A program made the translations under genes and the position numbers. The notes below the pieces were generated by a model. That model was not told the DNA's origin, searched no databases, and saw only the letters and a list, made by a program, of their open reading frames with translations. Shown piece by piece: positions 1 to 64,000 of a stretch of 64,000 nucleotides of DNA; position 1 is the stretch's first letter; each line of letters starts with the position of its first letter. Source of the DNA: Candidatus Latescibacterota bacterium. Lineage in GTDB: Bacteria; Latescibacterota; UBA2968; UBA8231. The stretch spans positions 3,840,001-3,904,000 of the forward strand of contig OZ241889.1 in assembly GCA_965203355.1 (NCBI GenBank). Reading direction: 5' to 3'.

Positions 1-237
1 TTCGACATGTCCGGGAACGTCCGGGAATGGGTGCAGGACTGCTGGCACGCCAGCTACGACGGCGCACCGAGCAACGGGCAGGCTTGGGAGGAAGGCGATT
101 GCGTGCGGCGCGCCATACGCGGCGGCTCCTGGTACGGCAAGCCGAGTTACGTCCGCTCGGCCAACCGCTTCTGGTACGCCCCGTATTTTCGCAACAACAA
201 CCTCGGATTCCGCGTGGCTCGGACGGTCCAAGAATAA
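1..237 (+). CDS. Formylglycine-generating enzyme (FGE/SUMF1) domain protein, 3' end (runs off window)
   Basis: DMSGNVREWVQD...RGGSW...RSANR...NLGFRVAR are the conserved C-terminal FGE-sulfatase motifs. Confidence 0.85.
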   Translation, partial: FDMSGNVREWVQDCWHASYDGAPSNGQAWEEGDCVRRAIRGGSWYGKPSYVRSANRFWYAPYFRNNNLGFRVARTVQE

Positions 238-241
238 AAAC

Positions 242-1924
242 ATGCCCTCCCTTCCCACCGGCATCGACCGCAACCTAACGCACTACGCCGATCCAGGTTT
301 TAGTCGCTACTTGCGCCGCGCTTTTCTCGCGTCGGCTGGCTACGACGAAGCGGACTTAGCACGCCCGGTAGTCGGTATTGCCGATACCTCGTCCGACTAC
401 ACCCCCTGCCATCGCGCCATGCCCCAACTCGTAGAAGCCGTTAAACGAGGGGTGCTAGAAGCCGGGGGGCTACCCCTCGTCTTTCCGACCCTTTCCCTCG
501 GCGAAATCCTCCTCTCCCCCACCGCCATGCTCTACCGCAACCTCATGGCCATGGCGACCGAGGAAATGATCACCGCCCAGCCCATGGACGCAGTCGTGCT
601 GCTCGGCGGCTGCGACAAAACCCTGCCGGCCCAACTCATGGCCTCGGCTTCCGCGTCTGTGCCCGCCATCCACCTCGTCGCCGGACCCATGTTAGCTGGA
701 GGCTGGCGCGGCGAGCGATTGGGCGCATGCACCGATTGCCGCCGCTACTGGGCACAGCATCGGGCCGACGCCCTCGACGCCGCCGAGATCGCCGCGGTCA
801 GACAAAGCCTGTGCCCAACCGCCGGAACCTGCATGGTCATGGGCACGGCCTCAACCATGGCCTGCGCGACCGAAGCCCTCGGACTCATGCTACCGGGCGC
901 GGCCACCCCGCCCGCCGTCTCAGGCCAGCGCTTGCGGCTCGGAGTCGCCACCGGCCGCCGGGCCGTAGCCTTAGCCACCGAAGGACGCCCGGCGCGCGAC
1001 ATACTAACGCCAGCGGCCTTTGCCAACGCACTCAAGGTACTGGCCGCGCTGAGCGGCTCGACGAATGCGGTCGTACATTTGCTCGCCATTGCGCGCCGGG
1101 CCGGCGTGGACCTATCGCTAGACGACTTCCACACCGCAGCCCAACAAGTACCGCTGCTGGTAGATTGCAAGCCAGCAGGCAGCGGGTACATGGAGGATTT
1201 CGACCAGGCCGGCGGCGTACCCACGCTGCTCAAAGCACTGGAGCCGATGCTCGATCTCGATGCCGTAGGCGTCAGCGGCCAAACGCTCGGCGCACTCTTG
1301 CAGGACGTGGCCGCGCCCGGCGCGTGGCCATCCTCAATTCGCACCTTGGACGCGCCGCTGGGGCCAGCGTCGTCCCTCGTAGTGCTAAAAGGATCGCTCG
1401 CGCCAGACGGAGCCGTCCTAAAAAAAGCCACCGCTTCCCCGCACTTGCACCAGCACCGAGGGCCAGCCATCGTATTCGAGGGGCCAGACGCGGTCGCCCG
1501 CATCGACGACCCCGCCTTGGGCATCACGCCGGAACACGTGCTGGTGCTGCGCGGAGCCGGGCCGGTAGCCCTGGGGATGCCCGAAGCCGGGTCCATGCCC
1601 GTGCCCAAGCACCTCGCGGCCCAAGGCGTCCAAGACATGGTGCGCATCTCCGATGGGCGGATGAGCGGCACGGCGTATGGGACCGTCGCGTTGCACGTAG
1701 CACCGGAAGCGGCCGTTGGCGGTCCGTTGGCACTCGTCCGCGACGGAGACCCGATCGAGTTGGACGTAGAAGCCGGGCGTTTAGATTTGCTAGTCCCGGC
1801 GGAAATCCTCGCCCGGCGGCGCGCCGAATGGACCGCACCCGCCGGGCCAACCCGCGGATGGCGACAGCTATACGCCGAGCGCGTCTTGCCGGCGAATTTG
1901 GGGGCGGATTTAGATTTTTGCTAA
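242..1924 (+). CDS. ilvD: Dihydroxy-acid dehydratase family (IlvD/Edd), possibly sugar-acid dehydratase
   Basis: GGCDKT, CMVMGTASTM, GSTNAVVHL, SDGRMSGT, HVAPEAAVGGP motifs. Confidence 0.85.
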   Translation: MPSLPTGIDRNLTHYADPGFSRYLRRAFLASAGYDEADLARPVVGIADTSSDYTPCHRAMPQLVEAVKRGVLEAGGLPLVFPTLSLGEILLSPTAMLYRNLMAMATEEMITAQPMDAVVLLGGCDKTLPAQLMASASASVPAIHLVAGPMLAGGWRGERLGACTDCRRYWAQHRADALDAAEIAAVRQSLCPTAGTCMVMGTASTMACATEALGLMLPGAATPPAVSGQRLRLGVATGRRAVALATEGRPARDILTPAAFANALKVLAALSGSTNAVVHLLAIARRAGVDLSLDDFHTAAQQVPLLVDCKPAGSGYMEDFDQAGGVPTLLKALEPMLDLDAVGVSGQTLGALLQDVAAPGAWPSSIRTLDAPLGPASSLVVLKGSLAPDGAVLKKATASPHLHQHRGPAIVFEGPDAVARIDDPALGITPEHVLVLRGAGPVALGMPEAGSMPVPKHLAAQGVQDMVRISDGRMSGTAYGTVALHVAPEAAVGGPLALVRDGDPIELDVEAGRLDLLVPAEILARRRAEWTAPAGPTRGWRQLYAERVLPANLGADLDFC

Positions 1925-1966
1925 GTGGTCTGAGATGCTTCAGCTCAGACCTATGAGGAGGAATAC

Positions 1967-3313
1967 ATGCTCAGTGCATTGCTCGCCGAGCGCGAGCGGC
2001 AAGGTGAGCCGATCCGGGTCGGCATCATCGGCGCGGGAAAATTCGGCGGCGGGTTGGTCGCGCAAATCGCCCAGATGCAGGGCATGGTCGTCTCGGCCGT
2101 GGCCGACATCGACCTAACGCGCGCCCGCCGCGCATACACCGCGGGATACGGGGATGTTGCAGTGGAAACGGCGGATAGCCCGCAGGCATTGGCGGCGGCC
2201 CTGCACGCGGGAAAGTTCACCGCCGTTGAAGACGGGCTGCTAGTCGCCCAAGCCGAGGGCTTGGACGTGGTGGTAGAAGCGACCGGCTCGACGGCGGTCG
2301 GAGCCAACATGGCCTGCGCCGCCATCGCCAGCGGCAACCACCTCGTGATGGTCAACGTCGAAACGGACGTGACCATCGGCGCACGGCTAAAGCGCCAGGC
2401 CGACCGCGCGGGCGTGGTGTACTCACTAGTCGATGGCGATCAGCCCGGCGTGACCATGAACATCATCGAATGGGCGTGGTCGCTGGGCTTGGACGTGGTG
2501 GCGGCGGGCCGCGGCACCATCCTCTTTGCCGACGATCTCCAAGGCACACCCGACAACACGGCGGCGCGCTTCGGCTTTGACGAAGAAACCTTGCAGCGAC
2601 GCAACATCAGCTTGAAGATGTACAACTCCTTCCGCGACGGCACCAAGGCCCAAGTCGAGGCCACGGCCATCGCCAACATGGCCGGGCTAGTCCCCGACAT
2701 AAGGGGCATGCACGAGCCGTCGTGCAATTTGGCGGACATCCCGCAAAAGTTCAGCTTGGCCGAAGAGGGGGGGCTGCTGAGCCAGCGCGGAGTCGTGGAG
2801 CTAGCCAACAGCGTCGCCGAAGACGGCAAGACCCGGCTCGACAACCCGCTCGGCATGGGCGTCTTTGTCGTCGCCCGCAGCGAGCATCCCTTTACCGTCG
2901 AAGACCTCGCCACCTACGGCCTGTATCCGGGCGGCGACGGCAAAAACTTCCTCCTCTACCGTCCCTATCACTTGGTGGCGGTTGAAGCCCCTATTACCAT
3001 CGCCAAAGTCGCGCTCTACGGCCTGCCAACCGGCGCGCCGCGCTCCGCGCCCACCGCCGACGTAATCGCCGTGGCCAAGCGCGACCTCAAGGCCGGCGAG
3101 ACGCTTGACGGCGGCGGCGGCTACACTGTATTAGGGCAAAGCGAAAAGGCAACCGTGGTGCGCCAAGAAGAACTGTTGCCCTTAGGGCTGTCGAGCGGAG
3201 CCGTGCTCAAACAAGACGCGCGACAAGGCGACGCCATTAGCTACGCCATGGTCGAGTTAGCGGATTCGCTCGCGTTACAACTGCGGCGCGAGCAGGACGC
3301 CATGTGCGAATAA
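1967..3313 (+). CDS. NAD(P)-dependent oxidoreductase (homoserine dehydrogenase-like) with C-terminal SAF domain
   Basis: GIIGAGKFG Rossmann motif, VMVNVETD, GDQPG, AVAKRDLKAGETLDGGGGY SAF domain; GAGGAG RBS. Confidence 0.8.
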   Translation: MLSALLAERERQGEPIRVGIIGAGKFGGGLVAQIAQMQGMVVSAVADIDLTRARRAYTAGYGDVAVETADSPQALAAALHAGKFTAVEDGLLVAQAEGLDVVVEATGSTAVGANMACAAIASGNHLVMVNVETDVTIGARLKRQADRAGVVYSLVDGDQPGVTMNIIEWAWSLGLDVVAAGRGTILFADDLQGTPDNTAARFGFDEETLQRRNISLKMYNSFRDGTKAQVEATAIANMAGLVPDIRGMHEPSCNLADIPQKFSLAEEGGLLSQRGVVELANSVAEDGKTRLDNPLGMGVFVVARSEHPFTVEDLATYGLYPGGDGKNFLLYRPYHLVAVEAPITIAKVALYGLPTGAPRSAPTADVIAVAKRDLKAGETLDGGGGYTVLGQSEKATVVRQEELLPLGLSSGAVLKQDARQGDAISYAMVELADSLALQLRREQDAMCE

Positions 3314-3334
3314 ACTTGCAGTGCAGGTTGGGCC

Positions 3335-3667
3335 ATGTCCGAATATCAAGAAGCTAAGGTCGCAATCGTATCCATCTTGGAACTTTCAAAGGACTCAATC
3401 CACATGCACGTGGGATTGATCGTGTTTTTTTTAGCTGTAGTCCTGTGGAAAAAAGGCTCCATTGAAGCGCGATGTTTGATCCCCGTCGTAATGGTAGCAT
3501 CCTTGATGGAAGTGCTCGATCTGAGATACGATTATGTCTCGCGGGGACACTTCCGCCTGAAGGCCATAACGGCCAGCATTCACGATTTAATCAATACGGC
3601 GTTCTGGCCGGTGGTCATCGCAGCACTGGCGCGGGTGGGCAAATTGAAGAATGCGCGAAAGACATAG
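3335..3667 (+). CDS. Small hypothetical membrane protein (AT-richer than flanks)
   Basis: 110-aa ORF with hydrophobic helices (HMHVGLIVFFLAVVLW; HDLINTAFWPVVI). Confidence 0.6.
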   Translation: MSEYQEAKVAIVSILELSKDSIHMHVGLIVFFLAVVLWKKGSIEARCLIPVVMVASLMEVLDLRYDYVSRGHFRLKAITASIHDLINTAFWPVVIAALARVGKLKNARKT

Positions 3668-3683
3668 TTGCCAAAAGTACAAA

Positions 3684-3715
3684 AAAAGGGAGGGGCGCGT
3701 ACGCCCCTCCCTTTT
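3684..3715. terminator. Intrinsic terminator between convergent genes
   Basis: AAAAGGGAGGGGCG-CGTA-CGCCCCTCCCTTTT perfect hairpin with A/T tails. Confidence 0.85.
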
Positions 3716-3731
3716 GCGCGTCTAAGGCGGG

Positions 3732-4193
3732 CTAGCCGACCTTGACTTCGACCTGGCGGACGACCTTTTTCGCCTCCTCCTTTTTGGGCAGGAGGAGCGT
3801 CAGGACGCCGTTTTTGAACTTGGCTTCGATCTGCTCTGCCTCGACGCCATCGGGCAGGTGGAAGGCGCGCTCAAAGCGTCCGTAGATGCGCTCCTGGCGG
3901 AAGTACTTGCCTTCCTTTTCCTCGCTAGCCTCGCTCTTTTCGCCCCGCAGCACCAGGGACCCGTCCGCTACGGTGATGTCGATGTCCTTCTCCGCCAAAC
4001 CCGGCAGTTCAGCCGAGATTTCGTAGGAGGCGTCATCTTCCTTGACATCGATGCGCGGGCTGAAAGCCGCGTTGCCCGTCAACGCTGGCAAGCGCGAGTC
4101 CTCGCCAAAAAAGGCATCCACGAGGGTGTCGAATGGGCTGCGCCACGGGCGATTGCCGACGCGAGTGCTGGGTAGTAACGTCTTGAGGGCCAT
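3732..4193 (-). CDS. Hsp20/alpha-crystallin small heat-shock protein
   Basis: PRIDVKE...AELPG...ERIYGRFERAFHLP...AKFKNGVLTLLLPK; AAGGAG RBS. Confidence 0.95.
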   Translation of the reverse strand: MALKTLLPSTRVGNRPWRSPFDTLVDAFFGEDSRLPALTGNAAFSPRIDVKEDDASYEISAELPGLAEKDIDITVADGSLVLRGEKSEASEEKEGKYFRQERIYGRFERAFHLPDGVEAEQIEAKFKNGVLTLLLPKKEEAKKVVRQVEVKVG

Positions 4194-4248
4194 GATCTTT
4201 GCTCCTTGTTAAGGGGTTGTTGGTTTGTGTGGCCTTCGCCCACTTTAT

Positions 4249-4266
4249 ATGCAAAAGCCGTGCCAA
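4249..4266 (-). promoter_or_regulatory. sigma54 (-24/-12) promoter upstream of hsp20
   Basis: Minus strand TTGGCAC-GGCTT-TTGCAT matches the TGGCAC-N5-TTGC consensus; AT-rich tract upstream. Confidence 0.8.
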
Positions 4267-4448
4267 CGTGTTAAAATTTTCATATCTTATTGTTATACAT
4301 AGAGTTGTGATGTTTTAACGCAAAAAAGGGCACCGGCTATATTGTCAGCACGGCCTACAAAAATTGGCAGGCGTTATGCGAAATTGGCCGAAGTCCCTGC
4401 CGTTATTGCACTAGTCCCTCATATTCGCAGCGAGCGAAAGGAACCCTT

Positions 4449-5798
4449 GTGATCAACTGGGAAGCGGTGCGCACCGAAGTGACCGAGCATTTGCAGGCCC
4501 TCATCCGCATCGACACCACCAACCCCCCAGGCAACGAAAGCGAAGCGGCGCGCTATCTAGCAGGCGTATTGCGGCAGGAGGGCTTTGCTCCCCTCGTCGT
4601 CGAGTCTGCGCCCGGGCGCGGCAACGTCCTCGCTCGGCTGTCCGGCGGCGACCAACCGCCGCTCATGCTCCTCGGACATACCGACGTAGTGGCGGCCGAG
4701 CCGGCGCACTGGACCCATCCGCCCTTTTCGGGTGCGCTGGCCGACGGCTGCGTGTGGGGGCGAGGCGCGTTAGACATGAAGAACATGGTCGCGGCGAATC
4801 TGATGGTGTTGCTGCTGTTGCAACGGGAAGGCGTCCAGCTCAACCGCGACCTCGTCTTCGCCGCCACCGCCGACGAGGAAGCCGGCAAAGGCAATCACGG
4901 GCCGGGGTGGATTATCGACAACCGACCGGATCTGTGGGACGCCCCTTTGATCATCACCGAGGGCGGCGGCAGCGACTTCGCGATCGGCGAGCAGCGATTT
5001 TACACCTGCCAGACCGGGCAAAAGGGCCTGTGCCGGCTGCGGCTGATCGCCCGCGGTACGCCCGGGCACGGCTCCATGCCGCACGGCGACAGCGCCATCG
5101 TCAAGCTGTCCAAAGCACTAGCCGGCTTGGAAGGAGCCGCATTTCCCGCACACGTGTCCGCCAGCGTCCGCCGCTTCGTCGAGGGCATGGCCAGCCGTCG
5201 GCCAGCCGCCGAAGCCGCCCGGTGGCAACAAGTGCTCGACCCGGCAACCGCAAATGTCGCGCTGGGCGGCCTGCCCATTGCCAGCACTTTGCGCCGCGAG
5301 TTGGACGCCCTATTGCACAACACAGCCTCGGCGACCATGGTGCAGGCCGGTTCCAAGATCAACGTGATTCCGGGGGAGGCAACCGCTTGGATCGATGGAC
5401 GCTTAGTACCCGGCCAGACGGCAGAAAGCTTCGCGGCCGAGTTGCGCGCATTTGTCGGCGATGAGGTCGCCCTTGCGATCGATCAGTACACGCCGCCATT
5501 GGAAGCGCCGTCCGATACTCGGCTTTTTCAGACGATTGTCGAGGTGATGCAGGAGCGCGATCCAGACGCGCCCGTGCTCCCGTATCTGATGCCGGCCGGC
5601 ACCGACGCCAAGCACATTGTGCCGCGCCGCCCCGCAACCCAGATATACGGCTTTATGCCCTATCGGCAGGCGCCGGGCGAGGAGGAAATGACCCTGATCC
5701 ACGGCCACGACGAGCGCACCCCGGTGGCAGAACTGCTCTTTGCAACGCAGGTGCTCTACGAAATCGTCTGCCGCTTTGGCGGGGTGGAAAACCGCTAG
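4449..5798 (+). CDS. M20/M25/M40 family metallo-peptidase/deacylase
   Basis: GHTDVV, GRGALDMK, DEEAG, HGHDER motifs. Confidence 0.9.
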   Translation: MINWEAVRTEVTEHLQALIRIDTTNPPGNESEAARYLAGVLRQEGFAPLVVESAPGRGNVLARLSGGDQPPLMLLGHTDVVAAEPAHWTHPPFSGALADGCVWGRGALDMKNMVAANLMVLLLLQREGVQLNRDLVFAATADEEAGKGNHGPGWIIDNRPDLWDAPLIITEGGGSDFAIGEQRFYTCQTGQKGLCRLRLIARGTPGHGSMPHGDSAIVKLSKALAGLEGAAFPAHVSASVRRFVEGMASRRPAAEAARWQQVLDPATANVALGGLPIASTLRRELDALLHNTASATMVQAGSKINVIPGEATAWIDGRLVPGQTAESFAAELRAFVGDEVALAIDQYTPPLEAPSDTRLFQTIVEVMQERDPDAPVLPYLMPAGTDAKHIVPRRPATQIYGFMPYRQAPGEEEMTLIHGHDERTPVAELLFATQVLYEIVCRFGGVENR

Positions 5799-6295
5799 CT
5801 CAAATCGACGACCGCAACGCCATCGTCGATTTCGAGGACCAAAACCTTATCGCCGGGGTTGAGGGGCCCTTGGGCGTCAGCTCGGCGCGCCAACAGTTCG
5901 ATGGTGCGGCCTTGCACGGTAGCGGAAATTTTGCCAGTGCGGCCTGCGGCGATGGGGACCGTGACTTCAGCTTCGAGGCCGATCAAGTCGTCGCCTGCCA
6001 GCGAACTGTCGGCACTTGTTCGGCTCAACCGGCCCAGTATCCAGTCGCCCAAGAAGGCGCAAACCACACCGGTACCCAACGCCGTGAACAACGCAGCACC
6101 CGGGGTCTTGAGCAGGCTACCGAGCAGCCCGGCCAAGCCGAAGAAGAAGGCAAAAAAGAAAAACAATCGCAGCCGCAAAACAGCCAGCGCTTGCAAGCCA
6201 GGGCCCAAGCCATCGCCATCCCCGCCAAACAGCGAGGCTCCGACGGCGATCCCCCCGACGATCAGCCCGCTCAAGTACAGATAGAAGAGATCCAC
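5795..6295 (-). CDS. NfeD-like membrane protein (OB-fold C-terminus)
   Basis: GTG start just after flotillin stop; TM helices then LIGLEAEVTVPI...GDKVLVLEIDDGVAVV. Confidence 0.75.
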   Translation of the reverse strand: MDLFYLYLSGLIVGGIAVGASLFGGDGDGLGPGLQALAVLRLRLFFFFAFFFGLAGLLGSLLKTPGAALFTALGTGVVCAFLGDWILGRLSRTSADSSLAGDDLIGLEAEVTVPIAAGRTGKISATVQGRTIELLARRADAQGPLNPGDKVLVLEIDDGVAVVDLS

Positions 6296-6296
6296 G

Positions 6297-7565
6297 CTAC
6301 CCTTCCTGCGTCCGGCCCGTGGCCGCGACGACCGACGCGAGATCAACGCCGGTCGTGGCCTTGATGCTCTCGAAGAGCGCCGGAGCCAGCGCGCCGATCT
6401 GGTTGACGACCGCCGGCAAGCCACGCTGACTGCCATTGCCGGAATCAACGACCGCGAGGTGGTCGATTTTTATATCCTTGGCCATGGCGGTGATTTGCTC
6501 GACCAAGTTCGGCAGCATCTGGATCAACAACAGTTCCTTGCCATGGGGACCGGCGAGCGTCCAGATCTCGTTTTTCTGTTTGAGTACCTCGATCTCGGCG
6601 AGGCCGTTTTCGAGGATGTTGGCCGCTGCGCCCTTGGCGCGTAACTCGGCCGCGTCGCGGTCGGCGCGGGCTGGCTCAGTGATCTCGATCTCTAGCTGGC
6701 GCTTTTGCAGTGCCAAGCGCTCCTGCTCAACCTCCTGCTCGGCTTGGACTTCGGCTTTGCGAGCCACTTGCGCGGCGCGTTTCTCCGCGGCCAAGCCCTC
6801 GCCTTCCAACTCGGCCTTGCGAACCCGGAGCGTGTTTTGTGCATCGACGATCTGCACCTGCGCCTCGGCATCGGCGACCTCGCCCCGCCGGCGGGCGTCG
6901 GCGGATTTTTCCTGCGATTCAGCGCGGTTTTCAGCCTCGGCGATTTCGGCTTCCTTGAGGACTGTGGCCGTACTCTTGCGACCGATGGCGTCGAGATAGC
7001 CAACATCGTCGGAAACGTTCTGGATTTTGAGCGTGTCGAGGACGAGGCCCAGCTTCTGCAAATCGACGTCGGCTTCGCCGATGAGCGATTGGGCGAACTT
7101 GAGACGGTCTTCGTTGACCTCTTCCGGGGTCAGCGTGGCGAGGACGCCGCGCAGGTTGCCTTCGAGCGTGTCTTTGGCAATGTCTTGGATTTCGGCGAGC
7201 GGAATGCCCAAGAATCGCTCTAGCGCATTGCCGAGCAGCGGCTCGTCGCCAGCGATCTTGATATTGGCAATGCCTTGTACCGACAGGGGGATGCCGCCTT
7301 TGGAGTACGCGTTGGCGATCGATACTTCGAGGGGAATCGTGCGCAAGTCGAGGCGATCGACCTTCTCGAGGAGCGGAATGCGAAGAGCACGGCCCCCCTT
7401 AATTACGCGGTAGCCCACCGCACGACCGTCGGATGTCTGCCGTTTGCGGCCCGAGAAAATGATGACCTCGTTAGGCTGGCAGATGAAGAGGTTTAGCTGG
7501 ACGATGTAGATCACCACGGCCAGCAACACCGCGAAGACCAGAGCAAAGGTCAGGAACATTTCCAT
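6297..7565 (-). CDS. Flotillin/SPFH domain protein
   Basis: N-terminal TM, PNEVIIFSGR, LEGNLRGVLATLTPEEVNEDR, Ala/Glu-rich coiled coil. Confidence 0.92.
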   Translation of the reverse strand: MEMFLTFALVFAVLLAVVIYIVQLNLFICQPNEVIIFSGRKRQTSDGRAVGYRVIKGGRALRIPLLEKVDRLDLRTIPLEVSIANAYSKGGIPLSVQGIANIKIAGDEPLLGNALERFLGIPLAEIQDIAKDTLEGNLRGVLATLTPEEVNEDRLKFAQSLIGEADVDLQKLGLVLDTLKIQNVSDDVGYLDAIGRKSTATVLKEAEIAEAENRAESQEKSADARRRGEVADAEAQVQIVDAQNTLRVRKAELEGEGLAAEKRAAQVARKAEVQAEQEVEQERLALQKRQLEIEITEPARADRDAAELRAKGAAANILENGLAEIEVLKQKNEIWTLAGPHGKELLLIQMLPNLVEQITAMAKDIKIDHLAVVDSGNGSQRGLPAVVNQIGALAPALFESIKATTGVDLASVVAATGRTQEG

Positions 7566-7612
7566 GGGGCACCTCCACAGGTTGGTTTGTAGTAGGGACG
7601 ACCCTAGGCAAT

Positions 7613-9073
7613 TTAATACGCGCCCTTAATCCGCCCAAACCACCCGCGCAACGGATCGCCCAATTCCTCCATGTAGCGGCCCATCCGCCCCATCAGGTCT
7701 TGGCGCACGGCTTCGTACGCCGGGTCGCCATACACATTGTCGAGCTGATAGGGATCGCGTTGCAAGTCGTACAACTCGCCCGGATCGCCCGAGTTAAAGG
7801 TGAACTGATGGGTGCGGGTGCGGACCATGCGCTGGTTGGCGACCGTAAAATGGCGGTCGAATACGCAGTACACTTCCTCGCGTCCGTTGGCAAACGGGCG
7901 TCCCTCAATGGCCGGGAGAAAGGACCGCCCGTCGAGATCGGCCGGCACTTCAATACCAGCGGCGTCGAGCGACGAGAGCATGATCTCGTGCAAATAGACG
8001 AACTCGTCGCAGGCCGTGCCCGGGGCCTCGCAGTCGGGATGGGCGATGACGAGCGGAATGCGATAAATCTCGTCGTACATGAACTCGCCCTTCTCGATCA
8101 GCTTGTGCGCGCCGAGACAGTCGCCGTGGTCGGCGGTATAGACGATGATGGTGTTGTCGAGGACGCCCAATCGCTCCAAGTGCGCCACCACCCTGCCGAC
8201 CATGTCGTCGAGGAGGGTGCAGTGCCCAAAATAGCGGGCGGCGATTTCCTGAAACCCCGCCCAGCCATAATCACCCAACCCCCATAGCTTCTCGATCAAC
8301 TGCTGGCGATAGGGCTTTTTCGCAAAGGTCTCGGCGTAGCCGGGGTGTTCGGGAATGGCCTTGGGATCGTACATGGAAAAGTACGGCTCCGGCACCAGCG
8401 ACGGACTGTGCGGCCCCCAGAAATTAGCCCACAGGAAAAACGGCTCCTCGCCGCCAGCCACTTCGTCGAGAACGCGGATGGCTTCCTCGGCGACGAAATA
8501 CTCAATGCACGACTCGACCGGCCCCTCGTGCAATGCAAACATTTCCTGCGCCTGATTCGAGGGGTTGGTGCCGACAAAGCGGTGCGAGACCGCTGGCGGC
8601 GGGTCAAAGCCGCGTTCTTTTAGATAATCGGCGTACGGATTGTGGCCCCTCGGCTTGGCCCCGAACTGCAAGCCGGGCAACAGGTCGGCCCCCGGAAAGG
8701 CATAGCCCATGAAATCCTGGCCCGCGAACCCGTAGCCGGTCGGGCCGGTCTGCTCATCCACGTGCCACTTGCCAGCGTATCCACAGCGATAGCCCACCTC
8801 GTCCAGATAGTGGTTCAACCCGCGCACGTCCTCGCGCAAACACAAACCGTTAGCCGTGACTCCGTGCTTGTGCGGATAGCGGCCCGTGTAAAAGGAAGCG
8901 CGGGCCGGCGAGCAAATGGCCGTCGGCGTGAAGGCCGCATCAAAGCGAATGCCGCGCGCAGCCAACGCATCAATGTGCGGCGTCCGGCACACCTCGTTCA
9001 GCCCGTAGCAGCTCACCGTGTCGAGCCGCTGCTGGTCGGACATCAAGACGACGATATTGGGTTGCTTAGCCAT
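7613..9073 (-). CDS. Sulfatase (Cys-type)
   Basis: PNIVVLMSDQQR, CSPARAS (CxPxR), GKWH, ADHGD. Confidence 0.92.
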   Translation of the reverse strand: MAKQPNIVVLMSDQQRLDTVSCYGLNEVCRTPHIDALAARGIRFDAAFTPTAICSPARASFYTGRYPHKHGVTANGLCLREDVRGLNHYLDEVGYRCGYAGKWHVDEQTGPTGYGFAGQDFMGYAFPGADLLPGLQFGAKPRGHNPYADYLKERGFDPPPAVSHRFVGTNPSNQAQEMFALHEGPVESCIEYFVAEEAIRVLDEVAGGEEPFFLWANFWGPHSPSLVPEPYFSMYDPKAIPEHPGYAETFAKKPYRQQLIEKLWGLGDYGWAGFQEIAARYFGHCTLLDDMVGRVVAHLERLGVLDNTIIVYTADHGDCLGAHKLIEKGEFMYDEIYRIPLVIAHPDCEAPGTACDEFVYLHEIMLSSLDAAGIEVPADLDGRSFLPAIEGRPFANGREEVYCVFDRHFTVANQRMVRTRTHQFTFNSGDPGELYDLQRDPYQLDNVYGDPAYEAVRQDLMGRMGRYMEELGDPLRGWFGRIKGAY

Positions 9074-9075
9074 TG

Positions 9076-10044
9076 TTAGCACTCCTCGCTCCGCAAATCC
9101 AGCCACGCCATCTCCGCCTCGGTGAGCGGATTGTCGAGGGCTTGCACGTTGGCTGCAATCTCATCGCCGCTCATGCTGCCGACCAAAGCATAGATGTCGA
9201 GCGGATAGCTGAGCACGTACGACAAGGCGATCTGCGGCACCGACAACCCCTTTTCTTTCGCCAGTTCCCACGCGCGCTCGAGCCGCTTGAAGTTGTCTTC
9301 GCAGTAATACGATTTGGGCATGGTCCCGTCGAATTGGTCGCGCACTTGCTCGGCATTGGCGCGGGTAACTTTGCCCGAGAAAAAGCCGCGCGCCACGCTC
9401 GACCAAGTAAAGAGCGGCATGGCGTGCTCGGCGTACCACGCGCGGGCAGCGGCTTGGCTCGGCCCGGCAATCGACAGACAATCCTTCCACGGCTCGGCAA
9501 TCTGATCCGCCAAGCTGAAGTTCGGGCTGGAAGCGGCAAAAGGCACGAGGCCGCGTTGGTCCGCGTATTCGTTGGCCGCGGCCAAGCGTTCCGGCGTCCA
9601 ATTCGAGCCGCCAAAAGCGTGGATGCGGCCGGCCGCGTGATGTTCGTTGAGTGCTTCGACGATCGGGCCGACCGGGACCGCTGGATCGTCGCGATGCAGC
9701 AGGTAGAGGTCGATGTAGGAGGAGCGCAGGCGCACGAGCGAGTCGGCCAGGTCCGAAGCGATGTCGTACGGAGTGACGCGGTTGCGATCTTGGTTGAGGT
9801 GGGCGCCCTTGCCGATGATCGCGATTTCGTCGCGGTTGCCCCTTTCCTCCATCCACAATCCGAGCATGCGATCCACTTCTCCGCCGCCGTAGCCGTGAGC
9901 CGAGTCGTAGGTCGTGATGCCGACCTCGCGCGCCGCGTCGAGCAGAGCAAAACCTTCTTCCTGGTGGCTGCGATTGAGCATGATCGAGCCTTGAACTATG
10001 CGCGAGATTTTCTTTTTAACGCCTGGTACGTTGCCGTATTGCAC
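9076..10044 (-). CDS. Aldo/keto reductase
   Basis: DSAHGYG, YIDLYLLHRDD, GGSNW, QIALSYVL. Confidence 0.9.
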   Translation of the reverse strand: MQYGNVPGVKKKISRIVQGSIMLNRSHQEEGFALLDAAREVGITTYDSAHGYGGGEVDRMLGLWMEERGNRDEIAIIGKGAHLNQDRNRVTPYDIASDLADSLVRLRSSYIDLYLLHRDDPAVPVGPIVEALNEHHAAGRIHAFGGSNWTPERLAAANEYADQRGLVPFAASSPNFSLADQIAEPWKDCLSIAGPSQAAARAWYAEHAMPLFTWSSVARGFFSGKVTRANAEQVRDQFDGTMPKSYYCEDNFKRLERAWELAKEKGLSVPQIALSYVLSYPLDIYALVGSMSGDEIAANVQALDNPLTEAEMAWLDLRSEEC

Positions 10045-10057
10045 GATTACTTTCCTT

Positions 10058-11041
10058 TCATTCCATTGGGTATTTTAGGCCGATCTGTGCGCGGATTTCG
10101 TCGAGTATCCGCATCAGCGCCACGGTTTCATCGAGCGGCATGACCGCGCTCTCGGTCCGCCCTTCGCCGAGGCAGCGGGCCACTTCTCGCGCTTCGTAGT
10201 TGTAGCCATTGCCCGCCAAAGGCAACTCAACGCGCTCTTCGCGGCCTCCAGCCTTGAGCGTGGCACTTTCGCCTTTCCACCACGACGGATCAATGACAAT
10301 CGTCCCCTCGCTGCCGACAATGTATGCTTCGCGGGCGATCGCAGCGCGGATGGCACAAGAAAGGTTGGCGATGGCACCGCCGCTGTAGCGGAGCACAATG
10401 CCGGTCTGCTCGTCAACGCCCGTTGCGCCGAGGTGGGCGGCGGCGGCAATCTGCGCGGGTTGTGCCCCGAGGACCATCGCGGCGAAGGAGACGACATAGA
10501 TGCCAATGTCGAGTAGGGCGCCGCCGCCCAAGGCGCGGTTAAAAAGCCGACCCGCGGGATTGACGCCCGCGCGGAAACCAAAGTCGGCGCTGACCATCAG
10601 CGGCACTCCTATGGCACCGGCGTCGAGCCACCGGCGCACTTGCCCCATAATGGGCAAGCAGCGAGTCCACATGGCCTCCATCAGAAAGACGCCCCGGGCG
10701 CGAGCGCAGGCGACGACCGCTTTGGCTTCGGCCGCATTGATGGTAAAGGGCTTCTCGCAGAGCACGGCTTTGCCGGCTTCAAGGCAGCGGATCGAATGAT
10801 CTTGGTGGAAGGGGTGAGGAGTGGCCACGTACACCGCGTCAATGTCGGGGTCGGTGCTGAGTGCTTCGTACGAGGCGTGGCGGTTGGGAGCCCCGTACTG
10901 GTCGCCAAAGGCGTCGGCGCGCTGCGGGTCGCGCGAGCCAACGGCGACCAACTCTCCCTCGGGAATGGCCTGGAGACCGACGGCGAATTTGTGGGCAATG
11001 CTGCCCGGGCCGAGGATGCCCCAGCGGATGGGTTGGGTCAT
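10058..11041 (-). CDS. Gfo/Idh/MocA family oxidoreductase
   Basis: WGILGPGSIA, VLCEKP, MEAMWTR, GGALLDIGIY. Confidence 0.92.
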   Translation of the reverse strand: MTQPIRWGILGPGSIAHKFAVGLQAIPEGELVAVGSRDPQRADAFGDQYGAPNRHASYEALSTDPDIDAVYVATPHPFHQDHSIRCLEAGKAVLCEKPFTINAAEAKAVVACARARGVFLMEAMWTRCLPIMGQVRRWLDAGAIGVPLMVSADFGFRAGVNPAGRLFNRALGGGALLDIGIYVVSFAAMVLGAQPAQIAAAAHLGATGVDEQTGIVLRYSGGAIANLSCAIRAAIAREAYIVGSEGTIVIDPSWWKGESATLKAGGREERVELPLAGNGYNYEAREVARCLGEGRTESAVMPLDETVALMRILDEIRAQIGLKYPME

Positions 11042-11294
11042 GGATGCTCCTAGCTTGGACTGATGTGAAAAATTGCGGGGGTTATAGTTTGGCCGTGTGC
11101 AGGAAAGGCGTCAAGGATGGGCGGTCCTCCAAAATCAGATCGGAATCGCCGCTAGCGAAATTGAGGAACTGGAACGAGAGAAGGCAACTGCCTGATGAGA
11201 CGAGAGGGCCGATTGGATTTCGTCCAAAATGGCCCTGCGCGACCGCGATCGTGTGAGGCTAATCTCGGTAGGGCCGCCGCCTCATGCTCGCAGG

Positions 11295-11927
11295 CTACCA
11301 GCCACATGCTTCGCGCAATGGACGCATGGCCTCTGCCGCACCCTTTAGATTAAAAGTAGCATCCACAGGACTCTTTCCCGTCGGTGTAATGCGCACGAAC
11401 AGCTTTTGGGACTCGGCTATCTTACGCTCCCAAAAGACGTTTCCCGGAGCAAAAATCGCCTCATCATCCGTGGACAGCCCCCAACGGTTCTTTTGTGCAG
11501 GTTGCTTATCAAAACGGGTCAAGACGGTGATATAGTCTTCAAACAATTCCAAAGACCAATCGTAATTAATGTAAACATTCGTTTCACCCTCCCTACAACG
11601 AACTATAAGCGTCGGGCGAGTTAGCCCTAGTAATCCCAAACCGCTTACATCAACCATATTCTCCGCCTCTAAGGCCATAAATACATTCCGCGAGTCGTCA
11701 ATTGGCGAGATTTCTTGATGTACTACCCACTGGCCTGTGCCTGAATCGGACAGTGTCGGCAGAGCTACACCTTCTGCGACTGCACGCGCCAACTCATCGT
11801 AACAGGCGAGGCGTTCGGCATCCTTATCCTTTGCCCGGCAGTGCGCCAGAACTTCTGGTATCGTGGCGGCTTCCACTGGGGCGAAAAGCAAACAACTCAT
11901 GCAAACGGCGGAGATTAATTGTTTCAT
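11295..11927 (-). CDS. Secreted protein resembling T6SS-associated TagO/VasI family
   Basis: Signal peptide, C...RLACYD, W...SPIDD, PTLIVRCREGET, TFNLKG...PLREACGW (recalled family pattern). Confidence 0.6.
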   Translation of the reverse strand: MKQLISAVCMSCLLFAPVEAATIPEVLAHCRAKDKDAERLACYDELARAVAEGVALPTLSDSGTGQWVVHQEISPIDDSRNVFMALEAENMVDVSGLGLLGLTRPTLIVRCREGETNVYINYDWSLELFEDYITVLTRFDKQPAQKNRWGLSTDDEAIFAPGNVFWERKIAESQKLFVRITPTGKSPVDATFNLKGAAEAMRPLREACGW

Positions 11928-11969
11928 GCGGATCAATTCCTCAATGCAAAATTTTGCTACCTGCCTCCG

Positions 11970-14900
11970 TCAGCTCGCGTCGGCAAAGTCGCGGGCGTTC
12001 TGAAACAGCTTGAGCCACGGCCCCTCTTCGCTCGTCCACTCAGCCGGACGCCACGACAGCTGAACATTGCGGAAGACGCGCTCCGGGTGCGGCATCATAA
12101 TAGTGGCGCGACCATCGGCACTAGTGAAAGCCGTCAACCCACCGGGCGAGCCGTTCGGGTTGCTGGGATAGCGTTCGGTCGGCTGACCGTAATTATCCAC
12201 ATAGCGCAGGCAAAGCTGGTTTCGCGCCCGCACGCGCGTCAGTGCCCGCTCGTCGCCAAATTGGACGCGGCCCTCGCCGTGCGCCACCGCCATGGGCAAA
12301 CGCGACCCCGCCATGCCGCGCAAGAACACCGAGCGGCTTTCCAACACCTCTACGGTGGCAAACCGCGCCTCAAACTGCTCGGATCGGTTGCGCACAAATC
12401 GCGGCCAGTCGGCCGCGCCCGGAATCAGTTCCTTGAGATGCGACAGCATTTGGCAGCCATTGCACACCCCCAAGGAAAAGGTATCCAGCCGCGCAAAGAA
12501 GACGGCAAATTGCTCGCGCAAGCGGTCGTGAAAAAGAATGGAACGCGCCCAGCCAGCCCCGGCCCCGAGCACATCGCCGTAGCTAAAGCCGCCGCAGGCC
12601 GCCAGCCCGTGAAACGAACTCAACTCGACGCGACCGGCCAATAAGTCGGTCATGGTCACGTCGACCGCCTCGCAGGCGGCCGCGTCAAAAGCCGCCGCCA
12701 TTTCCACTTGGCCGTTGATGCCCTGCTCGCGCAGAATCGCCACGCGAGGCCGCGCTTTCCCGCCTAGGGTCGGAGCAACTTCGTGCGCTAAGTGAAAATT
12801 CAGGCCCGGGTCTTGGCCATCGGCCAGGGTCTCATACTCTTGGCGGGCGCAATCCGGGTCGTCGCGGTGGGCCTGCATCCGATACGTCAACTCAGTCCAC
12901 GCCGCGTGCAGGTCGAGCAGCCGAGCCTCATAGACGAGATCGCCGGCGCGACAAACGCGCAGCTGTAAATCGTCGGCCGGCGCGCCCACGCCGTGGACCA
13001 AATCCGCGATGCCCTGCTCGGCAAAGACCTTGTACACGGTGTCCTCATCTTCAGCGCGATACTGGATCACAACGCCCACTTCCTCGCAGAAAAGCACCGC
13101 GAGCGGGTCGCGGCCCAGCGCGGCAATCTCTAGTTCCACGCCGCAACGGCCAGCAAACGCCATCTCGGCCACCGCCGTGAAAAGGCCGCCGTCGGAGCGG
13201 TCGTGATACGCCAGGACGAGATCTTGCTCGAGCAAAGTCTGCACGGCCTCGTACAAGCCGCGCAAATCGCCGGCCTCTACGTCGGGAGGCTCGCGACCGA
13301 TTTGGTTGTACACTTGCGCGAGACAAGAGCCACCCAGGCGATTTTGTTTGCGGCCCAAATCCACGAGCAGGAGCCGGGTGTCGCCACCCCGCTTTAAATC
13401 GGGCGTAACGTGGCGGCGCACGTCTTCGACCGGCGCAAAGGCCGAGATGACCAAACTCAACGGAGCGACCACTTTGTGCGCTGTACCCTCGGCGTCTTCC
13501 CACACCGCCCGCATGGACAGCGAGTCTTTCCCCACCGGAATCGACACCCCCAGCGCCGGACAAAACTCCAACCCCACGGTGCGCACGGTGTCGTATAGGG
13601 CCGCGTCCTCACCCGCTTCGCCACAAGCGCACATCCAGTTCCCGGACAGCTTGATGCGGTGAATCGGACCAATGGACGCAGCGGCCATGTTGGCGATGGC
13701 CTCGGCCACAGCCATGCGCCCCGAAGCGGGCGCATCTACCAAGGCGAGAGGCGTGCGCTCGCCCATGGCCATGGCCGACCCGGTGTATCCCCGAAAGGAG
13801 TGGCAAGTCAAAGCCAAATCCGCGACCGGCACCTGATAGGGACCGACCATCTGATCGCGGGCCACCAAGCCGGTGACCGTGCGGTCGGCAATGGCGATGA
13901 GGAACGTCTTGGCGGCTACGGCTGGGAAGCGGAGCAAGCGCTCAGCCGCCTCAGCGAGCGCCGGCTCCCCTAAGGCGAGCGGCCGCCGCACGGGCGGGCG
14001 GCGGCTGGCGCGGCGCAGCATCTTGGGCGGCTTGCCCAAAATGACCGCTAGATCGAGGCGGTCAATGGGCTTGTCGTCGAGCAGAGCGTCGTCGAGAGAC
14101 AGCGTGCCATCGCCGGTGATCTCGCCAATGACCGCAAACAGGCAACGCTCGCGTGTAGCCAACTCGGCAAAGCGCTGCAAATCGGCGCGGCCCACCACCA
14201 GCACGTAGCGCTCTTGCGCCTCGTTGCTCCAAATCTGCATCGGACTCATGCCCGGGTCGTCGTTGTGAATGGCGCGCAAGTCAAAGCGCGCCCCCACGTC
14301 TGCCACCAACTCCGGGCAGGCGTTGGACAACCCCCCAGCCCCCACGTCGTGGATGCTGACGATGGGATTTTCCGCCCCGAGCGCGATACAGCGGCTGATC
14401 AGCTCTTGGCAGCGGCGCTGCATCTCGGGATTGTCGCGCTGCACCGAGGCAAAGTCGAGGTCTTCGCGGTTAGCACCCGTGTCCATGCTAGAAGCGGCAC
14501 CCCCGCCTAAACCAATGAGCATGGCCGGTCCCCCGAGCTGAATGACGCAATCGCCCGCCGCCGGCGTTTTCTTCTCCACGTGCGCGGCGTCGATGAGGCC
14601 AACGCCGCCAGCGACCATGATCGGCTTGTGGTAGCCGCGCCACACCCCAGTGCTGTCGTCCTCCAAGGTGCGGAACACCCCGAGGATGTTGGGCCGCCCA
14701 AACTCATTGCCAAAGGCCGCACCGCCGATCGGCCCTTCGGTCATAATCGCGAGGGGCGTGGCCAAGCGATCCGGGAAGGCCGCGTGCTCTTTTTCCCACG
14801 GCTGGGCAAACTCGGGCAGGCGCAGATGCGAGGTAAAAAAGGCGCACAGACCCGCCTGCGACCAACCGCCCGTGCCCGCCGCGCCCTCGTCGCGGATCTC

Positions 14901-15812
14901 GCCTCCGACTCCGGTAGAAGCACCGGGATAGGGGGCGATGGCCGTTGGATGGTTGTGGGTCTCGACCTTGATCAAGACGTGGGTCTGCCGCTGGCGGTAG
15001 CCATAGCAAAAATCTTGGTCTAGCTGCGGACCAAAGATCGGCACCTCAAATCCTGCAATCACGCCGGCGTTGTCGGAATACGCCTTAACCGTGCCGGACG
15101 GACGCGCCTCGTGCGTGTGGCGAATCATGGCAAAGAGCGAGCGCGCCTCGCGCTGGTTGTCGATGATCCAATCGGCGTTGAAAATTTTATGGCGGCAGTG
15201 CTCCGAGTTGACCACCGCAAACATCATCAGCTCTACATCGGTCGGGTCGCGGCCGACAAAGGCGTGCAGCGCGTAGTCGATCTCCTCGTCCGAGAGCGCC
15301 AAGCCCATCGCGCGATTGGCGACCACGAGGGCCCGCCGACCTTCCGCCCGCACCGGAATGTGGACTAGCGGCTTGGGCTCCACGCGGCGAAAGAGAGTAG
15401 CTAACGAGTCGAGCGGAGCCTCGATCATGCGGTCGTAGAGCAGCGGCAAAACCGCCCGGGGCACGGTAGCGGCAGCAAAGGCATAGAGCGTGCCACGCTC
15501 GACGCGGCGCACAAATTCGAGGCCGCAGTTTTTGAGGATGTCCGTGGCCTTGCTCGACCACGGAGACGTCGTGCCCGGTCGCGGGCCAATGGCCACCTCG
15601 TTGTGCGCCCGCACAGGCAGGGCCGCGTCCACGTCGAGAATGTGCATAAGCCGCGCCCGCTCATCGTCCGCTAGGGGACGTGTACACTGCACGGCATAGA
15701 AGTACGTGGCGGTCAGGTTTTCAACCTCGGGCGCACAACGCTGACAGCGCACCAGCAGCGACCGACGGCGCCGGGGCGACAGGGCCGGAGGGCCGACAAA
15801 GGCGAGTAGCAT
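11970..15812 (-). CDS. purL: Phosphoribosylformylglycinamidine synthase (large, fused GATase)
   Basis: [40 protein letters not shown]. Confidence 0.97.
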
Positions 15813-15960
15813 GGGATACTTTCTAGCGGGAAAAGGTTGCCTAAAAATGTAGGTGCTGTCGTGAAAACCCTCAAGGATTGTCGCGGCTCAACGAGCGCAT
15901 TTTTGCACCTATGTACATAATGTCTATCTTCAGGATTTATTTGTGGAGTTGGAGGTTTCT

Positions 15961-18756
15961 ATGTCATTTGCTACGCACAGTGAAAACGCCGAGTACGTCG
16001 AAGCGCTCTACGAGCAATACCAGCGCGATCCCAGCGCGATCCCAGCCGAGTGGCAACACTTCTTCCGCGGCTTTGAATTTGGCTTCGCACACTCGGCGAC
16101 CGCCGGCGCACCCGACCCAGCAGACCCACAGCCGTCCATAGAAGCCACTGAGGGCCTTTTGGTCCTCCAAGGCGTCCAAGCCCTCGTGCAGACCTATCGG
16201 CAAATGGGCCACTTTGTCGCCCGGCTCGACCCGCTGGGCTACAATCGCCAGAGCCTGCCCTTGTTGGATCTGGCGGAATTTGGCCTCGCCGAAGAAGATC
16301 TCGACAAGTCCGTGGGCAACGGCGGCTTTCTCGGGCGCACCGACGGGACGTTAAGGGGCCTGTTGAGCAAACTAAAAGCCACGTATTGCCGCTCCATCGG
16401 CGTCGAATACATGGACATCCCAGACAAGGAGCAGCGCGACTGGCTGCAAAATCGGGTCGAGCCTTGCCTCAACAATCCCAATTTGTCCGAAGACGCGACC
16501 CGGCGAGTGCTGGCACGCCTGATCGCCGCCGAGGAGTTTGAGCAGTTTTTGCACAAGCGCTACGTCGGGCAAAAGCGCTTCTCGCTCGAAGGGGCTGAGT
16601 CCACGGTGCCGCTCTTGGACGAACTGGTCAGCACCGGCTCCAAGCTCGGCGTCGAAGAGATGGTTATCGGCATGGCCCACCGCGGCCGACTCAATGTGCT
16701 GGCGCACCTTTTGCACAAGCCCTACGAGGAAATCCTCGCCGAGTTTGAGGGAGCCGACCGCACCGACCGCGACGACGACGAGGGCGACGTCAAATATCAC
16801 AAGGGCTATTCCCACGACCACGACACCGAGGAGGGACGCAAGGTACATCTCTCGCTCAGTTTTAATCCTAGTCATCTGGAGCTAGTCGATCCGGTCATCG
16901 AGGGCATCGTCTATGCCAAGCAGGCCTACTTGCACGACGACGAAGGAGATCGGGTCGTCCCGGTGCTCATCCACGGCGAGGCCGCTTTTACCGGCCAAGG
17001 GATCGTCTCGGAGACCCTCAATCTCTCCGAACTACCTGGCTACCGCACCGGCGGCACCATACACATTATCATCAACAACCAACTCGGCTACACCGCCCTA
17101 GCCGACGAGACGCGCTTTACGCCCTACCCAACCGACATAGCCAAGGAGATTCAAGCGCCAGTCTTTCACGTCAACGCCGACGACCCCGAATCCGTGGTAC
17201 AAGCGGCGCGCGTGGCGATGGAGTTTAGGCACCGCTTCAAGGTCGATGTATTTATCGACTTGTGGTGTTATCGCCGCCACGGCCACAACGAGGCCGACGA
17301 CCCGACCCTGACCCAACCGCTGATGTACAAGAAGATCGCCGAGCATCCGACGATCCTCCATCTCTACTCCTTCCAGCTCATAGCCCAAAACAAGATCTCT
17401 CAAGAGGAAGCCGACGACATTCGCGCGCGAATCCGCACTCGGCTCGAAGAAGCCCAGCAAATCGCCCGCCGCCTACAAGTCCAGCCGCACACCTCGTCTT
17501 TCGGGGGCGTCTGGCAGGGCCTGACTTGGGCGCCCAATGACTGGAGCGCACACACGGCCGTCGATGCCAAAATCCTCAAGCGGATCGTCGAGCGGGCGAC
17601 CCAAGTCCCCAAAGGATTCTCCCTCCATCGCACAATCCAACGGATGATCGAAGCGCGCCGCGCCATGGCCGCTGGTCAGATGCCCATCGACTGGGGTTGC
17701 GGCGAGGTGATGGCCTTCGGCTCATTGCTGCGAGAAGGAGTGCCAGTGCGCCTAACCGGCCAAGATACCCAGCGCGGCACTTTTGCCCATCGCCACGCTG
17801 TCTGGCACGACACGGAAACAGGCGCAGAACACATTCCCTTGCAGTGCTTGGAACGCGACCAAGCCGACTTTGTCATACTCAACACCATGCTATCGGAGCT
17901 AGCAGTGCTCGGCTTTGAGTACGGGATCAGTTCGGCGGATCCGCGGCGCTTGGTCTTGTGGGAGGCCCAATTCGGCGATTTCGTCAACGGCGCGCAGATG
18001 ATCATCGACCAATTTCTCACGAGCGGCGAAGCCAAATGGCAGCGGATGAGCGGCTTGGTGTTGCTGTTGCCACACGGATACGAGGGCATGGGGCCGGAGC
18101 ATTCAAGCGCGCGGCTGGAGCGCTTCTTGCAACTGTGCGCCAAAAACAACATGCAGGTGGCCTACCCCACCACGCCCGCGCAATTATTCCACATCTTGCG
18201 GCGGCAGATCCACCGCAACTTCCGCAAGCCGCTGGTGCTGATGACGCCCAAGAGCCTCCTGCGGCACAAGCAATGCGTCTCCGAGTTAGAAGCGTTTTCC
18301 AGCGGGGCGTTTCAGCGGGTCATCGACGATGCAAACGTCGCCGATCCAGCCACTGTCCGTCGAGTCGTGCTCTGCACCGGCAAGATCTACTACGACTTGG
18401 CGACGGCCCGCGGCGAGCAAAATGGCCGCGACGAGGTGGCCTTGCTGCGCGTTGAGGAACTCTATCCGTTTCCCGCCGCCGAACTCCAAGCTGCGTTTGA
18501 TCGCTATCCCGCCGCTAGGCAGTTCTACTGGGTGCAAGAAGAATCCCAGAACATGGGCGCTTGGAGCTTCGTCCAGCCTCTCGCAAAAGAACTGCTGCCC
18601 GCTCATTTTGAGCTAAAGTACGTGGGCCGCGACGAAGCGGCTAGCCCGGCCACCGGCTCTGGGCACCTACACGAAACCGAGCAACGAGAAATCGTCGCGC
18701 AAGCACTAGGCCGCAGCCGGGAAGTGGTTCTCCAGCAGCGGCGGCAATCTGGTTAG
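15961..18756 (+). CDS. sucA: 2-oxoglutarate dehydrogenase E1
   Basis: [43 protein letters not shown]; GGAGG RBS. Confidence 0.97.
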
Positions 18757-18766
18757 GAGCATTCGC

Positions 18767-19900
18767 ATGTCAGTACAAGTCGAAATACCGAGCATGGGCG
18801 AATCGGTCAGCGAGGTAATTCTCCTCGAATGGCTCAAGGGCGATGGGGCGCGCGTCGAGCGGGACGAGCCGCTCTGCGTGTTAGAAACCGACAAGGCCAA
18901 CGTCGAGCTGCCGTCCCCAGCCAGCGGCGCACTCAAACACCTCCAACCTACCGATACTACCCTGACCATAGGGGCGGTAGTCGCGGAGATAGACGAAACA
19001 GCAGAATCCGCCACGCCGGCACCCGGACCCGTTCTAAGCCCCGCCGTGCGTCGCTTAGTCGAAGAGCACGCGCTCGACCCGACCGCGATCGAGGGTACGG
19101 GCCGGGCCGGGCGGCTGACGAAAAAGGACGTGCTCGCCCATCTAGAGACGCTATCCCCGCCCGAACCTGCACCCGCACCTTCTCCCGCGCCCACCGTTCA
19201 CCACCTCATCCACCGCGAACCGATGAGCCGCCTCCGGCAGCGCATTGCCGAGCACTTGGTTGCCGCGCAACACAACGCAGCCATGCTGACGACCTTCAAC
19301 GAAATCGACATGAGCGGCGTTATGCAGCTTCGGGCCAAGTACAAGGAGCGCTTTGCCCAAGTCCACGGCGCGTCGCTGGGGCTGATGTCCTTTTTCTCGC
19401 GGGCTGCGGTCCTCGCACTCGGCGAGTTTCCGTCGATCAACGCGCAGATCGACGGCACGCACATTGTGTATCACGACTTCGTCAATTTGGGGATCGCGGT
19501 GAGCACCGAGCGCGGGCTAGTCGTGCCCGTCTTGCACCGCGCCGATCAGATGTCCATCGCCCGCCTCGAAAGCAACATCAAGCGACTCGCGCTAAGTGCC
19601 CGCGACAACAAGCTGGCCATGGACGAGCTGAGCGGCGGCACCTTCACCATTACCAACGGCGGAGTCTTTGGCTCGCTGCTTTCCACGCCGATTCTAAACG
19701 CGCCGCAAAGTGGGATCTTGGGAATGCACGCCATCCAAGAGCGGCCCGTGGCCGTGGCAGGCCAAGTGGTGATTAGGCCGATGATGTACGTGGCACTGTC
19801 CTACGATCATCGACTCGTCGATGGCCAGCAGTCGGTCTCGTTTTTGGTGCGGTTAAAGGAACTATTGGAAGATCCGGCGCGGTTGATGCTGGAGGTATAG
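18767..19900 (+). CDS. sucB: Dihydrolipoamide succinyltransferase E2
   Basis: Lipoyl [22 protein letters not shown]. Confidence 0.96.
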
Positions 19901-19936
19901 CGGAAGGCTGTCGCTGGTCATAGTGGAAAAACACCG

Positions 19937-20890
19937 ATGCCCAAAAAAGTCAAAAAACGCAATCAAGAGAATCCGCTCAGGTTCGAGTTCTCTATGGTTG
20001 GCAAACAGCTAGCAATAAAAAACGAGTCGGAATTCTGTGAAATATACAGGCATCCGCACGGATCTCTTTTTCAAGGGAATTCCATTGAGTGGCTCAGAAG
20101 CTTGGACGCGGAAAGCGTGGATCTCATCTTTGCCGATCCCCCTTATAATATCAATAAAGCCGAATGGGACAAGTTTGAAAATCAAGAACATTACATCGAA
20201 TGGTCAATGCAATGGATTAGAGAATCACATCGCATTCTAAGGAAAACAGGGACGATGTACCTCTGTGGATTTTCCGAAATACTTGCAGATATAAAACAGC
20301 CATCTATGAGGTACTTTAAATCGTGTAAGTGGCTGGTATGGTATTATAAAAACAAAGCCAATATGGGGAGTGACTGGGGAAGATCGCATGAGAGCATTCT
20401 TCATTTACGCAAATCTAACAAAAAGACATTTAACATCGATGATATTAGAGTTCCTTATAGTAATCATACGCTAAAATACCCATCTCATCCACAAGCAGAG
20501 TCAAGTCAATATGGAAATGGGTCTAACAAAAAAAATATCTGGACTCCTCATCCGAGAGGAGCAAAACCACGAGATGTTATAGAAGTGCCAACTACGTGTA
20601 ATGGAATGAATGAGAAAACTCCTCATCCTACACAAAAACCAGAAGAGCTCGTTCGGAAATTTATCCTAGCTTCGTCTAAAGAAGGCGATCTTGTCGTTGA
20701 TCCGTTCTCAGGATCGGGGACAACGCTAGTCGTTTCTGAACAACTCACGCGAAGATGGGCCGGTTGTGAAATTGATCCCGAATACAATAAATGGGCGATA
20801 GACCGAATAGAAAATGTGGTTTGCCGATCAAAAGACGGATGGATCACACTCGATAAAGAGAATAAAAAAAGAAGGAGTTCAATCCATTGA
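19937..20890 (+). CDS. Site-specific DNA methyltransferase (N6A/N4C, beta class)
   Basis: DPPY motif precedes HPTQKP and DPFSGSGTT; AT-rich. Confidence 0.9.
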   Translation: MPKKVKKRNQENPLRFEFSMVGKQLAIKNESEFCEIYRHPHGSLFQGNSIEWLRSLDAESVDLIFADPPYNINKAEWDKFENQEHYIEWSMQWIRESHRILRKTGTMYLCGFSEILADIKQPSMRYFKSCKWLVWYYKNKANMGSDWGRSHESILHLRKSNKKTFNIDDIRVPYSNHTLKYPSHPQAESSQYGNGSNKKNIWTPHPRGAKPRDVIEVPTTCNGMNEKTPHPTQKPEELVRKFILASSKEGDLVVDPFSGSGTTLVVSEQLTRRWAGCEIDPEYNKWAIDRIENVVCRSKDGWITLDKENKKRRSSIH

Positions 20891-21786
20891 ATTTGGAAAG
20901 ACTGGTTAATACCGCCTGCGATAAAGACTATTTTCGCGATATTGATAGATACTGCGATTTCGCGAAGTCGTATCTTGAATTCATCAAAGGTAATATACAA
21001 GCTGTAATTTTATCGAGAAACGAAAATAACTATCAATTCTTTCAATACAAGGATGATGGGGCATATAACATAACAAGACCAATCAACTCCGAATTGATGT
21101 ACTCACTAGAAGAGATGGAGGCTGTTATTGACCCCTTCAAAGAAATTCTGCTGGAAATCCAAAGCAATGATAATGGTACGGATAGTTCGCTTAACAGAGA
21201 GATTATTAATAGAACCATTTATACAGCGCAACAATGTATTGGGGCTACTCTTGATGCTTTGCCTGCTAATAAGTCAAATACAGCAAGAAAGATAAACGGA
21301 GATCTATTTGAAAGATTCATACGTTTCATTGTAGGTAAGGTCGGAGTTTGTGTCACACATGGGACAGTACAAATCCCAGTAAAAATAAATAAAAAAGTCG
21401 AATTTACTATGAATTATCAGCATGATCTTATTGTGAAAGCATTCGAAGAAGTGTGTGCGATAGGTTCCGTAAAGACATCAAGTAAAGACCGTCTAGCGAA
21501 GATATTTATCGATAAGTTTCTATACAATCGCCTGACGGATAGAAACACGCCTCATTTCGCTATATTCTTAAATGATGTGCAGAGAAAAGGTAGCAATGGA
21601 AAATATGGCGTTAATGCAACTTTTCTCTCAGGCCATTTTAAGGTTTATACCGTCAAACTGAATCCTTTAGATGGAGTATATTATTTTGATATACGCTCTG
21701 CTATGCGGACAACGGACATACTGAAAGATCATATAAAAACCTTTGATCATTTTTTATTCGACGATATTTGGAAGTTAGTCAGGTGA
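20887..21786 (+). CDS. Putative type II restriction endonuclease
   Basis: Overlaps MTase stop; GDLFE...QHDLIV...SVKTSSKDR nuclease-like motif; AT-rich. Confidence 0.65.
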   Translation: MNLERLVNTACDKDYFRDIDRYCDFAKSYLEFIKGNIQAVILSRNENNYQFFQYKDDGAYNITRPINSELMYSLEEMEAVIDPFKEILLEIQSNDNGTDSSLNREIINRTIYTAQQCIGATLDALPANKSNTARKINGDLFERFIRFIVGKVGVCVTHGTVQIPVKINKKVEFTMNYQHDLIVKAFEEVCAIGSVKTSSKDRLAKIFIDKFLYNRLTDRNTPHFAIFLNDVQRKGSNGKYGVNATFLSGHFKVYTVKLNPLDGVYYFDIRSAMRTTDILKDHIKTFDHFLFDDIWKLVR

Positions 21787-21854
21787 CTACCTAATGAAGG
21801 AATAGCAACCATGCTAAAGTGCGTTGCCAATCTATCATGCAAAAAGGAAATACC

Positions 21855-23237
21855 GTGAGTGACACTGCATTCGATTTAGTGGTTATCGGCGCGGGACCGG
21901 GCGGCTACGTGGCCGCGAGCAAAGCGGCGCAACTCGGCATGAAGGTGGCCTGCATCGACAAAAGCTACCTCGGCGGCACCTGCCTCAACGTCGGCTGTAT
22001 CCCCAGCAAGGCCCTGCTAGAGTCGAGTGATTTATTCCACAGAGCCAAGAAGGGATTGCGGCACCACGGAATCGGGCTGGGCGAAGTGGTCCTAGACCTA
22101 CAGGCCATGATGGCGCGGAAAGAGAAAATCGTCCAGACCATGACCCAGGGCATTGAGGGGCTGTTTAAGGGCCGAGGGGTGACGCATTTTGTCGGCACAG
22201 GTCGGGTCCTCGCTCAGGGCAGCGTGGCGGTCCAAGGTTCAGACAGCGAGCAGGTGCTGTCTGCCAAACACATCTTGTTGGCCACCGGGAGCACACCCGT
22301 GGAGTTGCCCAATCTGCCTTTTGATGGAAAACTCATAATCAGCTCGACCGAAGCCCTAACCTTAGAAAAAGTGCCTGAGCGGCTCGTCGTCATTGGCGGC
22401 GGTGCCATTGGGTTGGAACTGGGTTCTGTGTGGGCCCGGTTGGGTGCCCAAGTGATCGTCGTGGAGGTCATGGAGCAGATTTTGCCGGGGATCGACCAAG
22501 AGATGGCCCAGCAGCTAGAGCGGCTGCTCAAGCGACAGGGACTAAAGTTTCTGCTCGGGGCCAAGGTCCAAGAAGCCGCGCGCAAAAAAGCACCCGTGAC
22601 GCTGACCATAGCGGCCGGCGATCGAGAACGCAGCGAAACGTGCGACTTGGTGTTGGTCGCTGTGGGACGCAAACCATGCAGCGCGGGGTTGGGGCTGGAA
22701 GACGCAGGCGTGGCAGTCAACGAGCGGGGACAGGTTCTCGTCGACGCGCAGGGACGCACCAATGTCGAGGGCATCTGGGCTATCGGCGACCTCGTGCCCG
22801 GGCCGATGTTGGCCCACAAGGCCGAGGCCGAAGGAAGCGCGGTCGCCGAGCGAATGGCCGGACGCGCCGGGCAGGTCAACTACGATGCCATACCCTCGGT
22901 CGTGTACACCCATCCAGAATTAGCCTCCGTGGGAGCGAGCGAAGAAGAAGCCACCGCGGCCGGCCGCCCGGTCGCCGTCGGCAAGTACCACTTTCGCGGC
23001 AATGCCCGCGCCCACTGCATGGACGACATCGACGGCCTAGTCAAGGTCGTCGCCGATGCGCACACCGACCAACTCTTGGGGATGCACATCCTCGGGCCAC
23101 AGGCTTCGCACTTGATTGCCGAGGGCGTCTTAGCCCTGGAGTTCGGTGCCAGTGCCGAGGATGTCGCGCGCACCGTCCACGCGCATCCAGCGCTGTCAGA
23201 AGTCATAGGCGAGGCAGCGCAAGCCGCATCAACGTGA
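21855..23237 (+). CDS. lpdA: Dihydrolipoyl dehydrogenase E3
   Basis: GAGPGGY, GGTCLNVGCIPSK, HAHPALSE. Confidence 0.96.
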   Translation: MSDTAFDLVVIGAGPGGYVAASKAAQLGMKVACIDKSYLGGTCLNVGCIPSKALLESSDLFHRAKKGLRHHGIGLGEVVLDLQAMMARKEKIVQTMTQGIEGLFKGRGVTHFVGTGRVLAQGSVAVQGSDSEQVLSAKHILLATGSTPVELPNLPFDGKLIISSTEALTLEKVPERLVVIGGGAIGLELGSVWARLGAQVIVVEVMEQILPGIDQEMAQQLERLLKRQGLKFLLGAKVQEAARKKAPVTLTIAAGDRERSETCDLVLVAVGRKPCSAGLGLEDAGVAVNERGQVLVDAQGRTNVEGIWAIGDLVPGPMLAHKAEAEGSAVAERMAGRAGQVNYDAIPSVVYTHPELASVGASEEEATAAGRPVAVGKYHFRGNARAHCMDDIDGLVKVVADAHTDQLLGMHILGPQASHLIAEGVLALEFGASAEDVARTVHAHPALSEVIGEAAQAAST

Positions 23238-23376
23238 GCTCGGGCGTCGGTCGCCAAACCGCACGGCCCGGCGCCCGCGAAAACATCCTCATCGGCAGCG
23301 ATGCGCGCCTTGCTCGCTGAGCCGCTGGACTCGTTGAACTCCCTATAACCCACCGCCCAACTCAGAAAGGAAAACC

Positions 23377-24690
23377 ATGAGCGAATTTTTCAAGGGTATT
23401 AAAAAAATTGCCTACGAAGGCCCAGACGCTAAAAATCCCCTCGCCTTCAAGCACTACGACGCCCAGGCCCTAGTCGGCGACAAGACCATGGCCGAGCACC
23501 TGCGCTTCTCCGTGGCCTTTTGGCACAGCTTCAAGGGCGGCGGCATAGATCCCTTTGGCCCAACTCCGGTGTACGACCGGCCTTGGGACCGCGCCGCCGA
23601 CCCCATGCAGCGCGCCGAAGACACCTTGCACGCGGCCTTTGAGTTCATCACCAAGCTCGGCGCACCGTTCTACTGCTGGCACGACCGCGACATCGCCCCC
23701 GAAGGCGAGACCCTCAAAGAAAGCAACGACCGCCTCGACCGCCTCGTGGGATTGGCTGAGCAGTTGCAAGCCGACACCGGCGTCCGCCTGCTGTGGGGCA
23801 CGTCCAACTGTTTCTCCCATGCGCGCTTCACGCACGGGGCCGCCACCAACCCCGACGCCCATGTCTTCGCCTGGGCCGCGGCGCAGATCAAGAAGGCCAT
23901 GGAATGCACCCATCGGCTCGGGGGGGCTAACTACGTGTTTTGGGGTGGGCGCGAAGGGTACTCCAGCTTGCTCAACACCAACATGGCCCACGAGCAGGAC
24001 CAGCTCGCGCGTTTATTGCACATGGCGGTCGAACACAAAAAGGCACTCGGCTTTACCGGCACCCTGCTCGTGGAGCCTAAACCCAAAGAGCCGACCAAAC
24101 ACCAGTACGACTACGATGCCGCCACCGTCTTGAGCTTCCTCCGCAAATACGACCTGTTGGACGAATTCAAGCTCAACATCGAAGCCAATCACGCCACTTT
24201 GGCCGGCCACACCTTTGAACACGACCTCCAACTCGCCGCGGCCGAGGGCAAGCTGGGCAGCATTGACGCCAATCGCGGCGACTACCTGCTCGGCTGGGAC
24301 ACCGATCAATTCCCCACCGACCTCTACTCCACCACCTACGCCATGCTGGTCATCCTCAAACAAGGCAGCATCGCGCCCGGCGGCATCAACTTCGACGCCA
24401 AGGTGCGGCGCGGCTCCTGCGCCTTGGATGATCTCTTCCACGCCCACATCGGCGGCATGGACTCGTTTGCCCGCGGGCTGACGCTGGCCCAGCGCATCAT
24501 AGACGACCGCGCACTCGACGCCTTTGTCGAGGCGCGTTACGCGTCGTACCGCAGCGGCATTGGCGCAAAGATCATGCGCGGCGAGACCAACTTCGCCGAG
24601 CTAGAGGCCTATGTCCACCAGCACGGCGAGCCGGAAAAGCGCAGTGGCCGCGAGGAAATGCTGGAGAATATCGTCAATAGTTATTTGTGA
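23377..24690 (+). CDS. xylA: Xylose isomerase (class II)
   Basis: FWHSF, VFWGGREGY, EPKPKEPTKHQYD, GWDTDQFP. Confidence 0.96.
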   Translation: MSEFFKGIKKIAYEGPDAKNPLAFKHYDAQALVGDKTMAEHLRFSVAFWHSFKGGGIDPFGPTPVYDRPWDRAADPMQRAEDTLHAAFEFITKLGAPFYCWHDRDIAPEGETLKESNDRLDRLVGLAEQLQADTGVRLLWGTSNCFSHARFTHGAATNPDAHVFAWAAAQIKKAMECTHRLGGANYVFWGGREGYSSLLNTNMAHEQDQLARLLHMAVEHKKALGFTGTLLVEPKPKEPTKHQYDYDAATVLSFLRKYDLLDEFKLNIEANHATLAGHTFEHDLQLAAAEGKLGSIDANRGDYLLGWDTDQFPTDLYSTTYAMLVILKQGSIAPGGINFDAKVRRGSCALDDLFHAHIGGMDSFARGLTLAQRIIDDRALDAFVEARYASYRSGIGAKIMRGETNFAELEAYVHQHGEPEKRSGREEMLENIVNSYL

Positions 24691-24729
24691 GGAAGAACGG
24701 GAACTGGACGCACAACGGAGTTGCGATGA

Positions 24730-24960
24730 TTACCAAAGAACAAGTCGAGACGAGATAAGTCGCTCCAAAAAATTCAATCCGTTGCCAAAAACAGCATTTG
24801 AGTATTCCGAACACCAACTTCCCAAGAAATCGCCAAATTTATCGGCAATAAGCCGCTCTAACGCATCGCCAACAGTCCTCATGCTGTCTGCTGTCGCCGG
24901 TGAAAGAATAGTCCTTTATCTCACTCGCAATTCTCAAGTGACTGCTAGAGAAAAGGCCGC
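24730..24960 (-). pseudogene. Probable remnant of the gene downstream of the MTase (possibly a restriction endonuclease N-terminus)
   Basis: AT-rich fragments ...HLRIASEIKDY / LSPATADSMRTVGDALERLIADKFGDFLGSWCSEYSN... in two frames, truncated. Confidence 0.4.
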
Positions 24961-25896
24961 TTTCTGCGGTTGATCGTTCAGGCTGTTTCGCTCCCAAAAT
25001 ACGCCATCAGCGTATCCTTGAATCGACGGATCGGCAAGGGCCTGTTGCAACCGCTTTTGACTCCAACAGCAGTATTCTTTGTTCAACTCAATCCCGCAGA
25101 ACGAGCGTCCGAGCTTGCGCGCCACCACCGCCGTGGTACCGCTTCCCAAGCACGGATCGAAAATGAGGTCGCCCTGCTTACTGCTTGCGAGCACTAACTT
25201 TGCTATCAGCTTCTCCGGTTTTTGCGTAGGATGATCAGTATTCTCTGGCATAGACCAGAATGGTATTGAAATATCCGACCATATATTGGAAGGATGGGTA
25301 AGTCTAAAATTACCGCCGTTTTCCTCCACCCAGTCTTTAGGCTTTCCATGGACTCGATATGGAGCAACGACTTTCCTTTTTAGCTTTACTGCCTCGACAT
25401 CAAAATAATAGCTCGTCCCTACAGTGCAGAACCAAATGTCTTCGCTGTTGTTTTTCCAGTTCGATTTCGCCCCCCGTCCTTTTTCGCGCTCCCAAGTAAT
25501 CCGATTGTGAATGCAGAAGTGCCTTTCGAGAATGGAGGCAATCAGTTGTGAGGTCTTCCAATCAGCACAGACATAAACGGTTGCGTCCTGCTTCAAGGTC
25601 GGTTTGAGCAGACAGATGAGCTCTTCAAACCAAGCTGCATAGGCCCCTTTTTCTTTTTGCCGAAATAAGTGCCCGTTGTAATTTTTGGCGAGATTGTAGG
25701 GAGGATCGAGAATTAGGAGATCGGCGAAGCAGGTAGGCAGTAAGGGAAGGACGTCAAAAGCGTCCCCGTGAATAATTCTATTGACAATTTGCTCCAGCAC
25801 CACGGACTCAGTCAGCACTAGCAAATCACGCTCAAGAGTCTCGCTCTCTTCGGCGTCGCAAGTGAGCGTCCTATTCCTCGGTGCTCTCTTTTTCAT
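24934..25896 (-). CDS. Site-specific DNA methyltransferase (beta class)
   Basis: DPPYNL, HPTQKPEKL, DPCLGSGTT. Confidence 0.9.
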   Translation of the reverse strand: MKKRAPRNRTLTCDAEESETLERDLLVLTESVVLEQIVNRIIHGDAFDVLPLLPTCFADLLILDPPYNLAKNYNGHLFRQKEKGAYAAWFEELICLLKPTLKQDATVYVCADWKTSQLIASILERHFCIHNRITWEREKGRGAKSNWKNNSEDIWFCTVGTSYYFDVEAVKLKRKVVAPYRVHGKPKDWVEENGGNFRLTHPSNIWSDISIPFWSMPENTDHPTQKPEKLIAKLVLASSKQGDLIFDPCLGSGTTAVVARKLGRSFCGIELNKEYCCWSQKRLQQALADPSIQGYADGVFWERNSLNDQPQKAAFSLAVT

Positions 25897-25917
25897 ATTA
25901 ACAAATTAACAAAGATC

Positions 25918-26904
25918 TCAATGGTCCCTCGGCACGGCCATCATCCGCTCCAACGCCCGCCGCGCTCCGGCGATCACCTCGTCGTCCAGTGTGATTTCGT
26001 AGCGCTCGTAGAGCAGCGCAAAGTACACGTCTTGTAGGTCGGTGATTTTCATGTAGGGACAGTGTAGCCGGCAGCCAATGCAACCGTCTGCCGCTACGAA
26101 CTCTTGGTGCGGGAAGCGCTGCCGAAGCTGATGCAACATGCCGTTTTCTGTGGCGATGATGAAGCTCTTGGCCTCGGGATACTTTTCAACGGCCTTGAGC
26201 ATCCCGGTGGTCGAGCACACTTCGTGCGCGATTTCGACCACGTCTTGGCGGCATTCCGGGTGTGCAATGACGACGGCCTCGGGAAACTCGCTGCGGGTGC
26301 GCTCGACGCTGGCCGCGCGCAGCACGTCGTGCGTCGGGCAAGCACCGTCGTACACCACGATCTCTTTTTCCGGCACCTGCTCAGCCACCCAGCGGCCCAA
26401 GTTGCGGTCGGGCGTAAAGAGGATCTGGTCGTTGTCGAGGCTGCGCACCACTGAAACGGCGTTGGCCGAGGTGCAGCAGATGTCGGACTCAGCCTTCACC
26501 TCAGCCGTGGAGTTGACATACGTCACCACCGTGTGATCGGGATAGTCTGCTTTCCAATCGTCGAGGCTTTCGGGCGTGATGGAATCGGCCAGCGAACAGC
26601 CCGCGCCTAAATGGGGCAAAAACACCTGCTTGCCGGGGCTGAGGATTTTGGCCGACTCAGCCATAAAATGCACGCCGCAAAAGACGATGCGCTCGGCATC
26701 TGTCTTAGCGGCTTCCACGGACAGCCCGAGCGAATCACCCGTGAAGTCGGCCAAGTCTTGGATCGGCGGAATCTGGTAGTTGTGCGCGAGGATGACCGCG
26801 TTTTTCTCGCGGCGCAAGTGATTGATCTGGGCGATGAGCTCCTCGGCGGGGAGGTCGCTGTAATACGGCCCAGCGGCTGGGGCGATCGTCTCTGAGTACG
26901 TCAT
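25918..26904 (-). CDS. nadA: Quinolinate synthase
   Basis: ILAHNYQ, GDSL, FCGVHFMAE, AGCSLA, YVNS, HPEC, CPYMK. Confidence 0.95.
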   Translation of the reverse strand: MTYSETIAPAAGPYYSDLPAEELIAQINHLRREKNAVILAHNYQIPPIQDLADFTGDSLGLSVEAAKTDAERIVFCGVHFMAESAKILSPGKQVFLPHLGAGCSLADSITPESLDDWKADYPDHTVVTYVNSTAEVKAESDICCTSANAVSVVRSLDNDQILFTPDRNLGRWVAEQVPEKEIVVYDGACPTHDVLRAASVERTRSEFPEAVVIAHPECRQDVVEIAHEVCSTTGMLKAVEKYPEAKSFIIATENGMLHQLRQRFPHQEFVAADGCIGCRLHCPYMKITDLQDVYFALLYERYEITLDDEVIAGARRALERMMAVPRDH

Positions 26905-27110
26905 GGCTTGACTTGCGCTCCTTCGTCGGGGGGGATGGTCTCGGTGCCGTTGGGAAAAACGCGCCAAAACTCCTTGCGAATGAGGCCGGCGATCATGGCG
27001 CTTTTGCTGCTGCCGTGATAGCGGGCAATCGCGTCGAGCATCTCGTGATCCCTATCGGGTGCCGAAAAGGTCCGCACCTTGGCCCGGCGACTTTGGTCTT
27101 TAGGTGGCAT
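26901..27110 (-). CDS. Small ribbon-helix-helix (CopG-like) DNA-binding protein
   Basis: VRTFSAP (strand)-DHEMLDAIARYHG-SKSAMIAGLIRKE (helices); stop overlaps nadA start (ATGA). Confidence 0.7.
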   Translation of the reverse strand: MPPKDQSRRAKVRTFSAPDRDHEMLDAIARYHGSSKSAMIAGLIRKEFWRVFPNGTETIPPDEGAQVKP

Positions 27111-27154
27111 CAAACTATTTATTTATTATATAAAATTTGATTAAAAACACCGAC

Positions 27155-27183
27155 AATTTAGCGAATTGCGGGCAATCCGTCAA
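27155..27183 (-). promoter_or_regulatory. sigma70-type promoter for RHH-nadA
   Basis: TTGACG-17 bp-TAAATT on minus strand. Confidence 0.55.
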
Positions 27184-27231
27184 TACATTTGTAACCGCAC
27201 TTTAACAAAATTGTCGCGATGGAGCGCGGCC

Positions 27232-28458
27232 TTATAGCTGACTAATCCGCGCCATGGCCTCTTCGATCCGGTCGCGGTGATTAAAGGCCGATAGGCGCAA
27301 GTATCCCTCGCCCGCCGCGCCAAAACCTGCCCCCGGCGTGCCGACGATGTGGGCTTTGTCGAGCAAGTAGTCGAAGTAAGTCCAACTGTCCTGTCCGTCG
27401 GGCGTGGCCACCCACAAATAGGGAGCGTGCTCGCCCCCATACACGGTAAGCCCGGCCGCCGCCAACTGCTGGCGCATGATCGCGGCATTTTCCAAGTAGA
27501 ACGCAACGCGCTCGGCCATGCCTTGCTGGCCAGCCGGAGAGTACGCGGCCTCGGCCGCGCGCTGCACCGGATACGCCACGCCATTAAACTTAGTCGAGTG
27601 CCGCCGCGCCCACAGCCGATGCAGATCCACTTCCTCGCCTGAGGCCGCGCGGCCCTTGAGTTCCTTCGGCACCACAATGTACCCACAGCGCAGGCCGGTA
27701 AAGCCGGCGTTTTTGGAAAAACTGCGAAACTCGATCGCGGCCTCGCGGGCCCCTTCAATCTCGTAGATGGAGCGCGGGAGCGTCGGATCGGTGATGTAGC
27801 TTTCGTAGGCCGCGTCAAACAGAATGACCGCCTGTTGCCGACGGGCGTATTCAATCCAGCGAGCTAAAGCGTCGCGGGGCATCACCGCGCCCGTGGGATT
27901 GTTGGGCGAGCACAGGTAGATTAGATCGACGCGACCGACGGGCCGATCCGGGATGAAGCCATTGGCGGCCGTGCATGGCATATAGACCATACCGGCGTAC
28001 GAACCGTTCTCGTCGGCCGGCCCGGTGCGGCCCGCCATGACGTTGGAATCGCAGTACACCGGATAGACCGGATCGGTCAGCGCGACCACGCAATCGCTGG
28101 CGAAAATTTCCTGCACATTGCCCGAGTCGCACTTGGACCCGTCGGAGACAAAAATCTCGTCGCGGTGCATCTGCACACCGCGGGCGCAAAAGTCGTGCTC
28201 GACAATGGCGGCGCGCAAAAAATCCTGACCTTGGTCGGGCGGATAGCCCTGTAAAGTCTCGTCGTGCGCCATTTCCTCGACGGCCTCTTTCATCGCATCG
28301 ACCATGGGCCGCGGAATGCCCTTGACCACGTCGCCGATCCCCAAGCGGATCACGTCGGCCTGGGGGTGGGCAGCAACAAACGCATCGACCCGGCGGGCGA
28401 TTTCGGGAAAGAGATAACCAGCTTTGAGCTTGAGATAGTGATCGTTGATATGCACCAT
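27232..28458 (-). CDS. dapL: LL-diaminopimelate aminotransferase
   Basis: [39 protein letters not shown]. Confidence 0.95.
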
Positions 28459-28484
28459 GATATTCACTTTCTTGGAATAAAATG

Positions 28485-28558
28485 TAGGAATTAAGCGTTA
28501 CGAATTATCAATCATCCGTTCCCAATTCGCAATTCCTAATTCTCAACTTTCAACTCAA
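28485..28558. repeat. Degenerate heptamer tandem repeats in divergent intergenic region
   Basis: aattcgc-aattcct-aattctc-aactttc-aactcaa (28524-28558), with complementary taggaat/tacgaat upstream. Confidence 0.5.
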
Positions 28559-28573
28559 AAAGGAGACTCGCTC

Positions 28574-29536
28574 GTGGATATAAGTTTTATGACCAGCGCC
28601 GGCGGCCCAAACCATTGGTCTCTCGACGAATGCGCCCGCTGGGCGCGCGCGCACGATTTCGACTGCGTGCGCTTAAACGACTCCGGCGCACTCGCCTCCG
28701 ATCGCATTCTATCCGTCGGGCCGGACTCCGCCCTAGCGACCTTGCGCCAGCACGACCTGTACCTCGCCGCCCTCACCGCGCACTACAACCTGCTCGACGA
28801 CGACCGCGAGCAGGCCCGCGTCGCCCAAGCCAAGCTGCTCAAGGCCATTGCGGCGGCCCGCGCCCTCGACTGCCCGGTCGTCGTCACCAGCAGTGGCGCA
28901 CCCGTGCGCAACGGCCAGTTCTACGGCATGTTCTCCGCCGAACCCGGCAACCCCAGCGACCGCTCCGACGAATTAGTGGACCGCTTCCAAGCCATGTTCG
29001 AGCCGGTAGTGCAAGCGGCTGAAGACAACAAGGTCCGGCTCGCACTCGACGTGGCCGTGCGCATGGGCCAGATCGGCTGCAATCCAGAGATGTGGGAAAA
29101 AATCCTCAACGCCGTGCCCTCGGATCACCTCGGCTTGTCCTGCGATCCCTCGCACTGGCTGTGGATGCACATCCTGCCGGTCGAAGACGTCATCCGCGAC
29201 TTTGCCGGCCATTGGTACTACGCCGACGTCAAGGACTGCGAGATCAGCCCGCGGATGCTCTACCGCCAAGGCATCATCGGCAACTGGTGGTGGCAATACC
29301 GCGTCCCCGGCCGCGGCCAACTCAACTGGAGCACCATCATCGGCGCCCTGTGGGAATCGGGCTACGACTACGTGCTGTGCGTGGAGAACGAAGATCGCGG
29401 CTTCCCCGGCCTAGCGGGCTTTGCCTTTGGCGGCCAACACCTGCGCGGCTTGCTGCCGCCCAAAGCGTCCGGCTTTAAGCGGCAAGGCGGGCCTTGGCAG
29501 ACGAGCGGCTGGGAGCGCAAGAGTGGGAGGGGCTAG
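28574..29536 (+). CDS. Sugar phosphate isomerase/epimerase (xylose isomerase-like TIM barrel)
   Basis: DPSHWLW, VKD, PGRGQLNW, GYDYVLCVENED. Confidence 0.8.
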   Translation: MDISFMTSAGGPNHWSLDECARWARAHDFDCVRLNDSGALASDRILSVGPDSALATLRQHDLYLAALTAHYNLLDDDREQARVAQAKLLKAIAAARALDCPVVVTSSGAPVRNGQFYGMFSAEPGNPSDRSDELVDRFQAMFEPVVQAAEDNKVRLALDVAVRMGQIGCNPEMWEKILNAVPSDHLGLSCDPSHWLWMHILPVEDVIRDFAGHWYYADVKDCEISPRMLYRQGIIGNWWWQYRVPGRGQLNWSTIIGALWESGYDYVLCVENEDRGFPGLAGFAFGGQHLRGLLPPKASGFKRQGGPWQTSGWERKSGRG

Positions 29537-29611
29537 CGTGGGCAACTTGCCGTTGGGATCATTTGCCGTACTATTATTATTTGCTGCGTTGCCCACAGCC
29601 ACAGAGGACCC

Positions 29612-31285
29612 ATGAGCACAGACAAAAGCCGCGACTTCATCCGCGAGGCGATCGACGCCGACCTCAAAAGCGGCCGCTACGACCGCGTCATCACCCGCTT
29701 TCCACCCGAGCCTAACGCGCACCTGCACATCGGCCACGCCAAGGCGATCTGCATCAACTTTGGCATGGCTGCCGCCTACGGCGGCCAGTGCAATCTCCGC
29801 TACGACGACACCAACCCCACCCGCGAAGATCAGGCCTATGTGGACTCCATGCAGGAGGACATTCGCTGGCTCGGCTTCGACTGGGGGCCGCAGCCATACT
29901 ACGCTTCCGACTATTTCGGCCAACTTTACGAATGGGCTGTCGCGCTCATTAAAAAGGGCTTGGCGTACGTGGATGACCAGACCGCGGACGAGATTCGGGA
30001 AAATCGCGGTACGCTCACCGAGCCGGGCCAAAACAGCCCGTGCCGGGACCGCTCCATCGAAGAAAACCTCGGCCTCTTCGCGCAGATGAAAGACGGCGCA
30101 TTCCCGGATGGCAGCCGCGTATTGCGCGCCAAAATCGACATGGCCGCGCCCAACATCAACCTGCGCGACCCGGTCATGTACCGCATCATGCACACCCACC
30201 ACCACCGCACCGGCAATACCTGGTGCATTTATCCCATGTACGACTGGGCACACGGCCAGAGTGACGCCATCGAAGGCGTTACGCATTCGCTGTGCTCAGA
30301 CGAATTTACCAACAACCGACCGCTCTACGACTGGTTCATCGAAAAACTCGGCATCTTCCCCTCGCGCCAAATTGAGTATGCCCGCGGCAATATCACCTAC
30401 ACCCTCCTGTCCAAGCGATACCTCCTGTCGCTCATCGAGCAGAATCTCGTCTCCGGTTGGGACGATCCTCGGCTCTACACGCTGCGCGGCCTGCGCCGCT
30501 TGGGGTACCCAGCCGCGGCCATCCGCCGCTTCTGGACCGAGGCCGGCATTGCCAAACGCGGCAACAACATCGACATCGCCCTCCTCGAATACTGCATCCG
30601 CGACCAGCTCAACCACACAGCACCCCGGCGCATGGGGGTGCTCAACCCGCTCAAGGTCGTAATTGAAAACTACCCAGCGGACCAAAGCGAGATGCTACCG
30701 GCCATCAACAACCCGGAAGACGACAGCGCCGGCACCCGCTCCATCCCCTTTTCGCGGCACCTCTACATCGAGCGCGAGGACTTTATGGAAGACCCGCCGC
30801 GCAAGTTCTTTCGCCTCGCCCCAGGCCGCGAAGTCCGCCTGCGTTACGCCTATTTCATCACCTGCACCAAAGTTGTCAAAGACGACAAGGGCGAGATCGC
30901 AGAACTGCGCTGCACATACGACCCGGCCACCCGCGGCGGCAACGCGCCCGATGGCCGCAAGGTCAAAGCCACCCTGCACTGGGTTTCGATCCCCCACGCG
31001 GTCCCCGCCGAGGTGCGGCTCTACGACCGGCTTTTCAAGGTCGAAAAACCGCTTGAAGCCCCGCCCGGCGGCACGTGGCTGGACAACCTCAATCCAGACT
31101 CGCTCAAAGTCCTCAACCCTTGCTATCTAGAGCCATCCCTCGCCGACATGGCCCCCGGGGATTCCTGCCAGTTTGAGCGGCTCGGCTACTTCTGCGCCGA
31201 CCGCGAGGACCACGCGCCCAACGCGCCCGTCTTCAACCGCACCGTCACCTTGCGCGACACTTGGGCGCGGATCCAAAAGGGCTAG
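29612..31285 (+). CDS. glnS: Glutamine--tRNA ligase
   Basis: [37 protein letters not shown]. Confidence 0.97.
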
Positions 31286-31432
31286 CCACGCCCACCGCCG
31301 CGCATGCCGATTTCGCGCCTCCTATCGGCCCTGCTGCTGGCGGCTGAGGCCCCCCTGCCCTAACTTTATCTTTTGCGCGGAACCATGCTCCGCACCGCAA
31401 CATCATATATAGCGATCCCAAGCCTAATCCCT

Positions 31433-34400
31433 ATGGACCTCCCACCCCTTCTCGCATCCCTAGCCGCGCTGCGCCGCCGCGCCCTGGGCCTAACCATATG
31501 CTCTACACTGACCTTGGTCCTAGCGGCCGGCTTGGCGTTTGCCCTACTGTGGGTCCTGCTCGAAGCCCTGTTATTCCTCTCGCCGCCTTGGCGCACGGGC
31601 TTGGGCCTCTTGGCACTTTTGGCGACCTCGGGTGTGCTGGCATTTGCTCTCAAGCGCCACGTACCCGTTCTCCTCTCGCAGCACCGCTTCGCCCTCTTTG
31701 TCGAAAGGCGCTGTCCCCCGCTCCAACAGCGGCTGATTAGCGCGCTAGAGCTATCTGGCACCGACCCAGCCCTTCACTCGCCCGCGCTGCTTGCCGCCAC
31801 GAGCGAACGGGCCGCCCAGCTTTTGCGGGCCGCCGATCCGGCCCAAATTCTCGACCGTCGGCCACTCCATGCCTACCTGCGCCTACTCGGCGGCGCAGTG
31901 GCGGTCGCGCTACTCTGCAGCACCCTGTTTGGCGACGACCTCGCCCAAGCAGCCCAGCGCTGTGCCCATCCCCTCACCGCGTATGAGCGGCCGCCGCGCA
32001 CCCTGATCACCGTCCAGCCCGGCGACCTCGAAGTCATCAAGGGCGACGACGCCACCCTGCAAGTGCATTTTGCCGGCGACAAGCCGCGTCGCGCCCACCT
32101 CGTGCGCCGCCCGAGCCCAGCAGCACCCTACCAGACCGAAGAACTCGTAGTCGATCGCGCCGACTCGGTCACCTACACCTTTCCCCAAGTCCAGCAGTCC
32201 TTCCGCTACGCCATCGCAGTCGGCGACGACCGCTCGCCCGAATACGAGGTGCGCGTCATCAACCCGCCAGCCGTCAAGCGCTTGCGCCTGCACTATCAGT
32301 ATCCAGCGTACAGCGAGCTATCCGACCGCATCGAAGAGGAAGGCGGCGACATCGAGGGCCTGCCCGGCACCCGCGTCGCCCTCGAAATCGCGGCCAACAA
32401 ACCGCTGTCCAAGGCCACCTTGGTCCTCGACGACACCTTGTCAATTGCCGCTCAACTCGATGGCGCGACAGCGCGCGTCGCCTTCCAAATTGAGCGCCCG
32501 GGGGCGTACCACATCGCCCTCGTCGATCGCAAGGGCGCGACAAACCGCGACCCCATCCGCTACGCCATCCAAGTGCGCGAAGACCAAAAACCAGTAGTCG
32601 CCCTCGTCGATCCCGGCCGCGATAGCGACCTGCCCGAATCCCTCAAGGTACTGCTCAAGGCCGAGGCCAGCGACGACTTTTCCGTCGAGGAAATCGCCTT
32701 GGTCTATCGAGTCAACAGCGGCTCCGAGCAGCGCCTATCTTTGCCCATCAGCCCCCAGCGCGAGGTACTCATCCAGCACATCTGGGATCTCTCAGCCGCC
32801 AACCTCTTGCCCGAAGACCGCATCTACTACCACTTAGAAGCCCTCGACAACAATCAAGTGGCCGGTCCGCAACAGGGTCAGAGCCGCCAGTACGTGCTGC
32901 GCTTCCCCTCTCTGTACGAACTCTACTCAGAGGCCGACCAAGCCCAAGGCGAACAACTATCCTCCTTGGAGGAACTCGCAGCCAAAGGCCAGGCTCATCA
33001 GGAGTACATCGAGCGGGTGCGCCGCGAATTGCTCAAAAGCGAGGAACTGAGTTGGGAGCAAAAAAAGGAACTCGAAGCAACGCTCAAAGCCGAGGCCGAG
33101 CGCACCCGCGCCGTAGAAGAACTCGCGGCAGAACTGGAGAAAACCGTCCATGCCATGCAGGACGAGGGCACGGGCACCGCAGAACTGCTCGACAAGCTCG
33201 ACCACATCCGCGCACTCATGGGCGACATCGCCACCCCGGAAATGCAGCAAGCCCTCGCCGAGCTGCAAAAAGCCGCCAGCAACCCAGACCCTCGAGTCCT
33301 GGCCGAAGCCCTCAAGCGCTTTAACGAAGACCAGCAAGCCTTCCAGCAACGGCTCGACCGCACCATTGCCCTGCTCGAACAGTTGCGCACCGAGCAACAG
33401 TTGCGCGCCATCGTCGAGCAAGCCGCGGAACTAGCCCGTCGCCAGAGCCAGATCAACCGCGAGTTAGCGGACGGCCAGAGCGGCCTGCGCCAGCAACTAC
33501 AGGAAGGCAGTTTGCAGCGCGACACCGAGCGACTCGCCGACCAACTCCAAGACCTAAGCGCATCCACGTCCGAGCAAAATCCCGCGCTCGCGGACCAGCT
33601 AGCGCGCCGCGCCGAGGACCTAGCGCGCAAAGCACTCCCCGAGCGGATGCGTCAGATGGTGCGTCAAATGCGGGCCAAATCCCCCAGTGCGGCTCAGCAG
33701 AGCGGACAGGCGCTGGCCGCCGACCTCAACGCGCTCGCCGAGGACTTGCAGCAGCTCCAAGACGAATATCTCGCCGCCGAAAAAGACCAACTCAGCCGCA
33801 AGCTGCGCCGCGCCATGCGCGACCTCGTCCAACTATCCCAACGCCAAGAGAACCTGTTCGCCGACGCCCGCGCCCAAGACCAATTCGCGCTCATGCAAGG
33901 CACCAGTCAGGTCGTGGAGCACATCGCTGAAGTGGGTCGGCGCACCCTGGCCCTCGCCCCGGAGTTGAGCGCGACCGTTGGCTACGCTCTGCGCGATATG
34001 CGCGACGCCGCCCAGCACCTCGGCCAGCGCGACGTGCAAGGGGCCCACCATTTCCAGCGCAAGGCCATGCGCTATCTCAATGAGACCGTGCTCCTCCTGC
34101 GCGAGAGCCTCGACAACCTCGCCAAGGCGCAGACCCCTTCGGCCTTTGCCGAGGCCATGCAGCAGCTACTCGACCTCTCCGAGCAGCAAGGCCAGCTCAA
34201 CCAAGCCTCCGAGCAAGCCATGGGCCAGATGCCGGGGTCTGCGCTCCAGCGGCAAATAGCGAGCCTCAGCACCCAACAGCAGGGCCTCATGCAGGCCCTC
34301 GACGAGATCGCCCGCTCGCTGCGCGGGCACCGAGGAGCGCGACAGCGCGTGCAAGCCATCCAAGACGAGATGCGGGACGTGCTCGCCGACTTGCAGCGCG

Positions 34401-34696
34401 GGCGACTCTCCCAGCGCACGCGGCAAAATCAGGAGCGCATCTATCAGCGTATGCTCGACGCCAGCCGCTCCATCCACAGCCGCGGTTTTGACGAAAAGCG
34501 GCGCAGCATCACAGCCACCGACCAGCCCTACGCCGGCCCAACTACCCTGCTCACCGATCGCGGCCAGACACCCGACCTGTGGCGCGAGGCCCTGCGCCAA
34601 GCGCTCACCGGCCCCTATCCCGAGGAGTACCGCGCCTTGCTCCGGCACTACTACGACCAAATCTACCAAGACCTGCAAGCACGCGAAGCCCCATGA
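31433..34696 (+). CDS. DUF4175-like large membrane-anchored protein (Ig-like domains + long Gln-rich coiled coil)
   Basis: N-terminal TMs, RLISALEL, EASDDF, YHLEALDN, PEEYRALLRHYY C-terminus. Confidence 0.65.
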   Translation: MDLPPLLASLAALRRRALGLTICSTLTLVLAAGLAFALLWVLLEALLFLSPPWRTGLGLLALLATSGVLAFALKRHVPVLLSQHRFALFVERRCPPLQQRLISALELSGTDPALHSPALLAATSERAAQLLRAADPAQILDRRPLHAYLRLLGGAVAVALLCSTLFGDDLAQAAQRCAHPLTAYERPPRTLITVQPGDLEVIKGDDATLQVHFAGDKPRRAHLVRRPSPAAPYQTEELVVDRADSVTYTFPQVQQSFRYAIAVGDDRSPEYEVRVINPPAVKRLRLHYQYPAYSELSDRIEEEGGDIEGLPGTRVALEIAANKPLSKATLVLDDTLSIAAQLDGATARVAFQIERPGAYHIALVDRKGATNRDPIRYAIQVREDQKPVVALVDPGRDSDLPESLKVLLKAEASDDFSVEEIALVYRVNSGSEQRLSLPISPQREVLIQHIWDLSAANLLPEDRIYYHLEALDNNQVAGPQQGQSRQYVLRFPSLYELYSEADQAQGEQLSSLEELAAKGQAHQEYIERVRRELLKSEELSWEQKKELEATLKAEAERTRAVEELAAELEKTVHAMQDEGTGTAELLDKLDHIRALMGDIATPEMQQALAELQKAASNPDPRVLAEALKRFNEDQQAFQQRLDRTIALLEQLRTEQQLRAIVEQAAELARRQSQINRELADGQSGLRQQLQEGSLQRDTERLADQLQDLSASTSEQNPALADQLARRAEDLARKALPERMRQMVRQMRAKSPSAAQQSGQALAADLNALAEDLQQLQDEYLAAEKDQLSRKLRRAMRDLVQLSQRQENLFADARAQDQFALMQGTSQVVEHIAEVGRRTLALAPELSATVGYALRDMRDAAQHLGQRDVQGAHHFQRKAMRYLNETVLLLRESLDNLAKAQTPSAFAEAMQQLLDLSEQQGQLNQASEQAMGQMPGSALQRQIASLSTQQQGLMQALDEIARSLRGHRGARQRVQAIQDEMRDVLADLQRGRLSQRTRQNQERIYQRMLDASRSIHSRGFDEKRRSITATDQPYAGPTTLLTDRGQTPDLWREALRQALTGPYPEEYRALLRHYYDQIYQDLQAREAP

Positions 34697-35511
34697 AAAT
34701 ACCCGCCCTCATCGGCGCCCTCAGTCTGTGGAGTGCCGCCGCCGCCGCTGATCTGCAAACGCAAGTCGCACAAGCGCGTCTCTTGCTAGCGGACGACGCC
34801 CAAGGTGCTTGCCGCGCCCTGCAAGCAGTAGTCGAAGCGCCGCAGCGCGGGCCGTGGACCGAGCCGGCCCTAACGCTATTTGCCGAGTGCAGCCTGCGTC
34901 TCGGCGCGTTAGACCGGGCCGACCGCTTGTGGGCCGATTTGGCCAAGCGCGGCGGCCCGGCCGCGTACGCCGCGCGCTACCACCGCGCCGAACTGCTCTA
35001 TTTCCGCGGCGACTTTGCGGCGGCCACCGCCGCCTTGGCCGCGCTGGCCGCCGCCGATCCAAGCCATGCTTTCGCCAACGATGCCCTCGCCCTACTCGCG
35101 GTCTGCGAGGAGTACGAAGCGTCCGATGGGCTCGCCGATCTCAGCCGCGCTCAGTTGCTAGAGCGCCAAGGACAGAGCACTGCGGCCGTCGCGCACTGGG
35201 CTGCACTCGAAGATGGGGCTGAGCCAGGGCTCGCCGAGTGGAGCTTGCTCAGCCGCGCCGAGCTACGCGCACGACAAGATCGTCTCGACGAGGCCATGGC
35301 CCTGTACCAGCGGCAAATCGCGCGCTTCCCCCAAGGCGAGCACATCGTCGCCGCCCATCTCGGCCTAGCCGCGCTCTACGAGCACCAAGGCGCGATTGAA
35401 CAAGCTCTCAAAACCTACGAGACCGCGCTCCTCCAGCACCCGCAAGACGCCCGCGCCCCCCAAGTGCGCCTGCACATCGAGCGGCTCCGTCACCTACGCG
35501 AAAGCGGCTGA
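34693..35511 (+). CDS. TPR-repeat secreted protein
   Basis: Signal peptide, helical repeats, ANDAL motif. Confidence 0.7.
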   Translation: MKIPALIGALSLWSAAAAADLQTQVAQARLLLADDAQGACRALQAVVEAPQRGPWTEPALTLFAECSLRLGALDRADRLWADLAKRGGPAAYAARYHRAELLYFRGDFAAATAALAALAAADPSHAFANDALALLAVCEEYEASDGLADLSRAQLLERQGQSTAAVAHWAALEDGAEPGLAEWSLLSRAELRARQDRLDEAMALYQRQIARFPQGEHIVAAHLGLAALYEHQGAIEQALKTYETALLQHPQDARAPQVRLHIERLRHLRESG

Positions 35512-35515
35512 TCCC

Positions 35516-36775
35516 ATGCCCATCCTCTTTGCCCTAGCCCTGGGTATTCTCGCCCTGCTCCCGGCCCGCGCCGAGCAGATCCTCGTGCCCATGGACACCT
35601 CCCAGCGCGACCATCTCCGAGCCTACGGCCTCGCTTTCTGGACCTTGGAGCGCGGCATTCCGGTCGAGTGGCTGCTCAACTACCGCGGCGGCTCATTCCT
35701 CGTCGCAGCACACGCCCTCATCGCCAGCGAAGCCACCCTGCGCGGCATCAGCACCGAGCGCATCTCCGCGGGCCAAGCCGCCCAGCTCTACGCGGAGATC
35801 GACGCCTCCAACATGGAAGTCGTGCGGTTGGAAAAGGTGCCGAAGATCGCCGTGTACACACCTCCCAACAAACAGCCCTGGGACGACGCCGTGACCCTCG
35901 CGCTGGAATACGCCCAAATTGACTACGAAAAAATCTGGGACGACGAAGTGCTCCAAGGCGCACTCGCCGACTACGATTGGCTACACTTGCACCACGAGGA
36001 TTTCACCGGCCAGTACGGCAAGTTCTATGGCTCCTACAGCAATCAGGCTTGGTACCGCGAGCAGCAAGCCTCGTACGAGCAGATGGCACGCCGCCTCGGC
36101 TACGCCAAGGTCTCCGAACAAAAGAAGGCCGTAGTCGTCAAAATCTACGAGTACATGGCCGCGGGCGGCTTCCTCTTCGCCATGTGCTCGGCCACCGACA
36201 CCTTTGACATCGCCCTCGCCGCGCTCAACGTGGATATTTGCCATGCCGTCTTCGACGGCGACCCCGCCGACCCCGACGCCCAAGCCAAACTCGACTTCAG
36301 CCGCACCGTGGCCTTTGAAAACTTCGTCCTCAAAACCAATCCGCTCGTGTACGAATTCTCAACCATCGACACCACGCCAGACGACATGCGCCGGGTCCGC
36401 ACGGCCGAGGCCGAGTATTTCACGCTGTTTGAGTTTTCTGCCAAATACGACCCGGTGCCGACGATGCTCACTCAGTGCCACACCAACATCGTCGATGGCT
36501 TCCTCGGCCAGACCACGGCCTTCCGCCAGGCACTGATCAAGGACTCGGTCATCCTCCTCGGCCAAGAAGAAGGCACCGACAGCGTCAAGTACATCCACGG
36601 CCGCGTCGGCAAGGGCACCTTCACCTTCTACGCCGGCCACGACCCAGAAGACCACAAGCACCACGTCCACGACCCGCCGACCAACCTCGCCCTGCATCCC
36701 AACTCGCCTGGTTATCGGCTCATTCTGAACAACGTGCTCTTCCCAGCGGCCAAGAAAAAGGAGCGCAAGACCTGA
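35516..36775 (+). CDS. Conserved secreted protein (FCB-group family often labelled 'asparagine synthetase B')
   Basis: HLRAYG, WLLNYRGGSF, QPWDDAVTL, HHEDFTGQYGKF, GHDPED, NSPGYRLILNN. Confidence 0.65.
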   Translation: MPILFALALGILALLPARAEQILVPMDTSQRDHLRAYGLAFWTLERGIPVEWLLNYRGGSFLVAAHALIASEATLRGISTERISAGQAAQLYAEIDASNMEVVRLEKVPKIAVYTPPNKQPWDDAVTLALEYAQIDYEKIWDDEVLQGALADYDWLHLHHEDFTGQYGKFYGSYSNQAWYREQQASYEQMARRLGYAKVSEQKKAVVVKIYEYMAAGGFLFAMCSATDTFDIALAALNVDICHAVFDGDPADPDAQAKLDFSRTVAFENFVLKTNPLVYEFSTIDTTPDDMRRVRTAEAEYFTLFEFSAKYDPVPTMLTQCHTNIVDGFLGQTTAFRQALIKDSVILLGQEEGTDSVKYIHGRVGKGTFTFYAGHDPEDHKHHVHDPPTNLALHPNSPGYRLILNNVLFPAAKKKERKT

Positions 36776-36831
36776 GATGGTCGAAGCGCTGTTATTCACC
36801 TTCAGCAACCCATCCTCCTGAAAGGAAGTAC

Positions 36832-37821
36832 ATGTCAGACACCGAGGCTGTCGAACAACTCGGCCCAATCAGGGACCGCATCTACGGCGAGATCGGCCAA
36901 GTCGTTATCGGCCAGAAGCAGGTCGTCGAGGAACTGCTCATCGCCTTGCTCGCTGGCGGCCACTGCCTGCTGGTAGGCGTGCCTGGCTTGGCCAAAACCA
37001 CGCTCATTCAAACCCTCGCCCGCACCCTGGATCTTTCCTTTGGCCGCATCCAGTTCACCCCGGACCTGATGCCCTCGGACATCACCGGCACTGAAGTACT
37101 CGAAGAGGACATCGACACGGGCCGCAAAGCCTTTCGCTTCATCCGCGGCCCCCTATTTGCCAACGTCATCCTCGCCGACGAAATCAACCGCACACCGCCC
37201 AAGACTCAAGCAGCCCTGCTCCAAGCCATGCAGGAACACGCGGTCACGGCGGCTGGCGAGACGATGCGGCTCAGCGAGCCATTCTTCGTCCTGGCCACCC
37301 AAAACCCCATCGAGCAGGAAGGAACCTACCCCCTCCCCGAAGCCCAGCTCGACCGCTTTATCTTCGAGCTGTGGATCGACTATCCGAGCGACCGCGAGGA
37401 AGAAGACATCGTCCGCGCCACCACCAGCGTCGCCCAAGCCACCATCAGCCAAGTCGTCAATGCCGAGCAGATCATTGAGCTGCAACAGCTCGTGCGGCGA
37501 GTACCTGTGGCCGATCACTGCGTCCGCTACGCCGTCTCGCTGGTGCGCTCCTCCCGGCCCGGGGATGCCCAAGCACCGGATTACATCCGCGAAATGGTCC
37601 GTTGGGGCGCTGGGCCGCGTGCCTCCCAGTACTTGGTCTTGGCGGCCAAAGCGCGGGCCATTCTCGCCGGCCGGCACTCAGTCGCCATTGAGGACATCCG
37701 CGCCGTAGCCCGGCCCGTGATGCGTCACCGCCTGGTCGTCAACTTCCACGCCGAAGCGCAAAACATCAGCGCGGTCGGCCTGATCCAACGCCTACTCGCC
37801 GACGTGGAGCCCGCATCCTGA
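36832..37821 (+). CDS. MoxR-family AAA+ ATPase
   Basis: GVPGLAKT, QFTPDLMPSD, DEINR, QNPIEQEGTYPLPEAQLDRF. Confidence 0.95.
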   Translation: MSDTEAVEQLGPIRDRIYGEIGQVVIGQKQVVEELLIALLAGGHCLLVGVPGLAKTTLIQTLARTLDLSFGRIQFTPDLMPSDITGTEVLEEDIDTGRKAFRFIRGPLFANVILADEINRTPPKTQAALLQAMQEHAVTAAGETMRLSEPFFVLATQNPIEQEGTYPLPEAQLDRFIFELWIDYPSDREEEDIVRATTSVAQATISQVVNAEQIIELQQLVRRVPVADHCVRYAVSLVRSSRPGDAQAPDYIREMVRWGAGPRASQYLVLAAKARAILAGRHSVAIEDIRAVARPVMRHRLVVNFHAEAQNISAVGLIQRLLADVEPAS

Positions 37822-37822
37822 C

Positions 37823-38722
37823 GTGAGCGAAACCGCCTCCTACCTCCAGCCAGAAACCATTTCGCGCCTCGCGCGCCTCGACCTGATTGCGCGCCTCGTG
37901 GTCGAAGGCTTTATCACGGGCTTGCACCGCAGCCCGTACCACGGCTTCTCGGTCGAATTTTCCGAGCACCGTCCCTATATGCCGGGCGATCCCCTGCGCG
38001 ACCTCGATTGGAAGGCCTACGCCAAATCCGACCGCCTGTACGTCAAACAGTACGAAGAAGAAACCAATCTCAAAGCCTATCTGCTGCTCGACGTGTCCGG
38101 CTCCATGGACTTTGCGGCCGGCGCACCGCTGAGCAAGTTTCGCTACGCCGCCTCTTTGGCGGCCGCGCTAGCTTACCTCGCGCTCAAGCAGCGCGACGCA
38201 GTCGGCCTGCTGCTCTATCACCACCAGACCGAGGCGTACGTGCCGCCGCGCTCGGTGCAAAGCCACCTCCAAGTGCTCCTCAAGACCATCGACCAAGCGA
38301 GGCCGCACCACGAGACGAGCATGGCCCCGGCCTTCCACGATCTCGCCGAGCGCATCCGCCGCCGCGGCCTCGTCATCGTGCTCTCCGACCTACTCGACGC
38401 GCCCGACCAAGTACTCGAAGGGCTGCGCCACTTCCGCCACTTGCGGCACGAAGTGATCGTCTTCCACCTGCTCGACCCCCGCGAGCGCGATCTCGCTTTC
38501 CGCGACCAGACCCGCTTTTACGACCTCGAGGACCCAGACCAAACCCTCACCACCCAACCTTGGCACATCCAGCACGAATACCGCGCGCTGATGGACGAGC
38601 TGATCCAAACCTATCGGCTCGGGTGCGCCGAGGCCGGCATCGACTACGCCCTGCTCGACACGGCGACCCGGTTTGACGTGGCCCTATCGCGCTACTTAGC
38701 ACAGCGCAAAAAAATGGGCTAA
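37823..38722 (+). CDS. DUF58 (VWA-like) protein
   Basis: GFSVEFSEHRPY.PGD, DWK, DVSGSM, VLSD. Confidence 0.9.
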   Translation: MSETASYLQPETISRLARLDLIARLVVEGFITGLHRSPYHGFSVEFSEHRPYMPGDPLRDLDWKAYAKSDRLYVKQYEEETNLKAYLLLDVSGSMDFAAGAPLSKFRYAASLAAALAYLALKQRDAVGLLLYHHQTEAYVPPRSVQSHLQVLLKTIDQARPHHETSMAPAFHDLAERIRRRGLVIVLSDLLDAPDQVLEGLRHFRHLRHEVIVFHLLDPRERDLAFRDQTRFYDLEDPDQTLTTQPWHIQHEYRALMDELIQTYRLGCAEAGIDYALLDTATRFDVALSRYLAQRKKMG

Positions 38723-38737
38723 TCGCCGCCCGTCCCG

Positions 38738-38769
38738 AAACTTGACTTTTTTGTACAGATTCCTAAGTT
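38738..38769 (+). promoter_or_regulatory. Probable suf promoter / Rrf2 operator
   Basis: AAACTTGACT...TAAGTT; AAACTTGAC recurs upstream of sufC. Confidence 0.45.
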
Positions 38770-38801
38770 CTTGAAGTTATACTTATATACAAGGAGCCAA
38801 C

Positions 38802-40265
38802 ATGAGCGAAAGCACTCAAACCCTAGAGCAATTTGCCCAGCGCGATTACGAGTGGGGATTCGTCACCGACGTGGAAGCCGACGAGGCCCCGCCCGGCCTC
38901 AACGAGGAGATCATCCGCTTCATCTCCGCCAAAAAGAACGAGCCTGAGTTCATGCTCGAATGGCGGCTCAAAGCCTATCGCCGCTGGCTCACCATGGAGG
39001 ATCCAACGCGCCGCAAACAGAGCCAGCGCTGGGCCATGGTCCACTACCCCGACATCAACTACCAAGACATCGTGTACTACTCGGCCCCCAAGAAGAAACA
39101 GCTCGACAGCCTCGACGAGGTCGATCCCGAAATTCTGGCCACGTACCAAAAGCTGGGCATCCCGCTCGAAGAGCAGAAAATGCTCGCTGGTGTGGCCGTA
39201 GATGCCGTCTTCGACAGCGTCTCGGTGGCCACCACATTCAAGGATAAGCTGGCCGCCTTGGGCATCGTCTTCTGCTCCATGTCCGAAGCCATCCACAATC
39301 ACCCTGAGCTCGTGCAAAAGTACCTCGGCTCGGTCGTGCCCTACACCGACAATTTCTTCGCCACCCTCAACTCCGCGGTTTTTACCGACGGCTCTTTCGT
39401 GTACGTGCCGCCGGGCGTGCGTTGCCCCATGGAGCTATCGACGTATTTCCGCATCAACGCGGCGAACACCGGCCAATTCGAGCGCACCTTGGTCATCGCC
39501 GACGAGGGGGCGTATGTCAGCTATCTCGAAGGCTGCACAGCGCCCATGCGCGACGAAAACCAGCTCCACGCGGCCGTCGTCGAACTCGTGGCCCTCGGCG
39601 ACGCCCAGATCAAGTACTCCACTGTGCAGAACTGGTATCCCGGCGACGACGAGGGCAAAGGCGGAATCTACAACTTCGTCACCAAGCGCGGCGCGTGTCG
39701 CGGCGACCGCTCCAAGATCTCGTGGACCCAAGTCGAGACCGGCTCGGCCATCACCTGGAAGTACCCTAGCTGCATCCTCCAGGGCGATCACTCGGTCGGC
39801 GAATTTTACTCGGTGGCCGTCACCGCCAAGCGGCAGCAGGCCGACACCGGCACCAAGATGCATCACATCGGCAAAAACACCCGCAGCACCATTGTCTCCA
39901 AAGGCATTTCGGCCCAGCGCGGCCAAAACACCTATCGCGGCAAGGTGCAGGTGCTCAAAAACGCGACCGGCGCGCGCAATTTCACTCAGTGCGATTCCAT
40001 GCTCATCGGCGACCAATGCGGCGCGCATACCTTTCCCTACATCGAGGTCCGCAATCCCACCGCCCACGTCGAGCACGAGGCATCCACCTCCAAAATCGGC
40101 GAGGACCAGATTTTCTACTGCAACCAGCGCGGGCTTTCCACGGAAGACGCCATCTCCATGATCGTCAACGGCTTCTGCAAGGAAGTCCTCGCCGAGCTGC
40201 CGATGGAGTTCGCCGTCGAAGCGCAAAAGCTGCTCGGCATCAGCCTAGAGGGCAGCGTCGGGTAG
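38802..40265 (+). CDS. sufB: Fe-S cluster assembly protein SufB
   Basis: [38 protein letters not shown]. Confidence 0.97.
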
Positions 40266-40324
40266 ATGAGTCAGACTTAATTCGTTGTGGATCGCCCTTG
40301 ACCAACGCCATAAGAGGTTGAACC

Positions 40325-41326
40325 ATGTCCAGCACCATCCCATACCAAGAGCACACCACCGAACCGGTCGATCTAGCGGAAGAAGAGGTGCCCACCATTG
40401 TGTTGCCCAATGGCGATCGGTTGGAGTTCCCCGGCTGCCGCGCCTACAAAATGTCCCGGTCCGAATTAGAAGAGTACGAGGGCCGCTATGAGTATTGGTA
40501 TGGTCCAACCGAAACCCTCATCGTCGTGGCCGACGAGCCCAGAGTCAGCGGGGACCACGAACTGCCCGCGCCCTATCTGATGCAACTAGTGCAACAAATT
40601 GCCGACGAGTGCGGGGCGCACTTTGTCCCCTTTGGCACGGTCAGCATCTGGAGTGCAAATGTCGAAGGCGTCCCTCGGGTCGCCATGCGTCCAGATCAGT
40701 GTCTTTACTTGCGTCCCCAGTCGGCGCGATTGCCCGACAAGAACGGGTTGAAGTTGGGCTTTCACACCTTGCCCGATGTGGTGTTGGAAGTCGATCACAC
40801 GACCGACATTCGGCGAGGAAAGCTGCATCAGTATGCGTTGTGGGGCTTTCCCGAAGTGTGGGTCGAAGTCCCCGAGGCGTACACGCCTAGCCGACGGGCC
40901 GGCAAGCCTCGATTGACGATCTATGTATTGGAAGGCAGTCAATACCGCGAAGCAGAAGCGAGCCGGGCGTTGGCGGGTTGGACGGCTAAAGAAATACACC
41001 GGGCACTCAACGAGCGGTTGAGGTGTTCGCCTGAGACGATAGCGGCACTGTTGCGGGTGGCGCGGGCACTAACGGCGCGTTTAGGCACGGCTGGTCCTGA
41101 AGGTACGCTGCGCTTGCGAATGCACCGTGAAGAAGGGCGTGAAGAAGGCAAACGAGATTTGTTGTGTCAGCAAGCGGCGTTGCGTTTCGGCGAGGATGTG
41201 GCCAAGGATCTGGCGGTGTTGCTCGCAGCCGTGTCGGGTGAAAACCTGACGCACGTGGGCGGCTGGATCGTAACGTCCCACAACGGAGATGAACTGCTCG
41301 GCCGAGTGCGCGAGAATGGGGCCTAG
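40325..41326 (+). CDS. Uma2 (DUF820) PD-(D/E)xK-family protein with C-terminal EEGREEG/DUF4351-like tail
   Basis: RPDQCLY, LPDVVLEVDHTTD, Y...GFPEVW, REEGREEG...RFG. Confidence 0.75.
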   Translation: MSSTIPYQEHTTEPVDLAEEEVPTIVLPNGDRLEFPGCRAYKMSRSELEEYEGRYEYWYGPTETLIVVADEPRVSGDHELPAPYLMQLVQQIADECGAHFVPFGTVSIWSANVEGVPRVAMRPDQCLYLRPQSARLPDKNGLKLGFHTLPDVVLEVDHTTDIRRGKLHQYALWGFPEVWVEVPEAYTPSRRAGKPRLTIYVLEGSQYREAEASRALAGWTAKEIHRALNERLRCSPETIAALLRVARALTARLGTAGPEGTLRLRMHREEGREEGKRDLLCQQAALRFGEDVAKDLAVLLAAVSGENLTHVGGWIVTSHNGDELLGRVRENGA

Positions 41327-41446
41327 CTTGGCATTGATTTTGAATAAAATGTGGCCACCTACATAAACTTGACAAGTCCATCAACTTAGGCTCAAAGAAG
41401 AGCTACATTTATCCGCCCAACAATCAACTCTAACCGAAAGTGCCCT

Positions 41447-42196
41447 ATGCTCCACATCGAAAACCTCCACGTCGCCGTTGAAGACACCCCCATCCTGCGC
41501 GGTGTCACGCTGGCAGTACAACCCGGCCAAGTCCACGCCATTATGGGCCCCAACGGCTCGGGCAAAAGCACCCTCGCGCAAGTCCTCGCGGGCCGCGAAG
41601 GCTACGACATCACCGCCGGATCGGTCACCTACTGCGGCCAAGACCTGCTCGAACTCGCGCCGGAAGAACGGGCGTGTGCCGGGCTGTTTCTCGCCTTTCA
41701 GTACCCAGTGGAAATTCCCGGCGTCAACTCCACGTATTTCCTCCGCCAGAGCTACAACGAACTGCGCAAGCAACGCGGCGAGGAAGAACTCGACGCCATC
41801 GACTTTCTCGGCCTAATCCGCGAAAAGCTCGCCTTAGTGGAAATGGACGAGAGCTTCCTCAAGCGGTCGGTCAACGAAGGCTTTTCTGGCGGCGAAAAAA
41901 AGCGCCACGAAATTTTGCAAATGGCCGTATTGGAACCCAAGCTGTCGATCCTCGACGAGACCGACTCCGGCCTCGACATTGACGCGCTGCGGATCGTCGC
42001 CCAAGGCGTCAATCAGCTTCACACCCCGGACAAAGCCGTCGTCGTCGTCACCCACTACCAGCGCCTGCTCAACCACATAGTCCCGGACTTCGTCCACGTG
42101 CTCTACGAGGGGCGCATCGTTCAGTCGGGCGGCAAAGAGTTGGCGCTGACGCTTGAGGAAAAGGGGTACGACTGGGTCAAGGAGCAAGCAGCATGA
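41447..42196 (+). CDS. sufC: Fe-S cluster assembly ATPase SufC
   Basis: GPNGSGKST, FSGGEKKR, LDETDSGLDID, THYQRLL. Confidence 0.97.
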   Translation: MLHIENLHVAVEDTPILRGVTLAVQPGQVHAIMGPNGSGKSTLAQVLAGREGYDITAGSVTYCGQDLLELAPEERACAGLFLAFQYPVEIPGVNSTYFLRQSYNELRKQRGEEELDAIDFLGLIREKLALVEMDESFLKRSVNEGFSGGEKKRHEILQMAVLEPKLSILDETDSGLDIDALRIVAQGVNQLHTPDKAVVVVTHYQRLLNHIVPDFVHVLYEGRIVQSGGKELALTLEEKGYDWVKEQAA

Positions 42197-43485
42197 ACGG
42201 CGTCGCTCACTATCAGTCTTGCTTTAACCATCTCGTCGGCCCCGGGGCACTGCGGGCACTGCGGCAAAAGGCCATTGAGCACTTTGCCGACGCGGGCTTT
42301 CCCACGACCAAAGACGAGGAATGGGCTTTTACCAACATCGCCCCATTAACTCGAACCGACTTCGAGCTAGCCCCGTCCGCGCCCGCCCCGGCCGCTCTCG
42401 ACGACTACCACTACGGCCTCAACGGGCTGGTCTTTGTCGATGGTCACTTTGCGCCCGCGCATTCTCATCTCAACGGCCTATCGGCCGGGGTGCGCGTGGC
42501 GTGCTTGGGCGATGCCATTGCCGCAAACGGCGACTTGGTTTCGAGCGCCCTAGGCCAAGCCGCCGCCACCGAGAACGAGGCTTTCACCGCGCTCAACACC
42601 GCCTTCCTGCAAGACGGTGCGGTCGTCTATCTGCCTCGGGGTGCGGTCGTCGAGCAACCCATCCACTTGCTGTTTGTATCCACCGGCCAACGCGCCAACG
42701 TCATCTCCCATCCGCGCATCCTCGTGGTCGCCGAAGCCAACGCCCAAGCGACCCTAGTCGAAAGCTACGTCGGCTTGGGGGCGCAACCGTATCTGACCAA
42801 CAGCGTCAGCGAATTCTTCGTCGGCCCCAACGCCGTGCTCGACCACTACCGGATCCAGCGCGAGTCGGCCGCCGCCTTCCACATCGCGGCGACCCACGTC
42901 CGCGAGGAACGCGCCGCTCAATTCCGTTCGACCGCCATCGCGCTCGGCGGACGCCTCACCCGCCATCACGTCCACACTTCCTTAGTGGGCGAAGGCGTTG
43001 ACTCCACGCTCAACGGCCTCTACATCGAAGACGGAGCGCAACACGTCGATAACCACACGCTCATTGAACACGCCCAGCCTCATTGCCAGAGCCACGAGTT
43101 CTACAAGGGCATCCTCGGCGGCCGGGCCACCGGTGTCTTCCGCGGCAAAATCCACGTTCACCAAGCCGCGCAAAAAACCGACGCCTATCAAGCCAATCAG
43201 AATCTCCTGCTCTCCGAGACAGCGCAAATCAACACCAAGCCCCAACTCGAAATCTACGCCGATGACGTCAAGTGTTCGCACGGAGCTACCATCGGCCAAC
43301 TCGACGAAGACGCCCTCTTTTACCTGCGCTCTCGTGGCATGGGCCACCGCGAGGCCGTCCGAGTGCTGACGCGGGCCTTTGCGGGCGAAATCCTCGACCG
43401 CGTGCGCGTCCCCGCCCTCAAAGACCCACTCGACCGCCTAGTGGACCGCCGGCTGGAGCAAGCCACCGCTGAAGTTGCCCGATGA
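42193..43485 (+). CDS. sufD: Fe-S cluster assembly protein SufD
   Basis: PQLEIYADDVKCSHGATIGQLD. Confidence 0.95.
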   Translation: MNGVAHYQSCFNHLVGPGALRALRQKAIEHFADAGFPTTKDEEWAFTNIAPLTRTDFELAPSAPAPAALDDYHYGLNGLVFVDGHFAPAHSHLNGLSAGVRVACLGDAIAANGDLVSSALGQAAATENEAFTALNTAFLQDGAVVYLPRGAVVEQPIHLLFVSTGQRANVISHPRILVVAEANAQATLVESYVGLGAQPYLTNSVSEFFVGPNAVLDHYRIQRESAAAFHIAATHVREERAAQFRSTAIALGGRLTRHHVHTSLVGEGVDSTLNGLYIEDGAQHVDNHTLIEHAQPHCQSHEFYKGILGGRATGVFRGKIHVHQAAQKTDAYQANQNLLLSETAQINTKPQLEIYADDVKCSHGATIGQLDEDALFYLRSRGMGHREAVRVLTRAFAGEILDRVRVPALKDPLDRLVDRRLEQATAEVAR

Positions 43486-44711
43486 CCGCTTCCTTTGACA
43501 TTGCCAAGGTTCGCCGCGACTTCCCGGTCCTCGGCGAGAAAATCCGCGGCAAGGACCTCGTCTATTTCGACAACGGCGCGACCACCCAAAAGCCGCTGAC
43601 GGTCCTCTACGCACTCCAACGCTACTACGCCCGCGAAAACGCCAACATCCATCGCGGCGTCCACTTCCTCAGCCAGCAAGCGACCTTTGCCTACGAGCGC
43701 GGCCGCGGCCGCGTCGGCCAGTTTATCAACGCCCGCGAGAGCAGCGAGATCGTCTTTGTGCGCGGCACCACCGAGGCCCTCAATCTCGTCGCCCACAGCT
43801 ACGGCCGACCGCAGCTAGGCCCGGACGACGAGATCATCGTCTCCCAGCTAGAGCACCACTCCAACATCGTGCCGTGGCAAATGCTGTGCGCGGAAAAGGG
43901 CGCACACCTGCGGGTCGTGCCCATTAGCGATGCGGGTGAGTTCCTCTTCGACGAATACGAAAAGCTACTGTCCGAGCGCACCCGCATCGTCGCCATCGCC
44001 CACGCTTCCAACGCCCTCGGCACCATTCTGCCGGTAAAGGAAATCGCGGCCGCAGCCCATCGGCACGGCGCAGTCGTCGTGGTCGATGGGGCGCAAGGAG
44101 TGCCCCACCTGCCAGTCGATGTGCAAGACCTCGACTGCGACTTCTACGCCTTTTCCGCGCACAAGCTCTTCGGCCCCACCGGCATCGGCGTACTCTACGG
44201 CAAGCAGGCCCTGTTACGCGCCATGCCGCCCTACGAAGGCGGCGGCTCCATGATCGAAAAGGTGAGCTTTGCCGGCACCACGTATGCTCCCCCGCCGACG
44301 CGCTTTGAGGCCGGCACACCGCACATCGCTGGCGTCGTTGGCTTGGAGACCGCCATTGATTACGTCAACGCCGTGGGCCGCGAGCAGATCGCCGCGTACG
44401 AAGCCGACTTGCTCGCGTATGCAGACGCCGCTCTCGCCGCCATCCCGGGGCTGCGCCTGATTGGCACGGCCCGCGAGCGAGTGGCCGTGATCTCCTTCAC
44501 CCTCAGCGACATCCACCCACACGACATCGGCACCATCCTCGACGCCGAGGGCATTGCCGTGCGCGCCGGCCACCACTGCGCCCAGCCGACCATGCAGTTT
44601 TACCAAGTGCCCGCTACGGTGCGCGCCTCGTTGGCTTTTTACAACACGTACGCGGAAATTGACGCCTTGGTCGCGGCGTTGCACAAGGTCAAGAAGGTGT
44701 TTGATGAATAA
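43482..44711 (+). CDS. sufS: Cysteine desulfurase SufS
   Basis: DNGATTQKP, EHHSN, SAHK, RAGHHCAQP. Confidence 0.96.
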   Translation: MTASFDIAKVRRDFPVLGEKIRGKDLVYFDNGATTQKPLTVLYALQRYYARENANIHRGVHFLSQQATFAYERGRGRVGQFINARESSEIVFVRGTTEALNLVAHSYGRPQLGPDDEIIVSQLEHHSNIVPWQMLCAEKGAHLRVVPISDAGEFLFDEYEKLLSERTRIVAIAHASNALGTILPVKEIAAAAHRHGAVVVVDGAQGVPHLPVDVQDLDCDFYAFSAHKLFGPTGIGVLYGKQALLRAMPPYEGGGSMIEKVSFAGTTYAPPPTRFEAGTPHIAGVVGLETAIDYVNAVGREQIAAYEADLLAYADAALAAIPGLRLIGTARERVAVISFTLSDIHPHDIGTILDAEGIAVRAGHHCAQPTMQFYQVPATVRASLAFYNTYAEIDALVAALHKVKKVFDE

Positions 44712-44732
44712 AAAGAATGAGGCATTTCAACC

Positions 44733-45185
44733 ATGACTGAGCTTCGCGAACTGTACCAGCAGGTCATCCTCGATCACAACAAAAATCCGCGCAACTTTGG
44801 CAAGCTGCCCGCGGCCAATCGCATGCAGGAGGGCTACAATCCCCTGTGCGGCGATCACCTGCACATCTATCTCCACGTGGCCGACGAGCGGATTGACGAC
44901 ATTCGCTTTGACGGGTCGGGTTGCGCCATTTCCAAAGCCTCGGCTTCCCTGATGACCACCGCCCTCAAGGGCAAGCGTCCCGACGAGGCGGTTGCCCTGT
45001 TTGAGCAGTTCCACCAGATGGTGACCGCCCAGCCGGATGCGCCCGTCGATCACCAAGCCTTGGGCAAGATGGCCGTCTTCGCTGGGGTGCGCGAGTTTCC
45101 CATGCGCGTCAAGTGCGCGACCTTGGCTTGGCACGCCGCCAAAGCGGCCCTAGCACAAGACCCGTCGCCCGCATCCACCGAATAG
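44733..45185 (+). CDS. sufU: SufU/NifU-family scaffold
   Basis: NPLCGD, GCAISKASAS, RVKCATLAW. Confidence 0.93.
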   Translation: MTELRELYQQVILDHNKNPRNFGKLPAANRMQEGYNPLCGDHLHIYLHVADERIDDIRFDGSGCAISKASASLMTTALKGKRPDEAVALFEQFHQMVTAQPDAPVDHQALGKMAVFAGVREFPMRVKCATLAWHAAKAALAQDPSPASTE

Positions 45186-45200
45186 CAAAGGAACCTTCCC

Positions 45201-45539
45201 ATGGAACTGTTGCACGAAAAAACCTTTCCTTCCGGCTCGACCGAGGCCCAAGTGGTGGCCGTGCTCAAGACCTGTTACGACCCTGAGATTCCGGTCGATA
45301 TTTTTGCCCTCGGCCTGATCTACGACATTGAGGTCAGCGACGCGCAGGATGTCCACGTGACCATGACCTTGACCTCGCCCGCCTGTCCGGTGGCCGGTAC
45401 GCTGCCGCCGGAAATCGAGCACAAGATCAAGGCCCATGTCCCGGGCATCGCCACGGCCCGGGTCGAGGTGGTGTGGGATCCGCCGTGGACGATCGACATG
45501 ATGACCGAAGGTGCCAAACTCGAACTAGGCATGATGTAA
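45201..45539 (+). CDS. sufT: DUF59/SufT-like Fe-S assembly protein
   Basis: YDPEIPVDI, MTLTSPACP, VWDPPW. Confidence 0.85.
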   Translation: MELLHEKTFPSGSTEAQVVAVLKTCYDPEIPVDIFALGLIYDIEVSDAQDVHVTMTLTSPACPVAGTLPPEIEHKIKAHVPGIATARVEVVWDPPWTIDMMTEGAKLELGMM

Positions 45540-45540
45540 C

Positions 45541-46011
45541 ATGAAACTCAGCTCAAGCGAAGAATACGGCTTGCGCTGCCTCTTGCAACTGGCTCGCCAA
45601 ACCCCGGGCAGCCTGACCATTCCGGAGATCAGCCAAGCCGAGGGGATCACCCATCACAACGTCGCCAAGCTCTTGCGCATTCTCCGGCAGGGCGGCTTTG
45701 TGGCCAGTGCCCGCGGCCAGCAAGGCGGCTACGCCCTCGCCAAGCCCCCGGACCAAATCGCCGTGGCCGACGCGGTCGCCGCGTTGGGCGGTCGCCTCTT
45801 CGACGCCGGTTTCTGCGATCACTTCGCCGGCAGCGCGGATTGCTGCACACACTCGCTGACGGCGTGTTCGGTGCGTGCGCTGTGGGAGCAAGTCCAGCAG
45901 GCCGTCGATCGCATTTTATCGCGCACCACCCTCGCCGACCTGCTCGAACAGGGCTACGCCCTCGCCGACGAAGAGGCGTTGCTCGATATATCGGAGAGTA
46001 CGCTGCGATGA
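45541..46011 (+). CDS. Rrf2-family transcriptional regulator (Cys-containing)
   Basis: EEYGLRCL, RGQQGGYAL, C..C..C ligand region. Confidence 0.92.
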   Translation: MKLSSSEEYGLRCLLQLARQTPGSLTIPEISQAEGITHHNVAKLLRILRQGGFVASARGQQGGYALAKPPDQIAVADAVAALGGRLFDAGFCDHFAGSADCCTHSLTACSVRALWEQVQQAVDRILSRTTLADLLEQGYALADEEALLDISESTLR

Positions 46012-47513
46012 AAAAGGTCTTGCTGTGCTGGATCGGTGGAAAAGATTTGGATGCCTCACAAGGAAAAGATGTTGGCGAGGGTCCTATTGCACAGGCCGTA
46101 GAAAAACGCGGGTTTGACGAAGTATTTTTGATTTCAGACTACTCGCCCGACCGTGTAACTGCGTATGTCGAATGGGCTAAGAAAAGGAGCTCGACGCCGT
46201 ACCAACTACGCAGGGTGAAACTTTCAAGCCCGACTCACTTTGGCGAAATCTATGAGGCCGCGAGGGATGTGTGCAAAAAGGCTTTGGGCGACCAACCTGA
46301 TCAAGTCAAATTGACTTTTCACCTTAGTCCTGGTACGCCGGCGATGGCGGCGGTGTGGATCCTCCTAACGAAAATGGGCTTTCCCGCTAAATTAATCGAA
46401 TCTTCAAGAGAGCACGGCGTTCAAACGACGTCTGTTCCCTTTGAGATTCAGGCAAAATATCTGTCCGATCTACTGGCCAAACCCGACGCACAACTCCGCT
46501 CGGCCAGCGCAGGAAAACCCGCAGAAACGGCAGCTTTTGGCGACATAATCTACCGCAGTCAGAAGATGGCGGATTTGGTCGAAAAAGCGAAGCGAGTCGC
46601 AGTGCGGAACGTTCCCGTTTTGCTCGAAGGCGAGTCCGGCACTGGGAAGGAACTTTTTGCCCGCGCCATCCACAAACATAGCCTAAGAAAGGATAAGCCA
46701 TTTATCGCGGTGAATTGCGGTGCAATACCGCGCGATCTGGTGGAAGCCGAACTGTTTGGACACAAAAAAGGCGCGTTTACCGACGCACATGCTGAGCGTA
46801 AAGGTCATTTTGAACAGGCCAATGGCGGTACGCTCTTTTTGGATGAAATCGGCGAGTTACCCAAAAATATGCAGGTGAAATTGTTGCGCGTCCTCCAAGA
46901 AGGCGAGTTCCTCCCCCTCGGTGCATCCACACCCACCAAAGTAGATGTACGCATTGTGGCGGCGACAAATCGGAATCTCGTTGAAGAAGTACGCGAAGGA
47001 CGATTTCGAGAGGACTTGTTTTATCGGATTGTAGTGGCTTACCTCAAACTGCCGCCTTTGCGGGGCCGCGAGGGCGATTTGGGCATGCTGATCCGCCATT
47101 TTATTGATAAAATCAATCAGGAATACGAAAAGGAATACGAAGGACAGCCCGGTTACAAACGTAAAGAAATTTCCCCTAACGGAAAAAATGTTCTCATAAA
47201 CCATTCTTGGCCGGGCAATATACGCGAGTTGGAAAACACCCTGAACCGCGCCATGCTGGCCGACAGCAAAATTCTCGACGAACAAGATATTGAAGATGCA
47301 CTCTTACGCATCGACCATAAGGGCGGCAAAGATATACTGAATCGCCAGTTAGGTGGGGATTTTAACCTAAAGAAACTCATTAGCGAGGTCGCAAGGCACT
47401 ATCTTAAGCGAGCCGACAAAGAATCTCAAAACAACAGAACAGAAGCCGCAAGACTGTTAGGACTTCCCTCTCGTCAGACGTTTGACAACTGGAAGGAGAA
47501 GCACCAAGCATAG
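46008..47513 (+). CDS. sigma54-dependent activator: N-terminal CARF/RtcR-like domain + AAA+ + HTH
   Basis: Start ATG overlaps Rrf2 stop; FHLSPGTPAM CARF-like motif; GESGTGKE, GAFTDA, FLDEIGE, WPGNIREL, C-terminal AARLLG HTH. Confidence 0.85.
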   Translation: MKKVLLCWIGGKDLDASQGKDVGEGPIAQAVEKRGFDEVFLISDYSPDRVTAYVEWAKKRSSTPYQLRRVKLSSPTHFGEIYEAARDVCKKALGDQPDQVKLTFHLSPGTPAMAAVWILLTKMGFPAKLIESSREHGVQTTSVPFEIQAKYLSDLLAKPDAQLRSASAGKPAETAAFGDIIYRSQKMADLVEKAKRVAVRNVPVLLEGESGTGKELFARAIHKHSLRKDKPFIAVNCGAIPRDLVEAELFGHKKGAFTDAHAERKGHFEQANGGTLFLDEIGELPKNMQVKLLRVLQEGEFLPLGASTPTKVDVRIVAATNRNLVEEVREGRFREDLFYRIVVAYLKLPPLRGREGDLGMLIRHFIDKINQEYEKEYEGQPGYKRKEISPNGKNVLINHSWPGNIRELENTLNRAMLADSKILDEQDIEDALLRIDHKGGKDILNRQLGGDFNLKKLISEVARHYLKRADKESQNNRTEAARLLGLPSRQTFDNWKEKHQA

Positions 47514-47527
47514 ACATTTGGCAAAGC

Positions 47528-47543
47528 TGGCACGGAATTTGCT
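47528..47543 (+). promoter_or_regulatory. sigma54 (-24/-12) promoter
   Basis: TGGCAC-GGAAT-TTGCT, 15 bp after the activator stop codon. Confidence 0.85.
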
Positions 47544-47611
47544 TCTCTTCTATCAAGGATATGAAGCGAGGCTCAAATCACCCACCACCCGAAAGAGAAA
47601 GGAGAAATCTA

Positions 47612-47698
47612 ATGCAAAATGTGCTGCCAGCCATACTAGTTTCATTGGCTATATATGCCGGTCAACGCATCATTGATAAGATCGTTGATGGGCTTTAG
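47612..47698 (+). CDS. 28-aa hydrophobic/amphipathic peptide MQNVLPAILVSLAIYAGQRIIDKIVDGL
   Basis: AAAGGAG RBS 7 nt upstream; frame conserved in the duplicate copy. Confidence 0.7.
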   Translation: MQNVLPAILVSLAIYAGQRIIDKIVDGL

Positions 47699-47778
47699 CA
47701 CGTAGCTCAACAGCTCGCTGGGCAGCGTCAATTCGTTGCCCAATCACCCATCACCCCAAAGAGAAAGGAGGTAATCTA

Positions 47779-47856
47779 ATGTTGCCAGCGATATTAATTC
47801 CACTGGCTATATATGCCGGTCAATGCATCATTGATAAGATCATTGATGAGCTTTAG
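47779..47856 (+). CDS. 25-aa paralogous peptide MLPAILIPLAIYAGQCIIDKIIDEL
   Basis: AAAGGAGGT RBS; same stop position as the first copy. Confidence 0.7.
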   Translation: MLPAILIPLAIYAGQCIIDKIIDEL

Positions 47857-47870
47857 CATATAGCCAATAT

Positions 47871-47904
47871 CTCGCTGGGCAGCGTCAACTCGTTGCCCAG
47901 CGAG
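47871..47904 (+). terminator. RNA hairpin after peptide 2 (truncated copy at 47714-47742)
   Basis: CTCGCTGGGCAGCG-TCAACT-CGTTGCCCAGCGAG, one G-U pair, no U-tail. Confidence 0.6.
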
Positions 47905-47940
47905 AGTGCCTTCGTCTAAACCAAACAGAAAGGACTGATT

Positions 47941-48099
47941 ATGGCGCGAAGAACACGCGACGACGCACGGATAAGAACAGTCGAGAAAAAGCTGGGAATC
48001 GGGAACAGCCTCACGAATCCCAACGGACGCAATGCCCGTTCCGATAAAAAACTGGGGAATCTCCGTAAGAGTTGGGAAAAGTCTGGTAAGAAGAAATGA
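47941..48099 (+). CDS. 52-aa basic protein MARRTRDDARIRTVEKKLGIGNSLTNPNGRNARSDKKLGNLRKSWEKSGKKK
   Basis: AGAAAGGA RBS; internal repeat (RDDARIRTVEK / RSDKKLGNLRK; KKLG twice). Confidence 0.7.
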   Translation: MARRTRDDARIRTVEKKLGIGNSLTNPNGRNARSDKKLGNLRKSWEKSGKKK

Positions 48100-48135
48100 A
48101 GTGTCGCAAAATCTATAATGAAAGGAGGTGATTCT

Positions 48136-48219
48136 ATGATAATATGGCAACCGACAGGCCCTTATATCGCTCTTGCCATCTTAAAATCATTATACAAATG
48201 GCTGGCGAAGCGGCGATAG
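48136..48219 (+). CDS. 27-aa Ldr/Fst-like membrane peptide MIIWQPTGPYIALAILKSLYKWLAKRR
   Basis: AAAGGAGGTGA RBS; W..P-hydrophobic helix-W-basic tail. Confidence 0.65.
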   Translation: MIIWQPTGPYIALAILKSLYKWLAKRR

Positions 48220-48229
48220 CAGTTTGTGA

Positions 48230-48271
48230 TTCTATCAGGGGGTGGAGATTTACCTTCGTCTCCTGATAGAA
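48230..48271 (+). terminator. Hairpin closing the peptide cassette
   Basis: TTCTATCAGGGGGTGGAG-ATTTAC-CTTCGTCTCCTGATAGAA: 18-bp stem once G-U pairs are allowed, followed by ATTTCTT. Confidence 0.7.
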
Positions 48272-48276
48272 ATTTC

Positions 48277-48305
48277 TTGACATGTCTTCTTGACACACGT
48301 AGGTT
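48277..48305 (+). promoter_or_regulatory. Possible sigma70 promoter for ATPase operon
   Basis: TTGACA-17 bp-TAGGTT; direct repeat TCTTGACA at 48275 and 48288. Confidence 0.45.
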
Positions 48306-48339
48306 TTCAACGTTCTTCCACTTAACTCGTGAGAAAATC

Positions 48340-49935
48340 ATGGCTATTAAATCTATAACCATAGAAAATTTCAAGGGCATCGGTGACGCCGTGACCATTC
48401 CGATTCGCCCGATCACTTTGCTGTTTGGTAAAAACAGCTCGGGTAAGTCAACAGTGTTGCAGGCCCTGTTATACATGTCACACGTAATAAAATACGAGGA
48501 TCCAGATCCATATAGTACAGATATAGATCGAGGTTATATTGATCTAGGTGGTTTTTATTCTTTAGTACATCGTCATGAATTGGATCGGAATATTCGCATC
48601 CGTATTGAATTCGGCGGTCAAGACCTTGAAAGATTTTATGAAGCTGAAGGTCCTTTTTTAAAGGGGTTACGAGACCCTATCCGTCGTGACTTGTACGGAT
48701 ATCTAAAATCCGTGTGGATAGAAGTTGTAACAGGTTGGAATGCTGAAAAAGATTATACCGAGGTGCTGTCGCTCAGCTTGGGCTTGAATGGAATAGAGTG
48801 GTATTGTAAAACAAATAAAAGACCGGAGATATTTCCTTCTATAAATACAATTGGATCGAATCGCACACAATGGGTTAGTAACCACGGTAGATACGACGGT
48901 ACCAATTATTATAATATTGAGCACCCCATCATTATCGATAATGTAGACAATAAAATGAAGCAAAACATTTTATTAGCACTCACCACTAGGAAGCTAGCCA
49001 AAGATCTTGATCCTCTGTTAGCATCTATACGTCACTCGTATTATAGTATCAGAGATAAGCTGATAAAAATTGGAGTAAGCGTATCGACCAGTATAAGATA
49101 TTTGGGACCAATCCGAAAATTACCCCCTCGCAACTTTGCCCCACAAAAGACACCTAATGAATCAAAATGGGCAACAGGACTAGAGGCATGGAACATACTT
49201 GGTAGAGAAAGAAAATCTCTGATGATCGAAAGTATAAACTACTATATGAAAGATATTTTGAAGCTCGGTTACACTATTAAAAGAAAAGAATACATCTTGC
49301 TGGATATAGATAGCAAGATCATGAAAAACATGGAAGAATCTGACAGCATTAACCGATTAAAAGAGTTACCTCGCCAAGTTAGACTGAAGCTCCACAGCGA
49401 AAAGAATGACGTTGATTTAGATCCCTTAGATGTCGGTTTGGGAATTTCCCAAGTTATTCCCGTTTTGGTGGGAATTAAAAATTTTGCTACGAAGAATATT
49501 TTTGCTGTCGAAAATCCAGAGATTCATCTTCACCCTGCCGCCCAAGTCGCTCTAGGCGACGTGTTTATTGATAGCAAAAATCCAAACAATACTTTACTCA
49601 TTGAGACGCATTCTGAACATCTGTTGTTGAGATTACTTCGACGTGTGCGCGAGACCAATGTTCGTATCTCAGAAAAGTATGATAAGCTGGTAAGGGAAAG
49701 GCGACAAAATTCAATAAATCCTATAGATGAAGATGAGATGCTAGAGCTGGATATTCGTTCTAGGGAATCTGAGCATCCATATCACCACTTAGAGCCAGAC
49801 GATTTATCAATAGTCTATGTCATGCCAACATCAGAGGAAGTCAAGTTAACTCTATTTACTGTAACAGGTGACGGCGACTTCGAAGAACTTTGGCCAGAAG
49901 GCTTTTTTGAAGAACGTATGGAGGAGCTTTTCTAA
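48340..49935 (+). CDS. ABC-type ATPase (AAA_15/AAA_21-like) with DUF3696-like C-terminus
   Basis: IENFKG, GKNSSGKST, GLGISQVIP, VENPEIHLHP, IETHSEH, WPEGFFEER; AT-rich. Confidence 0.85.
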   Translation: MAIKSITIENFKGIGDAVTIPIRPITLLFGKNSSGKSTVLQALLYMSHVIKYEDPDPYSTDIDRGYIDLGGFYSLVHRHELDRNIRIRIEFGGQDLERFYEAEGPFLKGLRDPIRRDLYGYLKSVWIEVVTGWNAEKDYTEVLSLSLGLNGIEWYCKTNKRPEIFPSINTIGSNRTQWVSNHGRYDGTNYYNIEHPIIIDNVDNKMKQNILLALTTRKLAKDLDPLLASIRHSYYSIRDKLIKIGVSVSTSIRYLGPIRKLPPRNFAPQKTPNESKWATGLEAWNILGRERKSLMIESINYYMKDILKLGYTIKRKEYILLDIDSKIMKNMEESDSINRLKELPRQVRLKLHSEKNDVDLDPLDVGLGISQVIPVLVGIKNFATKNIFAVENPEIHLHPAAQVALGDVFIDSKNPNNTLLIETHSEHLLLRLLRRVRETNVRISEKYDKLVRERRQNSINPIDEDEMLELDIRSRESEHPYHHLEPDDLSIVYVMPTSEEVKLTLFTVTGDGDFEELWPEGFFEERMEELF

Positions 49936-49937
49936 CA

Positions 49938-50945
49938 ATGATCTATGAATATGCACTGGATCCCGAACTTGTTGTAACATGGAGTTCTGAAGATTGTGAC
50001 TACTTCATCGACAAGTTTGGCTTTGATAGGGATGGCAACGCAACAGGTCGCATAATATCTAAATATCCATATCCTAATAATAACCGCGACATAAGTTGGG
50101 ATAATATAGTTAGCAAAACGCTCAAAAGAACTTGTCGTACTAGTAAAGAAAAAAAAATCATAGACGTGTTATTGGAAGAAATAAAAAAGGAAAAAAGGAG
50201 TATCACTCGTTCTATTACATCTAGGGATTGGGATCCGAATAAATCATGGCTTGAAAACGCCGAGGCTGAGCAGGAAGCAAATATTAACCGTCCTTTTCGT
50301 GCGATTCTTGCCCGTGAAAACCCAAGAAAAAAAGACTACGTGATTACTAATACAAGGCCTGCGTCCCTCAAAGATCAATCGCCTTGTCTTTGGCGTGTAT
50401 CGAGAGGAATAACCATAGCTCGAAGCACAAAGGTAATGGCAGAGTGCTTTGGTCCAATACTGAGATGTGCAACTTTAATCCTTTTTATAGATCCAAATTT
50501 CGATCCAAAAAAGTCTAAATGGAGAAAACCGTTGAGAAAATTCCTAGAAATTATTTATGATTCAAAGCATCGTGGTGTCATAGTTCAATACCTTACCTCT
50601 AAGAAAATATTTAGTAGCCAAAATGTATGTCAATGTGAATGGAATCTTTTTTGCAAAAAATGCAAATCCCTCAAGGAATACGTTGGCTCTGGATGTGATC
50701 TAATCGTCTGCTGTCTTAACAAAAGAAATAGTGATCAAGAACTCCATGACCGATTTATCCTTACTAACATTGGTGGGGTAACGATAACTTACGGTTTAGA
50801 TATTGGTAGAGGTAAGAATAACATCCATCTTATGGACAGAGAATCCTACAATACTCATTTTAAGCTGTATCGTACACATGTTGAGAAGGAATTTGAGTGT
50901 AAAAAGTGGATGGACGACTCGCGACACTCGAAATCGACATCCTAA
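49938..50945 (+). CDS. Hypothetical protein with C-terminal PLD-like (HDR) domain
   Basis: Starts 2 nt after ATPase stop; LFIDPNF and LHDRFILTNIGGV...GLD motifs. Confidence 0.6.
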   Translation: MIYEYALDPELVVTWSSEDCDYFIDKFGFDRDGNATGRIISKYPYPNNNRDISWDNIVSKTLKRTCRTSKEKKIIDVLLEEIKKEKRSITRSITSRDWDPNKSWLENAEAEQEANINRPFRAILARENPRKKDYVITNTRPASLKDQSPCLWRVSRGITIARSTKVMAECFGPILRCATLILFIDPNFDPKKSKWRKPLRKFLEIIYDSKHRGVIVQYLTSKKIFSSQNVCQCEWNLFCKKCKSLKEYVGSGCDLIVCCLNKRNSDQELHDRFILTNIGGVTITYGLDIGRGKNNIHLMDRESYNTHFKLYRTHVEKEFECKKWMDDSRHSKSTS

Positions 50946-51439
50946 TTCCGGGGCGCGGCGAGGTCCCTTTCAGCGATCTCCACACTAGCCCCAACCCCGA
51001 TAGCCGCGGATCGCTCCTTCGCCCTTGCCTGCTGCCCTTTTTCAGTGTATTTATAATCCACTTTTGTATTCGTCTTGGCTGAGCAAAAACAAACCCAACT
51101 CATGGCTGAACATTACTATCGATCACTAGCAAAAAATCGCGCTGGGAGGTTTTGATGGGCACTTGGGCACGAGCATGGACACCAACTTTGACCGAGCGAG
51201 AAACCGTGCTTTTCGTTTTGAATGAGGACGAGCTAAATGCACGCTCGCCAGAGCACCGTTGATTTTTCAACGAAGTGTATCATCCGCAATTTGACAGAGA
51301 TCGCTGGAAAAGCACCTAACCCAGCATTTGCATTGGACAACATGGCCAATTTGGCGCGAGTTAATGAACCGATGAAATACAACGCGCATTTTGGGGGCCA
51401 AAAAATGGGTCGTAGAGCATTCACAAAGGCTGAATAGCA

Positions 51440-52435
51440 ATGGGAGATTCAGGTAGTACAGTGGCAGTGACCGGTGCTGCGGGCTTTCTCGGCAGCCACA
51501 TATGCCGCGCCTTGTTGCACGGCGGATATGCGGTGCGCGCTGTCGCGCACGAGGGCAGCAATCGCAAACTTCCCGCGGACCTGAGCGATCAGGTCGAATG
51601 GCGACTGGCCGATGTCCGCAATCCCGAGTCGTTAAACCAAGCATTCCAACACGCCCACGCCATCGTTCACAGTGCTGAAATTGCGACAGTTGACGCCGAT
51701 CCCAAAGGGTTGGCAGATGCAATCAACTTGACGGGTACTCGCAACGTGATTCAAGCATGTATTAGCACCGGCGTCCACCGACTGATACACATCAGTTCCA
51801 TACACGCATTCAGCCCGCTACGCGGAACGATTCTGAGTGTCAGTTCAAAACTGGGCCAAGACTCCAAGATCCCCTACACGGCCACCAAAGCCGAAGCGCA
51901 CGTAAGCGTACTCGATGCGGCGAGAAGCGGTTGGCTCAATGCATCTATCGTCTGTCCGGCAAACCTCATAGGTCCCGGCGACAGCGAGCCGACCCGCGCC
52001 GGTCGCATCCTGCTGGCCATAGCGCACAAGCGACTCCCGTGGCTCATCAACGGAGGGGGCTGGTGGAGCGACGTGCGAGATGTGGCAAATGCCATCGCCC
52101 ATGCGGTGGGAGCCAACGAATACGGGGGCGAGGTTCACTTTACGGCCGGGCGATACGCAAAAATCCGCGGACTAGCGCACCTGTGTTCTCAGGTTTTGGG
52201 ACATAGCGTGATGCGCCCGGTCATACCCTACTTTCTAGCGCGGACAGGTTTGCCCTTGATCAAGCGGAACCCACCGTTTTTTTACTCCCGCCATTCACTC
52301 AAACTCCTGCGCGACAGCCCGCTATCCGTTGATGAATCCTCGGCGCGGAATCAACTCGGATACGAACCGCGGCCCCTTAACGAATCGGTCCGCGACGCCC
52401 TCGATTGGTTCGCCGCGCAGGGAACGCGCTTGTAA
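51440..52435 (+). CDS. NAD-dependent epimerase/dehydratase (extended SDR, dihydroflavonol reductase-like)
   Basis: VTGAAGFLG, HISS, YTATK, DVRDVA. Confidence 0.88.
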   Translation: MGDSGSTVAVTGAAGFLGSHICRALLHGGYAVRAVAHEGSNRKLPADLSDQVEWRLADVRNPESLNQAFQHAHAIVHSAEIATVDADPKGLADAINLTGTRNVIQACISTGVHRLIHISSIHAFSPLRGTILSVSSKLGQDSKIPYTATKAEAHVSVLDAARSGWLNASIVCPANLIGPGDSEPTRAGRILLAIAHKRLPWLINGGGWWSDVRDVANAIAHAVGANEYGGEVHFTAGRYAKIRGLAHLCSQVLGHSVMRPVIPYFLARTGLPLIKRNPPFFYSRHSLKLLRDSPLSVDESSARNQLGYEPRPLNESVRDALDWFAAQGTRL

Positions 52436-52447
52436 CCGGGCAGGTTT

Positions 52448-53860
52448 TCACCCCGGCAGCGGATCTTCGCCCGCGTATGGCTGGTCGCCCACTTTTTCCT
52501 GTAGGCGGCGCAATTCCCCGCGCAACTGGCGCACCACTCCGGCATAGGCCGGGTCGCGGTACACATTGACCAGTTCGCACGGATCTTTTTCCAAATCGAA
52601 CAACTCCCATTCCGGCTCTTTGGGATCATTTAGGGCACCGGGCTGGCCCAAGGCATCGGCATAGTAGTAGATGAGCTTGTAACGCAAGGTGCGGACTCCG
52701 TAGTGCGCGTACACGTGGTGGTGCGCCAAGTGCATCCAGTAGCGATAGTACATCACCGTCTGCCAGTCGTCCGGGGTCCGGCCCGCTAGCACCGGGCGCA
52801 TGGAGCGGCCTTGGAACGAATCGGGTATGGCGACGCCGGCGTAGTCGAGGAAGGTGGGCGCAAAGTCCACGTTGAGGATCATGTCGGCGCTGACGCTGCC
52901 GGCGGCAATGGCGCGGGGATAGCGGATGAGGAAGGGCATGCGCAGCGATTCCTCGTACATGAAGCGCTTGTCGTACCAGCCGTGATCGCCGAGGAAAAAG
53001 CCCTGATCCGAAGTATAGACGACGATGGTGTCGTCGGCTATGCCCTCGGCGTCGAGATAATCGAGTACGCGGCCCACGTTGTCATCGACTGCGGCGACGC
53101 AGCGCAGATAGTCTTTTATATAGCACTGGTACTTCCACTTTTTCTCCTCTTCCGGGGACAGTCCTGTGGGTACGGGCCGCTTGAGATCGGTGGCGTTGAG
53201 GTCGCGATCAACGCGCATTTTGGCCGCTCCGGCGGCCGCCGCTCGATTCTGATAGTCGTCGGCAAAAGTCGCTGGCTCGGGCAGGTCTTCGCCTTCGTAA
53301 AGATGAGCGTGTTTTTCGTCCGGCTCCCACGGGCGATGCGGGGCCTTGTGGTGGTACATCAGGCAAAAGGGCCGCTCCTTGTCGCGTGCCCTAAGCCAGT
53401 CGAGCGACAAGTCGGTGATAATGTCGGTAGTATAGCCCTCGTATTGGACCTTGTCGCCGTTGCACACCATCTCCGGGTCGAAGTACGGGCCTTGTCCCTG
53501 GAGGATGTTGTAGTAGTCAAAGCCGGTGGGCCAGTGGGCCGGCCCCTCGCCTAGGTGCCATTTGCCGACGATCGCGGTCTGATAACCAACGCCCTGCAAG
53601 AGCTTGGCGAAGTTGAGCTGGCGGTTGTCGTGGCGCGAGTCCAAAGTGGTCATGCCGTTGACGTGATTGTACGTGCCGGTGAGGATGGTGGCGCGGGAGG
53701 GGCCGCAAATCGAATTGGTGCAAAAGCAGTTGTCAAAGCGCATGCCACCTTGGGCAATGCGATCGAGGTTGGGCGTGGTGTTGATGCGGCTGCCGTAGCA
53801 ACTCATGGCGTGGGCCGCGTGATCGTCAGTCATAATGAAGAGAATATTGGGACGAGACAT
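52448..53860 (-). CDS. Sulfatase (Cys-type)
   Basis: PNILFIMTDDH, CGPSRA, GKWHL, SDQGFFLGDHG; AGGAG RBS. Confidence 0.92.
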   Translation of the reverse strand: MSRPNILFIMTDDHAAHAMSCYGSRINTTPNLDRIAQGGMRFDNCFCTNSICGPSRATILTGTYNHVNGMTTLDSRHDNRQLNFAKLLQGVGYQTAIVGKWHLGEGPAHWPTGFDYYNILQGQGPYFDPEMVCNGDKVQYEGYTTDIITDLSLDWLRARDKERPFCLMYHHKAPHRPWEPDEKHAHLYEGEDLPEPATFADDYQNRAAAAGAAKMRVDRDLNATDLKRPVPTGLSPEEEKKWKYQCYIKDYLRCVAAVDDNVGRVLDYLDAEGIADDTIVVYTSDQGFFLGDHGWYDKRFMYEESLRMPFLIRYPRAIAAGSVSADMILNVDFAPTFLDYAGVAIPDSFQGRSMRPVLAGRTPDDWQTVMYYRYWMHLAHHHVYAHYGVRTLRYKLIYYYADALGQPGALNDPKEPEWELFDLEKDPCELVNVYRDPAYAGVVRQLRGELRRLQEKVGDQPYAGEDPLPG

Positions 53861-54072
53861 AGAACTCCTTGCGAAAGGGTCAGTAGATGAGCACAGCCCC
53901 ACCCTCACCGGCGGCACCGAGCGCAAGGTCTGTCCATCGGTGCGCAGACCATCACGCCCTCCTGTTGAACGGCGCTCAATATAATGCAATGCACAACGGC
54001 CAGCTATTGACGCGAGCCCGTCTGGCTCCCTTTATATGCCAGTCTTCCAACCCCAACAAGGAGCTTTCCCAC

Positions 54073-54798
54073 ATGGGCAAATTAGGGTACGACGATACCC
54101 CGCTATTACCCAACTCCCCCTATTGCGTCCACGATCACCGGCGACCCGCCCCGGCGGTCGTAACGCCCGGCCACCACAACAGCCCCCCTTCAGACGCGGT
54201 CATCCTCTTCGACGGCACCCATCTCGACGGCTGGCAGAGCACCAACGGCGGCGACGCCCCTTGGCAAGTAGCCGACGGCTACATGGAGGTCGTGCCCCGG
54301 TCCGGCGATATGGTCAGCACAGCGCGCTTTGGCGACGTCCAGTACCATCTCGAATTTGCCTGCCCCAGCGAGGTCAAGGGCGAGAGCCAAGGGCGCGGCA
54401 ACAGCGGCGTCTTCCTCATGAGCCTGTACGAGATCCAGGTCCTCGACGGATACGACAACCCCACGTATGCCGACGGCACCACAGCCGCCGTCTATGGCGA
54501 GTATCCGCCGCTGGTCAACGCCTGCCTCCCGCCCGGCCAGTGGCAGACCTACGACATCTTCTGGACGGCCCCGCGCTTCAACGGCGCCGAGTTAGTCAGC
54601 CCAGCCTATCTCACTTTGGTCCACAACGGCGTCTTGGTCCACCACCACGTCGAGGTTTTAGGCCCCACCGGCCATCGCGGCCTCTATCGCTACGAAGTGC
54701 ATCCTCCCACCGGCCCGCTCCGCTTGCAAGATCACGGCGACTTAGTGCGCTATCGCAATATCTGGGCGCGGCCCGTGCAGGGATACGACGAAGGCTGA
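54073..54798 (+). CDS. DUF1080 (3-keto-disaccharide hydrolase-like) protein
   Basis: LFDG, GNSGVFL, YEIQVLD, WQTYDI, LQDHG, YRNIW. Confidence 0.88.
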   Translation: MGKLGYDDTPLLPNSPYCVHDHRRPAPAVVTPGHHNSPPSDAVILFDGTHLDGWQSTNGGDAPWQVADGYMEVVPRSGDMVSTARFGDVQYHLEFACPSEVKGESQGRGNSGVFLMSLYEIQVLDGYDNPTYADGTTAAVYGEYPPLVNACLPPGQWQTYDIFWTAPRFNGAELVSPAYLTLVHNGVLVHHHVEVLGPTGHRGLYRYEVHPPTGPLRLQDHGDLVRYRNIWARPVQGYDEG

Positions 54799-54803
54799 GG
54801 TGC

Positions 54804-54835
54804 TAAGGGCTGCGAGTACAATCTCGCAGCCCTTA
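54804..54835. terminator. Hairpin between convergent DUF1080 and selB
   Basis: TAAGGGCTGCGAG-TACAAT-CTCGCAGCCCTTA. Confidence 0.75.
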
Positions 54836-54862
54836 TTGCGCTCAACGTACGCAATCGCAGGA

Positions 54863-56764
54863 TCACCCCACCAAAACCCGCACATCCCCCTGCCGCACCG
54901 TCAGCCCCTCAGCATCAAAATAACCCAAAAGCGCCATCGCGCATTTGCGATTGCTGCCAATCAACGTGCGAAATTCAGCTACTGTAATCTCGCCATCGCG
55001 CTCGAGAAAATCGCGCAGCAGCGTCCGCGCCCGGGCCAGGGCCTCGCCATGAATCAACAACCCCCCTTCCAACGCGGTCACCGTCCCCAGTGCTTGCAGC
55101 ACTTGCACCAGGTCCGTCGCCTGCGGCAATGGGGCGTCGAGGATTTGGGCCAGCCCGGCCATCGTCGGCAAGTTGGCGAAATCCTCCATGTTAAGTTGCG
55201 TCTCCACAGCCGTCTTTAGCTCCGCTTGCTCCGAGGTGAAGCGGATGCGGTGCGACGCGGCCCGCACCACAGCCTCGTCCAGCGCGATCCGCCCCGCTTC
55301 CGCCAAGTAGTGTAACACGCAGTCGAACAATTCGGGCTGGATGTAGCGCGCGCTCAAATTGCGTAACTCCTCGCGTGGCAAGCCCAACTTGAGTGGCTGG
55401 GCGCGGTGAAAGCGCGCCAGCACGGCCTCGATCTCCGCACCCCAGCGCTCGCACACATCCAAATGCAAAACGTGCGTTTGCCCCTCGGACACCACGCGCC
55501 TGGCCCGGCCAGCCGCTACGAGCGCGTCCGTCAAACCCGTCAACCGCTCCACGCCAACGCCCAGCTCGCCGGCCAACGCCTGCTGGCTCTTGAGCCGGTC
55601 GTCCGCGCAGCCGAGCCAGCGCGCTACTACTGCGGGCAGATCGCCATCGGCCAACGCCTGCAAATGCGCCAGCAACGCTGGCTCAAAGCGCCGGTGCTTG
55701 GCCGGGTGCGGGTTGAGCACGCGGCCGCCGCCAATGGTCAGGGCCGGCGAGTACCGGCGCAGCACAAAACGGTCGCCCCATGCCGCAACTACGGGCACCT
55801 CCAAGCGAAGCTGCGCGAAACCCACCTGCCCGGGCATCAAGGGCTTGCCAGCGGGCAGCACGACCCGCGCCATAATCTCCCGCGTACCCAAGTGCAAGCG
55901 GACGCGCGTGCGCGACGCCATGGTCATCGGGCTTGAAGCGAGGAGTTGCACCTCGGCGTCTAGCATCTGCGTGGGGCGAAAAAATCCGGGCGCACCCAGC
56001 GAATGCCCGCGCACAACTTGGCCCTGCTCCACGCCGGCCAAATTGATCGCGGCGCGGTCGCCAGCCCGCACCTCTGGTACCGTCGCGCCGTGCTGTTGCA
56101 ACCGACGTACGCGCGCCAACCGCCCCTCGGGCGCGATCTCCACCCGATCGCCCTCGGCCAATACACCGGCCTGCACCGTGCCCGTACAGACGAGGCCAAA
56201 CCCCTTGACCCCAAAGGCCCGATCTACGGGCAAGCGGAACGGCGCGTCCGTGCGTTTGACCGCCGTGTCCTCAACCATGGCCAACAGCCGCTGACGCAGC
56301 GGGTCAATACCCTCGCCGCTGAGCGCGGAGACGCGAAAGAACTCGGCTTCGGCCAAAAAAGTACCACATACAAACTCCCGCACCTCCTCTTCCACTAAGT
56401 CCAGCCACTCCTCTTCCACCAAGTCGGCCTTGTTGATCACCACCACCCCGCGCTCGACCCCCAAAAGCCGCAGCACGTCGAGATGCTCCCGCGACTGCGG
56501 CATCACGCCATCGTCCGCGGCAATGACCAGCATGGCCACGTCAATGGTGCTGACGCCAGCTACCATGGTCTTGACGAAACGCTCGTGCCCGGGCACGTCA
56601 ATGATCGTGGCCTGATCGCCCAAAAAGGCAAAGCCGAGTTCAATGGTAATCCCCCGCGCCTGCTCTTCCGGGGCTTGGTCGGTATCCATGCCGGTCAGGG
56701 CCTTGACCAACAGCGTCTTGCCGTGGTCGATGTGTCCAGCCGTGCCAATAACGGTATGCGCCAT
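54863..56764 (-). CDS. selB: Selenocysteine-specific elongation factor
   Basis: [24 protein letters not shown]-terminal winged-helix SNRK...LLGYFD...R. Confidence 0.95.
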
Positions 56765-56843
56765 CTGCTCAATGTCCTAGGTTGACGTGCTCTTCCTAGC
56801 CTATATTATGTCCAATTTTACGCACACAACAAGGAACTTCTCC

Positions 56844-57578
56844 ATGCAGCTCAAGCACCTGCGTCCCTACCAACTCACCGATGCAGTGGCCCAAGGGCAC
56901 CCCTTGCTCGTGCCGGCCGGCTGCATCGAAACCCACGGCCCGCACATGGCCATCGGCCACGACACCCTCATCGTCGAAGAAATATGCGCCCGCGTGGCCG
57001 CACGCACCGCTTGCGTCATTGCTCCGTCGTTTGACTACGGTCCCACCGGCTACGCCCTCGGCGGCCCCGCCGACGGGACCATCGACCCGGACTACGACGC
57101 CTTTGGCCGCTTGGCCAAAAGCATCCTGCGCAACTTCCTCGAAATGGGCTTCCGCAAGACCTACGTCATCATCATGCACCAAGGCATGGGCGGCCCCCTC
57201 GCCTTGGCCTTCAGCAAGGCCGCGGCCGAGCTGGCGTTTGAAAAGGTGCTCGCCGAGGGACATCCTCGCGGCTGGTGGGGCGACCGCGACGCGCTCGAGC
57301 GGGCTGGCTCTTGGGGCGGTCGCATCGAGGTGCAGCCCATGATCCTCCCGCCATCAAGTCCTCCGGCTGGAGGTGATCACGCCGGATACAACGAGACCTC
57401 TTTCCTGATGGCCGTCCGTCCCGAACTAGTCGAACAGGAGCACCTCGGCGACGACGCGCCTTGGTACTGCCGTCAAGACGAAGAAAAAAACAGTTGGACC
57501 GCCAACGCCCAACACGGCCAAGCCATGGTCGACGCTGTCGTCGAAGCCTGGGTGACAAAAATCGACAAGGAGCGTTAA
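56844..57578 (+). CDS. Creatininase/creatinine amidohydrolase family protein
   Basis: GCIETHGPH..GHD, DHAGYNETS. Confidence 0.85.
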   Translation: MQLKHLRPYQLTDAVAQGHPLLVPAGCIETHGPHMAIGHDTLIVEEICARVAARTACVIAPSFDYGPTGYALGGPADGTIDPDYDAFGRLAKSILRNFLEMGFRKTYVIIMHQGMGGPLALAFSKAAAELAFEKVLAEGHPRGWWGDRDALERAGSWGGRIEVQPMILPPSSPPAGGDHAGYNETSFLMAVRPELVEQEHLGDDAPWYCRQDEEKNSWTANAQHGQAMVDAVVEAWVTKIDKER

Positions 57579-57579
57579 A

Positions 57580-58203
57580 ATGCCCCAAGTACTGACCGTT
57601 TATCCCGACCGCCTCAAAGGCCGCCACATCCAACGCGCCGCTGACGTGCTGCGCCAAGGCGGCGTCATCGTCTATCCCACGGACACCATCTACGGCCTGG
57701 GCTGCGACATTACCAATAAGCAGGCGATTGAGCGCGTACAGCGCATCAAGGGCCGCAACCGCAAAAAGCCCATGTCCTTTGTCTGCGCTGACCTGACCCA
57801 CATCAGCGACTACGCCCACGTCTCCAACTTTGCCCACCGCATCCTCAAGCAATGCCTGCCGGGCGCGTACACCTTCGTGTTGCCGGCTACCCGCCAAACG
57901 CCGCGCATCCTGCAAACCAAACAAAAGACCGTCGGCCTGCGGATTCCCGATCACCCGGTGCCGCTGGCCTTAGTCCAAGCCCTCGGCCAACCCATCCTGA
58001 GCACCAGTGCCAACTACGCCGATCAAGAAGTGATAACCGAACCGTGGGCTTTGGAGGAAAAGTTAGGGCCACAAGTGGATTTGATCTTGGAGTGCGGGCC
58101 GCTACCCGTAGAGGCTTCGAGCGTGGTGTCGCTGGTCGGAGATCAGGCCGAGGTGCTGCGGAAGGGCAAAGGGGATTTGAGCTTGTTTATCGAGGAAGGG
58201 TAG
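57580..58203 (+). CDS. Sua5/YciO/YrdC (threonylcarbamoyl-AMP synthase-like)
   Basis: YPTDTIYGLG, KGR, PGAYT, STSAN. Confidence 0.9.
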   Translation: MPQVLTVYPDRLKGRHIQRAADVLRQGGVIVYPTDTIYGLGCDITNKQAIERVQRIKGRNRKKPMSFVCADLTHISDYAHVSNFAHRILKQCLPGAYTFVLPATRQTPRILQTKQKTVGLRIPDHPVPLALVQALGQPILSTSANYADQEVITEPWALEEKLGPQVDLILECGPLPVEASSVVSLVGDQAEVLRKGKGDLSLFIEEG

Positions 58204-58293
58204 CAGTCCGTCCTTTGGAGAAACTTCAGGATTGCATTTTGAGGAACTGATTTTTCGGACAACCACTCAACCATTACCAGAAAGGCTATTCAT

Positions 58294-59418
58294 ATGAGCG
58301 AGGAAGCCCGCGCCTTGTACGCGGATATGGGCGCGACGCCCGTGATCAATGCCCTCGGCAACCGCACCCTTTTAGGCGGATCGGCCCCCCACCCAGACAT
58401 CACCGCCGCTATGGAACTGGCCGGCCGCTACTACGTTGACATGGACGCTTTCTTGGCGAGCACCGGGCGGATCGTCGCCGACCTGCTCGGTGCCGAGGCC
58501 GCGCTGATTACCCCAGGCTGCGCCGCCGCATTGGTCCTCGGTACGGCCGCCTGCGTCACCGGCACAGACCCAGAGAAAATGGCCCGCCTGCCCGATACAA
58601 CCGGCATGACCAACCAAGTGGTCATCCAAAAGGCCCAGCGCTACAAATACGACCGCGTGGTGCGCCTGCCCGGCGTCACCCTCGTGGAGGCCGGCACCGA
58701 GCAAGGCACCACAGCCGACGAACTCGCGGCCGCGATCGGCCCCCAAACCGCCGCCCTGCTCTATCCGGCCATCGACAACGAAGCCGCCATCGTCCCGCTG
58801 GACGCAGCCCTTGACATCGCCCATGCCCACGACATCCCGGTCTTCGTTGATGCAGCCTTCCGCGTCTATCCCCTAGACGGCTTGACCCGCTACATCGCGG
58901 CCGGGGCCGACCTAGTCGGCTACGGTGCTAAGTACGTGGGCGCGCCTAACTCTTCGGGCATTCTCTGCGGGCGCGCCGACTTAATCGAAGCAGCCCATTT
59001 GCACAGCTTCGCCTGCTTTGAGACCCGCGACTTAGCCGGGATTGGCCGCCCGCTCAAGATCGACCGCCAAGAGGTCGTCGGCGTGGTCGTGGCCCTGCGC
59101 CGCTGGCTAGCCATGGACCACGACGCCCGCCACCAAAGCGACGCCCGCCGCGCCGAGACCGTGCGTCAGCATCTCGGCGAATGGCCTCACGTGCAAAGCT
59201 CGGTCCATGGCCCGTCCTTGACCTTGACCTTAGACGAACAAGCACTCGGCCAAACCGCCGCCGCCCTAGCAGAAGCCCTGCGCAACGGCAATCCCGCAGT
59301 CTGGCTCTCAGCGACCCCAAGCCAGCTTCACTTGTCCATGCCCACGGTCGCCGATGGCGATGAGGCCCTTTTGGCAGCACGGCTTAGGGCAGTCGTCGCG
59401 CCCAAACTCACACCGTAG
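58294..59418 (+). CDS. SelA-like PLP-dependent enzyme (DgaE-like)
   Basis: INALGNRTLLGGS, VDAA, GADLVGYGAK, GIGRPLK. Confidence 0.75.
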   Translation: MSEEARALYADMGATPVINALGNRTLLGGSAPHPDITAAMELAGRYYVDMDAFLASTGRIVADLLGAEAALITPGCAAALVLGTAACVTGTDPEKMARLPDTTGMTNQVVIQKAQRYKYDRVVRLPGVTLVEAGTEQGTTADELAAAIGPQTAALLYPAIDNEAAIVPLDAALDIAHAHDIPVFVDAAFRVYPLDGLTRYIAAGADLVGYGAKYVGAPNSSGILCGRADLIEAAHLHSFACFETRDLAGIGRPLKIDRQEVVGVVVALRRWLAMDHDARHQSDARRAETVRQHLGEWPHVQSSVHGPSLTLTLDEQALGQTAAALAEALRNGNPAVWLSATPSQLHLSMPTVADGDEALLAARLRAVVAPKLTP

Positions 59419-59434
59419 AGCCGTTCGAGCACTG

Positions 59435-61189
59435 ATGAACACGGCACAACAACAGGCCGAGGCCCTATCCGCCGGGCTATATGCCCATCAGGTCGAGGGC
59501 ATTGCCTTTTTGTTGGGTCGCCAGCGGGCGATCCTCGCCGACGACATGGGGCTGGGCAAGACGCGGCAATCCGTGCTGGCTATGCGCCAAGCCCGACCCG
59601 AGGGTCCCTATCTGGTCGTCTGTCCGGCAGCGGTCAAAACCAACTGGGTACGCGAGATCGAGTTGGTGCTGCCAACGGCAGCAATCGCCATCGTCGGCCC
59701 CGCACCTCCGCCCGCACCCGGCTACACGGGCTGGGCCATCATCAACTACGACATCCTGGCCAAACACCCGCTGGCAGCACACGCTTGGAGTGGCCTAATT
59801 TTCGACGAGGCCCACTATCTCAAAAACTATCGCAGCCAACGGCAACGCCTGTCGATGAGCTTGGTCAAGGCCGTGGCCGACGAGGCGGTGATCCACCTTT
59901 TGACCGGCACCCCATTGACGAGTCGGCCGCGCGACCTCTTCCCCCTGTTGCAGTTGGCGCGCCACGCGCTCGGACGTTCATTCGTCTCATTCGCCAAGCG
60001 CTATTGCGACGCCTACAAGGGCGAGTACGGCTGGGTCGCCGACGGGGCCTCCAACATCGCAGAGCTAACTGTGCAACTACACGGCATCATGCTGCGTCGC
60101 ACCAAGGCCGAGGTCCTCGACCTGCCGCCCAAGATCCGCAGTTGGCTCGACGTGGAGGTCGCCAGCCGGGTGGCGCACGCGCTGAGCGAGGCCGTGACCG
60201 AACTGTTGCAGACCATCTCGCGCCGAGGCCAAGCCAAGCGCGCCGACGAGACCGAGGCCGAGCGTCGCGCGCGCCAAGGCCGGATCATGGGCCAGCTAAC
60301 TACCGCGCGCAACCGCTTGGCCATAGCCAAGGTCCGCAGCACGATTCCCTTTGTCGAAAACGCCTTAGAACAGGGTGAAAAAGTCTTGGTCTTCTCGTGT
60401 TTTCTAGCCCCCATCAACACGCTGTGCAAGCACTTCGGCCAGAAGGCCGTCGCCATCACCGGCGAAGTGCCAGCGAGTGAGCGGCAACAACGGGCCGACC
60501 GCTTTCAGGAGGACGACTCGGTGCGGGTGCTGGCCGCGCAGATCGCGGCTGGGGGCGTCGGGCTCAACCTCACCGCGGCGCGGCAGGTGGTCTTCAACGA
60601 TCTCGACTGGGTTCCGGTCAATCACTGGCAGGCCGAGGACCGGGCCTACCGCATCGGGCAACAGCAAGCGGTCAACGTCACCTACATGGTCGGCAGCAAC
60701 ACGATCGACGAATTCGTCAAGACGGTCCTCGAAACCAAGTCAGCGCTGATCGACCAGCTCGTCGAGGGCCGCGCCTTGCCCGAAAATTTCCAGCGCGACG
60801 TAATGGACGAGTTGCGGCGGGTGATGGAGGTGCTGCCCGCGCCGCCCTCGGGCGGGATAAACGAGCGGCAAGTGGTGGAACTGTTGCGCGAGGCCGGGGC
60901 GGCTTTTGTCGCCGCGCAGCCTGCGGTTGAGTCCGCGGCCAAGTCGCGCTTGCCGTCGGCCGAGGCCGTGCGCGTGTTGGCGCGGGTGTTAGCCGGGCCA
61001 AAGCGATCGCTATACCGGGTGGACAGTTCGTCGAAGCCGGGGACGCGCTACGAATTGGAGGTGGAGGGAAACGACATCAGTTGCAGTTGTAAGGGATTTT
61101 CCTATCGGGGAATTTGCCAACATGCGCGGGTATTGAAGGAAGCGTTGGTCAAGGGAGACGAGTTGCCGGAGGGATTCGTCGAAATTTGA
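59435..61189 (+). CDS. SNF2-family helicase/ATPase with C-terminal SWIM zinc finger
   Basis: DDMGLGKT, DEAH, LTGTP, GLNLT, QAEDRAYRIGQ; CSC...CQH. Confidence 0.9.
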   Translation: MNTAQQQAEALSAGLYAHQVEGIAFLLGRQRAILADDMGLGKTRQSVLAMRQARPEGPYLVVCPAAVKTNWVREIELVLPTAAIAIVGPAPPPAPGYTGWAIINYDILAKHPLAAHAWSGLIFDEAHYLKNYRSQRQRLSMSLVKAVADEAVIHLLTGTPLTSRPRDLFPLLQLARHALGRSFVSFAKRYCDAYKGEYGWVADGASNIAELTVQLHGIMLRRTKAEVLDLPPKIRSWLDVEVASRVAHALSEAVTELLQTISRRGQAKRADETEAERRARQGRIMGQLTTARNRLAIAKVRSTIPFVENALEQGEKVLVFSCFLAPINTLCKHFGQKAVAITGEVPASERQQRADRFQEDDSVRVLAAQIAAGGVGLNLTAARQVVFNDLDWVPVNHWQAEDRAYRIGQQQAVNVTYMVGSNTIDEFVKTVLETKSALIDQLVEGRALPENFQRDVMDELRRVMEVLPAPPSGGINERQVVELLREAGAAFVAAQPAVESAAKSRLPSAEAVRVLARVLAGPKRSLYRVDSSSKPGTRYELEVEGNDISCSCKGFSYRGICQHARVLKEALVKGDELPEGFVEI

Positions 61190-61309
61190 CGGTTGCGCCC
61201 ATACACTTGTAGTTAGGTGTGTTGCAGCATAGCTCGCTAGCCGCTCACTTCCAGTCGATTTGAGTCCACCGCGTTGCAAATGGACCTTTAGCTTTACTGC
61301 GAAACCACC

Positions 61310-62434
61310 ATGCCCTACGACATATCACCCGAAAAAAGAGACTGGTACCGGGCCATTTCGGCGCGATCCAGACAGCGAAAAAAAGCGGCGGTCCGCGGTG
61401 CGTTCCAATGCGATCCAAGCGGAATTAATGAGCCAGTCTTGAACCCAAAGGGACTAATGCCCCAACAGCGACAACAGGGTTTGAGAGCGATGTCCCTGTT
61501 TTCAGGAGGTGGCGGTCTGGACCTCGGTTTTGAGCAGGCCGGTTTTGAGCATATTGCCAGTTTCGACGCGCTGGAGATTTGCGGTGCTACGCTGCGGCGA
61601 AACCGATCGCAATGGAAGGTTTTTTCTGGTCCACATGGCGATGTAACAAAGGTCGATTGGACGGCCTATAAAGGTGCCGTCGATCTCATCCACGGAGGCC
61701 CGCCATGCCAGCCTTTCTCAGTTGCCGGAAGACAAAATGGGAGTGAGGATACTAGGGATATGTGGCCGGCGTTTATTGACGCCGTGATGACTGTCAAACC
61801 CGATGCGTTCGTAGCTGAAAACGTTCCGGGCTTACTCGATCCCAAGTTCAATAAATATGTACATAAGGTGATTATAGAGCCGCTAGAACCAAGTTATCAC
61901 ATCGCCAAATTCAAAGCTGTTGCCTCCGATTTTGGCGTTCCTCAGGTACGCAAGCGGATCATTTTCGTCGGCTTTAGATCGCCCAAAGCAGCTAGTGAAT
62001 TCGAGGTTCCGCAGGCAACGCATTTTCCCAACGATAGTCTGTTTTCATCGGGCCGATGTACGTTGGGAGCGAGGGCGGCTTTAGGTCTAGACGATATGGG
62101 CTTCGATTGCTTTGCGCCGACGCTCCGCTCTGGTTTTACTGGTCCGAGAAAGACGACTAGCATTCTAAATAGTAAGGCTGGTCAAAAAGTCTGGCAGAGG
62201 CTACAGATTTGGCCGAATGGCGTACAAAAATCGAGAGAGGAAGCCGTTATGTTCCCACCAGAAAATGGACATTTTAGGCTTTCCGTCCAAGACTGTGCTC
62301 TGCTACAAGGGTTTCCGGCAGATTGGCTCTTTGAGGGTGCTGTGTACCAGATTCTTGGGCAGATTGGCAATTCCGTTTGTCCGCCGGTGAGCTATGCTAT
62401 CGCAAAATCAGTCGCGAACGCATTGAGGGCCTAA
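61310..62434 (+). CDS. DNA (cytosine-5) methyltransferase
   Basis: LFSGGGG, GGPPCQPFS, ENV, QVRKR, QIGNSV. Confidence 0.93.
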   Translation: MPYDISPEKRDWYRAISARSRQRKKAAVRGAFQCDPSGINEPVLNPKGLMPQQRQQGLRAMSLFSGGGGLDLGFEQAGFEHIASFDALEICGATLRRNRSQWKVFSGPHGDVTKVDWTAYKGAVDLIHGGPPCQPFSVAGRQNGSEDTRDMWPAFIDAVMTVKPDAFVAENVPGLLDPKFNKYVHKVIIEPLEPSYHIAKFKAVASDFGVPQVRKRIIFVGFRSPKAASEFEVPQATHFPNDSLFSSGRCTLGARAALGLDDMGFDCFAPTLRSGFTGPRKTTSILNSKAGQKVWQRLQIWPNGVQKSREEAVMFPPENGHFRLSVQDCALLQGFPADWLFEGAVYQILGQIGNSVCPPVSYAIAKSVANALRA

Positions 62435-63135
62435 TGACTGTCCAAGACGATAGCCGAGAAAAGGAAATGTGTCAGCTATTGGGCTTGAAAGAGGGGGCAG
62501 GCCGTTCCGGGGTGGACGCGTTCTTTGAATTTGTAGCGAATGGGGCACTTTACTCTGTACCGATTGAGCTTAAATCAACGACGACAGGTTCTGTTTCAAC
62601 TGCAAGGGATGTAGGACCTACCCATATAGCAAAGTGGCGCTCCCGAATATGGGTTTTCGGTTTTTACAACTCTTCGGGAACCTCCCTACAGAAATTGCTC
62701 GTACTTGGGCCGAATGAGATGGAAAGTTGGATAGGGGAAAAAGAGCAATACATTAAACCTGATTTTGTGATAGGAGAGCGCGTTGCGGAGAAGCTTGATT
62801 TTGAAGACTTATACTTTATATGCTCAGAAAAGAGCAAGTACAGTTTAGAGGATGCTAGGTCTCTTCACAAAAAACAGTGGAACCAAGAGAAGTATCGTTC
62901 AGAAATGGATGATGCCGATGGTTATACTCCTGCGAAAATGCTCGAAATTCTCAAGTCGCGAGCCATTTATCTTAATCAACGCGGTTCAACCCTAAACAAC
63001 CCACACATCCCAAAGTCGTTCTTTGCACAATTCAGGGACCGGATGATCGACGTTGTACATATCGACGCAGATGATCGTGCCACTATCCACCAAACGCTAC
63101 GCAACATAACGCTGGCTAACAAAACCGGGCAGTGA
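62434..63135 (+). CDS. Putative type II restriction endonuclease
   Basis: TAATG coupling to MTase; VDA...IELKS PD-(D/E)xK-like motif. Confidence 0.65.
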   Translation: MTVQDDSREKEMCQLLGLKEGAGRSGVDAFFEFVANGALYSVPIELKSTTTGSVSTARDVGPTHIAKWRSRIWVFGFYNSSGTSLQKLLVLGPNEMESWIGEKEQYIKPDFVIGERVAEKLDFEDLYFICSEKSKYSLEDARSLHKKQWNQEKYRSEMDDADGYTPAKMLEILKSRAIYLNQRGSTLNNPHIPKSFFAQFRDRMIDVVHIDADDRATIHQTLRNITLANKTGQ

Positions 63136-63174
63136 ACCTTTCACCCCTGCCAATTTTCGTAAAGGAGCTTATTC

Positions 63175-63807
63175 ATGGCCTTTGAAATTTTCGATTTCCG
63201 CCGAGAAGAACACATCAAAAACCTCCTCGTCACGCCGCACATCCGCGCCCGCTTCCTGCGCATGCAGCCGGGCGACGTGGCCGACTTGCACAGCCACGAT
63301 CTCGGCCACGAGATTTTTCTCATCCTGCAAGGCCGCTGCGTCTTCCACATCGCCGGCAGCCAACAGGAGCTATGCGCGGGCCAGCTCTGCATCGCCCGCG
63401 CCGACGAAATCCATCAGGTGCGAGCCATCGGCGATGAGCCTATGATGATGTACTTGTCGGTAACGCCCCACATCCAGCCGACCCACACCGGCCGCGACCC
63501 CGACGGCACCCGCCACCCAACCCGCTTCCAGCCCTCCAGCGCATACGACGCGGAGACGGATACCGACACGCCCATCGACGAACTCATCGACAAATTTACG
63601 ACCGCGTCAGCCGACTTAGCCCGCGCCGCCAGCAAGCAAGCAGCACGCAGCGAGCAACTCAAGGCGACCCTAGCGGCGGGAGACGAAGCACAGGCCACCG
63701 AGCTACGCGAAGCCATGTGGCAAGACGTGTACCAGAGCTTCAAGCGCGCCTACGAACTGGCCGATGTGTGGAACGATTTGACGCCGCGCGTCGGAAAGGT
63801 GGGGTAG
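63175..63807 (+). CDS. Cupin domain protein
   Basis: HSHDLGHEIF..G...ADEIH cupin motifs; AAGGAG RBS. Confidence 0.8.
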   Translation: MAFEIFDFRREEHIKNLLVTPHIRARFLRMQPGDVADLHSHDLGHEIFLILQGRCVFHIAGSQQELCAGQLCIARADEIHQVRAIGDEPMMMYLSVTPHIQPTHTGRDPDGTRHPTRFQPSSAYDAETDTDTPIDELIDKFTTASADLARAASKQAARSEQLKATLAAGDEAQATELREAMWQDVYQSFKRAYELADVWNDLTPRVGKVG

Positions 63808-63808
63808 A

Positions 63809-63997
63809 TTAGGCGGAATCTTCTTTTTTCTTTGCGCGCCTGTGCTCCCGGCACACCAGCACCAAAGCCCCGACCAGCAAGACCCCACTGAGCGCGACGA
63901 AGCGCTTCCGCAGCGGCGAAAGACGCGCCTCGATCACAATGTCGTGTTCGCCGGCCTCCAACGGTAGGGCCATAAAGCGGCCAGCCGTTTCCAGCGG
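63809..63997 (-). CDS. 3' end of a YfhO-like membrane protein (edge of window)
   Basis: FMALPLEAGEHDIVIE followed by TM helix and basic tail; in-frame TAG at the window edge leaves its status unclear. Confidence 0.4.
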   Translation of the reverse strand, partial: PLETAGRFMALPLEAGEHDIVIEARLSPLRKRFVALSGVLLVGALVLVCREHRRAKKKEDSA

Positions 63998-64000
63998 CTA

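What the first reader, a model, noticed from the sequence alone, without database searches (positions are those of the whole stretch)
46008..50945. Candidate new defence/stress system: CARF-sigma54 activator -> sigma54 promoter -> micro-peptide cassette -> ATPase + PLD-like protein
Seen: an AT-richer island contains a sigma54 activator whose N-terminal domain carries an RtcR/CARF-like HLSPGTP motif. A consensus -24/-12 promoter lies 15 bp after its stop. Four tiny ORFs follow, each with a strong SD, then a closing hairpin and a coupled ABC-ATPase/HDR-protein pair. Established: CARF domains bind nucleotide-type ligands (RtcR responds to RNA ends with 2',3'-cyclic phosphate), RtcR-like regulators occur near defence genes, and sigma54 promoters stay silent until activated. 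Inference: a damage or phage-derived signal switches on membrane-active peptides (dormancy or abortive infection), possibly linked to the ATPase-nuclease pair. rtcA/rtcB are absent here, so the output differs from the canonical Rtc system.
Basis: partly seen in the sequence, partly recalled or inferred. Interest (0 to 1): 0.9.

Follow-up and report, generated by a model that had tools for sequence, protein, structure and literature searches.

The report
Sensor-controlled phage-defence locus with micro-genes
A nucleotide-sensing switch protein sits directly in front of its own special promoter, four tiny genes and a two-gene ATPase/nuclease module of a kind used against viruses; the parts are each of known types, but this compact combination is new and easy to test.

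Summary
The low-GC island (46008-50945) encodes a full-length RtcR-like CARF-AAA+-HTH sigma54 activator. An exact -24/-12 element lies 15 nt after its stop. Four SD-preceded micro-ORFs under purifying selection follow, then an 18-bp hairpin and a coupled ATPase/partner pair.

This activator family, unlinked to rtcBA and heading defence genes, was described in silico in 2014 and 2024.

The pair is not an unknown system. The ATPase is NsnB-type (Menshen / PDC-M55 / HEC-03 class). The partner has a MIT_C/PB-PLD1-type PLD fold with the published D...HDR signature of one NsnC effector class. The Menshen sensor NsnA (DUF262) is absent.

Across 33 homologous loci the promoter follows the activator in 26. 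All 20 loci with the ATPase downstream have it. Peptides precede the first ATPase in only 13 of those 20, so the conserved cargo is the ATPase/PLD pair.

Most likely mechanism: a ligand bound by CARF turns on the sigma54 promoter. This gives a burst of micro-proteins and, by read-through, more of the ATPase-nuclease module.

No expression or phenotype data exist. Verdict: new variant of a known kind, moderate interest.

The parts
46008..47513 (+). RtcR-like CARF-AAA+-HTH sigma54 enhancer-binding protein, 501 aa. CARF is roughly residues 1-145 (nt 46008-46442). The sigma54-interaction AAA+ domain is residues 180-345. It carries GAFTDA, a variant of the GAFTGA loop (that motif name is recalled, not from a call). 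The ATG overlaps the stop of the upstream Rrf2 gene (ATGA).
   Evidence: PADLOC RtcR_PspF2--CARF_AAA_HTH, E 3.6e-195, residues 2-500 on profile positions 1-479 of 481. Pfam Sigma54_activat E 1.9e-72 and AAA_lid_14 E 1.4e-16. AF2 model of residues 1-175 has pLDDT 75.9. Its top Foldseek PDB hits are CARF proteins: Csm6 6tug, Can2 8bao, SSO1393 3qyf, ring nuclease 7pq2, Cad1, Card1 and VC1899.
47528..47542 (+). sigma54-type -24/-12 promoter, TGGCAC-N5-TTGC, 15 nt after the activator stop
   Evidence: Exact match. An equivalent element follows the activator in 26 of 33 homologous loci, 3 of 3 plasmid homologues and 7 of 8 metagenome loci examined. rpoN is present in 5 of 5 related genomes.
47612..47698 (+). 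pepA, a 28-aa micro-ORF with a hydrophobic N-terminal half and an acidic amphipathic tail; paralogue of pepB
   Evidence: SD AAGGAG lies upstream. The family occurs in 7 loci (WIN twice, L001, L005, L011, L055, L056, L073), pN/pS 0.35. GRAVY is 0.97. No Pfam match.
47779..47856 (+). pepB, a 25-aa micro-ORF, second copy of the pepA type; followed by an 11-bp-stem hairpin at 47871-47904
   Evidence: GRAVY 1.35. The same peptide-plus-hairpin unit is seen in L001, L005, L011, L056 and L073.
47941..48099 (+). p52, a 52-aa strongly basic protein (net charge +12) with no family
   Evidence: It is 79-94% identical in 8 of the 10 closest loci, against 72-76% for the activator. pN/pS is 0.18. Only 17 homologous clusters exist, all 56-90% identical. 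No Pfam, PADLOC or NCBIfam match. The Atlas gives only unnamed clusters.
48136..48219 (+). pepD, a 27-aa hydrophobic micro-ORF with a basic C-terminal tail; a divergent member of the most widespread peptide type of these loci
   Evidence: SD AGGAGG lies upstream. A pepD-type ORF stands directly before the hairpin in 13 of the 20 ATPase-bearing loci and in front of later cassettes in L049, L050 and L051. pN/pS is 0.48.
48230..48271 (+). Conserved GC-rich hairpin closing the peptide leader; terminator-like
   Evidence: 18 pairs followed by ATTTCTT. Folding energy is -24.2 kcal/mol. All 15 peptide-associated copies fold at -20.6 to -30.2, whereas all 7 peptide-less equivalents fold at only -6.9 to -13.3. 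In an 18-sequence alignment, 9 consensus pairs are predicted and 4 show a compensatory change.
48277..48305 (+). sigma70-like promoter candidate: TTGACA (48277-48282), 17 nt, TAGGTT (48300-48305)
   Evidence: CTTGAC is invariant in 17 of 18 aligned copies just after the hairpin. An xAxxxT hexamer 16-18 nt downstream was read by eye. It was not called by the consensus scan. Inference only.
48340..49935 (+). NsnB-type ABC ATPase (AAA_15/AAA_21), 531 aa
   Evidence: Pfam AAA_15 E 1.1e-27 and AAA_21 E 1.1e-20. PADLOC NsnB E 2.8e-44 (residues 3-528 on profile positions 2-337 of 345), PDC-M55A E 2.4e-42, HEC-03B E 4.4e-32 and AriA E 6.3e-31. The sequence shows Walker B FAVEN (an EN dyad) and VGLGISQ (GxG), as published for NsnB. 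33 of the first 45 residues are invariant in 20 paralogues and orthologues.
49938..50945 (+). NsnC-like effector, 335 aa: an N-terminal alpha/beta domain plus a C-terminal MIT_C/PB-PLD1-type PLD fold with D185 (FIDP) and H270-D-R272
   Evidence: Invariant D185, H270 and R272 in 32 sequences. AF2 pLDDT 80.5 and pTM 0.82. Foldseek PDB gives 23 hits at E<=1e-3, nearly all PLD superfamily, including SauUSI, TrmBL2 and PLDs. Pfam MIT_C is hit by 2 of 32 family members. An Atlas look-alike cluster carries MIT_C in 17% of members. The family has 3352 representative clusters at E<=1e-3; the only name given by any source is 'hypothetical protein'.

Best explanation
The island is a transcriptionally licensed conflict (anti-phage) locus built from known part types in a new arrangement.

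Parts:
- The activator is a CARF-sensor sigma54 enhancer-binding protein of the RtcR-like 'RtcR_PspF2' family.
- Its conserved point of action is the -24/-12 promoter that abuts its own stop codon.
- The conserved cargo is a translationally coupled NsnB-type ABC ATPase and an NsnC-type effector with a MIT_C/PB-PLD1 PLD domain (D...HDR). This is a Menshen-like module without the DUF262 sensor NsnA.
- In this lineage the leader also holds four translated micro-ORFs, closed by a strong hairpin and a sigma70-like -35 box.

Proposed mechanism:
1. The pair is made at a basal level from the sigma70-like promoter.
2. An infection- or RNA-damage-derived ligand binds the CARF domain. By analogy with RtcR this would be an RNA end with a 2',3'-cyclic phosphate or a related nucleotide.
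3. The activator then remodels sigma54 holoenzyme.
4. The promoter fires, giving a burst of the micro-proteins and, by read-through of the hairpin, more ATPase-nuclease.
5. The ATPase gates the PLD effector, which cuts nucleic acid and stops phage growth.

Shown here: domain identities, folds, motif and gene order, and their conservation.

Inferred: the ligand, activation, read-through, the roles of the peptides, and defence itself.
For: Regulator:
- Full-length profile match and CARF fold.
- rpoN is present in 5 of 5 related genomes.
- Exactly one full-length copy per related genome.

Link from regulator to cargo:
- The promoter follows the activator in 26 of 33 loci, including all 20 that carry the ATPase downstream.
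- The same layout holds with other cargo. Type I R-M follows in L059, L062 and L065, and a fused methylase/specificity/AAA protein (N6_Mtase + Methylase_S + AAA) in L063. Plasmid homologues carry VWA-PP2C-kinase or type I R-M.
- It also holds in 7 of 8 metagenome loci examined.

Cargo identity:
- NsnB profile and the EN/GxG motifs.
- PLD fold and D...HDR, matching the published PB-PLD1 description.
- A partner-family hit lies in the same locus in 71 of 80 metagenome loci, and in the rows listed it starts at or just after the ATPase stop.
- The related two-gene HEC-03 needs both genes for defence.

Defence-like evolution: the flanking SufT and Rrf2 are 90-96% identical between relatives, against 72-76% for the activator, 40-46% for the ATPase and 22-35% for the partner. 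Relatives carry tandem arrays of 2-3 divergent cassettes.

Leader: the strong hairpin co-occurs with the peptides (15 of 15). It is decayed where the promoter abuts the ATPase leader directly (7 of 7).
Against: - There is no expression, ligand or phenotype evidence of any kind, and no RNA run was listed.
- The window hairpin scores as a terminator. The sigma54 transcript may therefore end before the ATPase, leaving the pair on its own promoter.
- GC differs between the leader (0.44-0.47) and the pair (0.37-0.41). That is compatible with separate acquisition.
- The Lys of the canonical PLD HxK motif is replaced by Arg, so catalysis is unproven. TrmBL2, a non-catalytic PLD-like fold, is among the top hits.
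- Pfam DUF3696, the NsnB tail, was not detected. PADLOC has no match for the partner.
- 7 of 33 activator homologues have no promoter next to them. Of the 6 with a full-length activator, the two sampled (L060, L064) have metabolic neighbours; the seventh, L054, has a shortened activator.
- In the metagenome relatives only 9 of 52 loci with enough upstream sequence hold a CARF activator.
Confidence: 0.55

Rival explanations
1. Two independent neighbours. The sigma54 promoter drives only the micro-ORF leader, which ends at the hairpin. The ATPase/PLD pair is a separate module transcribed constitutively from the TTGACA promoter and merely parked next door in a defence island.
For: The hairpin scores as a terminator and is strong wherever peptides are present (15 of 15). 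CTTGAC after it is invariant in 17 of 18 copies. There is a GC step between the leader and the pair. In metagenomes the pair mostly lives without a CARF activator, behind hsdS in 22 of 57 loci.
Against: In 7 of 20 loci the promoter is followed by no peptide, only by a decayed hairpin and the ATPase leader. All 20 loci with the pair keep the promoter. In relatives, later cassettes have acquired their own copies of the sigma54 promoter (L047-L051).
Confidence: 0.2
2. The micro-ORFs are regulatory leader peptides, not effectors. Their translation sets whether the downstream hairpin forms. A ribosome at the stop codon would lie 10-20 nt before the stem. Translation stress would thus be coupled to read-through into the ATPase/PLD genes.
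For: The pepD-type ORF always stands directly before the hairpin. The stop-to-stem distance is about 10-22 nt in the printed loci. Hairpin strength tracks the presence of the peptide. Translation and RNA-damage sensing fits the RtcR theme (abstracts of PMC7790460 and PMC10159003 in the listing).
Against: The peptide sequences are under amino-acid-level constraint, with pN/pS of 0.18-0.48 and conserved motifs such as D-N-W-P-S-K/R-R. That is more than a pure leader needs. p52 is better conserved than the activator. No alternative anti-terminator pairing was found, although none was searched for systematically.
Confidence: 0.15
3. This is a non-defence stress regulon. The CARF activator responds to endogenous RNA or redox damage, being co-transcribed with the suf/Rrf2 operon. 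The small membrane proteins and ATPase would serve envelope or nucleic-acid housekeeping, as in Psp or Rtc.
For: The activator ATG overlaps the Rrf2 stop at the end of the suf operon. The locus sits at this place in 8 close relatives. RtcR itself controls repair rather than defence (abstracts in the listing).
Against: Divergence is extreme against near-identical flanks. Relatives show tandem polymorphic cassettes and IS elements. Homologous activators carry R-M cargo. The ATPase matches only defence-type profiles. rtcB was not found in 5 of 5 related genomes.
Confidence: 0.1

Closest known systems
RtcR-like CARF-AAA+-HTH sigma54 activators not linked to rtcBA (Makarova et al. 2014, PMC4012209; 'RtcR_PspF2' model in PADLOC; RtcR homologues heading CoCoNuT/R-M superoperons, Bell et al. 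2024, PMC11090510)
   Same: The domain architecture is the same, the profile match is full length and the fold is CARF. The gene is co-directional with defence-type cargo. Homologues in the same phylum and on plasmids head type I R-M.
   Different: The cargo here is an NsnB/NsnC-like pair with no R-M or CoCoNuT. The passages I read do not mention a -24/-12 element abutting the activator's stop codon, or a micro-ORF leader. The papers' supplements and Makarova et al. 2020 could not be seen.
E. coli/Salmonella RtcR-rtcBA RNA-repair system
   Same: A CARF-sensor bEBP plus a sigma54 promoter. The NCBIfam RtcR model aligns over residues 58-491.
   Different: The score of 353 bits is below the 650-bit equivalog cut-off. 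The Pfam RtcR domain match is only E 0.0013, below the gathering score. rtcB is not in the window and was not found in 5 of 5 related genomes. The target genes are co-directional and downstream. That rtcR is divergent from rtcBA is recalled, not from a call.
Menshen (NsnABC) anti-phage system, in particular NsnC with the PB-PLD1 effector (PMC12065111)
   Same: An AAA_15 ABC ATPase with an EN Walker B and a GxG signature. The partner has an N-terminal alpha/beta domain and a PLD domain with an acidic residue after beta2 and HDR before beta5. The pair is tightly coupled and highly polymorphic.
   Different: There is no NsnA/DUF262 gene at the locus. None was found within 90 kb on the same contig in the four related genomes whose locus lies on a chromosome-sized contig, and none on the locus contig in the fifth. 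Only 1 of 57 upstream neighbours in metagenome relatives is DUF262. Pfam DUF3696 was not detected. No PADLOC NsnC model matches.
Two-gene ABC-ATPase + effector candidates embedded in DNA-modification systems (HEC-03, validated; PDC-M55, untested; Payne et al. preprint 10.1101/2024.01.29.577857)
   Same: The ATPase matches PDC-M55A (E 2.4e-42) and HEC-03B (E 4.4e-32). Metagenome relatives of the pair sit directly after hsdS in 22 of 57 cases, which is the 'embedded' context.
   Different: The partner here is PLD-type, not the VapC-like PIN protein described for HEC-03. In the window the pair is not embedded in any R-M system; it stands directly behind a CARF activator.
Small hydrophobic toxins of type I toxin-antitoxin systems and phage-shock small membrane proteins
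   Same: The peptides are 25-28 aa with one hydrophobic stretch and a charged tail. They would be inducible from a tightly silent promoter.
   Different: No antisense RNA partner was looked for or seen. The hydrophobic stretches are only 16-18 residues and contain Pro/Gly/Gln, plus a conserved Asp in relatives. There is no sequence similarity to any Pfam family. Toxicity is untested.

Membership tests
RtcR-like CARF sigma54 activators (RtcR_PspF2) | N-terminal CARF (Rossmann-like) sensor domain | tested here: met
   PADLOC CARF-family profiles: RtcR_PspF2 E 3.6e-195, CARF4 E 1.1e-11, Csx1/Csm6 E 4.3e-07 over residues 1-134. The AF2 model has top PDB fold hits among Csm6, Can2, ring nuclease, Cad1, Card1 and VC1899, with TM-scores (normalised to the query) up to 0.65.
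RtcR-like CARF sigma54 activators (RtcR_PspF2) | Central sigma54-interaction AAA+ domain | tested here: met
   Pfam Sigma54_activat E 1.9e-72 over residues 180-345. PDB sequence hits include NtrC1, ZraR, FleQ and PspF. GAFTDA is in the sequence.
RtcR-like CARF sigma54 activators (RtcR_PspF2) | C-terminal HTH DNA-binding domain | tested here: inconclusive
   Pfam HTH_28 E 0.0038 and HTH_8 E 0.011, both below their cut-offs. The PADLOC profile does align to position 479 of 481.
RtcR-like CARF sigma54 activators (RtcR_PspF2) | A sigma54 promoter and an rpoN gene to act on | tested here: met
   Promoter at 47528-47542, conserved in 26 of 33 loci. rpoN is present in 5 of 5 related genomes. The window's own genome is not held.
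RtcR proper (RNA-repair regulator) | Controls an adjacent rtcBA operon; reaches the equivalog score | tested here: not met
   NCBIfam RNA_repair_RtcR scores 353 bits against a cut-off of 650. There is no rtcA or rtcB in the island. RtcB Pfam was found in 0 of 5 related genomes.
Menshen (NsnABC) | NsnB: AAA_15 ABC ATPase with EN Walker B and GxG signature | tested here: met
   PADLOC NsnB E 2.8e-44 and Pfam AAA_15 E 1.1e-27. FAVEN and VGLGISQ are in the sequence. The features are those listed in PMC12065111.
Menshen (NsnABC) | NsnB C-terminal DUF3696 tail | tested here: inconclusive
   Pfam DUF3696 is not among hits at E<=0.1. The NsnB profile alignment does reach residue 528 of 531.
Menshen (NsnABC) | NsnC: C-terminal effector, here the PB-PLD1 class (acidic residue after beta2, HDR before beta5) | tested here: met
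   D185 follows strand 180-184 and H270-D-R272 precedes strand 273-276 in the model. Both are invariant in 32 sequences. PLD fold hits. MIT_C is hit in 2 of 32 members.
Menshen (NsnABC) | NsnC: N-terminal inactive PIN-like domain that binds NsnB | tested here: inconclusive
   Residues 1-140 are modelled as an alpha/beta domain, but the fold search aligned only the PLD half. The complex prediction gave no verdict.
Menshen (NsnABC) | NsnA: ParB-like DUF262 sensor encoded with NsnB and NsnC | tested here: not met
   No DUF262 gene lies in the island. In the related genomes the nearest DUF262 hit on the locus contig is more than 90 kb away, and G005's locus contig has none. None is among the extra ORFs of related loci. 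1 of 57 upstream neighbours in metagenome relatives is DUF262.
PLD-superfamily nucleases | PLD fold | tested here: met
   23 Foldseek hits at E<=1e-3, nearly all PLD superfamily.
PLD-superfamily nucleases | Canonical HxK(x)4D catalytic motif | tested here: not met
   The motif is H-D/N-R-x4-N/D, with Arg invariant in place of Lys. This is the MIT_C/PB-PLD1 variant described in PMC12065111.
Type I toxin-like small membrane peptides | Short single-pass hydrophobic peptide that is toxic on expression, with an antisense RNA antitoxin | not testable with these tools
   Only hydropathy is available. There is no family match and no Rfam match in 44000-53000. Toxicity and antisense RNA were not tested.

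The most novel reading that the evidence does not exclude
In this lineage a CARF-sigma54 activator has taken the place of the DNA-sensing NsnA subunit of Menshen-type systems, so sensing is moved to the level of transcription. A nucleotide or RNA-end alarm signal licenses, in cis, one to three polymorphic ATPase/PLD cassettes. Several of these have copied the activator-proximal promoter module for themselves. The same signal co-induces dedicated micro-proteins that are effectors in their own right, acting by membrane depolarisation or ribosome/RNA binding. The result would be a two-tier response from one 5-kb locus. The micro-proteins would then be a new class of sigma54-licensed abortive-infection effectors.
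Probability: 0.2. Interest if true: 0.75.

Novelty: new variant of a known kind. Interest (0 to 1): 0.5.

Why it matters
CARF-domain sigma54 activators in front of defence genes have been predicted since 2014. In the papers my searches reached, I found no experimental test of one outside the rtc operon.

This locus is a minimal case in about 5 kb: one activator, one promoter abutting its stop codon, and one small cargo. It could show directly three things:
- what ligand such a CARF domain senses;
- whether defence genes are kept transcriptionally silent until infection;
- what the co-induced micro-proteins do.

It also shows that the NsnB/NsnC(PLD) pair works in contexts without NsnA, either behind a CARF activator or embedded after hsdS. 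That bears on how Menshen-type systems sense infection.

The tandem, promoter-carrying polymorphic cassettes in relatives suggest a way to widen specificity under one sensor.

Tried and rejected
- Rfam scan of 44000-53000 at E<=1: no RNA family.
- Pfam on the five small peptides at E<=10: nothing.
- Atlas on p52: only unnamed clusters.
- PDB sequence search with the activator: only the AAA+ part matched, with no CARF chain by sequence.
- Complex prediction with ATPase (A4) plus partner (A1): no verdict, score 0.00 in both runs, controls not run. This is neither for nor against binding.
- The look-up of sequencing runs for RNA: no RNA holder listed. There were 5 holders from 2 studies, and one guessed RNA run holding next to none of the words.
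- PexR (PMC12754779) was checked as a possible match for the activator and rejected, because its sensor is GAF.
- Search for an enhancer (UAS): I aligned 260 nt upstream of 14 promoters. The secondary promoters share a roughly 250-nt module that looks like a decayed copy of the activator's 3' end, with repeated AAATTTAC words. No clear inverted repeat could be assigned.
- sigma70 promoter after the hairpin: the consensus scan did not call it. It rests on the conserved TTGACA and my reading of the -10 positions.
- Viral contigs: only 10 distant relatives of the ATPase, 22-52% identical by best aligned segment. Not followed up.
- No whole genome is held for the window.
- Makarova et al. 2020 (NAR 48:8828) is not held. 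Paper supplements are closed. Neighbourhood tables there, and in PMC4012209, PMC11090510 and PMC12065111, may already list this arrangement.
- The string 'RtcR_PspF' is found in 0 papers.
- The Menshen paper's main text has no 'RtcR', and 'CARF' appears only in its reference list.

Full report
**1. What is there**

The stretch 46008-50945 is a low-GC island. GC is about 0.62 in the flanks, 0.47-0.53 over the activator and leader, and 0.37-0.41 over the last two genes. It lies directly after a suf operon; SufT and an Rrf2 regulator are upstream.

On the + strand it holds, in order:
- a 501-aa activator (46008-47513) whose ATG overlaps the Rrf2 stop;
- an exact TGGCAC-N5-TTGC at 47528-47542;
- four micro-ORFs behind strong Shine-Dalgarno sequences: pepA 47612-47698, pepB 47779-47856, p52 47941-48099 and pepD 48136-48219;
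- an 18-pair hairpin (48230-48271), followed by TTGACA (48277-48282);
- a 531-aa ATPase (48340-49935);
- two bases later, a 335-aa protein (49938-50945).

No Rfam family matches the region.

**2. The activator**

It matches the PADLOC model RtcR_PspF2--CARF_AAA_HTH end to end (E 3.6e-195). It also hits other CARF models through its first 134 residues: CARF4 at 1.1e-11 and Csx1/Csm6 at 4.3e-07. Pfam gives the sigma54-interaction domain at 1.9e-72, but the RtcR domain only weakly (0.0013, below threshold). The NCBIfam RtcR equivalog scores 353 bits against a cut-off of 650.

I modelled residues 1-175 from a 34-sequence alignment (pLDDT 75.9). The top PDB fold matches are CARF proteins: Csm6, Can2, SSO1393, a ring nuclease, Cad1, Card1 and VC1899.

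The protein is not RtcR proper. No rtc genes are in the island, and RtcB was found in 0 of 5 related genomes. rpoN is in 5 of 5. The window's own genome is not held.

**3. Is the promoter meaningful?**

By itself it is not. The window has 2 exact copies and 6 at up to one mismatch, against 5.9 expected. The test is conservation.

I collected 32 homologous loci from one phylum. Searching 167 genomes with the CARF domain gave a hit in 32. Activator identity to the window falls into three tiers:
- tier 1, about 72-76%;
- tier 2, about 64-67%;
- tier 3, about 53-60%.

Counting the window, a TGG[CT]AC-N5-N[TG]GC element follows the activator in 26 of 33 loci, mostly within 80 nt of its end. The 7 without are one locus with a shortened activator and six tier-3 loci. 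The two of those six that I sampled (L060, L064) have metabolic genes downstream.

Other contexts give the same picture:
- Three proteobacterial plasmid homologues (38-45% identical in CARF) have the element between -18 and +5 of the stop.
- Seven of eight metagenome loci examined have it between -28 and +30.

The promoter abutting the activator's stop codon is thus a family-wide feature.

**4. What is the conserved cargo?**

In tier 3 and on plasmids the cargo is mostly type I restriction-modification, or a VWA-PP2C-kinase set. That is what Makarova et al. (2014) reported for RtcR-like proteins not linked to rtc (PMC4012209, passages read). It also fits the 'superoperons' headed by RtcR homologues in Bell et al. 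2024 (PMC11090510, passages read).

In tiers 1 and 2, all 20 loci that extend far enough carry the ATPase downstream, and all 20 have the promoter. A partner-family ORF follows at least one ATPase copy in 18 of those 20: L002's contig ends inside the ATPase, and in L047 only a 173-aa ORF of no family follows the first copy.

The peptides are less constant:
- A pepD-type ORF precedes the first ATPase in 13 of 20 loci.
- In the other seven (L044-L049, L051) the promoter is followed only by a weak hairpin and the ATPase leader.
- Among the eleven tier-1 loci (window included), pepA/B occur in 6 and p52 in 9. Both also occur in the metagenome locus L073.

The conserved output is therefore the ATPase pair, and the micro-ORF cassette is a lineage-specific addition.

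**5. The ATPase/partner pair**

The ATPase is an AAA_15/AAA_21 ABC ATPase. Its best defence-profile matches are NsnB (2.8e-44, near full length), PDC-M55A, HEC-03B and AriA. It shows the EN Walker B and GxG signature that the Menshen study lists for NsnB (sequence; PMC12065111, passages read).

The partner has no Pfam, PADLOC or NCBIfam family at threshold. It belongs to a very large unnamed family: 3352 representative clusters at E<=1e-3 and 1377 at <=1e-30. Of the 21 cluster members listed, none carries any name other than 'hypothetical protein'.

A 32-sequence alignment has invariant D185, H270 and R272. The model (pLDDT 80.5, pTM 0.82) places D185 just after a strand and H270-D-R272 just before another.

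Three further results point to a PLD-type domain:
- Foldseek finds 23 PDB hits at E<=1e-3, nearly all PLD superfamily: SauUSI, TrmBL2 and bacterial and human PLDs.
- Two of the 32 family members hit Pfam MIT_C.
- An Atlas look-alike cluster carries MIT_C in 17% of its members.

This is the 'PB-PLD1' effector class of NsnC described in the Menshen paper, with an acidic residue after beta2, HDR before beta5, and similarity to MIT_C.

**6. Not canonical Menshen**

NsnA (DUF262) is missing:
- None is in the island.
- None is among the extra ORFs of related loci, which are transposases and housekeeping genes.
- In five related genomes the nearest DUF262 hit on the locus contig is more than 90 kb away, and G005's locus contig has none.

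A metagenome scan with the ATPase alignment returned 80 loci. A partner-family hit lies in 71 of the 80, and in the rows listed it starts at or just after the ATPase stop. Of 57 upstream neighbour ORFs, 22 are HsdS and only 1 is DUF262.

This clade of the pair is thus mostly 'embedded' in type I R-M operons. That is the context from which PADLOC's PDC candidates were drawn, and in which the related HEC-03 was shown to need both genes for defence (preprint 10.1101/2024.01.29.577857, passages read).

A CARF activator is present in 9 of the 52 loci with more than 1.5 kb upstream. It is directly adjacent in five of these, and about 5-6 kb upstream in four. In those four the ORF directly before the ATPase was among the 57 scanned; only L075's was reported individually, and it is HsdS.

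**7. Signs of conflict-type evolution**

Between the window and its closest relatives, identities differ sharply by gene:

| Gene | Identity to window |
|---|---|
| SufT, Rrf2 (flanks) | 90-96% |
| Activator | 72-76% |
| ATPase | 40-46% |
| Partner | 22-35% |

Other signs:
- Tier-2 loci carry two or three divergent ATPase copies in tandem, most followed by a partner, and IS elements lie between cassettes in L047, L049 and L050.
- The first 45 residues of the ATPase are nearly invariant (33 of 45 positions in 20 sequences), while the whole proteins are 43-56% identical in the alignment.
- Later cassettes in L047-L051 have their own copy of the sigma54 promoter. It sits in a module that looks like a decayed copy of the activator's 3' end.

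**8. The micro-ORFs and the hairpin**

Frames and lengths are conserved. Summed pairwise pN/pS is 0.18 (p52), 0.35 (pepA/B) and 0.48 (pepD core).

- pepA and pepB are hydrophobic (GRAVY 0.97 and 1.35) with an acidic tail.
- pepD has a hydrophobic stretch and a basic tail.
- p52 is very basic, with net charge +12. It has only 17 homologous clusters, all close.

The hairpin after the pepD-type ORF is strong wherever a peptide is present: -20.6 to -30.2 kcal/mol in 15 of 15 copies. It is weak where the promoter directly precedes the ATPase leader: -6.9 to -13.3 in 7 of 7. Eighteen aligned copies keep 9 pairs, 4 of them with a compensatory change. The window's copy is flagged terminator-like.

Directly after the hairpin, CTTGAC is invariant in 17 of 18 copies. 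In the loci I read, an xAxxxT hexamer lies 16-18 nt further on. I read this as a sigma70-type promoter, although the consensus scan did not call it.

**9. Mechanism proposed**

- Shown: the parts, their folds, order and conservation.
- Inferred: basal sigma70 transcription of the pair. A CARF-bound signal switches on the sigma54 promoter. By analogy with RtcR the signal may be RNA ends with 2',3'-cyclic phosphate (abstracts of PMC7790460 and PMC10159003, listing). The promoter gives micro-proteins and, through partial read-through, more ATPase-nuclease. The ATPase gates the PLD effector, as proposed for NsnB/NsnC, Septu and PARIS.
- Rivals: the pair is transcriptionally independent (0.2), the peptides are leader or attenuator peptides (0.15), or this is a non-defence stress regulon (0.1).
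- No expression data could be had. The complex prediction gave no verdict.

**10. Novelty and score**

The activator family and its link with defence genes, the NsnB/NsnC(PLD) pair, and the embedding of such pairs are all in print.

Three things I did not find in the texts my searches reached:
- this pair directly under a CARF-sigma54 activator without NsnA or R-M;
- the promoter-at-the-stop-codon layout as a family trait;
- the translated micro-ORF leader.

Supplements and Makarova et al. 2020 were not visible.

I rate it a new variant of a known kind, interest 0.5. It is not a new class, but it is a compact and directly testable case of a long-predicted, untested mode of defence regulation.

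Noticed in passing
window 46008-46011: The activator's ATG overlaps the stop of the upstream Rrf2 (IscR-like) gene (ATGA), at the end of a suf Fe-S assembly operon. In the window the activator is therefore probably co-transcribed with suf. In relative L001 a gap of about 450 nt separates the two genes.
   Followed up: partly
L044-L052 (e.g. L044 4757-11687; L045 oriented 4748-11718): Relatives carry two or three tandem, strongly divergent ATPase copies behind one activator, most followed by a partner. Each has the same conserved leader, ending in a short hairpin and a T-run just before the start codon. The first 45 ATPase residues are almost invariant.
   Followed up: partly
L048 7390-7770; L050 oriented 4506-4870; L051 7810-8130; L011 7600-7915: Secondary sigma54 promoters in front of later cassettes sit in a shared non-coding module of about 250 nt. 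It looks like a decayed copy of the activator's 3' end and contains repeated AAATTTAC words. These words are possible enhancer or IHF sites.
   Followed up: partly
L051 8205-8552: A 115-aa ORF with a weak GIY-YIG match (E 1.8e-4) lies between a secondary sigma54 promoter and the peptide-hairpin unit of the second cassette.
   Followed up: no
L011 6001-7523; L057 3001-4496; L054 3001-4308: The activator is broken or shortened in 3 of 32 homologous loci (frameshift, split, truncation). The cargo remains in L011 and L057.
   Followed up: no
L063 oriented 4580-5563: The first cargo protein behind the promoter of a tier-3 activator is 327 aa with no Pfam family. It begins with a hydrophobic segment resembling the N-terminus of pepA/B (MLPAFIVPAI... 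versus MLPAILIPLA...). This may be chance, or a hint at the origin of the peptides.
   Followed up: no
window 4251-4265 (- strand): This is the only other exact TGGCAC-N5-TTGC in the 64-kb window. Its context was not examined.
   Followed up: no
L002 7880-7978; L003 7893-7982: Two close relatives lack pepA/B and p52. Instead they carry a different 29-32-aa ORF (MSK...LAAELAVAILNVLLGRSK...) behind a strong SD, between the hairpin and the ATPase. The leader is evidently a site of micro-ORF turnover.
   Followed up: no
L047 oriented 9140-9560: In front of a later cassette, the place of the pepD-type ORF is taken by an unrelated 41-aa Gly/Ala-rich hydrophobic ORF. It is again followed by the strong hairpin and TTGACA.
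   Followed up: no

What the first reader, a model, noticed from the sequence alone, without database searches (positions are those of the whole stretch)
47576..47904. Tandemly duplicated, diverging RBS-peptide-hairpin units
Seen: two copies, period 166 bp, encode MQNVLPAILVSLAIYAGQRIIDKIVDGL and MLPAILIPLAIYAGQCIIDKIIDEL. They differ by 4 synonymous changes, 5 amino-acid changes (two V/I) and one in-frame 9-nt indel. RBS, frame and stop are preserved, which favours real coding. A hydrophobic N-half plus amphipathic IIDKIxD helix resembles small membrane-active peptides (inference). An in-frame upstream ATG at 47561 exists but lies too close to the predicted transcription start.
Basis: partly seen in the sequence, partly recalled or inferred. 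Interest (0 to 1): 0.75.

Follow-up and report, generated by a model that had tools for sequence, protein, structure and literature searches.

The report
Sigma-54-driven tandem small peptide genes
Two diverged copies of a tiny gene for a greasy 25-28-residue peptide sit directly behind a tightly switched promoter in a bacterial defence island, so they may be inducible membrane-acting peptides, but translation and function are unproven.

Summary
Two tandem units (47576-47741, 47742-47907) each carry an AAGGAG ribosome site, an ATG 7-8 nt on, a 28- or 25-codon frame and a stem-loop.

The units are the first cistrons behind an exact sigma-54 promoter (47528-47543), 15 nt after the stop of an RtcR-like CARF-AAA-HTH activator, in a low-GC island. 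Behind them lie a 52-aa basic protein of a real conserved family, a third peptide-plus-hairpin unit, an AAA_15 defence ATPase and its partner.

In 27 of 44 homologous activator loci a sigma-54 motif starts within 32 nt of the activator's stop, and where present a large gene usually follows closely. None of the 44 has a peptide array. Two Acidobacteriota loci carry the same activator-ATPase-partner trio without it. The array is therefore a lineage-specific insert.

A relative about 94% identical, in a sponge metagenome, keeps both units in frame.

Coding is likely but not shown: pN/pS is 0.42 (p 0.21), coding and flanks diverged equally, no homologues were found, and one compensatory RNA pair supports a structured-RNA rival.

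Best reading, about 40%: CARF/sigma-54-induced membrane-active peptides. This is a new variant of a known kind, of moderate interest.

The parts
46008..47513 (+). RtcR-like transcription activator with CARF, sigma-54 AAA+ and HTH domains
   Evidence: PADLOC RtcR_PspF2--CARF_AAA_HTH, E 3.6e-195 over residues 2-500. Pfam Sigma54_activat 1.9e-72 and AAA_lid_14; the RtcR domain scores below its cut-off. The best 119 relatives listed are 57-77% identical.
47528..47543 (+). Sigma-54 (-24/-12) promoter TGGCACG-N4-TTGCT; inferred start site near 47554
   Evidence: It is one of only 2 exact matches to TGGCAC-N5-TTGCW in 64 kb. The same motif starts within 32 nt of the activator's stop in 27 of 44 homologous loci. 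The start site is inferred from the standard -12 spacing (established knowledge, not measured).
47576..47741 (+). Unit 1: leader, AAGGAG, pep1 CDS 47612-47698 (28 aa), truncated hairpin 47719-47742
   Evidence: The SD spacer is 7 nt.
47742..47907 (+). Unit 2: leader, AAGGAGG, pep2 CDS 47779-47856 (25 aa), full 15-bp hairpin 47870-47905
   Evidence: The SD spacer is 8 nt.
47941..48099 (+). 52-aa very basic protein (net charge +12), member of a conserved uncharacterised small-protein family
   Evidence: 55 cluster representatives at E <= 0.001, mostly 41-72% identical (one long multi-stretch hit at 32%). Conserved RSD...EKKLG...RSDKKLG..RK pattern. AlphaFold2 pLDDT 88.6. No Pfam, NCBIfam or PHROG family.
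48136..48219 (+). pep3: a third, unrelated 27-aa hydrophobic and cationic peptide with a GGAGG site
   Evidence: net charge +5.
48230..48271 (+). 18-bp stem-loop with a weak T-rich tail; the only terminator-like site found in 47300-48400
   Evidence: (its 66-nt stretch folds at -24.6 kcal/mol, z -4.4).
48340..49935 (+). AAA_15/AAA_21 defence-type ATPase, the conserved cargo of this activator type
   Evidence: Pfam AAA_15 1.1e-27. PADLOC NsnB 2.8e-44 and AriA 6.3e-31. 27% identical (E 2e-64) to the gene that directly follows the promoter in L107.
49938..50945 (+). 335-aa partner of the ATPase, no known family
   Evidence: No Pfam or PADLOC hit. 26% identical (E 2e-24) to the gene after the ATPase in L106, and E 4e-9 to that in L107. 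The model was too poor to use, pLDDT 40.

Best explanation
The two units are tandem paralogous small genes. They are the first cistrons of an mRNA that starts at the sigma-54 promoter 47528-47543 and is made only when the adjacent RtcR-like CARF activator is switched on. By analogy with RtcR and type III CRISPR CARF proteins, the signal would be an RNA fragment with a cyclic phosphate end or a cyclic oligonucleotide produced on infection or RNA damage (inferred). Each cistron gives a 25-28-residue peptide with a hydrophobic N-terminal helix and an amphipathic, partly acidic C-terminus. The peptide inserts into the cytoplasmic membrane (inferred). Because sigma-54 promoters are essentially silent without their activator (established knowledge), such peptides could be harmful to the cell yet need no antitoxin. 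On induction they would depolarise or perturb the membrane. That would slow or abort the infected cell alongside the ATPase system encoded further down the same strand (inferred). The stem-loop behind each frame lacks a U tract. It most likely protects or punctuates the mRNA rather than ending it, so read-through can reach the 52-aa gene, pep3 and possibly the ATPase. The pair arose by a 166-bp tandem duplication whose right breakpoint lies inside the hairpin. The whole small-gene array is a lineage-specific insert between the promoter and its usual cargo. Shown here: the repeat, the ribosome sites, the promoter, the activator family, the insert status and frame retention in a relative. Inferred: transcription start, translation, membrane action and toxicity.
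For: Promoter and activator. A sigma-54 motif starts within 32 nt of the activator's stop in 17 of 25 plus 10 of 19 homologous loci. Ribosome sites: of 12 AAGGAG-(4-9 nt)-ATG cases in the window, 3 are the peptides, and 7 of the other 9 start Pfam-supported genes. A neighbouring small ORF in the same array is a genuine conserved protein, which favours a small-gene operon over a non-coding leader. Frame keeping: the 9-nt indel lies in the frame, while the 1-nt indels lie in the spacer and the 3' part. A relative about 94% identical (run X7) has both units. One of its contigs replaces 8 nt of copy 1 with 8 other nt, which stays in frame, and its single 1-nt insertion (behind 47757) is in the leader of unit 2. 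Hydropathy: GRAVY 0.97 and 1.35; best 19-aa windows 1.45 and 1.73; C-terminal muH 0.84 and 0.59. Defence context: the island at about 46-51 kb has 38-52% GC against about 58-67% in the flanks and carries an NsnB/AriA-like ATPase. RtcR homologues heading defence superoperons are described in passages read from PMC11090510.
Against: No selection signal: pN/pS is 0.42 with Fisher p 0.21, and the coding body (88%) is no better kept than the leader (89%) or the 3' part (86%). No relative of the peptide was found. The 45-aa ORF found nothing among 5.8 billion proteins. Motif scans gave 0 viral hits and 8 metagenome hits that are all unrelated larger proteins. tblastn against plasmids found nothing. 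None of the 44 homologous activator loci has such an array. The RNA is unusually structured, z -6.3. Two of the nine substitutions (R19C and V25I) form a compensatory C-G to U-A pair in an internal stem. Net charge is 0 and -2, unlike the many cationic membrane toxins (the comparison is recalled). No minus-strand promoter-like site that could give an antitoxin RNA was found in 47550-47950.
Confidence: 0.4

Rival explanations
1. The peptides are translated but not toxic. They would be small membrane or accessory proteins that tune the system, for example by modulating the activator, the ATPase pair or a membrane sensor, like many bacterial small membrane proteins.
For: The coding evidence is the same as above. 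Net charge of 0 and -2 is not typical of pore formers. The array also holds a conserved non-hydrophobic 52-aa protein whose relatives sit beside defence ATPases or restriction genes, which suggests accessory roles.
Against: No partner or conserved co-occurrence could be shown for pep1 or pep2: 0 of 44 related loci have them. Two diverging copies with no detectable constraint are odd for a precise regulator.
Confidence: 0.2
2. The units are modules of a structured, sigma-54-dependent non-coding RNA or 5' leader, and the frames are fortuitous. Tandem stem-loop modules would act as RNA, for instance as a protein or RNA sponge or a processed small RNA.
For: The fold z-score is -6.3, with 0 of 100 shuffles as stable. 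One compensatory pair (C47666-G47684 becoming T47824-A47842) keeps an internal stem in both copies. Coding and flanks diverged equally. No protein relatives were found. Sigma-54-driven small RNAs with repeated modules exist (NrsZ, Qrr; recalled, not checked here).
Against: No Rfam family matches at E <= 1. The 5' halves of the two units fold differently, and G47691A breaks a pair. The 8-nt replacement in run X7 changes 3 of the 7 bases of the stem's 5' arm, yet keeps the frame (whether the 3' arm compensates could not be seen). SD plus ATG at ideal spacing appears three times, including at an unrelated third peptide.
Confidence: 0.2
3. The frames are regulatory leader peptides (upstream ORFs). 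Their translation would control how much transcription or translation reaches the downstream genes, including the ATPase operon.
For: They lie between the promoter and the conserved cargo gene. Each stop is followed 20 nt (pep1) or 13 nt (pep2) later by a stable stem. A related locus, L126, has a 37-aa upstream ORF whose stop overlaps the main gene's start.
Against: Hairpins 1 and 2 have no U tract, and no alternative anti-terminator pairing overlaps the frames. The frames contain no runs of a regulatory codon. Four separate small ORFs, one of them a conserved protein, is more than an attenuator needs.
Confidence: 0.1
4. This is a recent, selectively neutral duplication: one or both copies are decaying remnants with no present function.
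For: Divergence is uniform at about 11-14% across leader, frame and 3' part, and pN/pS is not significantly below 1. The breakpoint truncates hairpin 1.
Against: Both copies keep SD, ATG, frame and stop after about 12% divergence. Both are retained, in frame, in a relative whose flanking genes differ by about 6% (106 other letters in 1865 nt), while 47670-47913 differs by only 5 letters and 1 gap in 244 nt.
Confidence: 0.1

Closest known systems
RtcR-homologue-headed defence 'superoperons' (CoCoNuT-associated CARF-ATPase-HTH activators; PMC11090510, passages read)
   Same: The activator has the same CARF/sigma-54 AAA+/HTH architecture. It sits at the 5' end of co-directional defence genes in a horizontally acquired island. 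Signal-dependent transcription of effectors is the proposed logic in both.
   Different: The cargo here is an AAA_15 ATPase plus an unknown partner, not a CoCoNuT. Small peptide genes directly behind the promoter appear neither in the passages I read nor in the 44 loci I examined.
Type I toxin-antitoxin toxins (Fst/Ldr, TisB, ZorO, Ibs; review PMC8309996 seen as abstract only; family details recalled)
   Same: The peptide is under 60 aa, has a hydrophobic helix followed by a charged tail, and is encoded in mobile or defence regions. Such genes are often multi-copy. Membrane depolarisation is the expected action.
   Different: No antisense RNA or promoter was found. The SD is not sequestered in the predicted fold. 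There is no sequence family match. Silencing would come from a sigma-54 promoter rather than an RNA antitoxin.
Staphylococcal phenol-soluble modulin alpha operon and delta-toxin (recalled, not checked here)
   Same: Tandem, diverged peptide cistrons of about 20-26 aa, each with its own ribosome site. The peptides are amphipathic helices without signal peptides. Transcription is switched by a dedicated activator.
   Different: The phylum is unrelated and there is no sequence similarity. No export ABC transporter was seen next to the locus. The N-terminal half is more hydrophobic than amphipathic.
CARF-fused membrane effector Cam1 of type III CRISPR systems (recalled, not checked here)
   Same: It follows the logic of a CARF-sensed signal leading to membrane perturbation as a defence output.
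   Different: In Cam1 the CARF domain is fused to the membrane effector and acts directly. Here the CARF protein would act through transcription of separate peptide genes.
Sigma-54-dependent modular small RNAs such as NrsZ and Qrr (recalled, not checked here)
   Same: A sigma-54 promoter is followed by tandem, similar stem-loop modules, and the predicted structure is strong.
   Different: No Rfam match. Each module carries SD, ATG and an intact frame. Only one stem is shared between the two modules.

Membership tests
RtcR-like CARF/sigma-54-activated operon | Activator with an N-terminal CARF domain, a sigma-54 interaction AAA+ domain and a C-terminal HTH | tested here: met
   PADLOC RtcR_PspF2 E 3.6e-195, full length. 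Pfam Sigma54_activat 1.9e-72. HTH_28 (0.0038) and the RtcR domain (0.0013) both score below their cut-offs.
RtcR-like CARF/sigma-54-activated operon | A -24/-12 (GG-N10-GC) promoter in front of the controlled genes | tested here: met
   Exact TGGCACGGAATTTGCT at 47528-47543. The position is conserved in 27 of 44 homologous loci.
RtcR-like CARF/sigma-54-activated operon | Transcription depends on the activator and its ligand | not testable with these tools
   No run on record as RNA was found; the one guessed-RNA run that was laid (X11) placed nothing on the stretch. This needs an experiment.
Type I toxin-antitoxin | Small (<60 aa) hydrophobic, helical membrane peptide | tested here: inconclusive
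   25-28 aa with GRAVY 0.97 and 1.35. The best 19-aa Kyte-Doolittle window is 1.45 for pep1 and 1.73 for pep2, around the usual cut-off of about 1.6 (the cut-off is recalled).
Type I toxin-antitoxin | Cis- or trans-encoded antisense RNA antitoxin | tested here: not met
   No sigma-70-like site on the minus strand within 47550-47950 and no Rfam antitoxin RNA. A simple consensus scan cannot exclude one.
Type I toxin-antitoxin | Toxicity on overexpression | not testable with these tools
   This is an experiment.
Type I toxin-antitoxin | Sequence membership of a described toxin family | tested here: not met
   No Pfam or PADLOC hit. The only PHROG hits are two for the 45-aa ORF at E 0.06-0.07.
Transcription attenuator with leader peptide | A terminator stem with a U tract, and alternative pairings overlapping the leader frame | tested here: not met
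   Hairpins 1 and 2 are not called terminator-like and lack a T run. The stems start 20 and 13 nt after the stops.
Described non-coding RNA family | Match to a curated covariance model | tested here: not met
   0 Rfam matches at E <= 1 in 46500-49000.
RiPP or bacteriocin precursor array | Adjacent modification, export or immunity genes | tested here: not met
   The neighbours are the activator, an AAA_15 ATPase, an unknown 335-aa protein, an Rrf2 regulator and Suf genes.
Phenol-soluble-modulin-like peptides | An amphipathic helix along the whole peptide, and a dedicated ABC exporter | tested here: not met
   The whole-peptide hydrophobic moment is only 0.24 and amphipathicity is confined to the last 11 residues. 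No transporter was seen among the ORFs scanned.

The most novel reading that the evidence does not exclude
The locus is a transcriptionally wired abortive-infection effector. A CARF domain senses an infection or RNA-damage signal. Its AAA+ domain opens a sigma-54 promoter that is otherwise fully silent. The first products are a burst of antitoxin-free, membrane-depolarising mini-peptides, present in two diverging copies plus a third unrelated one. They have been added as a plug-in cassette in front of an ATPase defence system. In this reading, sigma-54 tightness replaces the antitoxin.
Probability: 0.25. Interest if true: 0.7.

Novelty: new variant of a known kind. Interest (0 to 1): 0.5.

Why it matters
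RtcR-like CARF activators are predicted to switch on defence operons, but what they switch on first, and how cell-harming outputs are kept silent, is largely untested. If these peptides are translated and membrane-active, they would show small toxic peptides used as a transcription-gated defence output without an antitoxin. They would also add a class of genes that gene callers miss to the parts list of defence islands. The locus also gives a compact system for testing what signal this activator family senses: one activator, one promoter and short reporters. If the units act instead as RNA, they would be a new sigma-54-dependent modular RNA in a defence island, which would also be worth knowing.

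Tried and rejected
No whole genome is held for the window, so searches of its own genome and its relatives were impossible.

Searches for homologues of the peptides:
- Rfam gave nothing.
- The 45-aa ORF found no candidate.
- The motif YAGQxIIDK gave 0 viral hits and 8 metagenome hits, all chance matches inside unrelated proteins. Run X7 later showed the motif was too strict, because the Q and an I vary.
- A looser motif in viral contigs gave 0 hits.
- tblastn of pep1 against plasmids gave nothing.

Other searches that led nowhere:
- The activator was not found in viral contigs.
- The single genome-contig scan returned mostly generic sigma-54 activators; only 9 of 80 loci were full length.
- Sequencing runs: no RNA holder is listed. 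Run X11, guessed to be RNA, laid nothing on the stretch. X4 is identical to the window and adds nothing. X6 gave only scraps.
- The ATPase body and the partner gene are not covered in X7. I draw no conclusion from that gap.
- The 52-aa protein matched no plasmid or phage record by tblastn, no Pfam, NCBIfam or PHROG family, only 'hypothetical' clusters in the Atlas and no PDB fold at E <= 0.001.
- The 335-aa partner modelled too poorly to search, pLDDT 40.
- Three paralogous activator loci in genome G106 showed nothing comparable.
- The 118-aa minus-strand ORF 47794-48150 has no Pfam hit and overlaps the conserved 52-aa gene, so I treat it as spurious.

No complex prediction was run, because the peptides are shorter than the 30 residues that tool asks for.

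The main CARF classification paper could not be found in the library. The name RtcR_PspF2 therefore rests on the PADLOC model label alone. Literature searches found no paper describing peptide genes behind such promoters. That covers the held library only.

Full report
OBSERVATION. Unit 1 (47576-47741) and unit 2 (47742-47907) are direct repeats. The copy offset is 166 nt in the leader, 158 nt in the coding body and 157 nt in the 3' part. pep1 is 47612-47698 (28 aa) and pep2 is 47779-47856 (25 aa). Between start and stop the 24 aligned codons show 4 synonymous and 5 non-synonymous changes: V10I, S11P, R19C, V25I and G27E. There is one 9-nt indel just after the ATG, one 1-nt indel in the ribosome-site spacer and one 1-nt indel behind the stop. 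The 29-nt hairpin core occurs only at these two places in the window and never in 100 shuffles. Hairpin 2 is a 15-bp stem (47870-47905; its 56-nt stretch folds at -31.5 kcal/mol). Hairpin 1 (47719-47742, 9 bp) is the same stem cut short, because the right-hand breakpoint of the duplication lies inside its 3' arm.

The gene ending at 47513 encodes a CARF/sigma-54 AAA+/HTH activator. It matches the PADLOC model RtcR_PspF2 at E 3.6e-195 over its full length, and Pfam Sigma54_activat at 1.9e-72. Fifteen nucleotides after its stop lies TGGCACGGAATTTGCT (47528-47543). This is one of only two exact matches to the sigma-54 consensus in 64 kb. The other sits 57 nt upstream of an Hsp20 gene on the minus strand, which suggests that the host uses sigma-54. 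With the usual -12 spacing the start site is near 47554 (inferred). The region from about 46 to 51 kb has 38-52% GC against about 58-67% in the flanks, so it is an acquired island.

ANATOMY OF THE ARRAY. Four small frames lie between the promoter and the next large gene: pep1, pep2, a 52-aa basic protein (47941-48099) and pep3 (48136-48219, 27 aa, net charge +5). pep3 is followed by an 18-bp stem with a weak T tail (48230-48271), which is the only terminator-like site called in 47300-48400. Next come an AAA_15/AAA_21 ATPase (48340-49935; PADLOC NsnB 2.8e-44, AriA 6.3e-31) and a 335-aa protein with no family. All three peptides carry AAGGAG 7-8 nt before the ATG. The window holds 12 AAGGAG-(4-9 nt)-ATG combinations in all. 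Of the 9 that are not the peptides, 7 start genes with Pfam domains: SufB, SufD, a sulfatase, Hsp20, a 3-keto-disaccharide hydrolase, Sua5 and a cupin protein. The other 2 have no hit. In this DNA the signal is therefore a good predictor of a real start.

COMPARISON WITH RELATED LOCI. The activator family is large: the 119 best relatives listed are 57-77% identical. I examined 44 homologous loci. Nine were full-length hits of the genome scan. Sixteen came from 401 Acidobacteriota genomes. Nineteen came from 401 Myxococcota genomes.
- A sigma-54 motif starts within 32 nt of the activator's stop in 17 of 25 plus 10 of 19 loci.
- In the loci that have the motif, the first long frame mostly starts 17-77 nt after the stop. 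The exceptions are at +149, +164 and +191.
- In the window the ATPase ATG is 827 nt after the stop.
- None of the 44 loci has a hydrophobic peptide array.
- Two Acidobacteriota loci (L106, L107) have the same trio without the array. The activator and promoter are followed directly by an ATPase 27% identical to the window's (E 2e-64), then by a partner of about 325 aa (26% identity, E 2e-24; and E 4e-9).
The ATPase pair is thus a recurring cargo of this activator type, and the small-gene array is a lineage-specific insert. Passages of PMC11090510 describe RtcR homologues at the head of co-directional defence superoperons. They propose activation by RNA fragments with cyclic phosphate ends. That is the closest published frame for this locus.

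THE 52-AA GENE IS REAL. It has 55 cluster representatives at E <= 0.001, mostly 41-72% identical. These share a conserved double RSD...KKLG pattern. AlphaFold2 gives a confident model, pLDDT 88.6. There is no known family or fold.
- In 6 of 8 IMG/VR loci its relative lies between a 547-549-aa frame and a frame of about 330-406 aa. In L108 these are the large terminase subunit and the portal protein.
- Only 2 of 401 Acidobacteriota genomes have a relative.
- One of them, G170, places it 3.7 kb downstream of that genome's RtcR-like activator on the same strand. There it sits between an SNF2/NOV_C helicase and another AAA_15/21 ATPase.
- The other places it between a type I restriction R subunit and a nucleotidyltransferase.
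A genuine small protein inside the array raises the odds that its neighbours are genes too.

CODING OR RNA? The paralogue comparison is uninformative. pN/pS is 0.42 with Fisher p 0.21, and identity is 88% in the frame against 89% and 86% in the flanks. Three things favour coding.
- The ribosome-site statistics given above.
- All three 1-nt indels lie outside the frames, while the length change inside is 9 nt.
- Run X7, a sponge metagenome, holds a relative. Its flank 45500-47364 differs at 106 letters in 1865 nt (about 6%). It carries the activator, the promoter, both units, the 52-aa gene, pep3, the stem and the ATPase start.
In one 400-nt contig of X7, copy 1 aligns to the window's unit 2 in its 5' half, so it lacks the 9-nt insert. 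It also has 8 nt replaced by 8 other nt. That keeps the frame and turns the local AGQRI into AGTRV, if the rest is unchanged (the reading of the joints is mine). The stretch 47670-47913 differs by only 5 letters and 1 gap in 244 nt.

For RNA, the 361-nt transcript start folds far better than shuffles, z -6.3. The changes R19C and V25I together convert a C-G pair into U-A in an internal stem that both units keep. Against RNA, the 5' halves of the units fold differently and G47691A breaks a pair. The X7 replacement alters 3 of the 7 bases of that stem's 5' arm, and no Rfam model matches. I put translation at roughly 0.7.

SEARCH FOR RELATIVES OF THE PEPTIDES. None was found in the protein collection, in the viral and metagenome motif scans, or in plasmids. 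These blanks are weak evidence. Frames under 30 codons are rarely called as genes. The motif I scanned with also turned out, from X7, to be too strict.

MECHANISM. The best-supported chain has three steps.
- The CARF domain binds a signal (inferred from the family).
- The AAA+ domain opens the sigma-54 promoter. The promoter and activator are shown; the dependence is inferred.
- The first products are pep1 and pep2, which have a hydrophobic N-terminal half and an amphipathic acidic tail: GRAVY 0.97 and 1.35, 19-aa windows 1.45 and 1.73, C-terminal muH 0.84 and 0.59.
That composition points to membrane insertion. In a defence island the simplest role is a membrane-perturbing, growth-arresting output. 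A sigma-54 promoter can keep such an output silent without an antitoxin. The U-less stems most likely stabilise or punctuate the mRNA. Toxicity is inference only, and I give the whole chain 0.4. The rivals are non-toxic accessory small proteins (0.2), structured RNA modules (0.2), regulatory leader frames (0.1) and neutral duplication debris (0.1).

COMPARISON WITH KNOWN KINDS. The locus is a member of the RtcR-like activator/sigma-54 class: the architecture, the promoter and its position were all tested and met. The peptides work most like type I toxins or phenol-soluble modulins, but they are not members of either. No antisense partner and no family match were found, and amphipathicity is only C-terminal. 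The idea of a CARF signal giving a membrane output is known from a fused effector (Cam1, recalled). Here it would run through transcription.

VERDICT. It is a new variant of a known kind, of moderate interest. The limits are as follows:
- There is no RNA or ribosome data.
- Only one orthologue is available, seen indirectly through contig joints with most base differences not listed.
- The 70-77% identical activator loci, which would settle the coding question, could not be fetched.

Noticed in passing
window 47941-48099; L108-L115; L121 (G170); L120 (G088): The 52-aa basic ORF belongs to an unnamed, conserved small-protein family with 55 representatives and a confident two-helix model. Relatives lie between the terminase large subunit and the portal protein in phage contigs. 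In Acidobacteriota, one lies inside an RtcR-like-headed operon just before an AAA_15/21 ATPase, and another lies beside a type I restriction R subunit.
   Followed up: partly
window 46008-50945; L106 1354-6121; L107 1495-5777: A recurring three-gene module: an RtcR-like CARF activator, a sigma-54 promoter at its stop, an AAA_15 ATPase (NsnB/AriA-like) and an unannotated partner of about 325-335 aa that shares an HDR(F/Y) motif. It looks like an unnamed inducible defence system.
   Followed up: partly
window 48136-48271: A third RBS-peptide-hairpin unit. pep3 has 27 aa and net charge +5, and is unrelated in sequence to pep1 and pep2. Its ribosome-site region repeats that of unit 2 (GAAAGGAGGTRAT, repeat D4).
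   Followed up: partly
window 4250-4265 (-) and 3732-4193 (-): The only other exact sigma-54 promoter match in the window lies 57 nt upstream of an Hsp20 gene, which suggests a sigma-54-dependent heat-shock gene in this host.
   Followed up: partly
L100/L106, first 45 nt after the activator's stop: Two sigma-54-like motifs (CGGCACGGCCATCGCT and TGGCACGGCCATTGCT) lie 20 nt apart. This is a tandem duplication of the promoter itself in an Acidobacteriota relative.
   Followed up: no
window 48510-50920, as seen in run X7: In the relative that is about 94% identical, contigs cover the locus up to 48510 and again from 50920. Most of the ATPase body and the partner gene found no cover at 80% likeness. 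This may be a swapped or strongly diverged cargo behind a conserved activator and small-gene head.
   Followed up: no
L126, 1-175 nt after the activator's stop: A Myxococcota relative has a 37-aa upstream frame between the sigma-54 motif and the large downstream gene. Its stop overlaps that gene's ATG (ATGA).
   Followed up: no
window 47831-47859 (+): A sigma-70-like site (TTGATA-17-TAGCAT, 9 of 12 matches) lies inside the end of pep2 and could give an internal start towards the 52-aa gene. The number of such sites in the region is not above chance (3 found against 1.7 expected).
   Followed up: no
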